Source: Thalassobaculaceae bacterium (GTDB taxonomy: Bacteria > Pseudomonadota > Alphaproteobacteria > Thalassobaculales > Thalassobaculaceae). From it: a stretch of 64,000 bases of DNA. The first letter of the stretch is position 1, and the number at the start of each line of letters is the position of its first letter. Location of the stretch: NCBI GenBank assembly GCA_965228875.1, contig OZ245843.1, positions 434,001 to 498,000 of the forward strand, read 5' to 3'. A model generated the notes under the pieces. It made no database searches and was not told the origin of the DNA. It worked only from the letters and a program-made list of their open reading frames with translations. Position numbers and translations under genes: made by a program. Below are positions 1-64,000 of the stretch, in pieces.

Positions 1-76
1 GGACCAGCGTCGTCGGTCCGGCCAGATAGAGGTCGGTCAGCCCCTCCCGCCAGGCGCGCGTCGACAGCCGCTTCAT
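1..76 (-). CDS. 5' end of probable carbohydrate ABC permease (runs off the window)
   Basis: ATG at 76 overlaps the TGA of the ABC ATPase (ATGA); reads MKRLSTRAWREGLTDLYLAGPTTLV; product inferred from context. Confidence 0.55.
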   Translation of the reverse strand, partial: MKRLSTRAWREGLTDLYLAGPTTLV

Positions 77-1236
77 CGCGGGCCCCCGGCGGTGACGTCG
101 AGCCGGACGCCCGTGCCGGCATCGAACACATGGAGGTGTTCGGGCCGGCTGGCGAGCGCCACCCGGTCTCCGGCACCGACCGGGCGTTCGCGCTCTCCGT
201 CCTGGGCGTCCTGCAGCACGTCGACCGGGGCATCGAATCCGTCGACGCGCACCGTCACCAGAGTGTCGCGGCCGTGATACTCGAGGCGTTCCACCGTCCC
301 CTCGGCTAATCCTTCGCCGCTTCGCGTGGCGATCCGCAGGTGTTCCGGGCGAATGCCGAGCGCGACGCCGCCGACGTTGCGCTCGACGGCGATGCCGAGG
401 CGGGACATCGGGTGCGTGGCGTCGCCGCCAGGCGCGGGCAGATCGATCAGGTTCATGGGATGGGCGCCGATGAAGGCGGCGACATCGCGGGTCGCCGGCC
501 GCTCGTAGAGGGCGCGGGGCGGGCCGTCCTGGATCACCCGGCCGGCCAGCATCAGCAGGACCCGGTCGGCCATGGTCATCGCCTCGGTCTGATCGTGGGT
601 GACATAGACGAAGGCTTTGCCGGAACGGCGGTGCAGGGCCGAGAGCTCGGCCCGCATCTGGATCCGCAGCTTGGCGTCGAGGTTGGAGAGCGGCTCGTCC
701 AGCAGGAACAGCGCCGGATCGCGCACCAGCGCGCGGCCGACGGCCACCCGCTGCTGCTGGCCGCCGGACAGGGCGCCGGGTTTGCGCTCGAGCAGGCTCT
801 CGATCTCGAGCATCCGGGCGATCGCCGTCACCCGCTCGGCGATCGACGCGCGCTTGGCGCGGACGCCGGGCAGCAGGGTTCCGACGGCGGGAAGCCGCTC
901 GAACGCACCGCACTCGCGCATCACCAGGGGCAGGGCGATGTTCTGGGCGACGGTCAGGTGCGGGTAGAGGGCGTAGGACTGGAACACCATGGCGATGTTC
1001 CGCATCGCCGGCGTGTCGTCGGTGACGTCGCGTCCACCCATGTGCACCGTTCCGGACGTCGGCCTGTCGAGGCCGGCCATGAGCCGCAGCGTCGTCGACT
1101 TGCCGCAGCCCGACGGGCCGAGGATCGCCGTGAACTGCCCGTCGGCCACCGCCAGCGAGAGATCGGTCAGAATCCGGTTGCCACCCAGCGTCTGACTGAC
1201 CTGGCGGAGATCGAGGATGTCGTTTGAGGGTGCCAA
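73..1236 (-). CDS. MalK/UgpC-family ABC ATP-binding protein
   Basis: Walker A GPSGCGKST, VFQSYALYPHL, LSGGQQQR, DEPLSNLDAKLR, TOBE-like C-terminus; TTG start at 1236 after AAAGGG. Confidence 0.92.
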   Translation of the reverse strand: MAPSNDILDLRQVSQTLGGNRILTDLSLAVADGQFTAILGPSGCGKSTTLRLMAGLDRPTSGTVHMGGRDVTDDTPAMRNIAMVFQSYALYPHLTVAQNIALPLVMRECGAFERLPAVGTLLPGVRAKRASIAERVTAIARMLEIESLLERKPGALSGGQQQRVAVGRALVRDPALFLLDEPLSNLDAKLRIQMRAELSALHRRSGKAFVYVTHDQTEAMTMADRVLLMLAGRVIQDGPPRALYERPATRDVAAFIGAHPMNLIDLPAPGGDATHPMSRLGIAVERNVGGVALGIRPEHLRIATRSGEGLAEGTVERLEYHGRDTLVTVRVDGFDAPVDVLQDAQDGERERPVGAGDRVALASRPEHLHVFDAGTGVRLDVTAGGPR

Positions 1237-1314
1237 GTCCGCCCTTTCAGATCGCCCGATTTTGCTCGGGTTTGTGGTTCGTGGATGTAAGTTATCTTCT
1301 GATAACATATCACA

Positions 1315-1332
1315 ATGTAATATTTATGACGC
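1315..1332 (-). promoter_or_regulatory. PHO-box-like site
   Basis: Minus strand GCGTCAT-AAAT-ATTACAT, 11-bp period, upstream of the ABC ATPase. Confidence 0.45.
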
Positions 1333-1354
1333 GTCTTCGATTTCCGGCCGACGA

Positions 1355-2008
1355 TCACCCCGGTGACGGGTGGCCGCCGCCGGAGAGCAGGTGATCGGCG
1401 ACAATGGCCGCCGCCGCGTCCGCATCCGCGGCCTGCACGACGCCTGGCAGTGCCGCCGTGTCAGGAAGGACGACGACGAGGCGTCCGAAGTGCAGGCCGT
1501 AGGCGATTTCCGTCATTGTTCCGGTCGATCCGCCGACGGCGATCAGCGCGGTGGAGGATCGGGCGATCACGACGTTGCGGGCCTCGCGCAGGCCAGTGGC
1601 GATCGGCACCAGGATGTCGGGGTTGGCCGCCTGCCACTCGGAGTCCGGCAGCAGTCCGACGGTCAAGCCTCCAGCCTGTCTGGCCCCGGCGGCTGCAGCG
1701 GCCATGACGCCGGTCTTGCCGCCACACACGGTCGTCAGGCCCATCCGCGCGACGGCGGCGCCCACGGAGAAGGCGGCGGTTTCCTGGGTCTCTGTCGCGT
1801 CGCGCGGACCGATGACGCCGACGGGGAGGGGGCGTAACACGCCGGCGCCCGTCAGCGCACCCAGGGCTGCGGCGGCACCGATCGGACGTGCGTCCTCGGG
1901 GATCGCGGCCGGTGACGCGTTCCAGATCCACTGCCACGGGTCGAACCGCCGGCCGTCTTCGGTGAACAGCGCGCCGTCGCGCTCGGAATACAGAAAGGGG
2001 CCGGCCAT
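1355..2008 (-). CDS. SLOG/LOG-superfamily (TIGR00725-like) protein
   Basis: VGVIG, CGGKTGVM, TVGLLP, ATGL..ARN, GGSTGTMTE motifs. Confidence 0.8.
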   Translation of the reverse strand: MAGPFLYSERDGALFTEDGRRFDPWQWIWNASPAAIPEDARPIGAAAALGALTGAGVLRPLPVGVIGPRDATETQETAAFSVGAAVARMGLTTVCGGKTGVMAAAAAGARQAGGLTVGLLPDSEWQAANPDILVPIATGLREARNVVIARSSTALIAVGGSTGTMTEIAYGLHFGRLVVVLPDTAALPGVVQAADADAAAAIVADHLLSGGGHPSPG

Positions 2009-2062
2009 GGGTGTGCTCCGTCATTGATGTGCTGTAAAGTATCTTACAGTTATCGGCTTCAG

Positions 2063-2080
2063 GTTACGGAAAAATGACAT
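2063..2080 (-). promoter_or_regulatory. PHO-box-like site
   Basis: Minus strand ATGTCAT-TTTT-CCGTAAC versus consensus CTGTCAT-N4-CTGT(C/A)A(C/T). Confidence 0.5.
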
Positions 2081-2841
2081 CGCATGAATTGACCGATCAG
2101 GACACCGCGCCTCGGGAGCCGACTGCCGCCGGACCCACCGATCGGCCGGTGTCGGAGCGCCAGCGCGAGATTCTCGCCCTCGCCGAGGCGCAGGGTTTCG
2201 TGACCATCGAGAATCTTGCCCAGCGTTTCGGGGTCTCGGCCCAGACGGTGCGGCGGGACATCATCGCCCTCGACCAGGCGGGTCTGTTGCAGCGCTTTCA
2301 CGGCGGCGCCGGCAGCAATGAACGGGTCGAGTCCATGCGCCTCGGCCACGCGCACAAGAAGGAGCTCAGTCCGGAGGCTAAGCGTCGGATCGGGGAGCGG
2401 GCGGCGGCGCTGGTGCCGGACGGAGCCACCCTGTTCCTCGATGTCGGTACGACCGTGGAGGCGGCAGCCGAGGCGCTGGATCGCCGCGACGGGCTGCGGA
2501 TCTTCACCAACAACCTGCGTGCGGCGCTGCGCTTCGATCCCGGCCGTCACCAGGTTCACGTGCTTGGTGGCATGCTGACCGGCCGCGACGGCTCGCTGAC
2601 GGGCGGCGGCGTGATCACCGTTCTTTCCGGCCTCAACCTGGACTTCGCGCTGATCGGCTGTTCCGGCATCGAGCCGGGTGGGCGGGTGATGGATTTCGAC
2701 CTCAACAAGATCGAGGTCAAGAAGACCGCGATGCGCATTGCCGGATCGTCGCTGCTTCTCGCGGATTCGTCCAAGTTCGGCCGCAGCGCACTGGCCGAAA
2801 TCGCTGCACGGACGGCTTTCGACGCGGTTATCAGCGAGTAG
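2074..2841 (+). CDS. DeoR/GlpR-family regulator
   Basis: HTH FGVSAQTVRRD..L, RFHGGA, LFLDVGTT, DSSKFGR. Confidence 0.93.
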   Translation: MTSHELTDQDTAPREPTAAGPTDRPVSERQREILALAEAQGFVTIENLAQRFGVSAQTVRRDIIALDQAGLLQRFHGGAGSNERVESMRLGHAHKKELSPEAKRRIGERAAALVPDGATLFLDVGTTVEAAAEALDRRDGLRIFTNNLRAALRFDPGRHQVHVLGGMLTGRDGSLTGGGVITVLSGLNLDFALIGCSGIEPGGRVMDFDLNKIEVKKTAMRIAGSSLLLADSSKFGRSALAEIAARTAFDAVISE

Positions 2842-2966
2842 GCTCTTATCGCCGCTGCCCGAGACGCGAGCCCTGTATCATCCGATTGTAGGGACGCCCT
2901 TCGGACTGTCGCGGGGGGTGCGTCCGTTCTCCGGGGGGGGAAGCGGCAAAACGGTCGGTTGTTGAA

Positions 2967-2992
2967 AAATGAATCGTGGTTCATTATTCATC
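2967..2992. promoter_or_regulatory. Palindromic operator, copy 1
   Basis: ATGAATCGTGGTTCAT; 21/26 identical to 7897-7922. Confidence 0.6.
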
Positions 2993-3034
2993 GGGAAACG
3001 AACGGGCCGTGAGCCAAGAGGGAGTGAGCCAGTC

Positions 3035-4723
3035 ATGAGCGTTGGATCGACACAGGCCGGGACATCGGCAGCCGGATCGCGGGGGGAAGAAAAGCTTGAT
3101 GCGGTCATCATCGGCGCCGGGTTCTCGGGCCTGTATCAGTTGCATCTGCTGCGCGACCGTCTGGGGCTGAACGCCCGCGTCCTGGAGCGGGGCGACGGTG
3201 TCGGCGGCACCTGGTACTGGAACCGCTATCCCGGCGCGCGCTGCGACTCCGAGAGCCATTCCTACAGCTACTACTTCTCCGACGAGCTTCTGAAGGAGTG
3301 GGAGTGGTCGGAGCGCTATCCGCAGCAGCCGGAGATCGTCCGCTACCTAAATTTCGTCGCCGATAAGCTCGACCTGAAGCGTGACATCCGGTTCGAGACG
3401 ACCGTGACCGGTGCCCGCTACGACGCGGCGGCCAATCTTTGGGCCGTGGAAACCGCCGGCGGCGCGACCGTCACCGCGAAGTATCTGATTACCGCCGTCG
3501 GGTGCCTCTCCTCGGCCAACGTGCCGAACATTCCGGGCCTCGACCGGTTCAAGGGGGACTGGTACCACACCGGCACCTGGCCGCATGAGGGTGTCGATTT
3601 CACCGGCAAGCGGGTCGGCCAGATCGGTACAGGGTCCACGGGCATCCAGGCGGTGCCGGTCATCTCGGAAACGGCGGGTCATCTAACGGTGTTTCAGCGC
3701 ACCGCGAACTACAGCATTCCGGCGCAGAACGGGCCGCTCTCGGACGAGTTCAAGCGCTGGGCCCGGGAGAATTCCGACGAAATCCGCCGGACCATGCACA
3801 GTTCGACCAACGGTCATCCCTTCCTGATCGAGGATCGCAAGGTCTTCGACGTCTCGCAGGAGGAGCGGCAGGCGATCTACGACAAGGCGTGGGAGGTCGG
3901 CGGCCTGCGGTTCCGGGCGGTGTTCCAGGACCTGCTGTTCGACAAGGCGGCCAACGACACCGCGGCGGAATTCCTTAAGAGCAAGATCCGCGAGATCGTG
4001 AAGGATCCGGAGACCGCCGAGGCGCTGTCGGACATCGACCACCCGTTCGCCACCAAGCGCCCGCCGATCGATACCGGCTATTTCGAGGCCTACAACCGCG
4101 ACAACGTCAGCCTTGTGAACCTGCGCAAGACGCCGATCGTCGAAATAACGGAGACCGGCATCCGGACGACCGAGGCGGACTACGATCTCGACATCATCGT
4201 CTTCGCGACCGGCTTCGACGCGATGACCGGCTCGTTGCTGAAGCTCGGCATCGTCGGTCGCGACGGTCTGTCGCTGAACGAGGCGTGGGAAGCCGGACCG
4301 CGGACCTATCTCGGCGTTCAGGTGGCCGGATTCCCCAACATGTTCACCATCACCGGCCCCGGCAGTCCCTCGGTCCTGTGCAACATGCCTGTGGCGATCG
4401 AGCAGCATGTGGAATGGGTCACCGACTGCATCGCGCACCTGGAGGAGCGGGGTATCGAGCGGATCGAGCCGACCGAAGAAGCGGTCGCCGGATGGGTCGA
4501 TCACGTCAATGCCATGGCCGATGCCACGCTGCTGCCCCAGGCCGGTCATTCCTGGTATCTCGGGGCCAACGTGCCCGGTAAGCCGCGCGTGTTCATGCCC
4601 TATGCCGGGGGAATGGCGAAGTTTCGCGGCATCTGCGACGAGGTCGCGCGCAACGGCTATGACGGTTTCGTCCTGGGCGGCGATCGTGCCGGTCCTGCCG
4701 CGGCGGAAGCGGTGAGCGCCTGA
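3035..4723 (+). CDS. Type I Baeyer-Villiger monooxygenase
   Basis: GAGFSG, GGTWYWNRYPGARCD, fingerprint FKGDWYHTGTWP, GTGSTG, ATGFD. Confidence 0.95.
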   Translation: MSVGSTQAGTSAAGSRGEEKLDAVIIGAGFSGLYQLHLLRDRLGLNARVLERGDGVGGTWYWNRYPGARCDSESHSYSYYFSDELLKEWEWSERYPQQPEIVRYLNFVADKLDLKRDIRFETTVTGARYDAAANLWAVETAGGATVTAKYLITAVGCLSSANVPNIPGLDRFKGDWYHTGTWPHEGVDFTGKRVGQIGTGSTGIQAVPVISETAGHLTVFQRTANYSIPAQNGPLSDEFKRWARENSDEIRRTMHSSTNGHPFLIEDRKVFDVSQEERQAIYDKAWEVGGLRFRAVFQDLLFDKAANDTAAEFLKSKIREIVKDPETAEALSDIDHPFATKRPPIDTGYFEAYNRDNVSLVNLRKTPIVEITETGIRTTEADYDLDIIVFATGFDAMTGSLLKLGIVGRDGLSLNEAWEAGPRTYLGVQVAGFPNMFTITGPGSPSVLCNMPVAIEQHVEWVTDCIAHLEERGIERIEPTEEAVAGWVDHVNAMADATLLPQAGHSWYLGANVPGKPRVFMPYAGGMAKFRGICDEVARNGYDGFVLGGDRAGPAAAEAVSA

Positions 4724-4804
4724 GAACACGCCCGGGTCCATCGGGCGACCGGGTCGACGGTGGCTGTTCCGCCGTTGACCCGGTTCTCGGTAACAGATTT
4801 AACC

Positions 4805-4816
4805 AATCGATCGATT
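4805..4816. promoter_or_regulatory. Perfect palindrome, probable TetR operator
   Basis: AATCGATCGATT just upstream of tetR and downstream of TTGACC (4775-4780). Confidence 0.55.
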
Positions 4817-4827
4817 AATTATTGAGG

Positions 4828-5496
4828 ATGCCCGTGACGGGAGCGGCGACAAAGCGCAAGGCCGGACGGCCTCAGGGGGCGCCGGACACGCGGGAGCACT
4901 GTCTCCAGGCGGCCGAGCGGCTGTTCGCCGCGCATGGGTTCGCCGCCACCGGCATGCGCCAGATCGGCGGCGCGGCGGGGGTGTCCATCGCGACCCTGAT
5001 CTATCATTTCGGGTCCAAGGAGAAGCTCTACGGCCAGGTCCTGGCGCGGATCGCGGACAGCATCACGCCCTACATGCCGGAGCCCAAGAGGTTCGACAGC
5101 GACATGGAGGCGCTTGCCGCGATGGTCGAGCGGTTCCTCGACTGGTCGCTGGACCACGATGCCTATGCGGCACTGCTGCTCCGCGAACTGATGGAAAACC
5201 CGGCGCGCGCGCGCCGCGCCCGGCGCTGGTACCTGCTTCCGCTCATCGAGGCTTACGCGTCCGCCATCCGCGAGGGACACGCGCGCGGCAGCTTCGGCCC
5301 GTGCGATCCGGAGATGTTCGTCTTCTACCTGATGGGGGCGATCACCCATTTCCGGGCGTCGATGGTGACGATCCAGCAGATGTTGAGGGCCGACACCCAG
5401 GACGAGGTGGTCGACCGGTTCCGCGCGACGCTCCGCGCCAACGTCAGGGCGATGCTGGCGCCGGCGGGTGCCTCGACCCCGGAGGCAGATTTATGA
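4828..5496 (+). CDS. TetR-family regulator
   Basis: AAERLFAAHGF..T..IGGAAGVSIATLIYHFGSKEKLY. Confidence 0.92.
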   Translation: MPVTGAATKRKAGRPQGAPDTREHCLQAAERLFAAHGFAATGMRQIGGAAGVSIATLIYHFGSKEKLYGQVLARIADSITPYMPEPKRFDSDMEALAAMVERFLDWSLDHDAYAALLLRELMENPARARRARRWYLLPLIEAYASAIREGHARGSFGPCDPEMFVFYLMGAITHFRASMVTIQQMLRADTQDEVVDRFRATLRANVRAMLAPAGASTPEADL

Positions 5497-7148
5497 ACCG
5501 CGATGCAGCATCGATCGGAGGGCGCGCGACGATGGCGAGCGGAAGCGTGCCGCCGCCGGAGGTCTGTGTTCTGCGTTACGCCCTGGAGCGCCATGCGGCC
5601 GAACGCGGCGACGACGTCTACGCGGTCTTCGAGGACGGCACCCGATGGAGCTTCGCCGAGACGCTCGACCATGTCCGGGTCACGGCGGCCGGCCTGCAGC
5701 GCCTTGGTGTCGGCCGTGGCGACCATGTACTGGTCATGATGCCGAACGGCGCGCTCGGCCTGCGCATCATGTTCGCCGCCAACTATATCGGCGCGGTCTC
5801 GGTGCCGGTGAATCCGGCCTATCGCGGAACCATCCTGGCGAATGTGATCGCCGACAGCGGCGCGACCGTCGCGATCGTTCACCCGGACAGCCTGGACCGG
5901 GTGCTGGAGGCGCACTCCGGGACACTGACCCGCATCGTGGTCGCCGGCACGCCGCCGGCGAGGCCGGCGCCGGACGGTGCGACCCTCCACGATGTGGCGG
6001 TGCTGCTGGAGGCCGAAGGGAAACCTGAGCCTCCGGTAGCGCCGATCGCCCCCTGGGACACCCAGTCGATCATCTTCACGTCCGGGACGACCGGGCGCTC
6101 GAAGGGCGTGCTGTCGTCCTACGCCCACTGCTACACGGCGATGAACCCGGATACCTGGACCTGCACCCGGGCCGACGATCGCCACCTGCTGCACATGCCC
6201 ATCTTCCATATCGGCGGCGCCTTCATCGCGTCGATGGCGCTTTGTGTTGGGGCGTCGATCGCCGTGGTCGAGCGGTTCCGCACCGATGCGTTCTGGGAGA
6301 CCGTGCGGGCGCTCGACGTGACCTGCGTGTTCCTGCTTGGGGCGATGGCGACCTTCCTGCTGAAACGCAAGCCGACGCCGGACGACCACGATCATGGCCT
6401 GCGCACGGCGATCATCGTACCTCTGGGCCAGGCCGGACCGGAGTTCCGGGCGCGGTTCGGCGTCGATGTCTACACCCTGTTCAACATGACCGAGATCAGC
6501 ACGCCGCTGATCTCCGGCGCCAACCCGGCGAAGGCGAACGTGTGCGGTCGGCCGCGTGCCGGTGTCGACGTTCGGCTCGTGGACGGGAACGATATTCCAG
6601 TGCCCGACGGGACGCCGGGCGAGTTGATCCTGCGTACCGACGACCCGTGGACCCTGAGTCACGGCTACCACGGCAGGGCGGAAGCGACGGCGGCGGCCTG
6701 GCGCAACGGCTGGTTCCACACCGGCGACATGTTCGTGCGCGATGGCGACGGCGACTACCGGTTCGTCGATCGCCTCAAGGATGCGATCCGCCGGCGCGGC
6801 GAGAACATCTCGTCCTACGAGGTCGAGGTCGAGATCCTGGCGCATCCCGACGTCCGCGAGGCGGCTGTGGTCGCGGTGCCGAGCGCCTTCACGGAGGACG
6901 AGGTTCTGGCGGTCCTGGCGCCCGTCACCGGCCGCAGCATCGATCCGGCCGGGCTGGTCGCGTTCCTGGAACCGAGGCTGCCGCCCTTCATGGTCCCGCG
7001 CTACATCCGGATCGTGGACGACCTGCCGAAGACCCCGACCGCCAAGGTCGAGAAACACATCCTGCGTGCGGCCGGCCTGACGCCGGAGTGCTGGGACCGG
7101 GGCGGCGACCGGGATTCGTCGGACAAGCCTGAGGAAACGTCGCCATGA
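5493..7148 (+). CDS. ATP-dependent acyl-CoA ligase (CaiC-like)
   Basis: FTSGTTGRSKG, NMTE, WFHTGD, DRLKDAIRRRGENIS, LPKTPTAK; ATGA overlap with tetR. Confidence 0.92.
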   Translation: MNRDAASIGGRATMASGSVPPPEVCVLRYALERHAAERGDDVYAVFEDGTRWSFAETLDHVRVTAAGLQRLGVGRGDHVLVMMPNGALGLRIMFAANYIGAVSVPVNPAYRGTILANVIADSGATVAIVHPDSLDRVLEAHSGTLTRIVVAGTPPARPAPDGATLHDVAVLLEAEGKPEPPVAPIAPWDTQSIIFTSGTTGRSKGVLSSYAHCYTAMNPDTWTCTRADDRHLLHMPIFHIGGAFIASMALCVGASIAVVERFRTDAFWETVRALDVTCVFLLGAMATFLLKRKPTPDDHDHGLRTAIIVPLGQAGPEFRARFGVDVYTLFNMTEISTPLISGANPAKANVCGRPRAGVDVRLVDGNDIPVPDGTPGELILRTDDPWTLSHGYHGRAEATAAAWRNGWFHTGDMFVRDGDGDYRFVDRLKDAIRRRGENISSYEVEVEILAHPDVREAAVVAVPSAFTEDEVLAVLAPVTGRSIDPAGLVAFLEPRLPPFMVPRYIRIVDDLPKTPTAKVEKHILRAAGLTPECWDRGGDRDSSDKPEETSP

Positions 7149-7780
7149 GCAAGCCCGTCGTCCGGGTCTACACCGACTACAAGAGCCCGTACGCGTTCGT
7201 CGCCGTCCGTCCGACCTATGCTCTCGAGGACCGCTTTGACATCGCATTGGAGTGGCGGCCCTACACCCTGCGGATCGAGGAATATCTCGGATCGGTCGAG
7301 CAGCGGACGGCGCATTCCTGGCGTCGGGTACGCTACTCCTACATGGATGCCCGGCGCTTCGCCAACCGCCAGGGGTTGACCCTCAAGGGCCCGCAGCGGG
7401 TCTACAACGGCTACTATGCGAATGCCGGCATGCTGTTCGCCCAGCGCGCCGGTTTCTTCCGTGCCTACAACGACGCCGTCTTCGAGAGGTTCTGGAACCG
7501 CGACCTCGATATCGACGTTATGACCGAGGTATCGTCGGTCATTGACGGCCTGGGCGGCGATGCGGCGGCGTTCGAGGCCTACGCCGAAGGAGGCGGGCGG
7601 CAGGAGATGGACGCGATCATCGACGAGGCCGAGGCGATGGGTGTGTTCGGCGTGCCGATGTTCGTGTTCGAAGGCGAACTCTTCTGGGGGGGCGACCGCA
7701 TCGACATGCTGTGCGAACGGCTGCGCGAAAGCGGTGTATCCGAGCGTGCGCCAGGCCGAGAGGATGAAGATATGTCCTGA
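7145..7780 (+). CDS. Kappa-class GST / 2-hydroxychromene-2-carboxylate isomerase (DsbA family)
   Basis: DYKSPYAF, GVFGVP, ELFWGGDR. Confidence 0.85.
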   Translation: MSKPVVRVYTDYKSPYAFVAVRPTYALEDRFDIALEWRPYTLRIEEYLGSVEQRTAHSWRRVRYSYMDARRFANRQGLTLKGPQRVYNGYYANAGMLFAQRAGFFRAYNDAVFERFWNRDLDIDVMTEVSSVIDGLGGDAAAFEAYAEGGGRQEMDAIIDEAEAMGVFGVPMFVFEGELFWGGDRIDMLCERLRESGVSERAPGREDEDMS

Positions 7781-7896
7781 TCGGATCTGCCAAGTGTGTT
7801 CAATGAAAAATTGATCCTGAACGCCGCGTTCGATGCGGATCTCGTGGTCGTGGAGCGGAGCCTCCGGGAGCGGCGAATGGTGTCGTGAGAATTTCG

Positions 7897-7922
7897 AAAT
7901 GATTCATGATTCATGATTCATT
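7897..7922. promoter_or_regulatory. Palindromic operator, copy 2; (ATGATTC)x3
   Basis: AAATGATTCATGATTCATGATTCATT upstream of the binding-protein gene. Confidence 0.6.
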
Positions 7923-8038
7923 CATCTTGACAGTCGGATCGCCACGTCACCAGACTTCGGCGATTGAAATGACCCCCAATGAGACGGACCCGCCACGCCG
8001 CAGCGCTTGGCGAGGGCCGCAACCCAGTGAGGAGCGCT

Positions 8039-9319
8039 ATGAAGAAGACGCACACCCGCCCGCGCCGCGGAATGGACCGGCGCACCGTTCTCAAGGGCGC
8101 CGCAGCGGCCGCCGTCGGTACCGCAGTGACCGGGTTCCCGGCCTATCTCAAGGCGGCAGGGGCGCCGATCAAGATCGGCATGCCGACGATCCTGTCCGGT
8201 CGCGTCGCCATTCTCGGCGAGTCCTCGGTGGCCGCGGCCAGCAACGAGATCCGCAAGATCAACGCGGCCGGCGGCATCGATGGCCGCATGCTCGAGCTGG
8301 TGACCCGCGATTCCCGCGCCAAGCCGGACGAGGCGGCGCGCATGACCCGCGACCTGGTCAACAACGAGGGCTGCGAGATCATCATCGACGCCGAGGCGTC
8401 GGGCGCGTCCTTCGCCGTCAACGAGGTGGTGCGGGACATGAAGCAGTTCTGCATCCACACCAATTCGGAGACGTCGTCGCTCACCGCCGATCCGAAGAAC
8501 CAGGTCGAGTGGGTCTTCCGCTCCTGCCGCCAGGGCATCCACGACGCCGTCGGCGGCGGTCTGGTCGCTGCCAAGGTGGCGAAGGAACGTGGTCTGAAGC
8601 GGTGGGCGACCGTGTCGCCGGACTACGCCTACGGCCGTGCCAATACCGCCGAGTTCATGGAGTACGTGAAGCTGTTCGCGCCGGAGACCGAGGTCATCAC
8701 GGAGACCTGGCCGAAGCTGTTCCAGCCGGACTACACCGAGAACGTGACGGCGCTGCTGAACGCCCAGCCGGAGGCGGTCTACTCCTGCCTGTGGGGCGGC
8801 GATCTGGTGGCCTTCTTCGACCAGGCGAGCCTCTACGGCCTGTTCGACCAGTTCACGGCCTTCGCGGTGAACCTGGGCGACTATCCGGTACTGACGGCCA
8901 TCAAGAGCCGGCCGGCCGGCGTGTACTCGGGCAGCCGGTATCACAAGGATATCCCGGACACGGCCGAGAACGAGGCCTGGTACGAGGACTTCATGGCCAA
9001 CTCCAAGGTGCTGCCGACCAACTGGGCCTGGCAGAACGCGGCGGCCGTGCATTTCGTCGTGGAGGCGCTGAAGAAGACCGGCGGCGACACCGACACGATG
9101 AAGATGGCGGAGGCGACGGCCGGCCTGACCATCAACTCGCCGTTCGGCGTCGACGGTACGCTGACCCTGCGCGAGGAGGACCACACGCTGGTCAACTACA
9201 TGGTCGGTTACTCCAAGACCATCGTCGACGAGCCCTACGTGGTCGACTTCGACCAGACCGCGTGGTCGGAGATCTACAAGCACGAGATGGAGTGGAAGAA
9301 GCGCAACGGTTACGTCTGA
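8039..9319 (+). CDS. Liv-type ABC substrate-binding protein, Tat-exported
   Basis: Tat motif MDRRTVLKG; INAAGGIDGR, PDYAYG. Confidence 0.9.
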   Translation: MKKTHTRPRRGMDRRTVLKGAAAAAVGTAVTGFPAYLKAAGAPIKIGMPTILSGRVAILGESSVAAASNEIRKINAAGGIDGRMLELVTRDSRAKPDEAARMTRDLVNNEGCEIIIDAEASGASFAVNEVVRDMKQFCIHTNSETSSLTADPKNQVEWVFRSCRQGIHDAVGGGLVAAKVAKERGLKRWATVSPDYAYGRANTAEFMEYVKLFAPETEVITETWPKLFQPDYTENVTALLNAQPEAVYSCLWGGDLVAFFDQASLYGLFDQFTAFAVNLGDYPVLTAIKSRPAGVYSGSRYHKDIPDTAENEAWYEDFMANSKVLPTNWAWQNAAAVHFVVEALKKTGGDTDTMKMAEATAGLTINSPFGVDGTLTLREEDHTLVNYMVGYSKTIVDEPYVVDFDQTAWSEIYKHEMEWKKRNGYV

Positions 9320-9452
9320 CCTTGGGCTAGGGCGGGACGCGGTTCGCTCCCTGGCCGCCTCCCGCCTTCCTCTCCGATCGGGCGCCGGATCCCCCCTCCG
9401 GCGCCCGCCTGAGCCGGCCATCGCCGGCCGATTTCCCTGCGGTTAGGATCCT

Positions 9453-10361
9453 ATGTTCGATCTCGACGCGCTTGCCGCCTGTCTGTCGACCTCGGCGTGC
9501 CTGGTGAACCAGGCCACCAGCGGGCTGATCATCGGCATGCTGCTCTTCCTGGTGGCCTCCGGGGTCACCCTGATCTTCGGCGTGCTCCACGTCATCAATT
9601 TCGCCCATGGCAGCTTCTACATGGTGGGCGCCTACTTCGCGTATACCGCCTACCACGTCACCGGGAACTACTTCCTGGCGGCGGCGGTCGGGGCGGTCGG
9701 CGCCGGGTTGTGCGGCATCCTGTTCGAACGACTCATCATCAGTCGGGTCTACGGGCAGAACATCCTGATGCAACTGCTGGTCTGCTACGCGTTCATCCTG
9801 ATCGTCGACGACCTCGTGAAGATCATCTGGGGAGCGGAGTATCTGGCGATGGGCATTCCGGCGGAGTTCCGCCTGCCGCCGTTCCGGGTCGCGGGCGGGT
9901 TCGTGCCGCCGTTCTATCTGTTCCTCGTGGCCATCGCGGTCGCCATCGGCGTCGGGTCCCTGCTGATCGTCACCAAGACCCGCTTCGGCAAGATCGTCCG
10001 GGCCGCGGCCCTGAACGCGTCGATGGTCTCGGCGCTCGGCATCCGGGTGAACCTCTACTTCGCCCTGCTGTTCGGCTTCGGCTGCGCGCTCGCCGGCGTC
10101 GCCGGGGCGCTGGCGGCTCCGGTGCGGTCGCTGACCCCGGGTATGGGCCTCGGCATCCTGGTCGAGAGTTTCATCGTCACCGTGATTGGCGGCATGGGTT
10201 CGATACCGGGCGCGTTCCTGGCGGCGATCATCCTCGGGCTGACCCGCTCGATCGGCAGCGTCGGCTTTCCGCTGTTCGTCGACGGCGCGATGTTCCTGAT
10301 CATGGCGCTGGTGCTGATCTTCCGTCCGACCGGCCTGCTCGGCCAGGGAGCGCTGCGATGA
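9453..10361 (+). CDS. LivH-type ABC permease
   Basis: GVTLIFGVLHVINFAHGSFYM, IGGMGS, RPTGLLG. Confidence 0.92.
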   Translation: MFDLDALAACLSTSACLVNQATSGLIIGMLLFLVASGVTLIFGVLHVINFAHGSFYMVGAYFAYTAYHVTGNYFLAAAVGAVGAGLCGILFERLIISRVYGQNILMQLLVCYAFILIVDDLVKIIWGAEYLAMGIPAEFRLPPFRVAGGFVPPFYLFLVAIAVAIGVGSLLIVTKTRFGKIVRAAALNASMVSALGIRVNLYFALLFGFGCALAGVAGALAAPVRSLTPGMGLGILVESFIVTVIGGMGSIPGAFLAAIILGLTRSIGSVGFPLFVDGAMFLIMALVLIFRPTGLLGQGALR

Positions 10362-11371
10362 CCCTGTTTGTGGAGTTCCGCCGCGACCTCGTGATCGCGG
10401 CCCTGGCGCTCGTCGTGCTGTTGGTGATCGGTCTCGGCTTCGACTACGCCTGGCCGCGCGATTTCCTCACCTCGATCTTCGCCGCCGGCCTGCTGGCGAT
10501 GTCGCTCAACATGCTGATCGGCTATGCCGGACTGGTCTCCTTCGGCCATGCCGCGTTCTTCGCGCTCGGCGGTTACATCTTCGGCCTGCTGCTGCAGTGG
10601 GAGGGGTTCATCGCCGTGCTCGGCGCCGGTTCGGTGCCGGTCGCGCTGGTCGCCGCGGTCGTCGGTACCGGCCTGTACTCCGTCGTGATCGGCGCGATCT
10701 GCGTGCGGCTGACCGAGATCTACTTCGCCTTCCTGACGCTCGCCTTCCAGATGTTTCTGTACAGCGTGATCCTGAGCTGGGTCGACCTGACCGGCGGCGA
10801 TCAGGGCCTGATGGGCGGCATTCCGCGGCCGGTGTTCCTCGGCATCGATCTCGCCGACCAGTATCACCGCTACGCGTTCTGCGCGGTGCTGTTCGTGGTC
10901 TGCGTGATGATCATGCGGGTGATGACCGAGAGTCCCTTCGGCTACACCCTGCGGATGATCCGCGACAATGCCACCCGCGCCGCCTTCCTCGGTGTCAACG
11001 TGACCCGGGTGAAGCTGATCTGCTTCGTCGTCTCGTCGTCGATTGCCGCCGTGGGCGGTGTGATCCTCGCCCTGTTCACCTCCGGCGCCTATCCGGAGTG
11101 GGCGTTCTGGGCACAGTCGGGCGAGGCGATCTTCATGATCATGCTCGGCGGGCTGAACGTGTTCCTCGGGCCGATCCTCGGCGCGGTGGCGCTGCGGATC
11201 CTGAACGACGTGGTGCAGATGTACACCACCCATACCGAGGTGGTGATCGGCGTGGTGATCCTGTTCGTCGTGCTCGGCCTGAGGCGCGGCATCCTCGACT
11301 TCGCCAAGGATTGGTGGGTCGAGCGGCAACAGGCGCGGCTGGCCGCGGAAAACCGGAACGGACGGGAATGA
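10358..11371 (+). CDS. LivM-type ABC permease
   Basis: GYAGLVSFGHAAFF, LTGGDQG, LGG..GPILGA; ATGA overlap. Confidence 0.92.
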   Translation: MTLFVEFRRDLVIAALALVVLLVIGLGFDYAWPRDFLTSIFAAGLLAMSLNMLIGYAGLVSFGHAAFFALGGYIFGLLLQWEGFIAVLGAGSVPVALVAAVVGTGLYSVVIGAICVRLTEIYFAFLTLAFQMFLYSVILSWVDLTGGDQGLMGGIPRPVFLGIDLADQYHRYAFCAVLFVVCVMIMRVMTESPFGYTLRMIRDNATRAAFLGVNVTRVKLICFVVSSSIAAVGGVILALFTSGAYPEWAFWAQSGEAIFMIMLGGLNVFLGPILGAVALRILNDVVQMYTTHTEVVIGVVILFVVLGLRRGILDFAKDWWVERQQARLAAENRNGRE

Positions 11372-12165
11372 TGAGTGACGTGGGAAGCCTGAAGGACCGC
11401 ATCGCGGTCGTGACGGGCGGGGCCAGCGGCATCGGTGCCGCCTGTGCCCGGGTGATGGCGGCGCGCGGGGCGCGCGTGGTCGTCGCCGACGTGAACGAAG
11501 AGGCTGCCGCCAAGGTCGCCGCAGAGATCGGCGGTGTCGGCTACGCCGTCGACGTCCGCGACGCCGACGCGATCGAGGCCCTGGCCGAGAAGAGCGAGCG
11601 CGAGGTCGGCCCGACCGACATCCTGGTGACCTCCGCCGGCGTTGTGCAGCCACCGCTGCCGCCGGAGGAGTTGTCGCAGGAGCTGTTCGACAACGTGATC
11701 GCGGTCAACCTGCGCGGCACCTATCTCTGCGCCAAGGCCTACGGGCTGCGGATGCTGACGCGGCGCGGTGGGTCCATCGTCACCATCAGCTCGGTCACGG
11801 CCGAGCGGTCGGTGCCGCTGCACGCCTACGCGCCGAGCAAGGCGGCGGTGACCAACCTGACCATGGGGCTCGCTGCGGAGTGGGGCAGGGCCGGTATCCG
11901 CGTCAACACGGTGGAGCCCGGCTACACCCGCACGCCGGCGCTGCAGGATCAGATCGATCGCGGTCACCGAGACCCGTCGCTGCTGGAGGAGAACTCCACC
12001 CTTGGCCGTCTGGTCGAGCCGGAGGAGATCGCCAAGGCGGTCGCCTTCCTCGCCTCGGACGAGGCCTCGGCGGTCACCGGCATCGCCATGCCGGTCGATG
12101 TGGGTTTCTTCTGCGCCGGATCCTGGCATCCCTATGGCGGCGTGCGCCGCAGGGGGAACCGCTGA
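11368..12165 (+). CDS. Short-chain dehydrogenase/reductase
   Basis: TGGASGIG, YAPSK, GIRVN..PG. Confidence 0.92.
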   Translation: MMSDVGSLKDRIAVVTGGASGIGAACARVMAARGARVVVADVNEEAAAKVAAEIGGVGYAVDVRDADAIEALAEKSEREVGPTDILVTSAGVVQPPLPPEELSQELFDNVIAVNLRGTYLCAKAYGLRMLTRRGGSIVTISSVTAERSVPLHAYAPSKAAVTNLTMGLAAEWGRAGIRVNTVEPGYTRTPALQDQIDRGHRDPSLLEENSTLGRLVEPEEIAKAVAFLASDEASAVTGIAMPVDVGFFCAGSWHPYGGVRRRGNR

Positions 12166-12923
12166 TGTTGCGCCTCGAGAACGTGGTCAAGTCGTTCGGC
12201 GGCGTGGTCGCCACCAATGACGTGTCGCTGACCTTTCCGACCGGCTCGTTGAGCGCGGTGATCGGACCCAACGGCGCCGGTAAGACGACGCTGTTCAACC
12301 TTGTCACCGGGCACCTGGTGCCGGACAGCGGTCGGATCCTGCTTGGCGAGGAGAACATCGCTGGGCTGGCGCCGGTCGACATCGTGCGCAAGGGCGTCGG
12401 GCGGGCCTTTCAGGTCGCCAGCATCTTCCCGACCATGACGGTCGAGCAGTCGCTGATGTGCGCGGTCGCCTCCCACATGCACACGTCGGAAGCGATGCTG
12501 TCCGCCTTCCCGCCGCCGGCGGTGCGGCAGCGAACCGAGGAACTGATCGACCTGCTCGACATGGGACCGGTCGCCCGCCTGCTGAGCGCCAACATCTCCC
12601 ACGGCGACCAGAAGCTGCTGGATATCGGGCTGGCGCTGGCGCTGGAGCCCAGCGTGCTGATGCTGGACGAGCCGACCGCCGGCATGGGACCGGAGGAACG
12701 CTGGCAGATGATCGGCACGGTACGCCGGCTCTGGGAGCAGGGTGATATGACGCTGATCTTCATCGAGCACGACATGGACATCGTCTTCGAGGTCTCCCAG
12801 GAGATCCACGTACTGAGCTACGGGTCGGTTCTGGCCCAGGGAACGGCCGACGACATCCGCAGCCATCCGGACGTCGTCGAGGCCTACCTCGGGACGGAGA
12901 TGTCCGAGGAGGCGCCGGCATGA
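12165..12923 (+). CDS. LivG-type ABC ATPase
   Basis: GPNGAGKTT, LDEPTAGM, IEHDM, EAYLG. Confidence 0.92.
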   Translation: MLRLENVVKSFGGVVATNDVSLTFPTGSLSAVIGPNGAGKTTLFNLVTGHLVPDSGRILLGEENIAGLAPVDIVRKGVGRAFQVASIFPTMTVEQSLMCAVASHMHTSEAMLSAFPPPAVRQRTEELIDLLDMGPVARLLSANISHGDQKLLDIGLALALEPSVLMLDEPTAGMGPEERWQMIGTVRRLWEQGDMTLIFIEHDMDIVFEVSQEIHVLSYGSVLAQGTADDIRSHPDVVEAYLGTEMSEEAPA

Positions 12924-13636
12924 GCGGCGACACGATTCTGAGCGTCGAGAGCATCGACGTGTTCTATGGCGCCTCGAAGATCCTGTTCGGCGTCGATCTC
13001 GCGGTCGAGCGCGGACGGACGCTGGCACTGCTTGGACGCAACGGGGCCGGCAAGAGCACGACCCTGAAGGCGATCGCCGGCATCGCCAGGCCGCGGAGCG
13101 GGCGGATCAATCTCTCGGGGACCGACCTGTCCGGGGCCCGTCCGGACGTGATCGCCCGGGCCGGCGTCGGCTACGTGCCGGAGGATCGGCAGGTGTTCGC
13201 GATGCACAGCGTCGAGGACAACCTGATGATCGGTACCAAGCGCGGCGTGCGAGGCCAGGAGGATTGGACCCTGGAACGGGTCTACGACACCTTTCCGATC
13301 CTGGCGCGCATGAAGGACCGCAAGGCCGGGCTGATGTCCGGCGGCGAACAGCAGATGCTCACCATCGCCCGCACGCTGATGGGCAATCCAGAGGTGCTGC
13401 TGCTCGACGAGCCGTCGGAAGGTCTGGCGCCGATCATCGTTCAGGCCATCGGCGACCTGATCCGCACGTTGCGGGAGACGGGGGTGACCATCGTCCTCGC
13501 CGAGCAGAACATGCACTTCTGCCTCGGGATTTCGGAGGATGCGGCGGTGATCGACAAGGGACACATCGTCTTTCGCGACACGATCGCCGCCCTGCGCGCC
13601 AACGAGGAGGTGACGAAACGCTATCTCGCGATCTGA
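12920..13636 (+). CDS. LivF-type ABC ATPase
   Basis: GRNGAGKST, MSGGEQQML, DEPSEGLAP, EQN. Confidence 0.92.
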   Translation: MSGDTILSVESIDVFYGASKILFGVDLAVERGRTLALLGRNGAGKSTTLKAIAGIARPRSGRINLSGTDLSGARPDVIARAGVGYVPEDRQVFAMHSVEDNLMIGTKRGVRGQEDWTLERVYDTFPILARMKDRKAGLMSGGEQQMLTIARTLMGNPEVLLLDEPSEGLAPIIVQAIGDLIRTLRETGVTIVLAEQNMHFCLGISEDAAVIDKGHIVFRDTIAALRANEEVTKRYLAI

Positions 13637-13640
13637 CGGC

Positions 13641-14282
13641 TCAGGCGTCGTTGAACAGTCCGCGACTCAGCACCTTCATGTAGGCGCGGATCACATGCTC
13701 GGGCACCGGGCCGGCGTGGCCGCTGGCATCCCGAGCGTAGCGCATGGCGATGTAGGCGCGGGCGGCCAGCAGCATGTAGATGACCGCCTCGAGTTCGTCG
13801 TCGTCGAAGCCGCTGATCTCGCCACGGGCCACCGCCCTGCCGAGGGCGCCCTTGTAGCCGTCCACCAGGATGCGGAAATGCTCGGCATGGGCTTCCGGAG
13901 CGAACACTTCGGCCTCGTAAAGGATCCGGTAGAACGCCGGATGCGAGTCCAGGTACTCGAAGAAGGCCCGCAGCCTCGCTTCCTCTCGGGCGGGGCCTGT
14001 GAGGCCGCGGGGCAGGGCGGCGGCGATGTGGTCGAGCATCTGACGGCCCATGTGCGGCAGAAGCTTGTTCAAGACATCTTGGCGTGATTCGAAATAATTG
14101 TAGAACGTTCCCTGTGCGACGCCAGCAAGTTGGGTAATCTTCGATATGGAGGCGTCGGCGTATCCATCGCTTCCGACGACCTGTGCTGCCGAGTCTAGCA
14201 AGATTCTGTAGGTCTCCCGCGCCTTTTCCTCGCGAGACATGCGGCGACTCGGGGTGTTGGGTAGTGGAATTGACTTGGACAT
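13641..14282 (-). CDS. TetR-family regulator
   Basis: ITQLAGVAQGTFYNYFES HTH. Confidence 0.92.
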   Translation of the reverse strand: MSKSIPLPNTPSRRMSREEKARETYRILLDSAAQVVGSDGYADASISKITQLAGVAQGTFYNYFESRQDVLNKLLPHMGRQMLDHIAAALPRGLTGPAREEARLRAFFEYLDSHPAFYRILYEAEVFAPEAHAEHFRILVDGYKGALGRAVARGEISGFDDDELEAVIYMLLAARAYIAMRYARDASGHAGPVPEHVIRAYMKVLSRGLFNDA

Positions 14283-14380
14283 TGACGGAAATCTGATCTC
14301 ATCATTGTTTTCTCTTCATCCTATATTGATGGTGGCGTGTCAAGTTTCACGGCGATTCTTGTGATCCGCCGGACCCGGCG

Positions 14381-14806
14381 TCAGCACCCGGCGGCACAGT
14401 TGCGGTCCGACGCCGCGTCCTCGCCGGCAGCCAGGCCGTCGAGGATCGGGCAGTCGGGGCGGCCGTCGCCGTGGCAGCGCGCGACCAGATCGGAGAGAGT
14501 CGCGCGCATCGCCTCCAACTCGCCGATCTTGCGATCGATGCTCGCCAGATGCTCCTGGGCCACGCGCTTGACGTCGGCGCTGGCGCGGTCGCGATCCGCA
14601 TAGAGGTCGAGCAGGGCGCGGCAGTCTTCAATGGTGAAGCCGAGGGAGCGGGCGTGGGCGAGGAAGGTGAGCCTGTGCAGGTCCGCCACCTGGAACGCCC
14701 GGTAGCCATTGGCGCTGCGTGTGGGGTGGATCAGGCCGATCTCCTCGTAGTAGCGGATCGTTTTCGCCGGCAGGCCGCTGCGCGCGGCGACATCGCTGAT
14801 GTTCAT
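14381..14806 (-). CDS. cueR: Cu(I)-responsive MerR-family regulator
   Basis: MNISDVA..GLPAKTIRYYEEIGL; metal loop CHGDGRPDCP; divergent from copA. Confidence 0.93.
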   Translation of the reverse strand: MNISDVAARSGLPAKTIRYYEEIGLIHPTRSANGYRAFQVADLHRLTFLAHARSLGFTIEDCRALLDLYADRDRASADVKRVAQEHLASIDRKIGELEAMRATLSDLVARCHGDGRPDCPILDGLAAGEDAASDRNCAAGC

Positions 14807-14828
14807 CGCTGTCACTTCCGATCGGGTG

Positions 14829-14859
14829 TTGACCTTCCTGTAACTGGAAGCCCCATTTC
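14829..14859 (+). promoter_or_regulatory. CueR-type promoter/operator
   Basis: TTGACC -35 overlapping ACCTTCC-N7-GGAAGCC (consensus ACCTTCC-N7-GGAAGGT). Confidence 0.85.
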
Positions 14860-14886
14860 AGATGCCGGTCAAGTGGTGAGGGACGG

Positions 14887-17205
<2,319 letters not shown>

Positions 17206-17306
17206 CGCGTGGGCCTCCAACCGCAGCACGACCGGAGAGAAGTACCCGGTCGTGTAGATCGGCTCCGCCTTCGATAGGGCGGTGCGCGGTTTCGGTCGGG
17301 AAGCGA

Positions 17307-17834
17307 TCAGCGGATGAATTGATCGACGTAGTCGGCTCCGAGCCCGACCGCCTCGAAATGCGCGCGGCAAAGGTCGATCTTGGTGAAGACGTCCTCATAG
17401 CCGAGCGGCTTGCCCCAGGGGTCGACGTAGTACATGACGCCGTTGACCTGGAAGTAGGTGATCATCTCGTCGACATCTTCCGGCACGACGAGCGTGTGGG
17501 TCTCGCCCGGCGGTTCGAAGACGTACCCGCCCTCGACCGCCTCCCAGTCGTGCTCGAGATAGTGCCAGCGCCCCTTGAGCACGAATCCGTGGACGGCGTT
17601 GGGGTGACGGTGACGCGAGAGGAACCCCGATTTCGTCACCCGCAGCAGGTTCATCCAGTAGCCCTGCGAGGCGTTCAGGCAGAGCGGCCGGAAGTAGACA
17701 TTCTCGGCCTGCTTCACCCAGAGCCGGTCGTCGTCCGGGATCGCCTGGGGAACCACGATCTCCGCCTGGGCGTTGCGTGGCATCGGCAGCTGGTAGGGCA
17801 GGAGCGGGTCGGTGTCGGTCGCTTCCAAGGGCAT
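17307..17834 (-). CDS. Cupin dioxygenase, 2,4'-dihydroxyacetophenone dioxygenase family
   Basis: RHRHP..VHG..L.G.W.YLEHDW, FEPPGETHTL; RBS AAGGAG. Confidence 0.8.
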   Translation of the reverse strand: MPLEATDTDPLLPYQLPMPRNAQAEIVVPQAIPDDDRLWVKQAENVYFRPLCLNASQGYWMNLLRVTKSGFLSRHRHPNAVHGFVLKGRWHYLEHDWEAVEGGYVFEPPGETHTLVVPEDVDEMITYFQVNGVMYYVDPWGKPLGYEDVFTKIDLCRAHFEAVGLGADYVDQFIR

Positions 17835-17880
17835 GGCGTATCTCCTTTGTTGTTTAGCACCACCTGGCGGTGGCGTGCCG

Positions 17881-18594
17881 TCACATCGCGGCGTATCCGC
17901 CGTCCACGTTGAGGATCGTTCCGGTGATGAACGAGGCGGCGTCGCTCGCCAGGAACAGAGCCGGACCGGCGAGCTCCTCCGGCCGACCCCAGCGCGCCAG
18001 GGGCGTGCGGCCGGTGATCGCGGCATCGCGCTCGGGGTCGGCTCGGAGCCCCGCGGTCAGCGGTGTGGCGATCCAGCCCGGGGCGAGGGCGTTCACGCGG
18101 ATTCCGTCGCCCGCATAGGCGATCGCCAGGGATTTTGTGAGCTGGGCGACCCCACCCTTGGACGCGGAATATCCGGGCACCAGTCCACCGCCGAAGTAGC
18201 TCAGCATCGAGGCGATGTTGATGATGCAGCCTCCGCCGCTGGCGAGCCGGTCGCGCAGGGCGGCGCACATGCGCATGGTGCCGTTCAGGTTGATGTCCAC
18301 GACGTCGGCGAAGACCTCCGGGCGTAGCTCGTCGCCCCGGCGGATCACCCCGGCCGCGTTGACCAGCACATCGACGCGCTCGAAATCCTGCGCGAATTCG
18401 GCGACGGCCGAGGGGTCGGCAACGTCGAGCTGGCGGAATGACAGGCCGGCTTCTCCCTGCGGCAGGGTGCCGAGCCCCGCCGCCGTCACGCGGTAGCCCG
18501 CCGTCGCGAACCCACGCGCGATGGCGAGTCCGATTCCGCTGGTGCCGCCGGTGACGACCGCCTGTGCGCTGCGCTGGTGCGGAGGAGTTGACAT
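17881..18594 (-). CDS. Short-chain dehydrogenase/reductase
   Basis: TGGTSGIG, YSASK, RVNALAPG, VDGGY. Confidence 0.92.
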   Translation of the reverse strand: MSTPPHQRSAQAVVTGGTSGIGLAIARGFATAGYRVTAAGLGTLPQGEAGLSFRQLDVADPSAVAEFAQDFERVDVLVNAAGVIRRGDELRPEVFADVVDINLNGTMRMCAALRDRLASGGGCIINIASMLSYFGGGLVPGYSASKGGVAQLTKSLAIAYAGDGIRVNALAPGWIATPLTAGLRADPERDAAITGRTPLARWGRPEELAGPALFLASDAASFITGTILNVDGGYAAM

Positions 18595-18665
18595 ATGTCG
18601 GTTTGTCCATATTATGGATAATATTCTATATTATGAACATGCGCTTTCCGACGGCGATGTGTCAA
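18588..18665. promoter_or_regulatory. Divergent promoters with tandem IclR-type operators
   Basis: TCCATA-T-TATGGA (18606-18618) and TCTATA-T-TATGAA (18625-18637); TTGACA on plus (18588) and minus (18665). Confidence 0.6.
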
Positions 18666-18692
18666 CAGGATCCACCCGCGGGGAGGGCAGTC

Positions 18693-19457
18693 ATGGCGGG
18701 CAAGACGGTTCAGGGCGCGCAGAGCTTCTCGCGGGGGATGGCGGTGTTGCAGGCGATCGCCGACAGCGACCGGCCGCCGGGCGTCGGCGATCTCGTCCGG
18801 TCTGTCGCGTTGAGCCGGCCGACCCTGTACCGCATCCTCGCCGCGCTCGAGGTCGAGGGCTTGGTGCGCCAAATGGCCGGCCGACGCTACCTGCTGGGCA
18901 CGCGGCTGATCGGGCTCGCTCATCGGGCGCTGGCTCAGCATGACATCCGGTCTCACGCCCGCGACGCGATGACCGCGCTTCGGGACTCGACGGGGGAGAC
19001 CGTGCACCTCGCCGTGCGGGACCGCGAGGAGATGGTCTATATCGACAAGATCGAGAGCCTCGAGGTGGTGCGGATGGCGTCCACCGTCGGCACCCGGGTG
19101 CCGTTCCACACCAGCTCCGTCGGCAAGGCCTATCTGGCGGCCCTGCCACTGGAGGAGGCCGAGGCTCTGATCGACCGCCTGACCCTGACCCCGGTGACAG
19201 AGCGCTCGGTGGGCGACCGGAGAACTCTCCGCGATGCGGTAGAGAGGGCGCGCAAGCGTGGCTACAGCGCGGACGAGGAGGAGAACGAGACCGGCATCGT
19301 CTGTTTCGGTGCGGCGATCCGCGACGCCTCGCAATGCCCGGTGGCCAGCGTCAGCGTCTCGGTGCCGACCTTCCGGTTGCGGGACGAGGCCGAGCTCTAC
19401 TGGCGGCCGCTGGTCGAGCAGTGCGCGGCGGTGTCCCGGCGCCTGGGCGCCGGCTGA
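18693..19457 (+). CDS. IclR-family regulator
   Basis: LSRPTLYRIL..L, TGETVHL, G.RVPFHTSSVGKA, GYS.DEEE. Confidence 0.93.
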   Translation: MAGKTVQGAQSFSRGMAVLQAIADSDRPPGVGDLVRSVALSRPTLYRILAALEVEGLVRQMAGRRYLLGTRLIGLAHRALAQHDIRSHARDAMTALRDSTGETVHLAVRDREEMVYIDKIESLEVVRMASTVGTRVPFHTSSVGKAYLAALPLEEAEALIDRLTLTPVTERSVGDRRTLRDAVERARKRGYSADEEENETGIVCFGAAIRDASQCPVASVSVSVPTFRLRDEAELYWRPLVEQCAAVSRRLGAG

Positions 19458-19546
19458 TCCGTCGACGACCCGCCCCATCGCCTCTTGCATCGAGGGGCGC
19501 CAGGTGGATGGTGGGGTGAAACGGAACCGTCGGGAGGAGTGGGTCC

Positions 19547-19942
19547 ATGGGTTTCACCATCGACCGGATCGATCACGTCGTCATCAACTGCAGCGATCTG
19601 GAGACCACGGTCGCCTGGTATCAGCGCGTGCTGGGGATGGCGCGGGAGGAATTCGCCTACGGCGACCACACCCATGTCGCCCTCACCTACGGTCGGCAGA
19701 AGTTCAACGTGCGTCCGACAGGCACCGCGCACTGGTGGAGCGTCGACAACGACGCTCCGGGCACGCTGGACATCTGCCTTGTGACCGAAACGCCGGTGGA
19801 CGATGTGGTCGCGCATCTGAAGACCTGCGGCGTCGAGATCGCGCACGGCCCGGTGGCACAGACCGGCGCGCTCGGCGCGATGACCTCGGTCTATTTCTAC
19901 GATCCCGACCGCAACCTGATCGAAGTGGCCGTCTACGGCTGA
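19547..19942 (+). CDS. VOC/glyoxalase family protein
   Basis: IDHVVI, GPV..TGALG..SVYFYDPDRNLIE. Confidence 0.88.
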   Translation: MGFTIDRIDHVVINCSDLETTVAWYQRVLGMAREEFAYGDHTHVALTYGRQKFNVRPTGTAHWWSVDNDAPGTLDICLVTETPVDDVVAHLKTCGVEIAHGPVAQTGALGAMTSVYFYDPDRNLIEVAVYG

Positions 19943-19955
19943 TCGCCGGTATCCG

Positions 19956-20747
19956 TCAGGCGGTCGGACCGAGCTCGATGATCGTCGGCCGACCGGTACG
20001 CGGATGGGTGACGATCTCGGTTTCCAGGTCGAACACATCGGCGAGACGGTCCGCGGTGAGGCCGCCCTCGACCGGTCCGTCGTAGACCGACCGTCCGTCG
20101 GCCAACACGATCAGCCGGTCGGCATAGGCGGCTGCCAGGTTCAGATCGTGAACGACGGCGATGGCGCCGTTACCGGCCTCGGCGAAGCGGCGGGCAATGC
20201 GCATCACCCGGTGCTGGTGCGCCGGGTCCAGGCTGGCGGTCGGCTCGTCCAGCATCAGCAGCTTGGCGCCGATCCGCGGGCTGGCCGCAAGCTGAACCAG
20301 GCATCGTGCCAGATGCACCCGCTGGCGTTCGCCGCCGGACAGCGTCGGGACCAGGCGGTCACGCAGATGCAGCACTCCCACCTGATCCATCGCGGTCTCG
20401 ATCATGTCGCCGATCCCGACCGGCGTGCCGGCGCTGGCGAGGCCGAGGCGCACGACCTCGAAGGCGGAGAAGTGAAACAGGAGGGAAGACGTCTGCGGCA
20501 GGACCGCCCGACGCAGGGCGAGTTCACGCGGCGCCAGGTTGCCGATCGGCGTCCCCTGCATCTCAACGGTCCCCGCGTCAGGACGGATCTCGCCGGACAA
20601 GGCGCCGAGCAGGGTCGATTTGCCGGCACCGTTGGGGCCGATGACCGCGACGAGTTCGCCCGGGACGACCCGCAGGCCGACATCCGACAGGATCCGGGTG
20701 TTGCCCAAACGCACGCCCAGCCCCTGACAGCGCAAGAGATCGCTCAC
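19956..20747 (-). CDS. hmuV: Heme ABC transporter ATPase
   Basis: GPNGAGKST, RAVLPQ, LSGGERQRVHLAR.L.QL, HDLNLAAAYAD; GTGA overlap. Confidence 0.9.
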   Translation of the reverse strand: MSDLLRCQGLGVRLGNTRILSDVGLRVVPGELVAVIGPNGAGKSTLLGALSGEIRPDAGTVEMQGTPIGNLAPRELALRRAVLPQTSSLLFHFSAFEVVRLGLASAGTPVGIGDMIETAMDQVGVLHLRDRLVPTLSGGERQRVHLARCLVQLAASPRIGAKLLMLDEPTASLDPAHQHRVMRIARRFAEAGNGAIAVVHDLNLAAAYADRLIVLADGRSVYDGPVEGGLTADRLADVFDLETEIVTHPRTGRPTIIELGPTA

Positions 20748-21868
20748 CCCCAGTCCCTCCTGCGCGTCAGAAGCCAGATGAAGAACGGCCCGCCGATCAG
20801 GGCCGTCACGACGCCGATCGGGAGTTCGGCCGGCAGCGCGATGGTCCGCGCCAGCAGGTCGGCGAGCAGGAACAGCCCGGCGCCGAGCAGGATCGACCCG
20901 GGGATGACCCAGCGATGGTCGGGGCCGACGAGCAGGCGCACGATATGCGGCACCACCAGGCCGACGAACCCGATGATGCCGGACACAGAAACGGCGCCGC
21001 CGATAGCGACGGCGCTGAGCCCGATGGCCAGACGCTTGACCCGCTCCGGGTTGTGGCCGAGGTGGAAAGCCTCTCGCTCGCCCAGCAGCATGGCATTGAG
21101 CGCACCGCCGAGCCGCGGCAGGAGGGTCAGTGCCGCCAGCATAAGCGTCGCGGCCGGGAGCAGCGTCGGCCAACTGGCGCCGGCGACGCTGCCCAGGGTC
21201 CAGAATGACAGATCGCGCAGCTGCTGATCGTCGCTCAGGAAGATCAGGAAGCCGATTCCCGCCTGGGCGATGGCGGTGACGGCGATGCCGGCGAGCAGGG
21301 TGGTCGCGGCCATGGTCTGGCCGCCGACGGTGCCGAGGCGGTGCACGATGGCCGTCGCAGTCAGGCCGCCGGTCAGGGCGGCGACCGGCAGGACGAAGGG
21401 CCGGGCTTCCGCCGGCACCATGCCCAGCCAGGAGCCGCCGATGACGATGACCGAGACCGCGGCGAGAGCGGCGCCGCTGGACACCCCGATCAGCGCGGGG
21501 TCGGCCAATGGATTGCGGAAGATGCCCTGCATCACCGCGCCTGCCAGCGCGAGGGACGCGCCGATCAGGCAGCCGACGACGACGCGGGGCAGGCGGATCG
21601 ACCAGAAGACCAGGGCGTCGCGCGTCTCGGTCCGCCACGCCTGATCCCAGCCGAGGGCGTCGAGAACCAGGGCGCCGATGGTGGCGGGCGGGATGGTCAC
21701 GGCGCCGGTGCCGATCGCCAGAAAGACGGCGGCGACCAGAAACAGACCGCTGCCGGCGACGACCAGGACGCCGCGCCGGTCACGGGGGGTAAGCGCCGCA
21801 AGGCCGGCGAAACCGCGCCGGCCCTGTCCGTCGATCCCCCCGGAACCGGCCATCGTGGGAACCGTCAC
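20744..21868 (-). CDS. hmuU: Heme ABC permease (FecCD family)
   Basis: IRLPR, QGIFRNPLADP..IGVSSGA, FWTLGS, IGFVGLVVPH. Confidence 0.9.
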   Translation of the reverse strand: MTVPTMAGSGGIDGQGRRGFAGLAALTPRDRRGVLVVAGSGLFLVAAVFLAIGTGAVTIPPATIGALVLDALGWDQAWRTETRDALVFWSIRLPRVVVGCLIGASLALAGAVMQGIFRNPLADPALIGVSSGAALAAVSVIVIGGSWLGMVPAEARPFVLPVAALTGGLTATAIVHRLGTVGGQTMAATTLLAGIAVTAIAQAGIGFLIFLSDDQQLRDLSFWTLGSVAGASWPTLLPAATLMLAALTLLPRLGGALNAMLLGEREAFHLGHNPERVKRLAIGLSAVAIGGAVSVSGIIGFVGLVVPHIVRLLVGPDHRWVIPGSILLGAGLFLLADLLARTIALPAELPIGVVTALIGGPFFIWLLTRRRDWG

Positions 21869-22740
21869 CCGCTGTCTCCCGTCGTATCCGTCGACGGGTG
21901 GAAGGCGTTGGTCAGGATTTCGATCGCCTCGGCGACACGCGGTCCGAATCCGAAGACAAGCAGGCCGTCGACCGCCACGAGCCTGCGGTTCAGCGCGGCG
22001 TCGGTCGAGGCGATCTCGGGCCGGTCGAGGATCGCGTCGGCGCCGCCCATCTGCTGCACGGTGCGGTGCGGCACCAGGATGATCTCCGGATTGGCCAGGA
22101 CCGCCGCCTCCGGGGAAAGCGGCTTGTAGCCCTCGTAGCCGTCGATCGCGTTCACCCCTCCGGCGGCCTCGATGATGCCGGCGGCGGCGGTGTGGCGCCC
22201 CGCCGCCAGCGGAGCGCCCTTGCCGACGCTGAGCAGGAAAAGCACCCTGGGGGCCCGGGGCTTGGCTTTCGCCTGGGCCGACAGGGCATCCGCCTTCGTC
22301 GCCACTTCGGTCGCCAGTGCCTCGCCTGCCGCCGCGACGCCCAACGCCTCAGCGACCCGGCGGATCTTGGTCGGAACGCCGGCGACGTCGACCGTCGGCT
22401 CCAGGTGCACCAGCTCGACACCGGATGCGGTAATCTGATCGATGACCGCCCGTGGACCGGCATCGCCGTCGAGCAACACCAGGTCCGGCGCCAAGGCCAG
22501 GATCGGCTCTGCGGAGAGCGCGCGCATGTATCCGACGTTCGGCAGCTCGCGCGCTTCCTGCGGGTGCAGGCTCGTGGAGTCGACCGCCACCAACCGGTCG
22601 CCCTGGCCGAGCATGTAGACGATCTCGGTGATCGAGCCGCCGATCGACAGGATCCGAGCGGCCTCCTCGGCGCGGGCCGAGGAGACGCTCCAGAGGACCG
22701 CCGCCAGGAGCAGGGCGGCGCTGCGCATGGATGTCGGCAT
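21865..22740 (-). CDS. hmuT: Heme ABC periplasmic binding protein
   Basis: Signal peptide; GGSITEIVY, VDSTS, VGYMRALS.E, GFGPR. Confidence 0.9.
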   Translation of the reverse strand: MPTSMRSAALLLAAVLWSVSSARAEEAARILSIGGSITEIVYMLGQGDRLVAVDSTSLHPQEARELPNVGYMRALSAEPILALAPDLVLLDGDAGPRAVIDQITASGVELVHLEPTVDVAGVPTKIRRVAEALGVAAAGEALATEVATKADALSAQAKAKPRAPRVLFLLSVGKGAPLAAGRHTAAAGIIEAAGGVNAIDGYEGYKPLSPEAAVLANPEIILVPHRTVQQMGGADAILDRPEIASTDAALNRRLVAVDGLLVFGFGPRVAEAIEILTNAFHPSTDTTGDSG

Positions 22741-24875
22741 CAGAAGGCCAGCCGGTAGGCGACCGAACCCTTGACGTTGCGGCCCGGTTCGGAGACGCCG
22801 GAGAACACCCGCTCGTAGTCGCGGTCGAACACGTTGTCGACGCCGAGGTTGACGGTCAGCCCCTTCATCCAGTCGTCCTTCGGCGACCACTGGAGGTACA
22901 CGTCGAACACCGAGTAGCCGTCGCGCTTCTCGCTCTCGTCGTCGACATTGTCGAACTCTGAGGCGAATTCGCCCTCGACGCCGACGACCGTGTCGATCTC
23001 GTGGATCCGGAGGCCGATGTCGGTGACCAGCCGGTTCGGGGTCAGCACGCCCAGCGCCTCTCCGGTCTCCGTGTTCTCGCCGTCGATCGAGGAGAAGCCG
23101 GCGATCACGAAGAACCGGCGGGCATCGTAGGAGGCCTCGATCTCATAGCCTTCAAGCTCGGCGTCCTCCACGTTGACGGTATCCGTGGTGCCGGCGTTGC
23201 AGGACGTGTACGGCGGAATGAAGCAGCCGCGGGTCGGACCGGAGCTGTTGACCGCAATATCGATGAGGTTCTCGACCTCGGAGCGGAAATACGCGCCCTT
23301 CAGGTTGATGACGTCGTTCGTCAGGAAGGTGTTCTGACGTTCGTAGCCGACGCCGAACTCGAGCGTGTCGGCGACTTCGGGCTCAAGCTGCGGGTTGGGC
23401 ACGAAACTGTTCACCGCGGTCCGGCCGTTGCCGAGCGGGATCGCGAAGTGGGTCCCTTCATTGTACAGCTCGTTGATCGACGGAGCGCGGAAGGCGCGGC
23501 CGTAGCTGGCGAAACCGACCAGCCCCGGCACCGGCTCGTAGGAGATCGCCGCCTTGGGGGAGATCTCGTCGTCGCTGATGCTGTCGTCGATGTCCGAGTC
23601 CGCGGAGAACGAGTCGAAGCGCACGCCGGGGATGAAACGGATGGTGCCGGGCAGCAGATCGCCGACCTCGAACTCGCCCTGCAGGAAAGCGCCGGCGAAC
23701 TCGGCCTCGGCGTCGGGCACGCCGGAACGGGTGCCGTCGGCGCTGTTCGAATCGTAGCCCGTCTGCTCGTCGCGCGACGCCTCGACGCCGTAGGTCAGCG
23801 TCAGTGTGGAGGCTGCGGACAGCGCGAACCTGCTGCGGTTGTCGATGAACAGGCCGTAGGTGTCGACGTCCTGTTCGGTGATCCGGCCGCTCTCGACATA
23901 GGTCTGATCGACCTGGGAATTCGTGAAGTAGAACGAGCCATCCACATCCAGCCAGGTCGAGCCGAGGGGCGCATATTGGACCTGCGCGCGGACCGTGTCG
24001 CTGCGGATGTCCTTGTCGGTGATGTCGGAATCGGCGGCGGTGTTGGCATTTTGGCCGTTGGCCGGCTCGGTGGCGTTGTTGTTGAACACCAGATAGGAGA
24101 GCGAGACGGCGAGGTCGGGCGTCATATCGGCATCGACCTTGGCGAGACCGGACAGGATGTCGTCGTCGGACAGGAGTTCCCTGCCGTTGCCGAGCTTGAT
24201 GTCGTCGGAATCGCGCTTCACTACGCCGGCGAGCAACCCGACCCCGTCGGTTGGCTTGCCCGCGATCACGAGGCTCTCGGTGAACTCTTCGCTGCCGTCC
24301 TGGTAGCCGATCTTGGCGCGGCCGCCGACGGTCTCGTCCGCGTCCAGCATGTCCGACGCGGACAGGGTGCGCAGCGAGATCATGCCGCCAAGCGCGCCAC
24401 TGCCGTAGAGCGAGGAGGAGGGACCGCGCAGAACCTCTCCGCCGGCCAGCAGGGAGGGGTCGACGAACACCCGGCCGTTGTGACCGGAGACGAAGTTCTG
24501 GCGGGCGCCGTCGATCCGGACCTGCACGTTCTCCCCTTCGAAGCCGCGTATCGTCGGCACCTGTCCGGTCCGCCGCGGGCCGCCCTCGAAGTGGACGCCG
24601 GGTACCGCGCGGAACATGTCGTCCAGGGTGTCGGGATCCTTGCGGTCGATATCCTCGCGGTCGATGACCGTGACCATGCCCGGATACCGCAGGGCCGAGA
24701 TCGGGCTGCGGGTGGCGGTGTTGGAGATCGGTCCGAGTTCGACCCGCGCCGCGGCGGACCCGCCGCCCGTCGTGTCGCCGTTGGCCGTCTGCGCCCGGAC
24801 CTCGCCTGCGCTGCCTGCCATCGCGGCGCCCATGGCCGCGGCGGCGAAGACCGTGAGAATTGTCTTCGAACCCAC
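22740..24875 (-). CDS. hmuR: TonB-dependent heme/hemoglobin receptor
   Basis: Plug IRG..IDGARQ..GH.GR, FRAP and NPQL motifs, C-terminal F; GTG start after GGGGGATGGA. Confidence 0.9.
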   Translation of the reverse strand: MGSKTILTVFAAAAMGAAMAGSAGEVRAQTANGDTTGGGSAAARVELGPISNTATRSPISALRYPGMVTVIDREDIDRKDPDTLDDMFRAVPGVHFEGGPRRTGQVPTIRGFEGENVQVRIDGARQNFVSGHNGRVFVDPSLLAGGEVLRGPSSSLYGSGALGGMISLRTLSASDMLDADETVGGRAKIGYQDGSEEFTESLVIAGKPTDGVGLLAGVVKRDSDDIKLGNGRELLSDDDILSGLAKVDADMTPDLAVSLSYLVFNNNATEPANGQNANTAADSDITDKDIRSDTVRAQVQYAPLGSTWLDVDGSFYFTNSQVDQTYVESGRITEQDVDTYGLFIDNRSRFALSAASTLTLTYGVEASRDEQTGYDSNSADGTRSGVPDAEAEFAGAFLQGEFEVGDLLPGTIRFIPGVRFDSFSADSDIDDSISDDEISPKAAISYEPVPGLVGFASYGRAFRAPSINELYNEGTHFAIPLGNGRTAVNSFVPNPQLEPEVADTLEFGVGYERQNTFLTNDVINLKGAYFRSEVENLIDIAVNSSGPTRGCFIPPYTSCNAGTTDTVNVEDAELEGYEIEASYDARRFFVIAGFSSIDGENTETGEALGVLTPNRLVTDIGLRIHEIDTVVGVEGEFASEFDNVDDESEKRDGYSVFDVYLQWSPKDDWMKGLTVNLGVDNVFDRDYERVFSGVSEPGRNVKGSVAYRLAF

Positions 24876-24929
24876 TCCATCCCCCTGTGCATAGGATCGA
24901 CTGCCGACGGTGTGTCGGGTTGGCGGGAC

Positions 24930-24983
24930 GATAATGAGAATGACTCGCATAAGCAAGATATTTGATATTGCGGATCATTCGCG
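24930..24983. promoter_or_regulatory. Two Fur-type boxes
   Basis: GATAATGAGAATGACTCGC (24930-24948, 14/19 to GATAATGATAATCATTATC) and GATATTGCGGATCATTCGC (24964-24982). Confidence 0.75.
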
Positions 24984-25018
24984 ATATATGGCGCCTCCAT
25001 CACACAGAAGAGGCGTCC

Positions 25019-25330
25019 ATGTTCATCGCGATGAATCGTTTCCAGGTTGCGAAAGGTTCCGAGGAGGAATTCGAGAAGGTCTGGGCGGAGCGCGACAGCC
25101 ACCTGAACGAGGTTCCGGGATTCGTCCAGTTCCATCTTCTGCGCGGCCCGGAGGCCGAGGACCACACGCTGTACGCGTCGCACACGCTGTGGCGCGACCG
25201 GGGGGCCTTCGAGGACTGGACCCGGTCCGAGGCGTTCCGCAAGGCCCACGCCGGCGCCGGCGACCGAAAGTCTCTGTATCTCGGTCATCCGCAGTTCGAA
25301 GGCTTCGACATCATCCTCGAGCTGCAGTGA
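25019..25330 (+). CDS. IsdG/HmuQ-like heme-degrading monooxygenase (ABM family)
   Basis: MFIAMNRF, VPGF..F.LL, W..SEAFRKAH; next to the heme locus. Confidence 0.85.
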   Translation: MFIAMNRFQVAKGSEEEFEKVWAERDSHLNEVPGFVQFHLLRGPEAEDHTLYASHTLWRDRGAFEDWTRSEAFRKAHAGAGDRKSLYLGHPQFEGFDIILELQ

Positions 25331-25396
25331 GCTGAGACGACCCGTGAACTGAGACGGGCCGTGAACTGAGACGGGCCGTGAACTGAGACGGGCCGT
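25327..25396. repeat. 17-bp tandem repeat x4
   Basis: GTGAACTGAGACGGGCC, three perfect copies (25344-25394) plus one degenerate first copy. Confidence 0.95.
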
Positions 25397-25398
25397 AG

Positions 25399-27150
<1,752 letters not shown>

Positions 27151-27187
27151 TGGCGCGGTCGGCGATGGGGATGCGTCGGAGTGAGGA

Positions 27188-27262
27188 TGGTGGGCGCGGC
27201 TGGGATTGAACCAGCGACCCCTGCCGTGTGAAGGCAGTGCTCTCCCGCTGAGCTACGCGCCC
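27188..27262 (-). tRNA. tRNA-Val (anticodon CAC)
   Basis: GGGCGCG acceptor stem, TAGCTCAG D-arm, CTGCC-TTCACAC-GGCAG anticodon arm, GGTTCAATCC T-arm, encoded CCA. Confidence 0.97.
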
Positions 27263-27364
27263 GTTCCGGTCGGGAACGCGGTATCTACGCAGCGCGGCCG
27301 GCCTTGTCAATCGCCCTTGTTGGTCGATTGCCGGCTTCGCGTCGCGGACGGTGCCGCTGCCCGA

Positions 27365-28036
27365 TCATAGACCGAGAAGCGGCGGCAGGGCGGCCAGCGT
27401 GTCAATCCGGGCGTCGGCGTCGATCTCGTCCAGCGGCGTGCGGGCGTACCCCCAGGTCACCAGGACGGCGCCGGTGTCGGCGCCGCGCGCCACGGTCATG
27501 TCGTGTTCGTTGTCGCCGACCATGACGGCGGCGCTTGGAGCCACGTCCAGCAGCGCCAGGGTATCGAGCAGGTGACGCGGGTCGGGCTTGCGATAGGCGA
27601 ACCGGTCGCCGCCGGCGACGGCGTCCACGTGCCCGGCAAGGCCGAGGGTCTCCAGGACCGCTTCGGCCGGACGCTGCGGCTTGTTGGTGCAGACCGCGAT
27701 CGCCAGGCCGGCGCCCTTGAGCCGCGCCAGAGTCTCCTCGGCGCCCGGATAGGTTCGGGTCCGGCCGGCGACGTCGCCCTCGTATTCGGCGATGAAACGC
27801 GGCACCAGGGCGTCGAGGGCGGCTCCGTCCGCCGCAGTGCCGGTCGCGGCCCAGGCGCGTTCCACGAAGACCCGGCTGCCGTCGCCGATGAAACGCCGCA
27901 CCTCGCCGCCGGACAGGGGGCGTCGGCCCTCGGCGGCGAGCAGGCGGTTGGCGGCGGCGCCCAGGTCGTCGGCGCTGTCGATCAGGGTGCCGTCGAGGTC
28001 GAAGACGACCGCGGTCGCGGAGTCGGGCAGGGGCAT
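27365..28036 (-). CDS. gph: Phosphoglycolate phosphatase (HAD)
   Basis: FDLDGTLIDS, CTNKP, KPDP, MVGD; divergent from glmU. Confidence 0.88.
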   Translation of the reverse strand: MPLPDSATAVVFDLDGTLIDSADDLGAAANRLLAAEGRRPLSGGEVRRFIGDGSRVFVERAWAATGTAADGAALDALVPRFIAEYEGDVAGRTRTYPGAEETLARLKGAGLAIAVCTNKPQRPAEAVLETLGLAGHVDAVAGGDRFAYRKPDPRHLLDTLALLDVAPSAAVMVGDNEHDMTVARGADTGAVLVTWGYARTPLDEIDADARIDTLAALPPLLGL

Positions 28037-28206
28037 GGGGTTTCCGGCGGTGAGAGGCGGGGGGAGGGCGAGGAAAGGCTTGCGGCTGTTACACTCCGTT
28101 GCAAAACGTGTGTTCGTCAATGGCCGGCGGCGGTGGCATCGTCGGCGCCGAATTGATCGGCGGCGGAAGCCGCGAGGCCGATCCGATGCGAAGGAGCCTG
28201 TCGAAG

Positions 28207-29565
28207 ATGAGCGAGCGCGTTGCTGCCGTGGTCCTGTCCGCCGGAATGGGGACGCGGATGAAATCGGCGCTGCCGAAGGTGCTGCATCCAGTGGCGGGCA
28301 AACCGATGATCGGCTGGGTCCTGGACGCCGTCGATGGGCTCGGCGCCGATCCGGCGGTGGTCGTCACGGCGCCGGTCCAGGATGCGGTCCGCGAGGCGGT
28401 GAGCGCACGGGCGAACACGGCCATCCAGGAGACGCCGCTTGGGACGGGGCACGCTGTCATGGCGTCGGCCGAGGCGCTGAAACCCTGGTGCGCCGGCGGT
28501 GGAACGGTGCTGGTGCTGTTCGGCGACACGCCGATGATCACCGCGGACACCATGGCCCGGATGGTGGCGGCGCGCCGTGCGGCGGACAATCCCGCGGTCG
28601 TCGTCCTCGGTTTTGAGCCGGAGGATCCCGGCCTCTACGGCCGTCTCATCGTGTCCCCCGACCACCATCTGGAGCGTATCGTCGAGGCCCGCGACGCCAC
28701 GCCTTACGAACTGGAGATCCGCCTGTGCAATGGCGGGGTGATGGCGATCGACGCCGCCCTGCTGTTCGAGTTGCTGGGGCGGATCGGCAATACCAACGCC
28801 AAGGGCGAGTACTATCTGACCGATGTGGTCGGCATCGCCCGCGAACTGGACCGGCGCTGCGCGGTGGTGACCTGCGACCCGGTCGAGGCCCAGGGGGTCG
28901 ATTCGCGCGCCGGCCTGGCCCGGGCCGAGGCGGCGATGCAGGATCGGCTGCGCGCGGCGGCGATGGCGGACGGGGTGACGATGACCGCGCCGGAGACGGT
29001 GTTCCTGACCCACGACACCCGGCTCGCCCGGGACGTGACGGTCGGCCCGCACGTCGTCTTCGGTCCCGGCGTGACGGTCGAGGAGGGTGCGGAGATCCGC
29101 GCCTTCAGTCACCTGGAGGGCGCCCATGTCGGCCCCGGCGCCCTGGTCGGGCCCTATGCCCGGCTGCGACCCGGCGCGCGGATCGGCGCCGCCGCCCACA
29201 TAGGCAATTTCGTCGAGGTGAAGAACGCCGAAATCGCCGACGGCGCCAAGGCCAACCACCTGAGCTATATCGGCGATGCCCGCGTCGGTTCGGGCGCGAA
29301 CATCGGGGCCGGGACCATTACCTGCAATTACGACGGTTTCAGCAAGCACCGCACGGAGATCGGCGCCGGCGCGTTCATCGGCTCCAACACCGCGCTGGTT
29401 GCACCGGTGACCGTTGGCGACGGTGCCGTTGTCGGGGCGGGCTCCACGATCACCCGAGACGTTGCCGGCGACGCCATGGTCGTGGAGCGCGGGGAGACCA
29501 AGACGGTGCCGGGCGGAGGCGCGCGCTTCCGCAGTGCCAAGAGCAGAAAGAAGACGAAGGGCTGA
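28207..29565 (+). CDS. glmU: Bifunctional UDP-GlcNAc pyrophosphorylase/acetyltransferase
   Basis: AGMGTRMKS.LPKVLH, GEYYLTD, hexapeptide repeats, GNFVEVK, CNYDG. Confidence 0.96.
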   Translation: MSERVAAVVLSAGMGTRMKSALPKVLHPVAGKPMIGWVLDAVDGLGADPAVVVTAPVQDAVREAVSARANTAIQETPLGTGHAVMASAEALKPWCAGGGTVLVLFGDTPMITADTMARMVAARRAADNPAVVVLGFEPEDPGLYGRLIVSPDHHLERIVEARDATPYELEIRLCNGGVMAIDAALLFELLGRIGNTNAKGEYYLTDVVGIARELDRRCAVVTCDPVEAQGVDSRAGLARAEAAMQDRLRAAAMADGVTMTAPETVFLTHDTRLARDVTVGPHVVFGPGVTVEEGAEIRAFSHLEGAHVGPGALVGPYARLRPGARIGAAAHIGNFVEVKNAEIADGAKANHLSYIGDARVGSGANIGAGTITCNYDGFSKHRTEIGAGAFIGSNTALVAPVTVGDGAVVGAGSTITRDVAGDAMVVERGETKTVPGGGARFRSAKSRKKTKG

Positions 29566-29568
29566 ACC

Positions 29569-31388
<1,820 letters not shown>

Positions 31389-31392
<4 letters not shown>

Positions 31393-32282
31393 GGGACGAC
31401 ACCGCCGCCGCCGAGGCGCTGTTCGAGCGCTGGTGCTCCCCCGGCACGCCGGAGACCCGGCCGGGAGACACCGCGCTCGGCGAACAGGCGACACGCGGAA
31501 GACTGATGGTCTCGGGTGTCCAGGAGGGCCTGACCGACGAGATCAGCACTTACCGGTGGGAGCCTTCGGAGCCGGCTCCCGGCCGGCCCTGCGTGGTGCT
31601 GGTCCACGGCTGGGGCTCCCGGGCCACGCACTTCGCCGCGATCATCCGCGCGCTGACCGCCAAGGGGATGCGGTGTGCCGCGTTCGACGCTCCGGGCCAC
31701 GGCGAGAGCGGTGGTGCCACGGCGACGCTGCCGCGCATCGCCACGGCGTTCCGCCGGCTCTGCGCGGAACTCGCGGACGAGGGGACGCCGCCGGTTGCGG
31801 CGGTCGGGTACTCGTTCGGCGGGCTGGCCGCCGGGCTTGCCTGCGTTCCGGAGGTGATCGCCGGGGAACCGACCGCCCTGCCGGCCCTGGCGCTGATCTC
31901 CACTCCGGTGACCCTGGCTTCGGCGACCCGGCGCTGGCTGGAGATGGCGGGGGAGCCTGCAGAGCGGGCGGCGGACCTGATGACCGCGTTGAGGCGCCGT
32001 GGATACGAGGGCGACCGGTTCGACCTGCTCAAGGCGGCGTCCGCGTTGCCGGAACGTCTGCTGATCCTGCACGACCGGAGCGATGAGGAGGTGCCGACCT
32101 CCGATGCCGAGGCCCTGGCTTCGCAGCGGCCGGACGCGACCCTGGAACTGACCGAGCGGTTCGGCCATGCCCGCATGCTGCTGGCCCGACCGGTGGCGCG
32201 GGCGGTTGCGGAGTTCGTCCTGTCTGAAGCCGTCGACCGGCCGTCGGGTCGACCGGCACCCACCGGGGCGGCGCCGTCCTGA
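31389..32282 (+). CDS. Alpha/beta hydrolase
   Basis: LVHGW, FDAPGHG, GYSFGG, HDRSD, GH; ATGA overlap with glmS. Confidence 0.82.
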
Positions 32283-32292
32283 CCGGCAGCGC

Positions 32293-32802
32293 TCAGCCGG
32301 GCCGGTCGCGCACCATCATCAACTCGTCGCCATATCGCCCGGCGTGTTTCAGGGCTTTCGGGATCGTGCCGACCGCGCGAAATCCAAGCCGCGCGTAAAG
32401 GCGGGCGGCGGAGGTATTGTCCGCCCGCACGTTAAGTTCGGTGAAGTCCAGCTCCGCTCGGGCATCGGCGTGATCGAGCAGGGCGCGCATCACAGCCTCG
32501 CCGAGACCGCGCCCGCGCCAGGGGCCGGCGACGAAAACGCCCCAGATGAAGCCGCGGTGGCGCACGTTGCCGCCGGCACCGTCGCGCAATCCTGCAAGGG
32601 CGACAGCCGTACCCGCCTGAAACCCGCAGAAGATCGCGTTCGCCGGGTCCGTCAGCCGGTCGCGCCAGAACTCATCCGGTCGGTCGATCTCCTGATCCAG
32701 CGTGGTCCCGTAGACCTCGGGCGCCTCTCGCAGCGCCTGTATCCGGATCGCCCGGAGCGCCGACCAGTCGTCCGGCTGCAGCCGGCGGATGTCGGCGGCC
32801 AT
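32293..32802 (-). CDS. GNAT acetyltransferase
   Basis: VFV...RGRGLG, N.SA.RLY.RLGF. Confidence 0.88.
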   Translation of the reverse strand: MAADIRRLQPDDWSALRAIRIQALREAPEVYGTTLDQEIDRPDEFWRDRLTDPANAIFCGFQAGTAVALAGLRDGAGGNVRHRGFIWGVFVAGPWRGRGLGEAVMRALLDHADARAELDFTELNVRADNTSAARLYARLGFRAVGTIPKALKHAGRYGDELMMVRDRPG

Positions 32803-32896
32803 CGATTTCCCTCCCTTCAAATCGTCCCGGCGGTGCCTATAGTACGGGCAATCAAACCGACATCACATGCCGTCAAGGCAACCGAGGGAGCACATC

Positions 32897-34375
32897 ATGG
32901 ATCTCGCCAGCCGCCTCAAGGACCCGGAGCTGTTCAAGCAGCAGTGCTACGTCAACGGCGAGTGGGTCGGGGCCGACAACGGCGGCACGGTCGATGTCGA
33001 GGACCCGGCGACCGGGCGCAAGATCGGCACCATCCCGGACATGGGCGAGGCGGAGACCCGCCGGGCGATCGAGGCGGCCAACGCCGCGTGGAAGGGCTGG
33101 CGCGAGAAGACCGGCAAGGAGCGCGGCCAGATCCTGCGCAAATGGTTCGAGCTGATGATGGCGGCCCAGGACGACCTCGGCGCCATCATGACCGCCGAAC
33201 AGGGCAAGCCGCTCGCCGAGGCCAAGGGGGAGATCGCCTACGGCGCCTCCTTCGTCGAGTGGTTCTCCGAGGAGGCCAAGCGGACCTACGGCGATGTCAT
33301 CCCGAACCACGCGCCGGGCAAGCGCATCGTCGTCATCAAGCAGCCGGTCGGCGTGGTCGGGGCGATCACCCCGTGGAACTTCCCGAACTCGATGATCACC
33401 CGCAAATGTGCGCCGGCGCTGGCCGTCGGCTGTCCGGTGGTCATCAAGCCGGCCAAGCTGACCCCGTACTCGGCCCTGGCCCTGGCGGTGCTCGCGGAGC
33501 GCGCGGGCATCCCCGCCGGCGTTTTCAACGTCGTCATCGGCAAGAGCGCGTCGGCCATCGGCACCGAGCTCGCCACCAATCCGATCGTGCGCAAGATCGG
33601 CTTCACCGGCTCGACCCCGATCGGCAAGCAGCTCATGGCCCAGGCCGCCGGCACGGTGAAGAAGGTCAGCCTGGAACTCGGCGGCAACGCGCCGATGATC
33701 ATCTTCGACGACGCCGATATCGAGCCGGCGGTCCAGGGCACGATCCTGTCGAAGTTCCGCAACACCGGACAGACCTGCGTGTGCGCCAACCGGATCTTCG
33801 TGCAGGACGGCATCTACGACAGGTTCTCCGAGGCACTGGCTGAGGCGGTCGCCAAGATGAAGCAGGGCAACGGCTTCGATGACGGCGTGGTGCTCGGCCC
33901 GCTGGTCGAGGGCTCGGCCGTCGACAAGGTCGAGGAGCATGTGGTCGACGCCGTGGGCAAGGGCGCCCGGGTCGCGACCGGCGGGGCGCGTCTCACCGAT
34001 CTGGGGGTGAATTTCTACGCGCCGACGGTCCTGACCGGCGCCACGACCGACATGAAGATCTTCCGTGAGGAGACCTTCGGCCCGGTGGCCCCGCTGTTCC
34101 GGTTTAAGACCGAGGAGGAGGTCATCGCCCAGGCCAACGACACCGAATACGGCTTGGCGTCCTACTTCTATGCCCGCGATCTCGGCCGGGTCTGGCGGGT
34201 CGCCGAGGCCCTGGAATACGGCATGGTCGGCGTGAACGAGGGGGTGATCTCCACCGAAGTCGCCCCGTTCGGCGGCATGAAGGAGAGCGGCCTCGGCCGC
34301 GAGGGCTCCAAATACGGCGCCGACGAGTTCACCGAGATCAAGTACATCCTGATGGGCGGCATCGGGGCGCCGTGA
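32897..34375 (+). CDS. gabD: Succinate-semialdehyde dehydrogenase (NAD(P)+)
   Basis: ITPWNFP, FTGST, LELGGNAP, KFRNTGQTCVC, EETFGP, GREGSKYG. Confidence 0.92.
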   Translation: MDLASRLKDPELFKQQCYVNGEWVGADNGGTVDVEDPATGRKIGTIPDMGEAETRRAIEAANAAWKGWREKTGKERGQILRKWFELMMAAQDDLGAIMTAEQGKPLAEAKGEIAYGASFVEWFSEEAKRTYGDVIPNHAPGKRIVVIKQPVGVVGAITPWNFPNSMITRKCAPALAVGCPVVIKPAKLTPYSALALAVLAERAGIPAGVFNVVIGKSASAIGTELATNPIVRKIGFTGSTPIGKQLMAQAAGTVKKVSLELGGNAPMIIFDDADIEPAVQGTILSKFRNTGQTCVCANRIFVQDGIYDRFSEALAEAVAKMKQGNGFDDGVVLGPLVEGSAVDKVEEHVVDAVGKGARVATGGARLTDLGVNFYAPTVLTGATTDMKIFREETFGPVAPLFRFKTEEEVIAQANDTEYGLASYFYARDLGRVWRVAEALEYGMVGVNEGVISTEVAPFGGMKESGLGREGSKYGADEFTEIKYILMGGIGAP

Positions 34376-34415
34376 CGCGTCCCGTCATGTGAGATCGATT
34401 GCGGGCCGGGCGGGA

Positions 34416-35453
34416 TTACCGGCCGGCCCGTGCCTTGTTGTACTCCTCCACGCCGATCTCGCCGGCGAGGAACAGGCGGCGGAGCGCGACGTCGGAAAGC
34501 GATGTCAGTTCCTGCAGGCCCGGGGACGACTGAGGTCGCTGAGTGGCTGGTGTCGCGCTGGGTCCGGTCGCTGTCCTGGTCAGCGAGGGTGCGCGTGGCA
34601 GGGTCCGCCGTTTATGGTCAGCGGAAGAGAAGTCCTTCACCAGGAAGCGGGCGTTGTCGAACGCCGTCAGGCGTTGGCCGAGCAACTGCTCCGATCTGAT
34701 CCCTCGCCGGCTCGCATACCAGGCGACATCGTCCGGATTGTACCCGTAGTCCAGGATGATGCGCATGTCGGAGACGGTCCGTGTCACGTTCCTGTCGGGA
34801 TCGTTGAAGCTGTCGTGGGATTTCTGATGGGCCGCGACCTCTGAAATGCGTTCCTCCCCGTCGAAACTGAAGTCGCCGATATATGTCGCTTTGCCGCCCG
34901 TGACGGAGAAGCGGGGAGCGTCGGCGGTCAGAATTCCGTCCTGAATGAACGAAACCTCCTCGTGATTGATCTCGGCCGCGGTGGCGGTGACCGCGGCGAC
35001 GACCAGTGTCGCCGCGAGGCCGACGAACGGATTTCCGCCGATGAACTGCGCGTTGGTATAGGTCTTGGTGATCTCCACGGACTCGATCGCGTAATGCCCG
35101 GGCGGGACGACATAGGTCCAATGCCGGTCGTTTCTTCCGAGTTGCGCCTGGTTGGCGAACTTCACGGCGATGACGTTCGGGTCGTTCGCCACGTCGGGGC
35201 TGCCCGAATCCTCCGCATTGTCGCTGGCGGAGGTTGCCTGGATGATCCGGTTGGTGCGGGGATCAAAGCGGCGGATCGTCATTGTCAGGGGCGTGTGCAG
35301 TAGCTTCGGATCGCGCTGCCTAACGAACAGGATCGCTCCCTGGTTGCGCGTTAGCGTCAGAGGACCCTTCTCTACCATCGGCAGGGTCTTGTTCATGCAG
35401 CCGGCCAGCACGACGGCAATAGCGGCGACCTGCAACGCGATTCCAACATGCAT
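34416..35453 (-). CDS. Hypothetical lipoprotein
   Basis: Hydrophobic leader and LAGC lipobox; 345-aa ORF filling the gabD-gor gap. Confidence 0.7.
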   Translation of the reverse strand: MHVGIALQVAAIAVVLAGCMNKTLPMVEKGPLTLTRNQGAILFVRQRDPKLLHTPLTMTIRRFDPRTNRIIQATSASDNAEDSGSPDVANDPNVIAVKFANQAQLGRNDRHWTYVVPPGHYAIESVEITKTYTNAQFIGGNPFVGLAATLVVAAVTATAAEINHEEVSFIQDGILTADAPRFSVTGGKATYIGDFSFDGEERISEVAAHQKSHDSFNDPDRNVTRTVSDMRIILDYGYNPDDVAWYASRRGIRSEQLLGQRLTAFDNARFLVKDFSSADHKRRTLPRAPSLTRTATGPSATPATQRPQSSPGLQELTSLSDVALRRLFLAGEIGVEEYNKARAGR

Positions 35454-35631
35454 CGAGAGATGATCCTCAAATAGTAGAATTTGTTGATATTGTGTTCGCC
35501 CATGATTGCCAACCCGCCCGTTCCTCCCCGGAAACGATGCGTCCCCGCTTGGCGGGGGTAACCTTTCGCGCTGCGCTGCACTATGTTCGCGTCAACGGAA
35601 CGCATGAACATGCGCAAGCGGGAGATCGGCG

Positions 35632-37011
35632 ATGGCCGGATACGATTACGACCTGATCACCATCGGCGGCGGCTCGGGCGGGGTGCGCGCGTCGCGGCTG
35701 GCCGGGCGCTACGGTGCCAGGGTCGCGGTGGTCGAGGAACTGCGGGTCGGGGGCACCTGCGTCCTGCGCGGCTGCGTGCCCAAGAAGCTGCTCGTCTACG
35801 GATCGCACCTGTCGCACGAGATCGAGGACATGCGCGGCTATGGGTGGTCGGTCGAGGGGGTCAGCCACGACTGGTCGGCGCTGATCGCCGCCAAGGAGAA
35901 GGAACTCGACCGCCTGCATGGCATCTACATGAACCTGCTAAAGGGAGCGGGGAACGATGTGCTGGACGGCCGGGGCAAGGTGATCGATCCCCACACCGTC
36001 GAGGTCGAGGGCAAGCGCTACACCGCCGAGCGGATCCTGATCGCCACCGGCGGCTGGCCGAGCCTGCCGGACGTCCCGGGGATCGAGTACGCCATCACGT
36101 CGAACGAGGCGCTGGAACTGCCGGAGCGTCCGGAACGGGTGGCCATCGTCGGCAGTGGCTTCATCGCCGTCGAGTTCGCCGGGATCTTCCACGGCTATGG
36201 CAGCGAGACCCATCTGATCTACCGCGCTTCCAAGGTGCTGCGCGGGTTCGATGAGGATATCCGGACCGCCCTGGACCTGGAACTGGACAAGAAGGGCATC
36301 GCCCTGCATCCGGAGACCCTGCCGTCGCGGATCGAGAAGACCGACAACTGCTATCTGGTGCACCTGACGGACGGCGAGGTGCTGGAGGTGGATGCGGTGA
36401 TGTACGCCACGGGCCGGCATCCGAACACCAAGGGCATCGGGCTGGAGGAGGCCGGCGTCGAGATGGCGGCGAACGGGGCGATCAAGGTCGATTCCTACTC
36501 GCGGACCAATGTGCCGTCGATCTGGGCGATCGGCGACGTGACCGACCGGATCAACCTGACGCCGGTGGCCCTGGCCGAGGGAACCTGCTTCGCCGAGACC
36601 GAGTTCAACGACAATCCGATGTCGCCGGACCACGAGAACGTCGCCAGCGCGGTGTTCAGTCAGCCGCCGGTCGGCACGGTCGGCCTGACGGAGGAGGCCG
36701 CGCGCGAGGCCTATGGCGCGCTCGACGTCTACGTCTCCGGTTTCCGGCCGATGAAATTCACCCTCACCGAGAACACCGAGCGCGGCCTCATGAAGCTGAT
36801 CGTCGACCGCGAGAGCCAGAGGGTGGTGGGCGCCCACATGCTCGGCATCGACAGCCCGGAGATCATCCAGGGGGTGGCGATCGCGGTGAAGATGGGCGCG
36901 ACCAAGCGCGACTTCGACCGCACCATCGGCATCCATCCGACGGCGGCGGAGGAGTTCGTGACCATGCGCGAGAAACGCCCGGAGCCGGAGGAGCAGCAGG
37001 CGGCCGAGTGA
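35632..37011 (+). CDS. gor: Glutathione reductase
   Basis: [27 protein letters not shown]. Confidence 0.95.
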
Positions 37012-37067
37012 AGCGCGAGGAGTGTAGGACGGCGGAGTGACCGGCGCTCAACCCACGGACAGTGCCA

Positions 37068-39140
37068 TCACCCGTCGGCCCAGCCGGCCAGTTCCACCGC
37101 CACCCGCTCCAGGACCGGAGCCCAGTCGTCGTCGCGTTCCTGGCGGAACACGCGGGTGTTCGGATACCAGAGCGAGTCGGTGCGGTTGCGGCCCCATCGC
37201 CAGTCCGGGTTCGTCGGCAGCAGCGTCCAGCATTCCTTGGCCAGCGCGCCGGCGAAGTGCACCGTGTTGTTGGCCGGGCACAGCACCAGGTCGACGGCGG
37301 CGACCAGCGCGGCGAGCCCATCCAGATCGAGGATCGGCTCGATCCCGTGGCTGTGATCGATGGCGGAACCGGCCGCGTCGCGGAAGCCGTCGAGATCCTC
37401 CTGCTTCAGGCCGTACTGCAGCGAAATCAGCGCGATGCTGGGCACCGACGCGACGGCGCGCCACAGGCTGATCGGTATGGTGCGCCGGCCGCCGGTCTTC
37501 GGCGCGACCGACCGCCAGGTGATGCCGACGAGTCGCTTTCCAGGATGCCGCTGCTGCAGTTCGGTGCGCAGGCGACCGACGCGTTCGGTGTCGGGCACGA
37601 TCCACGGCTCTGGGGTCGCCGTCCCGCCGCAGAACAGACCGAGCCGGTGCGGCAGGTCGCCGAGGGCGATCTGATACTCGCAGCCGTGGTGATCCTCGTG
37701 CTTTCCGGTCGGCGGATCGACATCGGGCACCGTCACCTGCGGGAAGCTGCGGCGCAGGATCGGGCGGATGCGTGGCTCCGTGAATACGGTCGGGCGGGCG
37801 CCTTGGCGCAGGAGGTGAGGCAGCAGGGTGAGGAACTGAACCTCGTCCCCGATCCCCTGTTCGCCCCAGATCAGCAGACGTTTTCCGGCGATATCCTGAT
37901 CGATCCATTCGGGAATGGTGAAATAGCGGATGAACGGCGCGGCGTCGGGGCTGTCCAGTCTTCGGCGATGCTCTTCCCATCCCTCGGCGAAGCGCTCCTG
38001 GGCCAGCAGAGCCAGGGCGGTGTTCAGGTGGGCAAGCGCATGGCTGTCGCGGATACGGGTCGCGTACCAGCCGTATTTCGACGCCGATACCGGATCGCCG
38101 GCCCGGCCGAGTTCCACGCCGATGTTGTACCAGGCGTCCGGGTCGTCGGGCCGCACGCAGGCGCCCTGGCGCAGCCGGGGAAGAACGTGGGCGCGGCTCG
38201 GATCCTTGGTCGCGAGAAGGGCTAGGCGGTTGTACGGGTCAGAGGCCAGAGGGTTGATCTTCAACGCCCGCCGGGCCCAGCGCGGGTCGTCGAGCAGCCC
38301 GGAAATCTCGCAGTTGCCGGAGATGCTGAGCGGATCGACGATAAGGCCTCTGCGGAACAGCCTGATCGCCTCATCGCTCCTGTTCAACTTCTGCATGCAG
38401 CGCGCCCGGTTGAACAGCGCCGGTCCATGGGCCGGATCGAGTTCGATCGCTTTGCGGAAAAAGTCCTCCGCCTCCGTCCAGTCGCCACGGCCGAAGGACA
38501 GCAGTCCGCGGTTGTTGACGATGTTCGGGCTCGTGGGGTTGATGGCCATGGCCCAGTGGTAGTGGCGTTGCGCCGCCAGCGGATCGTTCAGGTCGCGCAA
38601 CTGATTGCCGAGGTTGAACGCGCCCGCCGGCGAGCCGGGGAGGAGGACCTGTACCCGCCGGAAGCGGGTCGCGGCCTCGGCCTTGTAACCCGCATCGCTC
38701 AGGTCGTTGCCGATTTCGATGAAGACGTCGGGATCCGCCGGTGACAGAACGGTTCGCCGTCGCAGAGCCACGATCCGTCCGGCACCCGTTGCGGTCAGCG
38801 ACAGCCCGACCAGATTGTCCGGCCGGTCGGGTGCCAGGAGGAGGGCGCGGCGATAGCACGGGATGGCGATGTCGGCGCGCGCCAGGTGCCGGGCCACGCC
38901 GCCGAGGTTGCCCCAAGCGGACGCGTTGCCCGGACTGATCGTCACCGCCTGTTCGATCAGCCGGGCGGCATCGATCGGGCGGCCTTCCTCGAACTCCACG
39001 GTGCCGAGCAGGTTGAGCGCGTCGGCATGATAGGCATCGCCGCTTGGGACCCTGCGATAGAGCTTGGCGGCCCGGCCGCGGAATCCCGCCCGTTGGAGAC
39101 GGATGCCTTCGTGCAGGAGATCGAGTGAGGTCTGGCTCAC
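37068..39140 (-). CDS. TPR-repeat protein with C-terminal GT-B (GT9-like) domain
   Basis: Many TPR helices; GKRLLIWGEQGIGDEVQF, SLQY, HFAGAL, DWRW, WYP..RVFRQ. Confidence 0.85.
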   Translation of the reverse strand: MSQTSLDLLHEGIRLQRAGFRGRAAKLYRRVPSGDAYHADALNLLGTVEFEEGRPIDAARLIEQAVTISPGNASAWGNLGGVARHLARADIAIPCYRRALLLAPDRPDNLVGLSLTATGAGRIVALRRRTVLSPADPDVFIEIGNDLSDAGYKAEAATRFRRVQVLLPGSPAGAFNLGNQLRDLNDPLAAQRHYHWAMAINPTSPNIVNNRGLLSFGRGDWTEAEDFFRKAIELDPAHGPALFNRARCMQKLNRSDEAIRLFRRGLIVDPLSISGNCEISGLLDDPRWARRALKINPLASDPYNRLALLATKDPSRAHVLPRLRQGACVRPDDPDAWYNIGVELGRAGDPVSASKYGWYATRIRDSHALAHLNTALALLAQERFAEGWEEHRRRLDSPDAAPFIRYFTIPEWIDQDIAGKRLLIWGEQGIGDEVQFLTLLPHLLRQGARPTVFTEPRIRPILRRSFPQVTVPDVDPPTGKHEDHHGCEYQIALGDLPHRLGLFCGGTATPEPWIVPDTERVGRLRTELQQRHPGKRLVGITWRSVAPKTGGRRTIPISLWRAVASVPSIALISLQYGLKQEDLDGFRDAAGSAIDHSHGIEPILDLDGLAALVAAVDLVLCPANNTVHFAGALAKECWTLLPTNPDWRWGRNRTDSLWYPNTRVFRQERDDDWAPVLERVAVELAGWADG

Positions 39141-39162
39141 GGTCCGGCGCTGTCCTTTCTAC

Positions 39163-40467
39163 TCAGTTCGCGCTCAGTTCGCGGGCCACGCTCGCGACGA
39201 CCGGCGCCCAATCTCCGTCGCGTGCCTGGCGATGGAGGCGGGCGCCCTCATACCATCGACATGCGTGTCCGTCCTCTCCCCACCGCCAGTCCGGATCGGT
39301 CGGCAGCATCACGTGGCAGGGCATGCCGAGGGCGCCGGCGAAATGCACCGTGTTGTTCGGTGGCGACACGATCACATCCATGGCCGCGACCAGGGTGGCG
39401 AGACCGTCGAGGTCGTGGAAGATGTTGATGCCGTGGTCGATGTCGAGAAGGTCGCCGAAAGCCGCCATGTCTCTGTTGCCGGGCTTGTACTGCAGCGAGA
39501 TCAGCGCCACGTCGTCGAGATCGGCGATCGGGAACCAGTGGCTCGGCGCGACCGTTCGTCGCCAGCCGTCGTCGGCCAGGCTGGTCCAGGTGACGCCGAC
39601 CAGCCGCTTGCCCGGATGCCGGCGTTGCAGCCTTTCGCGCAGGCGCAGTCGGCGCGCGGGATCGACCCGCAGGTAGTGGCGTGGACGGGCATCTCCGGTG
39701 GTGAACAGGCCGAGGGCCGCCGGCAGTTCGCCGGCGCAGATCCAGGCTTCGGCCGGGGGCAGTTCGGCAAGCACGCCGTCGGCGTCGGGCGCCTCGACGT
39801 GAAGGTCGGGAAAGCTGCGTTGCACCAGCGGTTTCAGACGGTTCGTCACGAGCAGGGTGAGGGTACCCACGCGGGCGCGAGCCGCCTCGACCAGCGTGAG
39901 GAACATGACGGCGTCGCCGATACCCTGCTCGGTGACGACGCGAAGCCGGCCGCCGATCGGTCGTCCGTCCCACTCCGGAAGTTCCGGCCAGATCATCGTC
40001 GGATCGGCGCCGAGAGCCTTGTACCGTGCCCGGTACAGCGGCCAGCCCTCGGCGAACGCGCCCCGCCGCATCAGGACGACGCCGGTGTTCATGCCTTCCA
40101 TGTGGAAAGGCGCACCCGCGGCCCGGGCCCGGGCCCAGCTTCGCAGGGCCGTGTCGGTGGCACCGAGTCGCTTGTATACGTTGCCGATGTTGATCCAGGC
40201 CTGCCATTCCTTCGGGTCGAGCAGGATCCCGCGGCGACCGGCGAGCTCCGCCTCGCGGACCCGACCGAGCTGCCATAGGGCATGTGCCTCGCGGTGGCGC
40301 GGCGGTGGGGCGAGGGGATGGGCGAACCGGGCCCGCCTGGACCAGGCGAGGCCTTCCAGGGGGGCGTCGGCCATCCGCGTCCCCGCCCAGGCGTGCATGG
40401 CCCGAGGGTCGTTCGGCCGCGTCACGACGATCCGCCGGATCTGCTCGGGAGGGAGCTTCTCGCTCAT
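39163..40467 (-). CDS. Short TPR + GT-B (GT9-like) protein, paralog of its neighbour
   Basis: PEWDG, EQGIGD, SLQY, NNTVHFAGALG, DWRW. Confidence 0.85.
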   Translation of the reverse strand: MSEKLPPEQIRRIVVTRPNDPRAMHAWAGTRMADAPLEGLAWSRRARFAHPLAPPPRHREAHALWQLGRVREAELAGRRGILLDPKEWQAWINIGNVYKRLGATDTALRSWARARAAGAPFHMEGMNTGVVLMRRGAFAEGWPLYRARYKALGADPTMIWPELPEWDGRPIGGRLRVVTEQGIGDAVMFLTLVEAARARVGTLTLLVTNRLKPLVQRSFPDLHVEAPDADGVLAELPPAEAWICAGELPAALGLFTTGDARPRHYLRVDPARRLRLRERLQRRHPGKRLVGVTWTSLADDGWRRTVAPSHWFPIADLDDVALISLQYKPGNRDMAAFGDLLDIDHGINIFHDLDGLATLVAAMDVIVSPPNNTVHFAGALGMPCHVMLPTDPDWRWGEDGHACRWYEGARLHRQARDGDWAPVVASVARELSAN

Positions 40468-40772
40468 GAGGCGGCGGGCGCGTCCTTCAGTTCGATTTCC
40501 ATGAACACGATCTCGCGGTCGTCGTCGTTGATGACGTCGTGCTTGACGCCGGCCGGGCGGGCATAGGGTTGGCCGACGACCATCTGTGCCTCGACATCGC
40601 CGTCCGGTGTGGCGATTCGGAGTTTGCCGCCGCTGGTCGGCACGATCACGTAGGCCATGTCGTGGGTGTGCCAGCCGGTCGCGGTGCCTGGCGCGAGACG
40701 CCATTCGGTGACCCGGACCCGGTCGTCGTCGATGTGAAGCGTGGACTGCGCGGCTGGAAACGTGTCGGTCAT
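40464..40772 (-). CDS. Cupin domain protein
   Basis: [25 protein letters not shown]. Confidence 0.85.
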
Positions 40773-40952
40773 GGAATCCTCTCGTTTGGGGTTGGCGAAC
40801 GATGCCCGCTCGCGCGCCGGCGCGCAACGCGCGGTGCGGCCGGCCAGGGCGGAAATCGGCGCGAATCGGCTTCCAGTGCGGCCGCCGCACTGATAGAACG
40901 CCGGAACAAGAACAGCCGTTTTCCGAGACCCAATCCCCCGAGGGAGGGCGCA

Positions 40953-42338
40953 ATGACGACCGAGTGGACCCCGACGACCTGGCGCGACCGGCCGATCCGG
41001 CAGGTGCCCGAGTACCCCGACCGGGAGAAGCTGGACGGCGTGCTGTCCACACTGCGCACCTTTCCGCCGCTGGTCTTCGCCGGCGAGACCCAGCGCCTGC
41101 GTTCCTCGCTCGCCGAGGTGGCGGCCGGCCGGGCCTTCCTCCTTCAGGGCGGCGACTGCGCCGAGAGCTTCGCTGAGTTCTCCGCCGACAACATCCGCGA
41201 CACCGTGAAGGTGCTGCTACAGATGGCGGTGGTGCTGACTTTCGGCGCCGCGCTGCCGGTGGTGAAGATCGGCCGTCTCGCGGGCCAGTTCGCCAAGCCG
41301 CGTTCCGCGCCGACCGAGGTGATCGACGGCGTCGAACTGCCGAGCTATCGCGGCGACATCATCAACGGGATGGAGTTCGACGAGAGTTCGCGCGTGCCCG
41401 ACCCTGAGCGGCTGCTGCGCGTCTACAACCAGTCGGCGGCGACCCTGAACCTGGTCCGCGCCTTCGCGACGGGCGGCCTCGCCAATCTCGAGGACGTGCA
41501 CCGCTGGACCTTGGGCTTCGTCGAGAAGAGTCCGGAAGGCGAGAAGTTTGAACAGATCGCCGGACGGATCGAGGAATGCCTCGCCTTCATGCGGGCCTGC
41601 GGCGTGACGCCGGAGAGCGTGGCGCAGCTGCGCGAGACCGATGTCTACACCAGCCACGAGGCCCTGCTGCTCGACTACGAGGAGACGCTGACCCGGCGCG
41701 ACACCATCACCGACGACCGGGGCTGGTACAACACCGCCGCCCACATGGTCTGGATCGGCGACCGCACACGCAACCTGGACGGCGCCCATGTCGAGTACTT
41801 CAAGGGCATCCACAATCCGATCGGCCTGAAGTGCGGCCCGAGCCTGGAGCCGGACGAACTGATCAAGCTGATCGATGCGCTGAATCCGGACAACGACCCT
41901 GGCCGCCTGACCCTGATCGCCCGCTTCGGCTCCGACAAGGTGCGCGACGGCCTGCCGCCGCTGGTCCGCGCGGTCGAGCGCGAAGGCCGGCATGTGGTCT
42001 GGTCCTGCGATCCGATGCACGGCAACACGGTCAAGTCCTCGACCGGTTACAAGACCCGGCCGTTCGACCGGATCCTGTCCGAGGTGCGCGCGTTCTTCGA
42101 GGTGCACGAGGAGGAGGGGACCTATGCCGGCGGCGTGCATTTCGAGATGACCGGCCGCGACGTGACCGAATGCATCGGCGGCGCCACCGGGGTCACGGAA
42201 GAGGCGCTGCGCGACCGCTACCATACCCATTGCGACCCGCGCCTGAACGCGGCCCAGTCGCTCGAGCTGGCCTTCCTGGTGGCCGAGATGCTGGTGCGCC
42301 GCCGCGGCGGCGTGGTGCCGTTCAAAGCGGCGAGCTGA
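40953..42338 (+). CDS. Class II DAHP synthase
   Basis: [39 protein letters not shown]. Confidence 0.96.
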
Positions 42339-42430
42339 CGCGATCGCGGGAGAGGGGGCGCCGTTCTCCTCTTTCCGCCGCGGTGCTCCAGGCGCTAGTC
42401 TCCAGGGCCTTGAGATTGGCGGAATGTCCC

Positions 42431-43645
42431 ATGAGTGCGATCGAACGCGATGAGGACGGCGGGTTGATCCCGACGGCGAACGACCTGCCGACGACCCTGC
42501 GTCATCCGACGCCGGCGACCCTGTCGGCCTATGTCGACAAGTATTTCTCGCGGACCAAGGACTGCGTCGCCGCGTTCGGCGACAAGCGGGTCACCTATGC
42601 GGTGTTCATGCGCCGGCCGGTCACCTGTGCGCCGCGGCTCGCGGTCGACTGGCTGAAATGGGTGATGGCCGAGCGCGGCGTCGAGGTCGATGTTCAGGAA
42701 CTGCACAATGAAGGGGCCTGGGTCGGCGCCGGCGAGCCGATCCTCTATGTCACCGGTTCTTTCTACCACCTGGTCGACCTGGAAACGCAGTACCTGCAGA
42801 AGCTGGGGGCGGCCTGCGTCGCGGCGTACAATGCCTACACCATGTGCGTGGAACTGCCGAAGACCGCCTTCCTCGCCATGGATGCGCGGCACTGCGCCGG
42901 GACCGAGATGGGCGAGATCATGGCCTATGGCGCCAGCGTCGGCTCGGCCAAGGCGAAGAAGAAGGTCGGTGCCGTCGGGTTCGTCGGCAACGCCACTGAC
43001 GCGACGGCCCACTACTTCGACCAGAACCGGGGCTTCGGCACCATGCCCCACGCGCTGATCGGCTACGCCGGTTCGACCGTGCGCGCCGCGGAGATGTTCC
43101 ACGAGACCCATCCGAGCGAGAATCTGACCGTGCTGGTCGACTATTTTGGCCAGGAGATCACCGACGCGCTGGCGGTCGCCAAGAGGTTTCCCGAACTGGC
43201 GTCGGCCGGGCGGCTGGCGGTGCGCCTCGATACCCATGGCGGGCGCTACATCGAGGGACTCGACACCGCCGAGGCCTATGCCGTGCTGGACCGCAACGCT
43301 CCGGAAGCGATCCGTGGCTACCGCACCGAAGCGGAACTGAGGTCGCTGATCGGTACCGGCGTGTCGGCGGCGGCGATCTGGTCGATGCGCGAGGCGCTGG
43401 ACATCGCCGGGTTCGACAAGGTGCGCATCGTCGCCTCATCGGGATTCGGGCCCGAGAAGTGCCGGGTCATGGCCCTGGCCAGGGCGCCGGTGGACGTCGT
43501 CGGCACCGGCTCCTATCTCCCTGACAAGTGGAGCGAGACCTATGCCACCGCGGACATCATCGATTATGATGGCGAACCGCGGGTCAAGGTCGGACGCGAG
43601 TTCCTGCTACGCAAAGGAGAGGCACGATTTCCGACCGGTTCCTGA
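42431..43645 (+). CDS. pncB: Nicotinate phosphoribosyltransferase
   Basis: DKYF, MDARH, GTMPHALIG, LVDYFG, VRLDTHG, ASSGF, VGTGS. Confidence 0.82.
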   Translation: MSAIERDEDGGLIPTANDLPTTLRHPTPATLSAYVDKYFSRTKDCVAAFGDKRVTYAVFMRRPVTCAPRLAVDWLKWVMAERGVEVDVQELHNEGAWVGAGEPILYVTGSFYHLVDLETQYLQKLGAACVAAYNAYTMCVELPKTAFLAMDARHCAGTEMGEIMAYGASVGSAKAKKKVGAVGFVGNATDATAHYFDQNRGFGTMPHALIGYAGSTVRAAEMFHETHPSENLTVLVDYFGQEITDALAVAKRFPELASAGRLAVRLDTHGGRYIEGLDTAEAYAVLDRNAPEAIRGYRTEAELRSLIGTGVSAAAIWSMREALDIAGFDKVRIVASSGFGPEKCRVMALARAPVDVVGTGSYLPDKWSETYATADIIDYDGEPRVKVGREFLLRKGEARFPTGS

Positions 43646-44361
43646 TCGTCGTTCACCAGAAAACGTCCACCCCCGGCCGCGTCGGCCAGCTGCTGGAGGA
43701 GCGGGGCTACACACTCGACCGCCGCTGTCCCTGCATTGGCGATGACCTGCCGGACGACGTCGGCGCGTATGCCGGCGTGGCGGTGTTCGGCGGACCGATG
43801 AGCGCCAACGACTGCCAGCGGCTGGACGGGATCCGCGACGAGATCGACTTCACCAAGCGGGTGCTCGACGCCGACGTGCCGTATCTTGGCCTGTGCCTCG
43901 GCGGCCAGATTCTGGCCCGCGCCATCGGCGGCACGGTCGAGCCGCACCCCGACCGGCATGTGGAGATCGGCTTCACCGAGGTGCGGCCGACCGCCGTGGC
44001 CGAGGACGAGGGCCTGTTCGAGCACTCGACCCATTTCTATCAGTGGCACCGCGAGGGGTTCGACGTCCCCGCCGGCGCCACCCTTCTGGCGGAAGGCACG
44101 AACTCCTTTCCGAACCAGGCGTTCCGCTACGGTGAGCGCGCCTACGGCCTGCAGTTCCACCCGGAGATCACCATCGAGATGATCCACCGCTGGAACATGG
44201 GCGGGGGGCATCGCCTCGGCGCCCCGGGCGGGCAGCCCAAGCGGGCCCAGGTCAAGGGGTGGGAGCTGTTCAACGACGGTGTGCGTCGCTGGACCCTGGC
44301 GCTGTTCGACCGGCTCGGCCTGCACCCGGTCCGCGCGCCGCTGCAGTCCGCCGCCGAGTAG
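43627..44361 (+). CDS. Class I glutamine amidotransferase-like protein (probable ATT start)
   Basis: GGPMSAND, GLCLGGQ, QWH.E.F, LQFHPE; N-terminal FLIVVHQ..PG lies upstream of the first canonical start. Confidence 0.85.
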   Translation: MSDRFLIVVHQKTSTPGRVGQLLEERGYTLDRRCPCIGDDLPDDVGAYAGVAVFGGPMSANDCQRLDGIRDEIDFTKRVLDADVPYLGLCLGGQILARAIGGTVEPHPDRHVEIGFTEVRPTAVAEDEGLFEHSTHFYQWHREGFDVPAGATLLAEGTNSFPNQAFRYGERAYGLQFHPEITIEMIHRWNMGGGHRLGAPGGQPKRAQVKGWELFNDGVRRWTLALFDRLGLHPVRAPLQSAAE

Positions 44362-44407
44362 GGGCGAATAGGCTCGCCTGCCGGGCCGCCTCGCGCTATC
44401 GGAAGGC

Positions 44408-45358
44408 ATGCGGCTTCTCTTCGTCACTTCCAACCGCCTGGGCGACGCGGTTCTGTCGACCGCGGTTCTAGCGCGCCAGCTCGACGACAACCCGAACGCG
44501 CGTGTCACGGTGGCCTGCGGCCCGGTGGCGGCGCCGCTGTTCGAGGCGGTACCGGGGATCGAGCGGGTGATCCGCTGGCGCAAGGAGAGCGCCGGCCGGC
44601 ACTGGCTCAGGCTGTGGACCGAGGTTGCCGGTATCCGCTGGGACCGGGTGGTGGACCTGCGCGGCTCGGCCCTGGCCTGGATCCTGTGGACGGGCGAGCG
44701 ACGCATCTACCGCACGCCCCGCGGCGACGGTCATCGCCTGGAGCAGATGGCGGAAGCCCTGGGCCTCGCCCCGCCGCTGACCCCTCGTCTGTGGATCGGC
44801 GAGGAGGATGCCCGCACGGCACGCGATACCCTGGGCGAGGACGACCGAGCGATCCTGGCGCTGGCGCCGACGGCGAACTGGCCGCCCAAGGCGTGGCCGG
44901 CCGACCGGTTCGCAGATCTGATCGGCCGGCTGACCGGCGATGGCGGACCGTTGCCCGGCGCCCGCATTCTGGTTGCCGGCGGCCCCAGCGAGCGCGGCCT
45001 CGCGGCCCCGGTGCTGGATGCGGTCCCGGCGGACCGGCGGATCGATCTGGTCGGGACGGTGCCGCTCATGGCGCTGGCCGCGTGTTTCGCCCGGTGCCGG
45101 CTGGTGGTCGCGAACGACAGCGGGCTGATGCACCTCGCCGCCGCCGCGGGCGCGCCGACACTGGGCCTCTTCGGGCCGAGCGAGGAGAGGCACTACGCGC
45201 CGGCCGGACGTCGCGCCGCCTGGGTTCGGTCGCCGGTACCGGCGGCGGACCTGCTGGCGCGTTCCGGCACGGTGGACGGGCGCCCGGGCGCACTGATGGA
45301 CGGGCTGGCGGTGGACACGGTGGAGCGGGCGGCCCGCACGCTTCTCGAGCGGCATTGA
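44408..45358 (+). CDS. GT9 (heptosyltransferase-like) glycosyltransferase
   Basis: RLGDAVL, K.WP, NDSGLMHLAAA..P.LGLFGP. Confidence 0.88.
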   Translation: MRLLFVTSNRLGDAVLSTAVLARQLDDNPNARVTVACGPVAAPLFEAVPGIERVIRWRKESAGRHWLRLWTEVAGIRWDRVVDLRGSALAWILWTGERRIYRTPRGDGHRLEQMAEALGLAPPLTPRLWIGEEDARTARDTLGEDDRAILALAPTANWPPKAWPADRFADLIGRLTGDGGPLPGARILVAGGPSERGLAAPVLDAVPADRRIDLVGTVPLMALAACFARCRLVVANDSGLMHLAAAAGAPTLGLFGPSEERHYAPAGRRAAWVRSPVPAADLLARSGTVDGRPGALMDGLAVDTVERAARTLLERH

Positions 45359-45370
45359 GGCGGAGGACGC

Positions 45371-45760
45371 ATGGACCGCAAGGCGATTGTCCCGGATGCG
45401 CTACGGAGCTGTTACGACGACTGGAAGATGTCGCCGGGGCTGGTGTCCGGCAACCATCTGTTCTGCACGGGCTTCACCGGGACCGGCCCGGACGGCCATT
45501 GCTCGCCCGATCCCGAGACACAGTTCCGCACGGCGTTCCAGCAGGTCGAGATGGTTCTGATGGAGGCCGGGCTGGACTTCGGCGCGGTCGTTGAGATGAC
45601 CTCCTATCACATCGGCCTGCGCGACCACCTCGACCTGTTCCGCAGGGTCCGGGCGGAATATGTGCGCGAGCCATATCCCGCCTGGACGGCCATCGAGGTT
45701 GCCGGTTTCGCCAGCGCCGATACGATCATCGAGATCCGGATCGTCGCCTGCGTAGCTTGA
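45371..45760 (+). CDS. RidA/YjgF-family protein
   Basis: LF.TG..G, R.EY..PYPAWTAIEV, IEI. Confidence 0.85.
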   Translation: MDRKAIVPDALRSCYDDWKMSPGLVSGNHLFCTGFTGTGPDGHCSPDPETQFRTAFQQVEMVLMEAGLDFGAVVEMTSYHIGLRDHLDLFRRVRAEYVREPYPAWTAIEVAGFASADTIIEIRIVACVA

Positions 45761-46736
45761 TCTGGACGGGAGCGGGCGGGGTCGACTCAAGCGCCCGGCT
45801 CAGCGCGTTCATCGCCGCCTCGATCTCGATCTCGGCCATCCGGTCGACCCGGTATTCGCCGCCGCCCTCCGGCTCCAGAGCCACCAGATTGGGATAGATC
45901 GTCAGGGGCGGCGAGCCGCCGAAGAGGCCGATCGAGGCGGTACCGGTGGCCGCCGCCAGGTTCAGCATGCCGCTGTCGTTCCCCAGGTAGACGTCGCTGG
46001 TCGCGACCAGGGCGGCGGCGACGCCGATCGGCCGGTTCACCGCCAGCACCACCGAGCCGCGGGCGTTCAGGACGATCCGCTCCGCGCTCTCGCGCTCGGC
46101 GTCTCCGCCGAACAGGATGACGCTGCCGCCGGTGCGGTCGGTGAAGGCCCGCGCGAGCTTGATGAAATTGTCCTCCGGCCAGCGCTTGAACGGTTCCGAC
46201 GCGCCGATACCAAGGCCGAGCCAGGGCCGCGGCAGGTCACCGTACAGGCGTGTGGCCTCGCCCCCGGCTTCCTCCGACGGGGACATGCGCGGTGTCGGAT
46301 CGACCTCGATCCCGTGGCCGCGCAGCAGCAGGCTGGCCCGGTCTCCCGGAGGCAGCTTCCGGTCGGTCTTGGGCAGGTCACGGTAGCTGAAGCGCCGGGG
46401 GATGCCGGCCAGTCGGGCGGCCGCGGCGTAGCGCCAGGAGCGGTGCAGGATCCAGACGGTCTCCGGCGCCAACCGGCGCAGGTCGGCGGCGAGCCGGAAG
46501 ACACCGAACGGGCCATCGTGGCGACCCCACCGCTCCCCGCCCTGCGCCCGTTCCAACCAGTAGACCCCGGAGATCCAAGGCGAACCCGCGAGCATCTCGT
46601 CGGCGAACGACCGGCGCTTTGTCATGACCGCGACGGTTCCGTCCGGCGACGCGTCGGCGAGCGCCTTCAGGTGCGGCAGATGCCAGACCATGTCGCCGAT
46701 TCCCGGCAGTGGCTGGATCACCAGCGTCTTCGTCAC
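45726..46736 (-). CDS. GT9 (heptosyltransferase-like) glycosyltransferase
   Basis: PGIGDMVW, GAS..KRWP, GNDSG.LNLAAA..GLFG. Confidence 0.88.
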   Translation of the reverse strand: MTKTLVIQPLPGIGDMVWHLPHLKALADASPDGTVAVMTKRRSFADEMLAGSPWISGVYWLERAQGGERWGRHDGPFGVFRLAADLRRLAPETVWILHRSWRYAAAARLAGIPRRFSYRDLPKTDRKLPPGDRASLLLRGHGIEVDPTPRMSPSEEAGGEATRLYGDLPRPWLGLGIGASEPFKRWPEDNFIKLARAFTDRTGGSVILFGGDAERESAERIVLNARGSVVLAVNRPIGVAAALVATSDVYLGNDSGMLNLAAATGTASIGLFGGSPPLTIYPNLVALEPEGGGEYRVDRMAEIEIEAAMNALSRALESTPPAPVQIKLRRRRSGSR

Positions 46737-46855
46737 GCCCGACTCCCGTCAAAACCTTGCTCTACCCCCGTCGGACTGCCTACACCACTCCGGCCGCGCC
46801 GTCAGCGGGCCAACGTGTCCGCGGCGGGCGCCGCCACAGCCGAGAGGATCGTCCG

Positions 46856-47377
46856 ATGCCCGACGCCAGCTTCCGCCTGTACATGGCCATCAGCCTCGAC
46901 GGCTACGTCGCCGACGCCGAGGGCGGCGTCGACTGGCTGAATGCCTTCGAGACGGGGGTCGATTACGGGACCGACGCCTTCATGGCCGAGGTCGACACCC
47001 TGATCATGGGGCGTGCCACCTACGATCAGGTCATCGGCTTCGGCGTCTGGCCCTACGCGGGCAAGCGGACCTTCGTGCTCACCTCGCGCCCGATAGAGGA
47101 TGCGCCAGTGGATGTCGAAGGGACGTCCGATCTGGCCGGTCTGATCGCCGAGTTGCGGGAGCAGAAGGCGCAGGTGTGGATCGTCGGCGGCCCGGCCGCG
47201 GTCGACGGCTGCCGGTCGATGGGGGCGCTGGACACGGTGGAACTGTTCGTCATGCCGGTGCTGCTGGGATCGGGCATCCCGCTCTTCGCCGGCGAGGCCG
47301 AGGCCCTGGGCCTTCACCTAGTCTCGGTCGACGCGTTCGATACCGGGGCGGTGGCCGTCAGATATGAGGTGGAGTGA
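46856..47377 (+). CDS. Dihydrofolate reductase / RibD C-terminal family protein
   Basis: AISLDGYVA, MGRATY, W.VGG, PVLLGSGIPLF. Confidence 0.88.
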   Translation: MPDASFRLYMAISLDGYVADAEGGVDWLNAFETGVDYGTDAFMAEVDTLIMGRATYDQVIGFGVWPYAGKRTFVLTSRPIEDAPVDVEGTSDLAGLIAELREQKAQVWIVGGPAAVDGCRSMGALDTVELFVMPVLLGSGIPLFAGEAEALGLHLVSVDAFDTGAVAVRYEVE

Positions 47378-47427
47378 GCCGGAAATCGCTCCTAGTATCG
47401 CGGGAAACGCTGTCAATGGAGTCCTCG

Positions 47428-48759
47428 ATGTCCCTCGCGGCCAATGATTCGACCAAGCCGAACGATCTCGATCCGTTCTGGATGCCCTTCACCGCCAACC
47501 GCGACTTCAAGCAGCAGCCGCGGATGTTCGTCGAGGCGGAGGGCATGCACTACATCACCGCCGACGGCCGTCGGGTGCTCGACGGGACCTCGGGCCTGTG
47601 GTGCTCGAACGCCGGCCATCGGCGCAAGCCGATCGTCGACGCCATCCGCAAGCAGGCGGAAGTGCTGGACTTCGCGCCGGCGTTCCAGATGGGCCATCCG
47701 CTCTCCTTCGAGTTCGCCTCGCGGCTGACCCAGATGATCGAGGGCTACAGCCAGGTGTTCTTCACCAATTCCGGTTCGGAATCGGTGGACACCGCGCTGA
47801 AGATCGCGCTCGCCTATCAGCGGGCGATCGGCCAGGGAACGCGCACCCGCCTGATCGGGCGCGAGCGGGGATATCACGGCGTCGGTTTCGGCGGCATCTC
47901 GGTCGGCGGCATCGTCGGCAACCGCAAGCAGTTCGGCACCCTGCTGACCGGCGTCGACCACATCCGCCACACCCACGACCTGGAGCACAACGCCTACACC
48001 AAGGGCGAGCCGGGCTGGGGCGCGCACATGGCCGACGATCTCGAGCGGCTGGTCGCACTGCATGACGCCTCCACCATCGCCGCCGTGATCGTCGAGCCGG
48101 TGGCCGGGTCGACCGGTGTGCTGATTCCGCCGCAGGGCTACCTCAAGCGCCTGCGGGAGATCTGCGACAAGCACGGCATCCTGCTGATCTTCGACGAGGT
48201 CATCACCGGGTTCGGCAGGCTCGGCTCGCCGTTCGCCAGCGACTATTTCGGCGTCAAGCCCGACCTGTTCACCACGGCCAAGGGCATCACCAACGCGACG
48301 GTGCCGATGGGTGCCGTGTTCTGCCGCGACGGCATCTACGACGCGTTCATGGACGCGCCGGAAGGCTCGATCGAGCTGTTCCACGGCTACACGTACTCGG
48401 GTCATCCGCTGGCCTGCGCCGCCGGACTCGCCACCATCGACCTGTACCGCGACGAGGGGCTGTTCGAGCGGGCGGCGGAACTGGCGCCGTACTGGCAGGA
48501 CGCCATGCACTCGCTCAAGGGCTCCAACCACGTGATCGACATCCGCAACCTCGGTATGGTCGGCGCGGTCGAACTCGAGGGCATTCCGGGCAAGCCGACG
48601 GCGCGGGCCATGGACGCCTTCAAGCAATGCTACGAGAAGGGGCTGCTGGTCCGCACCACCGGCGACATCATCGCGCTGTCGCCGCCGCTGATCGTCGAGA
48701 AGGGCCAGATCGACTTCATCGCCGAGACTGTCGGTGACGTCCTGCGCACCTTGCATTGA
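47428..48759 (+). CDS. Omega-amino acid (beta-alanine):pyruvate aminotransferase, class III
   Basis: WMPFTANR, SGLWC, FDEVITGFGR, TTAKG, HGYTYSGHP. Confidence 0.92.
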   Translation: MSLAANDSTKPNDLDPFWMPFTANRDFKQQPRMFVEAEGMHYITADGRRVLDGTSGLWCSNAGHRRKPIVDAIRKQAEVLDFAPAFQMGHPLSFEFASRLTQMIEGYSQVFFTNSGSESVDTALKIALAYQRAIGQGTRTRLIGRERGYHGVGFGGISVGGIVGNRKQFGTLLTGVDHIRHTHDLEHNAYTKGEPGWGAHMADDLERLVALHDASTIAAVIVEPVAGSTGVLIPPQGYLKRLREICDKHGILLIFDEVITGFGRLGSPFASDYFGVKPDLFTTAKGITNATVPMGAVFCRDGIYDAFMDAPEGSIELFHGYTYSGHPLACAAGLATIDLYRDEGLFERAAELAPYWQDAMHSLKGSNHVIDIRNLGMVGAVELEGIPGKPTARAMDAFKQCYEKGLLVRTTGDIIALSPPLIVEKGQIDFIAETVGDVLRTLH

Positions 48760-48899
48760 GCGACGGAGGGCGTAGGGAACGGGTTTCGCTACGCTCTTCA
48801 ATAACTTGCGCGTTTCCACTAAACTCCTCGAATGAAAGCGGCCAGCCGCTTGGTCTTGGATGGGGGTGGAAAGCGATGATGACACTGGGACAGGGTCCG

Positions 48900-49175
48900 A
48901 TGCGGACCGTTCTGGTGGTCGCTTTTGTCGGGCTGCTGGCGGGCTGCGCGGGTGTGGGGGCATCGGTGCGTTCGGCAGTTGACGGCGTGAAGACCGCCTT
49001 CGATCCGCCGAAAGAGGAGCCGGCGCCCGACGTGGAGCCCCGTTACTGCTACAGGACACTCGGCAAGGTGAACTGCTATCCGCAGCCTCTGCCGGCCAGC
49101 GAGGCGAACCGGCTGGTCGGCTATCAGGGGCCGGCCCCGCGCGCGACCAGCGGGACGGGACCTCTCAGCCCGTGA
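48900..49175 (+). CDS. Small hypothetical lipoprotein
   Basis: LLAGC lipobox; YCYRTLGKVNCY. Confidence 0.7.
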   Translation: MRTVLVVAFVGLLAGCAGVGASVRSAVDGVKTAFDPPKEEPAPDVEPRYCYRTLGKVNCYPQPLPASEANRLVGYQGPAPRATSGTGPLSP

Positions 49176-49215
49176 CGGTCACCGTTTGCCTGTCTCCGTC
49201 ACTGCGGAACCGCCG

Positions 49216-49938
49216 GTGACGGCCCGCTTTCCCGGCCTGCTGCTTGCGCTGAGCCTGTGTGCGTTCCCCCACGCGACGCAGCCGGTGCTGGCGCAGGATG
49301 CCGACGTTCCGGTGCCTCAGACCTACGGCGATGCCATGCGCTGGTACCGCGACGCCGCCGAGGCCGGTGACGCGAAGGCGATGTTCTACCTCGGCCTGAC
49401 CATGGAGCAGGGCTTGCGCGCCGGCGCCGATGCGCGGGAGGCGGTGGCCTGGTATCGACGGTCGGCCGATGGTGGCTTCGCCCTGGCTCAGTTCAAGCTC
49501 GGGCAGCTCTACCAGTTCGGCCAGCTCGTCGAACAGGACGCGGATCGCGCGCGGCGCTGGTATGCCGAGGCGGCCGCCCAGAACCTCGCCGACGCCCAGT
49601 ACAATCTGGCGGTGATGCTGGAGACGGGGGAAGGCGGCCCGGTCGATGGCGAACGGGCGCAGGCGCTCTATCGGGACGCCGCCGCCGGCGGAATACCTGA
49701 GGCGTTCGTGAACCTGGCAGGGCTGCTGGCCCAGGGCGACCTGGTCGAGCAGGACCTGGTGGAGGCACTGAAATGGCTTCTCCTGGCCGAGCGGGCCGGC
49801 GTCGAGCAGGGGCAGGCAATGGCGGCGGCGGTCCGCCAACTGCTGAACCCGGTGGAGGTGGCGGATGCCGAAGCACGGGCCGATCGCTGGGCGAGCACCC
49901 GGGAGGGCGGACGCCCGCTGCCCCGGGCGGTGGAGTAG
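49216..49938 (+). CDS. Sel1-repeat protein, secreted
   Basis: Signal peptide; repeated A..WY..AA..G..A...LG. Confidence 0.85.
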   Translation: MTARFPGLLLALSLCAFPHATQPVLAQDADVPVPQTYGDAMRWYRDAAEAGDAKAMFYLGLTMEQGLRAGADAREAVAWYRRSADGGFALAQFKLGQLYQFGQLVEQDADRARRWYAEAAAQNLADAQYNLAVMLETGEGGPVDGERAQALYRDAAAGGIPEAFVNLAGLLAQGDLVEQDLVEALKWLLLAERAGVEQGQAMAAAVRQLLNPVEVADAEARADRWASTREGGRPLPRAVE

Positions 49939-50088
49939 GCGTGCGGCCTTAACCCTCGGAATCATCGGCGATTCCTTGAACGATTCGTCCATCAAAACGT
50001 TTCAAATTGCTCCGACTGTGCTCTAGAAAGCACCTCACCAAAGCGCTGACATCAGGAGGCGGACCGCCGGTCGAGGTCCGCGAGTTGC

Positions 50089-51513
50089 ATGAAGCCGCCG
50101 CTCTGCGTCGATCTCGATGACACGTTGCTGCGAACGGATCTTCTGTTCGAGTCGCTTCTCGTCGCGCTTCGACGGCGCCCGTGGATCCTGTTTCTGCTGC
50201 CGTTCTGGGTGGCGGGTGGACGGTCGTCGCTGAAGCGCCGGCTGGCGGCGATTGCCGGCGACGGAGTCGACATCGACCTGTTGCCGGTGACCGAGGATCT
50301 CGTTGACTACCTGCGCGCCGAGAAGACGGCGGGCCGGCGGATCGAGTTGGTGTCCGCTTCCGACGGAGTCCTGGTGGCGAGAGTTGCCGAGCGGTTCGGC
50401 GATCTGTTCGACCATGTCGAGGGCAGCGACGGCGTCACCAATCTGAAGGGGCCGGCGAAAGCCGCCGCCCTGGTCGCCCGTCATCCGGACGGCTTCGTCT
50501 ACGCCGGGGACAGCACCGCCGACGACGCGGTTTGGACGCGCGCGGCCGGCGCGATTCCGGTGAACGCGGCCCGCGATCGGCGCGCCGCCATCGACCGTCT
50601 GGCGCCGGTCGAGGCCGAATTCGGGACTCCGGTCAGCCTCGCCCGTGGAATGAAGTCGGGTATGCGCCTGCACCAGTGGGCGAAGAACGGGCTCATCTTC
50701 CTGCCGCTTCTGCTGACCAGCGCCTATACCGACCCGGCCATTCTGCTCAGCGCTGTCGCGGCGTTTCTCGGTTTCTCGTTGGCGGCCAGCGGCACCTATC
50801 TGCTGAACGACCTGCTCGATCTCGGCGCCGATCGGGGGCATCCGACCAAGAAGCGGCGGGCGCTCGCTTCCGGCCGCCTGCCAGTCGCGGTCGGACTTGT
50901 CGCGGCCCCGGCGCTGGTGGCGATCGGCCTGGTCCTCGCCGCTCTGGCGGGGTGGGGTGTGGCCGGCTGCCTGGCGGTCTACCTCGTGCTGACGCTCGCC
51001 TACTCCTTCGGGGTCAAGTCGATGGCGGTGGTCGACGTCATCGTGCTCGGCGCGTTGTTCACGCTTCGCCTGTTCGCCGGCCATACCCTGGTGGAAGGCG
51101 GGGCGCCGGTCTGGCTGCTCGGGTTCTCGCTGTTTCTGTTCACCAGCCTCGCCCTGGTCAAGCGGCTGATCGAGGTGCGCGGGCTGGAGGCGCGCGGGCT
51201 GGAGGCGATTCCGGGTCGCGGCTATCGCGCCGGCGACAGCGGATTTGTCGAGAGTTTCGGCATCACCACGAGCGTCGCCTCGGTGGTGATCTTCATGATC
51301 TACCTTGCGATCGAGCCGGAGCACGCCAGACGTCTCTCCGACCCGGAGTGGCTCTGGGTCGTGCCGGCGATGCTCGGCTTCTGGTTGCCGAGGGTCTGGC
51401 TGCTGGCGCGGCGCGGTGAGGTTCATGACGACCCCGTGGTGTTCGCCCTGAAGGATCCGCCGAGCCTCGTGCTGGGCGCCGTCGCCTTTCTGGCCATCCT
51501 GGTGGCCGCATGA
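50089..51513 (+). CDS. HAD-UbiA fusion: polyprenyl-phosphate phosphoribosyltransferase/phosphatase
   Basis: N-terminal DLDDT HAD motif and GDS..D; R.HQW.KN, Y..NDL.D..DR.HP.K..R..ASG, HDDPV.FA.KD. Confidence 0.9.
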   Translation: MKPPLCVDLDDTLLRTDLLFESLLVALRRRPWILFLLPFWVAGGRSSLKRRLAAIAGDGVDIDLLPVTEDLVDYLRAEKTAGRRIELVSASDGVLVARVAERFGDLFDHVEGSDGVTNLKGPAKAAALVARHPDGFVYAGDSTADDAVWTRAAGAIPVNAARDRRAAIDRLAPVEAEFGTPVSLARGMKSGMRLHQWAKNGLIFLPLLLTSAYTDPAILLSAVAAFLGFSLAASGTYLLNDLLDLGADRGHPTKKRRALASGRLPVAVGLVAAPALVAIGLVLAALAGWGVAGCLAVYLVLTLAYSFGVKSMAVVDVIVLGALFTLRLFAGHTLVEGGAPVWLLGFSLFLFTSLALVKRLIEVRGLEARGLEAIPGRGYRAGDSGFVESFGITTSVASVVIFMIYLAIEPEHARRLSDPEWLWVVPAMLGFWLPRVWLLARRGEVHDDPVVFALKDPPSLVLGAVAFLAILVAA

Positions 51514-52838
51514 CCGTGCGCGAGGATCATCGGGTTCTCGCCTGGGGGCGCGTGCACCGTGGCCGGCATCTGGTGGCGGCACCGCTCTCGCGGGCGGAGA
51601 TCCCCGGCGCCGCGCGCGATACGGCCGATGCCGGCGGCTCGACACTGGCCCACGGTCTTGGTCGGTCCTATGGCGACAGCGGTCTCAACCTCGGCGGCGG
51701 TCTGGTCCGTACGGCCGGCCTCGACCGTCTGATCGCGTTCGACCGGGACACCGGGGTGCTGCGCGCCGATGCGGGCCTGTCCCTCGCCGCGCTGTTGCGC
51801 GTCACCGTGCCAGCGGGTTGGTTCTTGCCAGTGACACCGGGGACGAAGTTCGTGACCCTGGGCGGCGCCGTTGCCAACGATGTGCACGGCAAGAACCACC
51901 ACGTTGCCGGAACGTTCGGCCGCCACGTCACCCGATTCGGCCTGTGGCGGAGCGACCGGGGCGAACTGACCTGCTCTCCTGAGGAGAACGCGGATCTTTT
52001 CGCCCTGACCGTCGGAGGGCTCGGCCTGACCGGCGTGGTCACCTGGGTGGAACTGCAGCTCGAGAGAATTGCCAGCGCGGAGCTCGATGTCGAGAACCGA
52101 CCGTTCGACGACCTCGACGCCTTCTTCGCGCTGTCCGAGGAGTCGCAGTCATGGCCGTTCACGGTCGCCTGGGTCGACACGCTGGCGCGGGGGGCGGGCC
52201 TCGGGCGCGGGATCTTCTCGCGTGGGCGCTGGGCGGAAACCGGCGAATTGCAGCCCCATCGCGACGGTGGCCCGCGGATGCCGTTGGACGCGCCCGGCGG
52301 GCTGCTCAACAGCCTGACGGTCGGTGCCTTCAACCGGCTCTACCGCGCGCGTCCCGGCGCGCGCTTCCATGGCCGCCAGCACTACGATCCGTTCTTCTAT
52401 CCGCTCGACCGGCTGCGCGAGTGGAACCGGATGTACGGCCCGCGCGGCTTCTACCAGTGGCAGTGCGCGATCCCGAGCGAGGCAATGGTCTCGGCAACCC
52501 GCACGCTGCTCGACAGCATCGCCGCCAGCGGCGAGGCGTCGTTCCTGGCCGTGCTCAAGACTTTCGGCGACATGCCTTCGCCCGGTGTGCTGTCCTTTCC
52601 GATGCCGGGCGCGACGCTGGCGCTGGACTTCCCGAACCGGGGGGCGGACACGCTGGCGCTGTTGGGGCGCCTGGATCGGGTTGTGGCCGAGGCGGGAGGA
52701 CGTCTATACCCCGCCAAGGACGGGCGCCTGCCGCAGGCGATGTTCCGCGCCGGTTTCCCGCGCTGGAGGGACCTCGAGGCGGCGCGCGATCCGGTTCTGA
52801 TGTCGAGTTTCTGGCGCCGCATGACCGAGGAAGGGTGA
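51510..52838 (+). CDS. DprE1-like FAD oxidase (polyprenyl-P-ribose 2'-oxidase)
   Basis: GLGRSYGD, PVTPGTKFVTLGGA.ANDVHGKNHH..G.FG, FFYPLD..WNR.YG..GF.Q.Q, GGRLY.AKD. Confidence 0.9.
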   Translation: MTVREDHRVLAWGRVHRGRHLVAAPLSRAEIPGAARDTADAGGSTLAHGLGRSYGDSGLNLGGGLVRTAGLDRLIAFDRDTGVLRADAGLSLAALLRVTVPAGWFLPVTPGTKFVTLGGAVANDVHGKNHHVAGTFGRHVTRFGLWRSDRGELTCSPEENADLFALTVGGLGLTGVVTWVELQLERIASAELDVENRPFDDLDAFFALSEESQSWPFTVAWVDTLARGAGLGRGIFSRGRWAETGELQPHRDGGPRMPLDAPGGLLNSLTVGAFNRLYRARPGARFHGRQHYDPFFYPLDRLREWNRMYGPRGFYQWQCAIPSEAMVSATRTLLDSIAASGEASFLAVLKTFGDMPSPGVLSFPMPGATLALDFPNRGADTLALLGRLDRVVAEAGGRLYPAKDGRLPQAMFRAGFPRWRDLEAARDPVLMSSFWRRMTEEG

Positions 52839-52844
52839 TCCGAG

Positions 52845-53597
52845 ATGGCCGCGAATAGCCGCATTCTGGTGCTGGGGGCCACCTCCGCCATCGCCGAGCA
52901 CTGGTGTCGCCTGCGCGCGGCATCCGGCGACAGTCTGCTGTTGGTGGCGCGCGATGGCGATAAACTGTCGTCGATCGCCGCCGACCTCAAGGCACGGGGC
53001 GTGGCAAGGGTCGAGTCCGTGGTCGAGGATCTGGCCGAGACCGCCGATGCGGACGCGCGGTTCGCCCGCTGGTCCGAGACCCTGGGCGGTGTCGACATCG
53101 TCCTGCTCGCCTACGGCATCCTCTGTGACCAGCAGGAGGCGCAGAGCGATACCGACATGCTGCTTGCCGGCATCCGGGCGAACTTCACCTCCGCCGCGGT
53201 CTGGTGCGAGTTGTCGGCTCGCCGGTTCGAGGCGGCGGGGGCGGGGACGCTGGTCGCCATCTCGTCGGTCGCCGGCGATCGCGGACGTCGGACCAACTAC
53301 GCCTATGGCGCGGCAAAGGCCGGCCTGTCGACCTATCTGGAGGGGCTGGCCCACCGGTTCGCCGGAAGCGCGGTCACCGTGATCTGCGTGAAGCCCGGCT
53401 TCGTCGCCACGCCGATGACCGCTCATATCGAGGGGCGGGACGGCCCGCTCTGGGCCACGCCGGATCAAGTCGCCGGGGACATTCAGGCGGCCGTAGAGAA
53501 GCGGCGGCCGGAGATCTACACCCGCTGGTTCTGGTATTTCGTGATGCTCATCATCCGCAATCTGCCCCGGCCCATCTTCAACAAGATGAAGATCTGA
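52845..53597 (+). CDS. DprE2-like SDR reductase
   Basis: LGATSAIA, ISSVAGDRGR.TNY.YGAAK, KPGFV.TPMT; follows the dprE1-like gene. Confidence 0.85.
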   Translation: MAANSRILVLGATSAIAEHWCRLRAASGDSLLLVARDGDKLSSIAADLKARGVARVESVVEDLAETADADARFARWSETLGGVDIVLLAYGILCDQQEAQSDTDMLLAGIRANFTSAAVWCELSARRFEAAGAGTLVAISSVAGDRGRRTNYAYGAAKAGLSTYLEGLAHRFAGSAVTVICVKPGFVATPMTAHIEGRDGPLWATPDQVAGDIQAAVEKRRPEIYTRWFWYFVMLIIRNLPRPIFNKMKI

Positions 53598-53601
53598 TCC
53601 C

Positions 53602-54531
53602 ATGGCGCGTATCGTCATCACCGGCGCCGCCGGCCTCGTCGGCCAGAATCTGATCGCGGGTATCGTCGACCGCGCGGACCTGCAGATCGTCGCCATCGAC
53701 AAGCATCCCAGGAACACGCCGGTTCTGGCGCGGCTGCATCCCGGGATCGAGGTCATCGAGGCGGACCTGGCCCGGCCGGGCGACTGGACGGGGGCGTTCA
53801 AGGGGGCGGACGCCGTGATCCAGCTCCACGCCCAGATCGGCGGTCTCGATGCCGACACCTTCGAGGCCAACAACGTGCGCGCCACCACGCTGGTGCTCGA
53901 CGCGATGAAGGCCGAGGGCGTGCCGTACCTCGTGCACGTCTCCTCGTCGGTGGTGAACTCCAAGGCCGTCGACTTCTACACCGAGAGCAAGAAGGCCCAG
54001 GAGCGGCTGGTGGTGGAGAGCGGGATCGCCCATTCGATCCTGCGCCCGACCCTGATGTACGGCTGGTTCGACCGAAAGCATCTCGGCTGGCTCGCCCGTT
54101 TCATGCAGCGCGCGCCGGTGTTTCCGATCCCGGGCAGCGGCCGCTACATGCGCCAGCCGCTTTACGCCGGCGATTTCTCCGACATCGTGCTGGCCTGTCT
54201 CGACGGCCGGCGCGAGGGGGCCTGGAACATCTCCGGCCAGGAGAAGATCGACTATGTCGACCTGATCAAAGCGGTACGCCGGGCGAGCGGAGCGAAGACG
54301 CCGATCCTGCACATTCCCTACAGCCTGTTCTGGCTGCTGCTGCGGGTCTATGCGGTGTTCGACCGCGATCCGCCCTTCACCACCAAGCAGCTCGAAGCGC
54401 TGGTGACGCCGGACAGCTTTGAGGTGATCGATTGGCCGGGCATCTTCGGCGTGCGTTCGACGCCGCTGGACGAGGCGCTGGCGGCCACCTTCAACGACCC
54501 GAAGTATTCGGGCGTGATCCTGGATTTCTGA
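53602..54531 (+). CDS. Extended SDR (NAD-dependent epimerase/reductase)
   Basis: TGAAGLVG, SSSV, YTESK, LRP. Confidence 0.85.
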   Translation: MARIVITGAAGLVGQNLIAGIVDRADLQIVAIDKHPRNTPVLARLHPGIEVIEADLARPGDWTGAFKGADAVIQLHAQIGGLDADTFEANNVRATTLVLDAMKAEGVPYLVHVSSSVVNSKAVDFYTESKKAQERLVVESGIAHSILRPTLMYGWFDRKHLGWLARFMQRAPVFPIPGSGRYMRQPLYAGDFSDIVLACLDGRREGAWNISGQEKIDYVDLIKAVRRASGAKTPILHIPYSLFWLLLRVYAVFDRDPPFTTKQLEALVTPDSFEVIDWPGIFGVRSTPLDEALAATFNDPKYSGVILDF

Positions 54532-54541
54532 GGAGGCCCGG

Positions 54542-55837
54542 ATGGCCAAAGTAGCGATCATCGGCGCCGGTGCCATGGGCCTCGCCGCCGCCTACCACGC
54601 GCTGGAGGCGGGGCACGAGGTCGTCGTCTACGAGGCGGACTCCGTGCCGGGCGGCATGGCCGCCCATCTCGATCTCGACGGGCTGTCGATCGAGCGCTTC
54701 TACCATTTCATCTGCAAGGCGGATCAGCCGACCTTCACGCTGATGGAGCGGCTCGGCATCGCCGATCGGATGCGGTGGACGCCGACCTCGATGGGGTATT
54801 TCGTCGACGGCAAGATGTACCGCTGGGGCGATCCGGTCGCCCTGCTGACCTTCCCCAAGATCGACTGGATCTCGAAGTTCCGCTACGGCCTCCAGATGTT
54901 CCTGGCGACCAAGCGCAGGGACTGGTCGGATCTGGAGACCGTGTCCGCCAAGGACTGGATCGAGAAAGGGGCGGGACGCCGGGTCTACGAACTGCTGTGG
55001 CGCCCGCTGTTCGATCTGAAGTTCTTCGAATACGCCGACAACGTCTCCGCCGCCTGGATCTGGACCCGGATCAAGCGGGTCGGGACCTCGCGGCGCTCCC
55101 TGATGCAGGAGGAACTCGGCTATATCGAGGGCGGATCGGAAACGCTGGTCACCGCCCTGGTCGAGGCGATCGAGGCGCGGGGCGGCACGATCCGGCTCTC
55201 GACACCGGCGCGTGAGGTCGTGGCCGAGGACGGCAGGGTCGTCGGCGTGCGTACCGACGCCGGCGTCGAGCCGGCCGAGGCGGTGATTTCCACCATGCCG
55301 ACGCCCTACGTCTCCAGCCTGGTGCCGGCCCTGTCCGACGACTGGAAGGCGAAGTACGACGCCATCGTCAACATCGGCGTGGTCTGCGTTCTGCTCCGCC
55401 TGAAGAAGCCGGTCACGGAGCATTTCTGGGTGAACATCAACGACCGCGCCGTCGAAATCCCCGGCATCATCCAGTTCTCCAACCTGCGGCCGGTCGAAGA
55501 CACCGTCGTCTACGTGCCGTTCTACATGCCGACCAGCCATCCGAAGTTCGCTCGCGACGACCAGGCGTTCATCGACGAGTCAATGGCCTGCCTGAAACAC
55601 CTCAACCCGGCCATCGGCGATGACGATCTCACGGCGTGGACCGTCGGCCGGCTGCGGCACGCCCAGCCGATCTGCGAGCCGGGGTTCCTGGCGAAGATTC
55701 CGCCGGTGCAGACCCCGATCCGCGGCCTGCAGATCTGCGATACCTCGTTCTACTATCCGGAGGATCGGGGAATCAGCGAGAGCGTGCGGGTTGCCGAGGA
55801 GATGGCGGCGGCAATCCCGGCATCCATATCGGGATAG
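54542..55837 (+). CDS. FAD-dependent oxidoreductase (amine oxidase/PPO-like fold)
   Basis: GAGAMGLAAA, E..GGMA, ERFYHF, LGY.EGG, YYPEDRG. Confidence 0.85.
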   Translation: MAKVAIIGAGAMGLAAAYHALEAGHEVVVYEADSVPGGMAAHLDLDGLSIERFYHFICKADQPTFTLMERLGIADRMRWTPTSMGYFVDGKMYRWGDPVALLTFPKIDWISKFRYGLQMFLATKRRDWSDLETVSAKDWIEKGAGRRVYELLWRPLFDLKFFEYADNVSAAWIWTRIKRVGTSRRSLMQEELGYIEGGSETLVTALVEAIEARGGTIRLSTPAREVVAEDGRVVGVRTDAGVEPAEAVISTMPTPYVSSLVPALSDDWKAKYDAIVNIGVVCVLLRLKKPVTEHFWVNINDRAVEIPGIIQFSNLRPVEDTVVYVPFYMPTSHPKFARDDQAFIDESMACLKHLNPAIGDDDLTAWTVGRLRHAQPICEPGFLAKIPPVQTPIRGLQICDTSFYYPEDRGISESVRVAEEMAAAIPASISG

Positions 55838-55846
55838 GAGGCGGGC

Positions 55847-56284
55847 GTGGCGCGCGCGATCGTTCTCGGCGAGTTCGGCCGGTTTCTGGTCACCGGCGGC
55901 ATTGCGGCCGGTGCCAACGTGGTCTCCCGCTGGCTGCTGAATTTCGCGATGCCGTTCGAGGCCGCCGTGGTGGTCGCCTATCTGATCGGCATGACGACCG
56001 CCTACGTGCTGTCCCGGCTGTTCGTGTTCGCCACCTCCGGGCGCAGCGTGCGCGACGAGTTCTTCCGCTTCGCCATCGTCAACGTGGTGGCCCTGATCCA
56101 GGTCTGGTTGGTGAGCGTCGGCCTCGCCCGCTATCTGTTCCCGGCGGTCGGCTTCACTTGGTACGCCGACGACATCGCCCACATGATCGGCGTGGTGATC
56201 CCGGCGGTGACCAGCTATCTCGGCCACCGGCACTTCTCCTTCGCCGCCCGAACCGCCGAGCCGACGGGTGAGGGGGAACGGTGA
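55847..56284 (+). CDS. GtrA-family flippase
   Basis: Four TM segments, RFLVTGG, R.FVF, SY.GHR.FSF. Confidence 0.88.
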   Translation: MARAIVLGEFGRFLVTGGIAAGANVVSRWLLNFAMPFEAAVVVAYLIGMTTAYVLSRLFVFATSGRSVRDEFFRFAIVNVVALIQVWLVSVGLARYLFPAVGFTWYADDIAHMIGVVIPAVTSYLGHRHFSFAARTAEPTGEGER

Positions 56285-58407
56285 TGCGGATTGCGGTCGC
56301 GCTGTCGGTCGCCCTGGCGCTTGTGACCCTTGCAGCCGGCGCTGCCTATTCGCTGCTGCTCTCCACGTCGGTGCCGATCGGCGACATCGTCGACTTCTAC
56401 CACCAGTTCATGGAAGCGGACGGGTTCGCCGGCTACGGCCTGAGTGAGCTGTTCAGGTGGCACAACGAGCATCGCCTTGTCGTGCCCAAGCTCTGGTTTC
56501 TGGCGGATATCGCACTCGTCGATGGCCGGCAGAGCCTGTTGCGGGCGGTCATCTTCCTCTCCGCCCTGTTGCATGCCGGTCTTCTCGCCCTGCTGTTCCG
56601 CAGCCTCGGCCATTCCGTTCGGACGACCGGTCTCGCCGCTCTCGTCGCCGCCGCGGCTTTCGTGTCCCCGGTTCAGTACGAGAACCTGCTTAATGGGTTC
56701 CAGGTCCAGTTCGTTCAGGTTTGGCTGTTCGCCACGATCTCCCTGGCGCTCATCGCCTGGGCGCCGGCACGCGAGGATCGGCCGCTGGCAATCGGTCTCT
56801 GCGTCGTCGGTGCTGTTCTGGGGGGGCTCGCCTCGACGTACAGCATGTTCAACGGCGTGGCGGTCTGGCCGTTGCTGGTGGTGTTCGCCTTCTGGCGCCG
56901 GCTGCCGCTCGGCTGGTGCCTGCTGCTCGCGGCGGTCGGCGGGGCCGTCGTGGCCGCGCAGATCACGGGGTTCCTTGCCCGGCCAGGCGCCGGTGGCGGC
57001 TATGCCACGGGGATCGATCCTTTCACGGTCCTGCTCTTCATGGGACGCTATCTGGCCTCCGCGCTTGGTCAGATCGGCACCCTGGGCCAGGAGGTGGTTG
57101 GCATCGCGGCGATGGCCGCCGTCGTCGCCGGGGGGCTCCATGCGTTGGTCCGACCGGCATCGACGCCGCCCGCTCGCATGGCGCTGTACGCGCTCGGCGC
57201 CTTTCTGATGGTGGCGGCGTTGGCGACGGCGCTCGGCCGGCTGCACATCGGTCTCGGGGCCGCCGATTCCTCCCGCTACACGACACCGTCCATGCTGTTC
57301 CTGGTGACGACGGGGCTGCTCGCCTTCGACCTGCTTCTGCGCACCGGACGACGGCAGGCGATCGCAGTGTCGCTTGGCGTCGGGGTCGTGGTCCTGCTGG
57401 TGCCGGGACTGGTTCATGGCCTGCGTGGTCTTCCGCATCGTCTGGCCGCCCGCGACCTGGCGGAACTGACCGTCGTCAGCCATCTGGCCGCCGGCTACCG
57501 CCCGGACACGCTTCTTCATATTTATCCGGAATGGCCGCCACGCACGACAACCGTGCTCGACGGCATGCGCAGGTTCGGGATCGGTCCTTTCTCTGAGATC
57601 GACCGCTTCCGCCCGCCTCAGGGCGCGCTGGCTGACGGTCCGACGGTCGAGACGCCGCTCTGTGACGGCAGCGCCGAGCGCCTGCGGGTCGATCCGGTGA
57701 CGGGCGTGACCGTTTCCGCCTGGCTGGCCGACGCCGAGAGCGGAAGACGTGCACCCTGGCTGGTTGTCCGGTCGACGGATGGCAAGGTCCTGGCCTGGGG
57801 AGCGGCGCTGGAGCCGCGCGGCGACCGGGTGCCGATTCCCGAGCCGGGAATGTTCGAGCGCGGGCTGCGTGGTTTCGGGCCGGCGCCGGAGGCGATGGTC
57901 GACAGTGCGATCGTCGAAGGTGTGTTCGCCGATGGCACCCGCTGCCGGCTGCCGGGCACGGTGGCGGCGCTTCCCGACCGCTATATCGCCGAACTGCCCG
58001 TCGGCGCCCGTCCCGCCCTCCCGGACGGTTGGACGTTCGAGGGCGAGCCGCTCGCCGGCGGTACGGGAGACACGGCGGTTCCGGATGCCGCCCGGCCGGT
58101 CTACGGCTCAATGGGTCTGAACGACCGGCGCTTTGCCGCGTCGGCGACGCTCGGCGTGCCAGGCGAGGCGCGGGGTGTCCTGCTGCCGCTTCGCAGCCAG
58201 AACTGGCCGTTCGGAACCACGATCATCTTGCAGACGGCCGACGGTGTGACGCTGGACGACGTCACGTTGACCCGGCCGGTCCGCGACTGGGCATGGCTGG
58301 TGCTGAAGGCACCGCAAATGGATGAGGGCATGCGGATCGTGATCCGCACCGTCGAGCGTCATCCCCGCAACGCCGTGGCGTTCGGCACGCCGTACTGGTT
58401 GCCGTGA
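56281..58407 (+). CDS. Polytopic membrane protein, probable GT-C glycosyltransferase
   Basis: About 12 hydrophobic segments, first loop GDIVDFY/WHNEHR, SSRY, soluble C-terminal domain; follows gtrA. Confidence 0.65.
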   Translation: MMRIAVALSVALALVTLAAGAAYSLLLSTSVPIGDIVDFYHQFMEADGFAGYGLSELFRWHNEHRLVVPKLWFLADIALVDGRQSLLRAVIFLSALLHAGLLALLFRSLGHSVRTTGLAALVAAAAFVSPVQYENLLNGFQVQFVQVWLFATISLALIAWAPAREDRPLAIGLCVVGAVLGGLASTYSMFNGVAVWPLLVVFAFWRRLPLGWCLLLAAVGGAVVAAQITGFLARPGAGGGYATGIDPFTVLLFMGRYLASALGQIGTLGQEVVGIAAMAAVVAGGLHALVRPASTPPARMALYALGAFLMVAALATALGRLHIGLGAADSSRYTTPSMLFLVTTGLLAFDLLLRTGRRQAIAVSLGVGVVVLLVPGLVHGLRGLPHRLAARDLAELTVVSHLAAGYRPDTLLHIYPEWPPRTTTVLDGMRRFGIGPFSEIDRFRPPQGALADGPTVETPLCDGSAERLRVDPVTGVTVSAWLADAESGRRAPWLVVRSTDGKVLAWGAALEPRGDRVPIPEPGMFERGLRGFGPAPEAMVDSAIVEGVFADGTRCRLPGTVAALPDRYIAELPVGARPALPDGWTFEGEPLAGGTGDTAVPDAARPVYGSMGLNDRRFAASATLGVPGEARGVLLPLRSQNWPFGTTIILQTADGVTLDDVTLTRPVRDWAWLVLKAPQMDEGMRIVIRTVERHPRNAVAFGTPYWLP

Positions 58408-59312
58408 GCGTGGGGGGCGCATCGGCACCGCGCTTCGCGCCCTATGACAAGGGGCGGTTTCAACTGACCTTGGGAATAAAGGAGATCGCGCCGGCGGAGT
58501 GGATCGATGTCGACCCGCACTATCCCGAGCACATGGCTGAAAAGAAGCGTCTGCTGGCGGAGCGTCACGGCGATGTCTTCGGCGCCACAGTCGGCAGCGA
58601 GGAGGCGCAGTCCGAATGTCTCGACATGTTGGAGGCGGACCTGGCGGCGCATCACCCGGCGCTCGTTTCCCGACAGGACGGCCATCTGCTTACCGCCTGG
58701 GACGGTGCGGCGCTCGCACGGGCCGATTTCACCGCGGCACCGCTGGATCTCGCCGGCCGTCTGGTCCAGGAGGACCTGTGCCTCATGGTGCCGGCGGAGG
58801 AAGGTCACCGGCTGATCGCGGCGACCCTTTGCTTCCCGGCGCGCTGGCGGCTCGCGGAGAAGCTCGGCCGACCGATGAGTGCGATCCACGCACCGGTTCC
58901 CGGCTTCAACGACCGTCTCAACCGGCCGGTAGAGCGGTTCTTCTCGGGCATCGGACCGGACCGGCTCTACATGCGGCTCAACTGGTCGGTACTCGACGAT
59001 GCGGCGCTGTTTCAGCCGACCGGCCACGGACGCGGGGAGTTGGACCGAACGATCACGCCGGAGAATGCCGACACCCGCCTGCACATCCGGATCGAGCGCC
59101 AGACATTTCGCCGATTGCCGGCGAGCGGTGCGCTGGTCTTCGGGATCAAGACGTTGATCGACCCGATCACGACGGTCGCCGAACGGCCGGACCTGGCGGC
59201 GGCGATGCTGGGCTCGCTGCGGACGATGCCGGACGACATGCGCGCCTACAAAAGCATGGCGCCCTTCGCGTCGGCTCTGGAGACGTGGCTGCTGCGGCAT
59301 ACCGGTTCTTGA
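58404..59312 (+). CDS. DUF3445 / heme-dependent oxidative N-demethylase alpha-like protein
   Basis: VQEDLCLM, CFP.RW...KLG.....IH.PVP, R.NWS, R.ERQT.RRLP.SGA.VF.I.T. Confidence 0.8.
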   Translation: MSVGGASAPRFAPYDKGRFQLTLGIKEIAPAEWIDVDPHYPEHMAEKKRLLAERHGDVFGATVGSEEAQSECLDMLEADLAAHHPALVSRQDGHLLTAWDGAALARADFTAAPLDLAGRLVQEDLCLMVPAEEGHRLIAATLCFPARWRLAEKLGRPMSAIHAPVPGFNDRLNRPVERFFSGIGPDRLYMRLNWSVLDDAALFQPTGHGRGELDRTITPENADTRLHIRIERQTFRRLPASGALVFGIKTLIDPITTVAERPDLAAAMLGSLRTMPDDMRAYKSMAPFASALETWLLRHTGS

Positions 59313-59515
59313 CCTGGCGAATCTGGATGCGAATTAAACCGTATCGGTGGTGGGTGGCCGGATGCGTTCCACAGTGTCGACCATGTTTCCGGTATGTTTA
59401 CGAATTGCGCCTAAAATGCATACAATATCCATAGCAGCAGTGTGGGGGTTGATGTGAGCGTGAACGCGAGGAGTCGCGAGCGGGCGGTGTTTGCATATGC
59501 CGGCCTTCCCTGCTG

Positions 59516-60673
59516 ATGACCGACAAGAACAAGCAGCTTCTGGATAAGCTCGTCGCGCGCGGGCGAACGCTTCGGGTGCAGAAAGCCGGGGGCGGACGCC
59601 AGTCGCGGATCAACACGCGGGTCTTCAACTGCTTCCGGCTGACCAAGGTCGCCAACCAGGAGGGGCGGATCTTCCGGCCTCTTTTCTTCACCGACGCCAT
59701 GAACTCGTGCATCGTCTCGAAGGAGGTGGTGCCGTCCCACATGAAGGCGCTGATGCGTCCGCACCAGCTCGCGACGAAAGTGCATTTCCCGTATTCCGAC
59801 GAATACGTTCCGCAGGCGATGGGCCGGGTGGGCGGCAAGTCGGTCTATGTCGGGGAAGCCAATTTCGAGCGCAAGCTGGATGACCATTTTCTGGGATCGC
59901 AGCCGGAGGAGGTGCGGGAGCACGACATCGAGATCCTGCGGATGTTCGATACCCTGCCGTCGCTCGACCCGTTCCTGATCCGCGACAAGTTCGAGATCAA
60001 CGAACTGGAGATCGACGAGGTCTATCTGCAGATTCCGCTTGAGGAATGGCAGGACATCAAGAACAGCATCATCGGAAAGTTCCGCCCGCTCGCCCGTATC
60101 GCGTTCTCCGGCGTCTCGAAGGACGAGGACCTGGAACTCCACACTCTGCGGCTGGTCGAGAAGATGTGGGAGGCGGTCGACGTCGAGCTTCTGAAACCGC
60201 TGACGATGGCGATGCGGATCGAGACCTCGGACGCCGGCGCCCTGTACTATGCGTGGAAGGGGATCGTCTATTACGACTACAAGATCTCCAACATGCAAGC
60301 TGAACTCACCAAGATGATGGAATTCCTGGTCCGTCTGCATAAGGACCGGAGCATGCGGATCTACAACGGGTCCGTCACCACAGACTGGCAGGTCCCGCTG
60401 GCGCGCATAAAGGAACATCGCAGCGACCTGAACGCGGTCATGGGCCGCTATCACAAGGTCTATGACGACTTCTTCGTCAAAGGTGAGAATCCGGTCGAGT
60501 TCCGCCAGTTCTTCGCCATCGCCGAGGATCTGTTCTGGTTTCTCGGGGGCACGATTTCGATCCTGGACAGCTGCGTCGAGCAGTATCAGCGGTTCATCGA
60601 GAAGGGCCAGTACGTGCCGGAGGCGCTGGTCGATCTCTGGAGCGACCTGGTCGAACTGACCAAGACGGAGTAG
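59516..60673 (+). CDS. Hypothetical cytoplasmic protein
   Basis: 385-aa ORF with coding-like GC3 bias; LPSLDPFLIRD, WKG..YY; start uncertain. Confidence 0.8.
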   Translation: MTDKNKQLLDKLVARGRTLRVQKAGGGRQSRINTRVFNCFRLTKVANQEGRIFRPLFFTDAMNSCIVSKEVVPSHMKALMRPHQLATKVHFPYSDEYVPQAMGRVGGKSVYVGEANFERKLDDHFLGSQPEEVREHDIEILRMFDTLPSLDPFLIRDKFEINELEIDEVYLQIPLEEWQDIKNSIIGKFRPLARIAFSGVSKDEDLELHTLRLVEKMWEAVDVELLKPLTMAMRIETSDAGALYYAWKGIVYYDYKISNMQAELTKMMEFLVRLHKDRSMRIYNGSVTTDWQVPLARIKEHRSDLNAVMGRYHKVYDDFFVKGENPVEFRQFFAIAEDLFWFLGGTISILDSCVEQYQRFIEKGQYVPEALVDLWSDLVELTKTE

Positions 60674-60679
60674 GACCGC

Positions 60680-61303
60680 TCAGCGGCTTTCGTTCGCGAG
60701 TTTCAGGCGCTCGAGGTAGAGCGGATCGAGTTTCGGCGCCCGAACCCGACGGCGGTCCGGTTCGACCGCGTCGAGCGGCGTGCAGGCGACCAGCTTGTCG
60801 TGCGCCTCGATGGCGAGCTGCCGGTAGACGTCGGTCCCCGACCGCTTCCAGGAAATCTGCTGCTCGTCGAGTTCGCGTACCACGCGGGCCGGGGAACCGA
60901 CGGCGAGGCTGTTGGCCGGGATCCGGTCGTTCGCCTTGACGAAGGCGAGGGCGGCCACGATGGCGTTCTCGCCGATCTCGGCCCCGTCCATGACGACCGC
61001 GTTCATGCCAACCAGCGCGTTTCGCCCGATCCGGCAGCCGTGCAGGATCGCGCCGTGGCCGATGTGGCCGAAGCTCTCGACCACCATTTCGGCGTCGGGA
61101 AAGGAATGGGCGACGCACGTTTCCTGGAGGTTGCTGTCGTCCTCCATGACGATCCGCCCAAAATCGCCACGCAGAACCGCCCCCGGTCCGACGTAGCAGC
61201 GGGCGCCGACGATGACGTCGCCGATGAGGACCGCCGCCGGATGCACGAAGGCGCCGGGATCGATGACGGGAACCACGCCGTCGTAGGAATAGACCTGGGC
61301 CAT
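60680..61303 (-). CDS. paaY: PaaY/CaiE hexapeptide-repeat protein
   Basis: VHP.AVLIGDV, LRGDFGRI, GHIGHGAILHGC; downstream of paaE. Confidence 0.88.
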   Translation of the reverse strand: MAQVYSYDGVVPVIDPGAFVHPAAVLIGDVIVGARCYVGPGAVLRGDFGRIVMEDDSNLQETCVAHSFPDAEMVVESFGHIGHGAILHGCRIGRNALVGMNAVVMDGAEIGENAIVAALAFVKANDRIPANSLAVGSPARVVRELDEQQISWKRSGTDVYRQLAIEAHDKLVACTPLDAVEPDRRRVRAPKLDPLYLERLKLANESR

Positions 61304-61370
61304 GGCTGTTCTCTCTTCCTTCGGTTCGGGGACATCATCCGCTCTGACCGGGCGGTGCCGATCGCATCGG

Positions 61371-62450
61371 TCAATGGCCGTAGTCGATGGTGATGTTGTC
61401 CGTCAGCGGGTAGCACTGACAGGTGAGAACGTAGCCGCGCCGGACCTCGTAATCCTCCAGAGCATAGTTCGCCTCCATCTCCGCCTTGCCTTCGACCACG
61501 ACGGCGCGGCAGGTCGAGCAGACCCCGGCCTTGCACGCGTGGGGCGCGTCGAGTCCCGCGCCCAGGGCGGCGTCGAGGACCGACATGCCGTGCTTCGGCA
61601 TCTCGATCATGCGCTTCTCGCCGTCGAGCAGGATCGTCGCGGTACAGGTCTCCTCGCCGCGCCCGGCCGATGCTGCGTGCGTGGGGCGCCGACGGACGCG
61701 GCCCGGCTGACCGCTGGCGAACAGTTCGAACTTGATCCGCTCGTCCGGCATGCCGTGCGCCTTCAAGGCGCCGGCGACCGCGAGCATCATCGGTTCGGGC
61801 CCGCAGATGAACGCGTGATCCGCGCGCGCGACATCGATCCATCGCGCGAACAGGGCCTCGCACTTGGCGGCGTCGACGCGGCCGGAGAACAGCTCGATCT
61901 CCTGGGTGTCGTTTTCCAGCACATGGACGATGCTGAGCCGGCCGAGATACCGGTTCTTCAGGTCCTCCAGATCCTCGCGGAACATGATCGTGTTCGACGA
62001 CCGGTTGCCGTAGACGAGGGTGACGGTCGACTTCGGCTCCTCGGCCAGCACGGTCCGGATGATGCCGAGGACCGGGGTGATGCCGCTGCCGCCGGCGAAG
62101 GTGAGGTAGTGTTTGGCCTTCTCCGGCTCGATCGGGCCGTGAAAGGTCCCCGCCGGCGCCATCGCCTCGAGCTCGGTGCCGACCGCGAGGCTGTCGTTGG
62201 CCCAGGTCGAGAAGCAGCCGCCGTCGACTTTCCTGATCCCCACCTGAAGCTGATCGCACCCTCGCGCGACGCAGATCGAGTAGGAGCGGCGCACCTCCTC
62301 CCCCTCGAACTCGCGGCGGAACGTCAGGTACTGACCGTGGGTGAAGGTGAAGGCGTCACGATCCTGAGGCCGCGGCTGCAGGGTGAGGACGACGGCGTCG
62401 CGGGTATCGCGCCGTATCTCGGTCACGCGGAGGGGAAAGAACGCTGCCAT
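61371..62450 (-). CDS. paaE: Phenylacetyl-CoA epoxidase reductase subunit
   Basis: GQYLT, RRSYSIC, AGGSGITP, CGPEPM, CKAGVCSTC..C ferredoxin. Confidence 0.93.
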   Translation of the reverse strand: MAAFFPLRVTEIRRDTRDAVVLTLQPRPQDRDAFTFTHGQYLTFRREFEGEEVRRSYSICVARGCDQLQVGIRKVDGGCFSTWANDSLAVGTELEAMAPAGTFHGPIEPEKAKHYLTFAGGSGITPVLGIIRTVLAEEPKSTVTLVYGNRSSNTIMFREDLEDLKNRYLGRLSIVHVLENDTQEIELFSGRVDAAKCEALFARWIDVARADHAFICGPEPMMLAVAGALKAHGMPDERIKFELFASGQPGRVRRRPTHAASAGRGEETCTATILLDGEKRMIEMPKHGMSVLDAALGAGLDAPHACKAGVCSTCRAVVVEGKAEMEANYALEDYEVRRGYVLTCQCYPLTDNITIDYGH

Positions 62451-62466
62451 CAGTCTCGCCGGAGCC

Positions 62467-62940
62467 TCAGATGCACTTGAACAGGTCGAAGGGCTCCAGG
62501 CAGTCGTCGCAGCGATACTGGGCCTTGCAGGGGGTCGAGCCGAAGCGGCTGATCTCGGACGTCTGCGGGGAGCCGCAGCGCGGGCAGGCGGTGGTGCTCG
62601 GCGGGGCGATGCCATAAGCGCGGAGGGCGGCGCGGCCGCGTTCGGTGATCCAGTCGGTGGTCCAGGGCGGCGAGAGCTGTCGTTTGAACTGCAACTTGGC
62701 GATCCCGCGCCCGCGCAGCGCACGGTCGATCTCGATCTGGATGACCGTGCTGGCGGGACAGCCGGAATAGGTCGGCGTGAGGGTGACCTCCAGGGTATCG
62801 CCGTGCCACGCGACGTCCCGGATCACCCCGAGGTCGACCAGGCCGATCACCGGAATCTCCGGGTCGGGCACCTCCGCGAGCCAGTCCCATACCGTGTCGA
62901 CGGCCGGGAGCGAAGCCGCACCGGACACCGCCGCCGTCAC
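62467..62940 (-). CDS. paaD: Phenylacetyl-CoA epoxidase subunit
   Basis: VPDPEIPV, TPTYSGCPA, WTTDW, CPRC, STPCKA..C..C.EPFD.FK. Confidence 0.93.
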   Translation of the reverse strand: MTAAVSGAASLPAVDTVWDWLAEVPDPEIPVIGLVDLGVIRDVAWHGDTLEVTLTPTYSGCPASTVIQIEIDRALRGRGIAKLQFKRQLSPPWTTDWITERGRAALRAYGIAPPSTTACPRCGSPQTSEISRFGSTPCKAQYRCDDCLEPFDLFKCI

Positions 62941-63707
62941 CAGGTGCCGCCCGGATAGGTGCGCTGGAGGACCTGCATCTCGGCGAGCATGTAGCCGAGA
63001 TACTCGGTGTGCAGGCCCTGCTTGCCGCCGCGCTGGACATATGCGTCCGCGGGCCGGATCAACGTCGCCTCGGACAGCGTGGCCTCGACATGGCTGGACC
63101 AGTCATCGGCGATCGCGTTCAGATCCGGCACGACCCCCGCCGCGGCAAGGCTTCTGTCGACCGCGTCCGCCAGGACCATCTCGCCGGTCCATGGCCACAG
63201 ATCGTCCAGCGCCCGCTGCATGCGGTCGTGGCTCTCTGCCGTCCCGTCGCCCAGGCTGACCACGAGGTCTCGGCTGCGGGTCAGGTGATACGCGGTTTCG
63301 CGCGACGCCTTGGCGGCGATCTCCGCGAGGCGGGGATCCGCGCAGCCGGCGAGCGCGGTGAGAAGGGGGTGGTGCCAGGCGTCGAACAGGTACTGGCGCA
63401 TCAGTGTGCAGGCGAAGTCGCCGTTCGGCTGTTCGACCAGGAGCAGGTTACGGAACCCGCCGGCATCCCGGCGATAGGCGAGGTCGTCGGCGCTGCGGCC
63501 CTGTCCCTCGATCTCGCCCGCCAGCGCCAGCCAGAGCTGGGCCTGGCCGACCAGGTCGAGGGCGATGTTGGCGACGGCGATGTCCTCCTCGAGCGCGGGC
63601 GCATGGCCGACCCAGGCGCCGAGACGCTGGGCCAGGACGAGGCAGTTGTCGCCGAGCCGAAGCGTGTAGGCGAAGAGCGCGTCGTCGCGGGAGCCCGCCT
63701 CGGCCAT
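62937..63707 (-). CDS. paaC: Phenylacetyl-CoA epoxidase subunit
   Basis: LGDN.LVLAQRL, LEEDIA.ANI.LD, EQPNGDFA, HTE.LG..LAEMQ.LQR.YPG..W. Confidence 0.94.
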   Translation of the reverse strand: MAEAGSRDDALFAYTLRLGDNCLVLAQRLGAWVGHAPALEEDIAVANIALDLVGQAQLWLALAGEIEGQGRSADDLAYRRDAGGFRNLLLVEQPNGDFACTLMRQYLFDAWHHPLLTALAGCADPRLAEIAAKASRETAYHLTRSRDLVVSLGDGTAESHDRMQRALDDLWPWTGEMVLADAVDRSLAAAGVVPDLNAIADDWSSHVEATLSEATLIRPADAYVQRGGKQGLHTEYLGYMLAEMQVLQRTYPGGTW

Positions 63708-63988
63708 CACATGGCGCCCACGTCGTCGGGGATGTCGAAGAAGGTCGGGTGACGATACACCTTGCTGTTCGACGGCTCGAACAGGGGGCCCTTCTCGCCG
63801 GGTGCGCTCGCGGTTATGTCGGTGGCGCGAACCGCCCAGATGCTCACCCCCTCGTTGCGCCTCGTATAGACGTCGCGGGCGTTCATGATCGCCTTCTCGG
63901 CGTCGGGGGCGTGCAGGCTGCCGACATGGCGGTGGGAGCCGCCATGCTGCCCTCGGATGAAGATCTCCCAGAGGGGCCATTCGCTCAT
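63707..63988 (-). CDS. paaB: Phenylacetyl-CoA epoxidase subunit
   Basis: WPLWEIFIR, HVGSLHA.D, ARDVYTRR.EGVSIW, KVYRHPTF. Confidence 0.95.
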   Translation of the reverse strand: MSEWPLWEIFIRGQHGGSHRHVGSLHAPDAEKAIMNARDVYTRRNEGVSIWAVRATDITASAPGEKGPLFEPSNSKVYRHPTFFDIPDDVGAM

Positions 63989-64000
63989 CGTCGCCTCCGG

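Follow-up and report, generated by a model that had tools for sequence, protein, structure and literature searches.

A co-inherited second redox gene pair in DprE1/E2-type loci for lipid-linked pentofuranose donors

Introduction

Until 2024, lipid-linked pentofuranose donors were regarded as a mycobacterial speciality. One of the enzymes involved is a leading target of tuberculosis drugs, and on Gram-negative surfaces such donors drive antigenic diversity. In the decaprenyl-phospho-arabinose pathway (UbiA/Rv3806c, DprE1, DprE2 and the GtrA-like Rv3789), lipid-linked ribose is converted to D-Araf by a synthase, an FAD oxidase and an SDR reductase resembling those predicted for the locus described here. 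Proteobacterial versions, which likewise combine these enzymes with a GtrA-like protein and a GT-C transferase, have been described for P. paraeruginosa (PSPA7_6245-6251) and Azorhizobium/Rhizobium (noeCHOP) (10.1101/2020.04.19.049825, PMC5080398). PSPA7_6250 and PSPA7_6251 are called ‘hypothetical’ and are reported to be dispensable for pilin arabinosylation.

A closely similar arrangement is the extracytoplasmic ORF15-ORF14-ORF12 system of Citrobacter youngae O1/O2 (Kelly et al. 2024, PMC11127046). As portrayed there, it has in common with what is predicted for our locus a synthase of the UbiA type that uses PRPP and is fused to a HAD phosphatase, a protein resembling flippases, and a GT-C transferase whose C-terminal domain is of the carbohydrate-binding type. 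Both also have auxiliary epimerases that appear to diversify the pentose (ORF13 in C. youngae O2; PMC11127046).

Results and discussion

The operon and its products

The operon lies at positions 50089-59312 on the + strand of the window (the whole 64,000-nucleotide stretch that was analysed) from a marine-type alphaproteobacterium. Its genes are separated by intergenic distances of -4 to +10 nt (ORF listing, Pfam, NCBIfam) and are as follows:

50089-51513, + strand: fusion of HAD (N-terminal phosphatase) and UbiA (C-terminal), 474 aa, referred to as HAD-UbiA (Pfam HAD 8-145, UbiA 214-442)
51510-52838, + strand: E1, DprE1-like FAD oxidase, 442 aa (Pfam FAD_binding_4)
52845-53597, + strand: E2, DprE2-like classical SDR reductase, 250 aa (Pfam adh_short)
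53602-54531, + strand: NADepi, extended SDR of the ‘NAD dependent epimerase/dehydratase’ family, 309 aa (Pfam Epimerase, NAD_binding_10, 3Beta_HSD)
54542-55837, + strand: FADox, phytoene-desaturase/protoporphyrinogen-oxidase-like flavoprotein, 431 aa (Pfam Amino_oxidase, NAD_binding_8)
55847-56284, + strand: GtrA-family small membrane protein, 145 aa (GtrA_DPMS_TM, 54.6 bits)
56281-58407, + strand: 708-aa membrane protein, glycosyltransferase of GT-C fold according to its predicted structure
58404-59312, + strand: HODM_asu-like (DUF3445-type) protein, 302 aa (Pfam PF11927, 235 bits)

The interval 51510-55837 contains exactly four redox genes (ORF listing, Pfam, NCBIfam), and the gene coordinates place a second NAD-SDR/FAD pair, NADepi and FADox, between the DprE1/E2-like genes and gtrA, both as the initial annotation had it. 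Across the whole genome, the synthase family, the DprE1-like protein and FADox were each represented by a single strong match. HAD-UbiA scored 542 bits with NF006088 (cut-off 351) and 131-132 bits with the decaprenyl-phosphate phosphoribosyltransferase models (NCBIfam); by its sequence it is a predicted polyprenyl-phosphate phosphoribosyltransferase with a built-in 5'-phosphatase. E1 matched positions 3-438 of 449 of the DprE1 model NF053785 with 359 bits, the equivalog cut-off of 500 being higher, and E2 reached 268 bits with NF005489 (cut-off 267) and 169 bits with the DprE2 model NF053786, under its cut-off of 250. E1 adjoins the synthase and E2 genes in both pair-positive and pair-negative genomes, and the E2 gene was adjacent to E1 in nearly every locus examined.

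The 708-aa protein had no sequence match in Pfam, NCBIfam or the PDB. Its AF2 model (pLDDT 83.8) has a predicted GT-C fold, as residues 1-404 aligned with AglB (Z 16.2), ArnT (15.3), STT3 (14.8), PMT (14.6), EmbB (14.1) and AftB (14.0), and residues 566-708 form a C-terminal beta-sandwich that aligned with CBM-like modules at Z 9-10 (VIA-align). The HODM_asu-like gene overlaps the GT-C stop by 4 nt, and its place behind the GT-C gene is conserved only in close relatives (loci L017-L022 and L024); whether its product is part of the system is uncertain.

NADepi, for which no specific NCBIfam model was matched, carries the motifs GAAGLVG, S114-S116, Y126xxxK130 and D33. The segments T7-G-A-A-G-L-V-G14 and Y126-T-E-S-K130 are invariant or nearly so in 37 homologs and agree with the TGxxGxxG/YxxxK pattern of extended SDRs. 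The nearest solved sequences were 9g83_P, GalE-1 3ehe, SimC7 and NDUFA9 (E 1e-8 to 1e-6).

FADox matched positions 2-429 of 435 of NF005560 (PRK07233, ‘hypothetical protein’) with 526 bits (cut-off 252), a family label that carries no function. It stayed far under the NCBIfam cut-offs of HpnE, its best match among named models (94 of 283 bits), phytoene desaturase (60 of 569) and protoporphyrinogen oxidase (30 of 98). The top folds for its AF2 model (pLDDT 91) were 3lov, 5mog (TMq 0.81), 3ka7 and 2ivd; it shares with phytoene desaturase, protoporphyrinogen oxidase and HpnE the amine-oxidase fold (TMq 0.76-0.81) and an N-terminal dinucleotide-binding motif. Those enzymes carry out C-C bond chemistry on hydrophobic substrates, and C-C and C-N chemistry, not sugar oxidation, is what members of this fold are known to perform; no sugar-alcohol oxidase is known to us among them. 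The genomic partners of FADox are glycan-donor genes and not genes of carotenoid, haem or hopanoid synthesis. The FADox family comprises ~1000 clusters at 50% identity (E ≤ 1e-30), and no biochemical characterisation of any member was found in the portion of the literature covered.

Distribution and linkage of the cassette

Co-occurrence was determined in a sample of 301 Pseudomonadota genomes, 42 of them DprE1-positive. The NADepi-FADox-GtrA cassette was present in 7 of these 42 genomes and absent from the other 35. NADepi orthologs (55-60% identity) occurred in exactly 7 of the 301 genomes, the very seven in which a match to the FADox family coincided with a HAD-UbiA match above cut-off; E1 was present in 7/7, and a GtrA homolog adjoined the NADepi-FADox genes in every one of them. 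An orthologous pair without DprE1 and the synthase was not found among the 301 genomes, and the FADox ortholog occurred in 0/7 sample genomes having the synthase without E1, although these numbers are small.

Linkage was counted at 53 ortholog loci, each with at least 5 kb on either side. The synthase, E1 and E2 were found together at 38 of these loci, and NADepi was directly beside FADox at 39. Among 59 loci containing NADepi, it directly adjoins FADox in 57. Gene order and strand of the linked cassette and pentose genes differ among loci, so that linkage survives rearrangement, and because the arrangement recurs in other genomes and in several gene orders it does not reflect chance. Where FADox is unlinked, as in five Acidobacteriaceae, E1 (4/5) and the synthase (5/5) are encoded elsewhere in the same genomes.

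Presence and absence of the cassette vary within two genera (g97 and g109), and in g97 it occupies the site where the other genome carries an LPG_synthase_TM gene. Four of the 5 genomes checked, two isolates among these four, have FADox orthologs but no NADepi ortholog (E ≤ 1e-40), and at such loci a Methyltransf_23 gene, or nothing, takes its place. The cassette is widespread and optional, and so is not peculiar to the window. Taken as a claim about a second oxidase/reductase pair, the initial annotation holds insofar as the genes are co-inherited with DprE1/E2 systems (7/7), but the FADox loci without NADepi, the sister subfamily in GT2-type operons described below and the chemistry known for the fold family speak against a strict oxidase/reductase pair. 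Our data support the second pair as a genuine accessory that is inherited together with DprE1/E2-type lipid-pentofuranose systems, so that a donor other than plain Araf is plausible. In addition, noeCHOP makes D-Araf without a second redox pair, as far as PMC5080398 describes it, which counts in favor of the cassette changing the donor sugar.

Fusion proteins point in the same direction, since their partners are typical of sugar tailoring. FADox is fused to GtrA (P0370), to SAM methyltransferases (P0262, P0268) and to an FkbM methyltransferase (P0286), and NADepi to Gal-3-O-sulfotransferase-like sulfotransferases (P0394, P0395) and to a methyltransferase (P0396). NADepi and FADox themselves are joined in P0397, a single record that is incomplete at its end.

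Proposed function

Gene content, operon structure, co-inheritance, dependence on E1 and the synthase, folds and fusions were observed directly; which substrate is used, in what order the steps run, which position is attacked and what sugar results are inferred. Our favored reading, with a probability of roughly 0.45, is that the operon builds a polyprenyl-phosphate-linked pentofuranose donor for use outside the cytoplasm and that the cassette performs a second redox tailoring of this donor. HAD-UbiA would convert PRPP to polyprenyl-P-ribofuranose, and E1/E2, judged by their homology to DprE1/DprE2 and NoeC/NoeH, would epimerise C2' to give the D-Araf donor. NADepi-FADox-GtrA would be an optional module working on the lipid-linked sugar at the cytoplasmic face, where FADox, as a monotopic flavoenzyme docked on GtrA, would oxidise the donor and NADepi, an NADH-type SDR, would reduce the product, this second oxidation-reduction altering the sugar. 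The GT-C enzyme may then move the altered sugar onto an envelope glycan. The add-on cassette probably alters the sugar donor before its attachment to the cell surface.

The strongest competing explanation, which retains an appreciable though minority chance, is that FADox modifies the polyprenyl lipid and not the sugar, for instance by saturating, desaturating or isomerising the isoprene unit next to the phosphate, yielding a dolichol-like or otherwise dedicated carrier for GT-C donors, with NADepi as a helper or acting separately. The nearest folds, phytoene desaturase and protoporphyrinogen oxidase, and the HpnE score are consistent with this, as is the occurrence of FADox without NADepi. 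As precedents, related flavoenzymes act on lipid double bonds, among them retinol saturase and, in tuberculostearate synthesis, the FAD enzyme. Moreover, the family accompanies UbiA-type and GT2-type synthases alike: a sister subfamily, 29-33% identical to FADox, is found in GT2-type nucleotide-sugar Gtr-like operons without DprE1/E2. Its type-A operons encode a different catalytic SDR (YxxxK) in 8/8 loci with enough sequence, in favor of the tailoring reading, but most of its operons (type B; 35 of the 58 loci with enough upstream sequence) have no dedicated SDR beside FADox, which speaks against that reading. The sister FADox is directly downstream of a flippase-like protein in 48/58 loci, and the P0370 protein joins FADox to GtrA, both in favor of a role on the lipid. 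Family members above the cut-off also occur in Haloferax volcanii and Methanosarcina acetivorans, archaea that employ dolichol carriers. Service to both pentose and nucleotide-sugar systems, together with archaeal members, fits a sugar-independent step. On the other hand, the subfamilies follow donor type, the ortholog standing with UbiA/E1/E2 genes and the sister with GT2 synthases, and the sampled genomes had the ortholog only alongside E1, the seven E1-less synthase genomes being few. Lipid modification also gives NADepi and the sulfotransferase and FkbM fusions no obvious role, and our partial literature search found no publication naming such an enzyme.

Within the tailoring reading, the simplest chemical outcome would be inversion at C3' to polyprenyl-P-D-lyxofuranose. 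Such a 3'-epimerisation is possible but doubtful. So is the fuller proposal that FADox represents a new flavoenzyme class, a GtrA-docked oxidase of phytoene-desaturase fold for lipid-linked sugars, which with NADepi would form a second ‘DprE-like’ epimerase, non-homologous to DprE1/E2, converting polyprenyl-P-D-Araf at C3' to D-lyxofuranose. If true, carriers of the cassette would decorate their envelope with Lyxf, a sugar that according to Kelly et al. 2024 (PMC11127046) occurs in no solved glycan structure, and the sister subfamily would act in a like manner on the lipid-linked hexoses of Gtr-like systems. The two-enzyme C3 epimerase named in the initial annotation proved to be mistaken: as described in PMC11127046, Xylf of C. 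youngae O2 is made by one GalE-like SDR, ORF13.

Since that one SDR suffices for undP-Ribf to undP-Xylf (PMC11127046), NADepi might by itself epimerise the lipid-linked pentose as a GalE/ORF13-type enzyme, turning Araf into Lyxf or Ribf into Xylf, with FADox doing a separate job tied to GtrA. The TGxxGxxG-type and YxxxK motifs recur in NADepi, its fusions P0394-P0396 link it to other tailoring enzymes without FADox, and FADox exists without it. Nevertheless, we consider this unlikely, as NADepi orthologs never occurred without FADox in the 301-genome sample, 57 of the 59 NADepi loci have FADox next door, and a fusion of the two exists. It is more improbable still that FADox is a redox-neutral isomerase that, like UDP-galactopyranose mutase (UGM), changes the ring size or anomeric configuration of its lipid-linked sugar. 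Autonomous action as an isomerase would account for loci without an SDR, and UGM belongs to the same fold superfamily (5hhf, rank 49, TMq 0.73), but it ranked well below phytoene desaturase and protoporphyrinogen oxidase, FADox has no Pfam GLF match, and NADepi would be left without a role. Finally, SDRs of the NADepi type usually act on nucleotide sugars and the Acidobacteriaceae FADox is placed among housekeeping genes, but that the pair lies outside the pentose pathway, as a passenger neighbor or with another substrate such as nucleotide sugars, is highly improbable given that co-occurrence with E1 and the synthase persists at genome level when unlinked, that linkage is kept through rearrangements, and that GtrA fusions exist.

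The locus carries a strictly associated yet optional, uncharacterised cassette on a known lipid-pentose pathway. Three outcomes can be envisaged, namely a lyxofuranose glycan, which would be the first known from nature, a novel kind of oxidase for lipid-linked sugars, or a glycosyl carrier lipid that bacteria modify. Each would extend the present picture of extracytoplasmic glycosylation by a step.

Comparison with known systems

Compared with the mycobacterial pathway, the window E1 and E2 score under the NCBIfam DprE1/DprE2 equivalog cut-offs. In Gtr-type glycosylation (GtrA-GtrB-Gtr*), the classical systems, as presented in PMC11127046 and PMC11194591, have no flavoenzyme or SDR, whereas the sister FADox resides in GT2-GtrA-...-GT-C-like operons and the window cassette includes GtrA. 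The three-component system of C. youngae employs a MATE protein as flippase candidate (PMC11127046), in contrast to GtrA in the window; no MATE-family Pfam match was present in the genes scanned, with gaps, between 44408 and 63980, and a GtrA-family protein was found instead. The C. youngae transferase is a GT136 GT-C enzyme; the 708-aa protein of the window aligned with GT-C enzymes by fold (Z 14-16) and had no sequence family match. The epimerases of the window consist of the DprE1/E2-like proteins plus an extra SDR and a flavoenzyme; the latter two are not described in PMC11127046, whose main text contains ‘FAD’ and ‘oxidoreductase’ 0 times, and they set this locus apart from the C. youngae system.

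Operon structure and gene content

Eight genes on the + strand at 50089–59312 make up the operon; in the ORF listing, neighbors either overlap by 4 nt or lie no more than 10 nt apart. Gene identities in the window were assigned with Pfam and NCBIfam.

Features of the operon and its upstream neighborhood
44408–45358 (+) and 45726–46736 (−): two GT9 (heptosyltransferase-family) genes flanking a RidA-like gene
47374–49938 (+): class-III aminotransferase, 139-aa protein without family, and Sel1-repeat protein, directly upstream of the synthase
50089–51513 (+): synthase, a HAD (N-terminal) and UbiA (C-terminal) fusion, 474 aa; NF006088 542 bits, cut-off 351
51510–52838 (+): E1, DprE1-like FAD_binding_4 protein, 442 aa; DprE1 model nearly full length, 359 bits, below the cut-off of 500
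52845–53597 (+): E2, DprE2-like classical SDR, 250 aa; DprE2 model 169 bits, below the cut-off of 250
53602–54531 (+): NADepi, extended SDR, 309 aa
54542–55837 (+): FADox, Amino_oxidase/NAD_binding_8 flavoprotein, 431 aa; NF005560 (“hypothetical protein”) 526 bits, cut-off 252
55847–56284 (+): GtrA, 145 aa
56281–58407 (+): membrane protein without family match, 708 aa
58404–59312 (+): HODM_asu-like protein, 302 aa

The synthase, E1 and E2 constitute the base pathway, for which a lipid-linked D-arabinofuranose (D-Araf) donor, formed by C2′ epimerisation, is proposed by homology; NADepi, FADox and GtrA are referred to as the cassette. The decaprenyl-phosphate phosphoribosyltransferase models of NCBIfam gave the HAD-UbiA protein about 131 bits. 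Synthase, E1 and FADox are each present as one strong copy in the window's genome. The initial annotation had noticed a second oxidase/reductase pair and considered a D-lyxofuranose (D-Lyxf) donor as its possible product. The second pair was confirmed, as 51510–55837 comprises exactly the four redox genes, and the locus indeed contains one synthase, one flippase candidate (GtrA) and one transferase, whose GT-C fold derives from a predicted model. Counts from a promoter and terminator scan of 47000–61500 did not exceed those in shuffled sequences.

Conservation and distribution of the cassette

A FADox-alignment scan of species genomes yielded 585 confirmed relatives, and the window's proteins were placed on the loci of the best 80 by tblastn. 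NADepi directly adjoined FADox in 57 of these 80 loci, and in 52 of the 71 whose two flanks each measured 1.1 kb or more. Where both flanks reached 5 kb or more (53 loci), synthase, E1 and E2 were all present in 38. The gene order differed among lineages, examples being NADepi-FADox-GtrA, then the synthase in inverted orientation and E1-E2; FADox-NADepi-GtrA opposite E2-E1-synthase; and FADox-synthase-E1-E2-NADepi-GtrA. This argues that the linkage was selected and does not reflect descent alone. Of these 53 larger loci, 15 lacked E1, and they belonged to Acidobacteriota (14) and Xanthobacter (1). E1 was encoded elsewhere in four, and the synthase in all, of five Acidobacteriaceae genomes searched, and both were found elsewhere in the genomes of Xanthobacter, Sedimenticola and one further organism.

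The phyletic distribution was assessed in 301 evenly sampled Pseudomonadota genomes, one of them that of the window. The synthase family exceeded its cut-off in 39 genomes, E1 relatives (E ≤ 1e-50) occurred in 42, and the FADox family exceeded its cut-off in nine. Clear NADepi orthologs (55–60% identity; remaining matches ≤31%) were confined to seven genomes, which were exactly the FADox genomes that also possess synthase and E1, and in all seven a GtrA homolog lay beside the NADepi and FADox genes. The cassette was absent from 35 of the 42 E1-positive genomes; it was also absent from all seven genomes with a synthase and no E1, a weak point given these small numbers. One genus (g97) was split between synthase-E1-E2-NADepi-FADox-GtrA and synthase-E1-E2-LPG_synthase_TM, and a second (g109) was likewise split for cassette presence. 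Identity to the window's E1 was about the same in cassette-positive genomes (46–55%) and in the best-matching cassette-negative genomes (49–56%). Cassette-negative loci contained an unassigned membrane protein together with either a divergent GtrA or an LPG_synthase_TM protein. This phyletic pattern indicates that the base pathway is self-standing and that the cassette is an accessory dependent on it, which is the distribution of a tailoring module.

One cassette-negative locus (L118, G061:C1) carries at 10999–11880, between a UbiA-only synthase and E2-E1, an extended SDR 25% identical to NADepi, and another genome (G172) has a similar SDR near its synthase. Both are possible ORF13-like epimerases beside DprE1/E2.

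FADox without NADepi and in a sister subfamily

A search of five genomes with a FADox locus devoid of NADepi found no NADepi ortholog (E ≤ 1e-40) in four, among them Alsobacter metallidurans and Sphingomonas quercus, both of which are isolates. In two of these four loci a Methyltransf_23 gene adjoins GtrA and FADox in place of NADepi. This speaks against a strict oxidase/reductase pair: FADox and GtrA are the core, and NADepi is their commonest but replaceable partner. In one genome without NADepi, a 406-aa ORF with Methyltransf_23 at residues 201–354 adjoins FADox (L040, 11299–12635, − strand). A GtrA-like match overlaps its N-terminal end and reaches upstream of the called start, so that GtrA and the methyltransferase may be fused here.

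A sister FADox subfamily occurs in hexose-type systems. Among the sample's nine genomes with a FADox-family match, two (G232 and G060, both 100% complete) contained neither E1 nor a UbiA synthase, and their FADox proteins were 33% and 29% identical to that of the window, respectively. The operon of G060 reads short SDR-GT2-GtrA-FADox-647-aa membrane protein with DUF7024, and that of G232 GT2-LPG_synthase_TM-FADox-unassigned membrane protein. A metagenome scan with these two FADox proteins returned 80 loci. Directly upstream of the sister FADox, the 58 loci with >1.2 kb of upstream sequence encoded GtrA (13), LPG_synthase_TM (35) or neither (10), and GT2 lay within 3 kb in 29 of the 39 loci with >3.2 kb upstream. 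A short SDR with the motifs GxGxxA, STCS and YxxxK preceded GT2 in all eight type-A loci with enough sequence. We rejected the idea that both FADox subfamilies share the same pair, as the hhalign probability between NADepi and this short SDR was 2%; the two are not specifically related, and only the presence of an SDR in both subfamilies holds. In four type-B loci scanned with Pfam, the gap between GT2 and flippase contained a sugar-phosphate nucleotidyltransferase gene, often near a GDP-mannose-dehydratase-like SDR. The GT2-type operons show that the FADox partnership is independent of the sugar source: the family is a recurrent partner of a lipid-phosphate-sugar synthase with flippase-like and GT-C-like proteins, whatever the origin of the sugar.

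One metagenome contig (L192, 24–9296) carries synthase-E1-E2 and, 3 kb on, GT2-LPG_synthase_TM-sister FADox. Among control genomes, NF005560 scored above its cut-off in Haloferax volcanii and Methanosarcina acetivorans. A FADox search of plasmids gave eight records, none archaeal.

Predicted enzymes and fusion proteins

In NADepi, the residues G8-A-A-G11-x-x-G14, D33, S114–116 and Y126xxxK130 showed little or no variation across 37 homologs. Its relatives among solved sequences were all distant, the nearest being 9g83_P, a GalE, SimC7 and NDUFA9 (E 1e-8 to 1e-6). The FADox model (pLDDT 91, pTM 0.90) was closest in fold to the putative protoporphyrinogen oxidase 3lov and rice phytoene desaturase (5mog, TMq 0.81), followed by the uncharacterised Methanosarcina oxidoreductase 3ka7 and Myxococcus PPO. 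This fold family comprises enzymes acting on C–C and C–N bonds. A search of the ESM Atlas gave generic names only. Both proteins begin with a dinucleotide-binding strand and have no signal peptide-like start; judged by these termini, they should act at the cytoplasmic face.

An exhaustive search recovered 1007 FADox-family clusters (E ≤ 1e-30), and the best 150 matches were examined for fusions. These included one GtrA-FADox fusion (P0370), two fusions of FADox with a SAM methyltransferase (P0262, P0268) and one FkbM methyltransferase-FADox fusion (P0286). The search for longer NADepi relatives gave four proteins: NADepi and FADox in one frame (P0397, a single record with an incomplete end), a sulfotransferase of the Sulfotransfer_2/Gal-3-O-sulfotransferase kind joined to NADepi in two Beggiatoa species (P0394, P0395), and a SAM methyltransferase-NADepi fusion (P0396). 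Sugar tailoring is the typical task of such methyl- and sulfotransferases, and the fusions therefore favor the sugar moiety of the lipid-linked donor as the site of action.

The transferase and the genomic neighborhood

In the model of the 708-aa protein (pLDDT 83.8), some 13 membrane helices precede a beta-rich domain. Residues 1–404 aligned to AglB (Z 16.2), ArnT (15.3), EmbB (14.1) and AftB (14.0), and also to STT3, PMT, ALG3, PglB and AftA; every one of the protein's best 24 structural matches was a GT-C enzyme. Residues 566–708 resembled carbohydrate-binding-type beta sandwiches (Z 9–10). Homologs (25–64% identity) occurred in just 12 of the 80 FADox-relative loci. Thalassobaculum fulvum (L020, 11706–15955) has two GT-C genes in tandem after GtrA, each product being 41% identical to that of the window.

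The last gene of the operon, a doubtful member of the pentose system, overlaps the GT-C stop by 4 nt. It encodes a protein resembling the alpha subunit of haem-dependent oxidative N-demethylase, and its position was kept in the close relatives L017–L022 and L024 and in no other locus. The three genes upstream of the synthase were syntenic in Thalassobaculaceae-type relatives only. The idea that the class-III aminotransferase (47374–48759) makes an amino-pentose was rejected as unsupported: this gene was kept only in the same close relatives, and between it and the operon lie two genes unrelated to either. The GT9 pair suggests an LPS-core neighborhood, and the pentose acceptor might therefore be LPS.

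Possible roles of the cassette

We consider it most plausible, with a probability of roughly 45%, that the cassette tailors the sugar of the lipid-linked donor. Its partners are tailoring enzymes, and the FADox subfamilies divide along donor types. The orthologous cassette is dependent on E1/E2, and the combination of an oxidase and a reductase mirrors DprE1/DprE2 of the same operon. Under sugar tailoring, D-Lyxf formed by C3′ inversion is the simplest outcome, yet this specific product is unlikely.

An alternative that we rate as rather unlikely is a FADox reaction on the carrier lipid, adjacent to its phosphate. The archaeal family members, the GtrA-FADox fusion and the FADox loci without an SDR fit a lipid-directed or other sugar-independent role, and the replaceability of NADepi, the fold family and the independence of sugar type keep modification of the carrier lipid alive. 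Our literature search found no bacterial or archaeal polyprenol saturase of the FADox fold. NADepi acting as a stand-alone ORF13-like epimerase appears doubtful, and FADox as a mutase-like isomerase is quite improbable; UDP-galactopyranose mutase appeared only at rank 49 of the fold ranking. That the pair is unrelated to the pentose pathway, despite its dependence on E1/E2, is very hard to credit.

Comparison with known pentofuranose systems

In the systems of Kelly et al. 2024 (PMC11127046), undP-Ribf is the product of a HAD-UbiA synthase; once exported by a flippase, it is used by a GT-C transferase. Araf-containing glycans are accompanied by DprE1/E2 homologs. In C. youngae O2, the Xylf donor is formed from the Ribf donor by ORF13 alone, a single GalE-like SDR (PMC11127046), and the two-enzyme C3 epimerase named in the initial annotation was therefore mistaken. 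According to the available text of the same paper, Lyxf occurs in no solved carbohydrate structure and would require inversion at both C2 and C3 (PMC11127046). The best 20 of 95 matches on lyxofuranose contained no bacterial Lyxf glycan beyond this remark. In P. paraeruginosa, the Araf cluster includes two more “hypothetical” genes, 6250 and 6251, which are dispensable for pilin arabinosylation (10.1101/2020.04.19.049825).

Our literature search gave no described function for the NADepi-FADox pair. New here is, first, the phyletic rule of the cassette: it is an option that requires E1 and can differ between genomes of one genus. Also new are the sister FADox subfamily of the GT2-type operons, the fusions, the replaceability of NADepi and the correction of the two-enzyme precedent. 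The noeCHOP genes of Azorhizobium and Rhizobium IRBG74 comprise E1, E2, synthase and transferase and yield D-Araf; as presented in the available text (PMC5080398), they have no second pair, unlike the window operon. The cassette was not found described in the literature searched, and the base system is of the kind described in 2024; to those pentofuranose systems, for which the main text mentions neither FAD nor oxidoreductases (PMC11127046), the window adds an extra SDR and a flavoenzyme.
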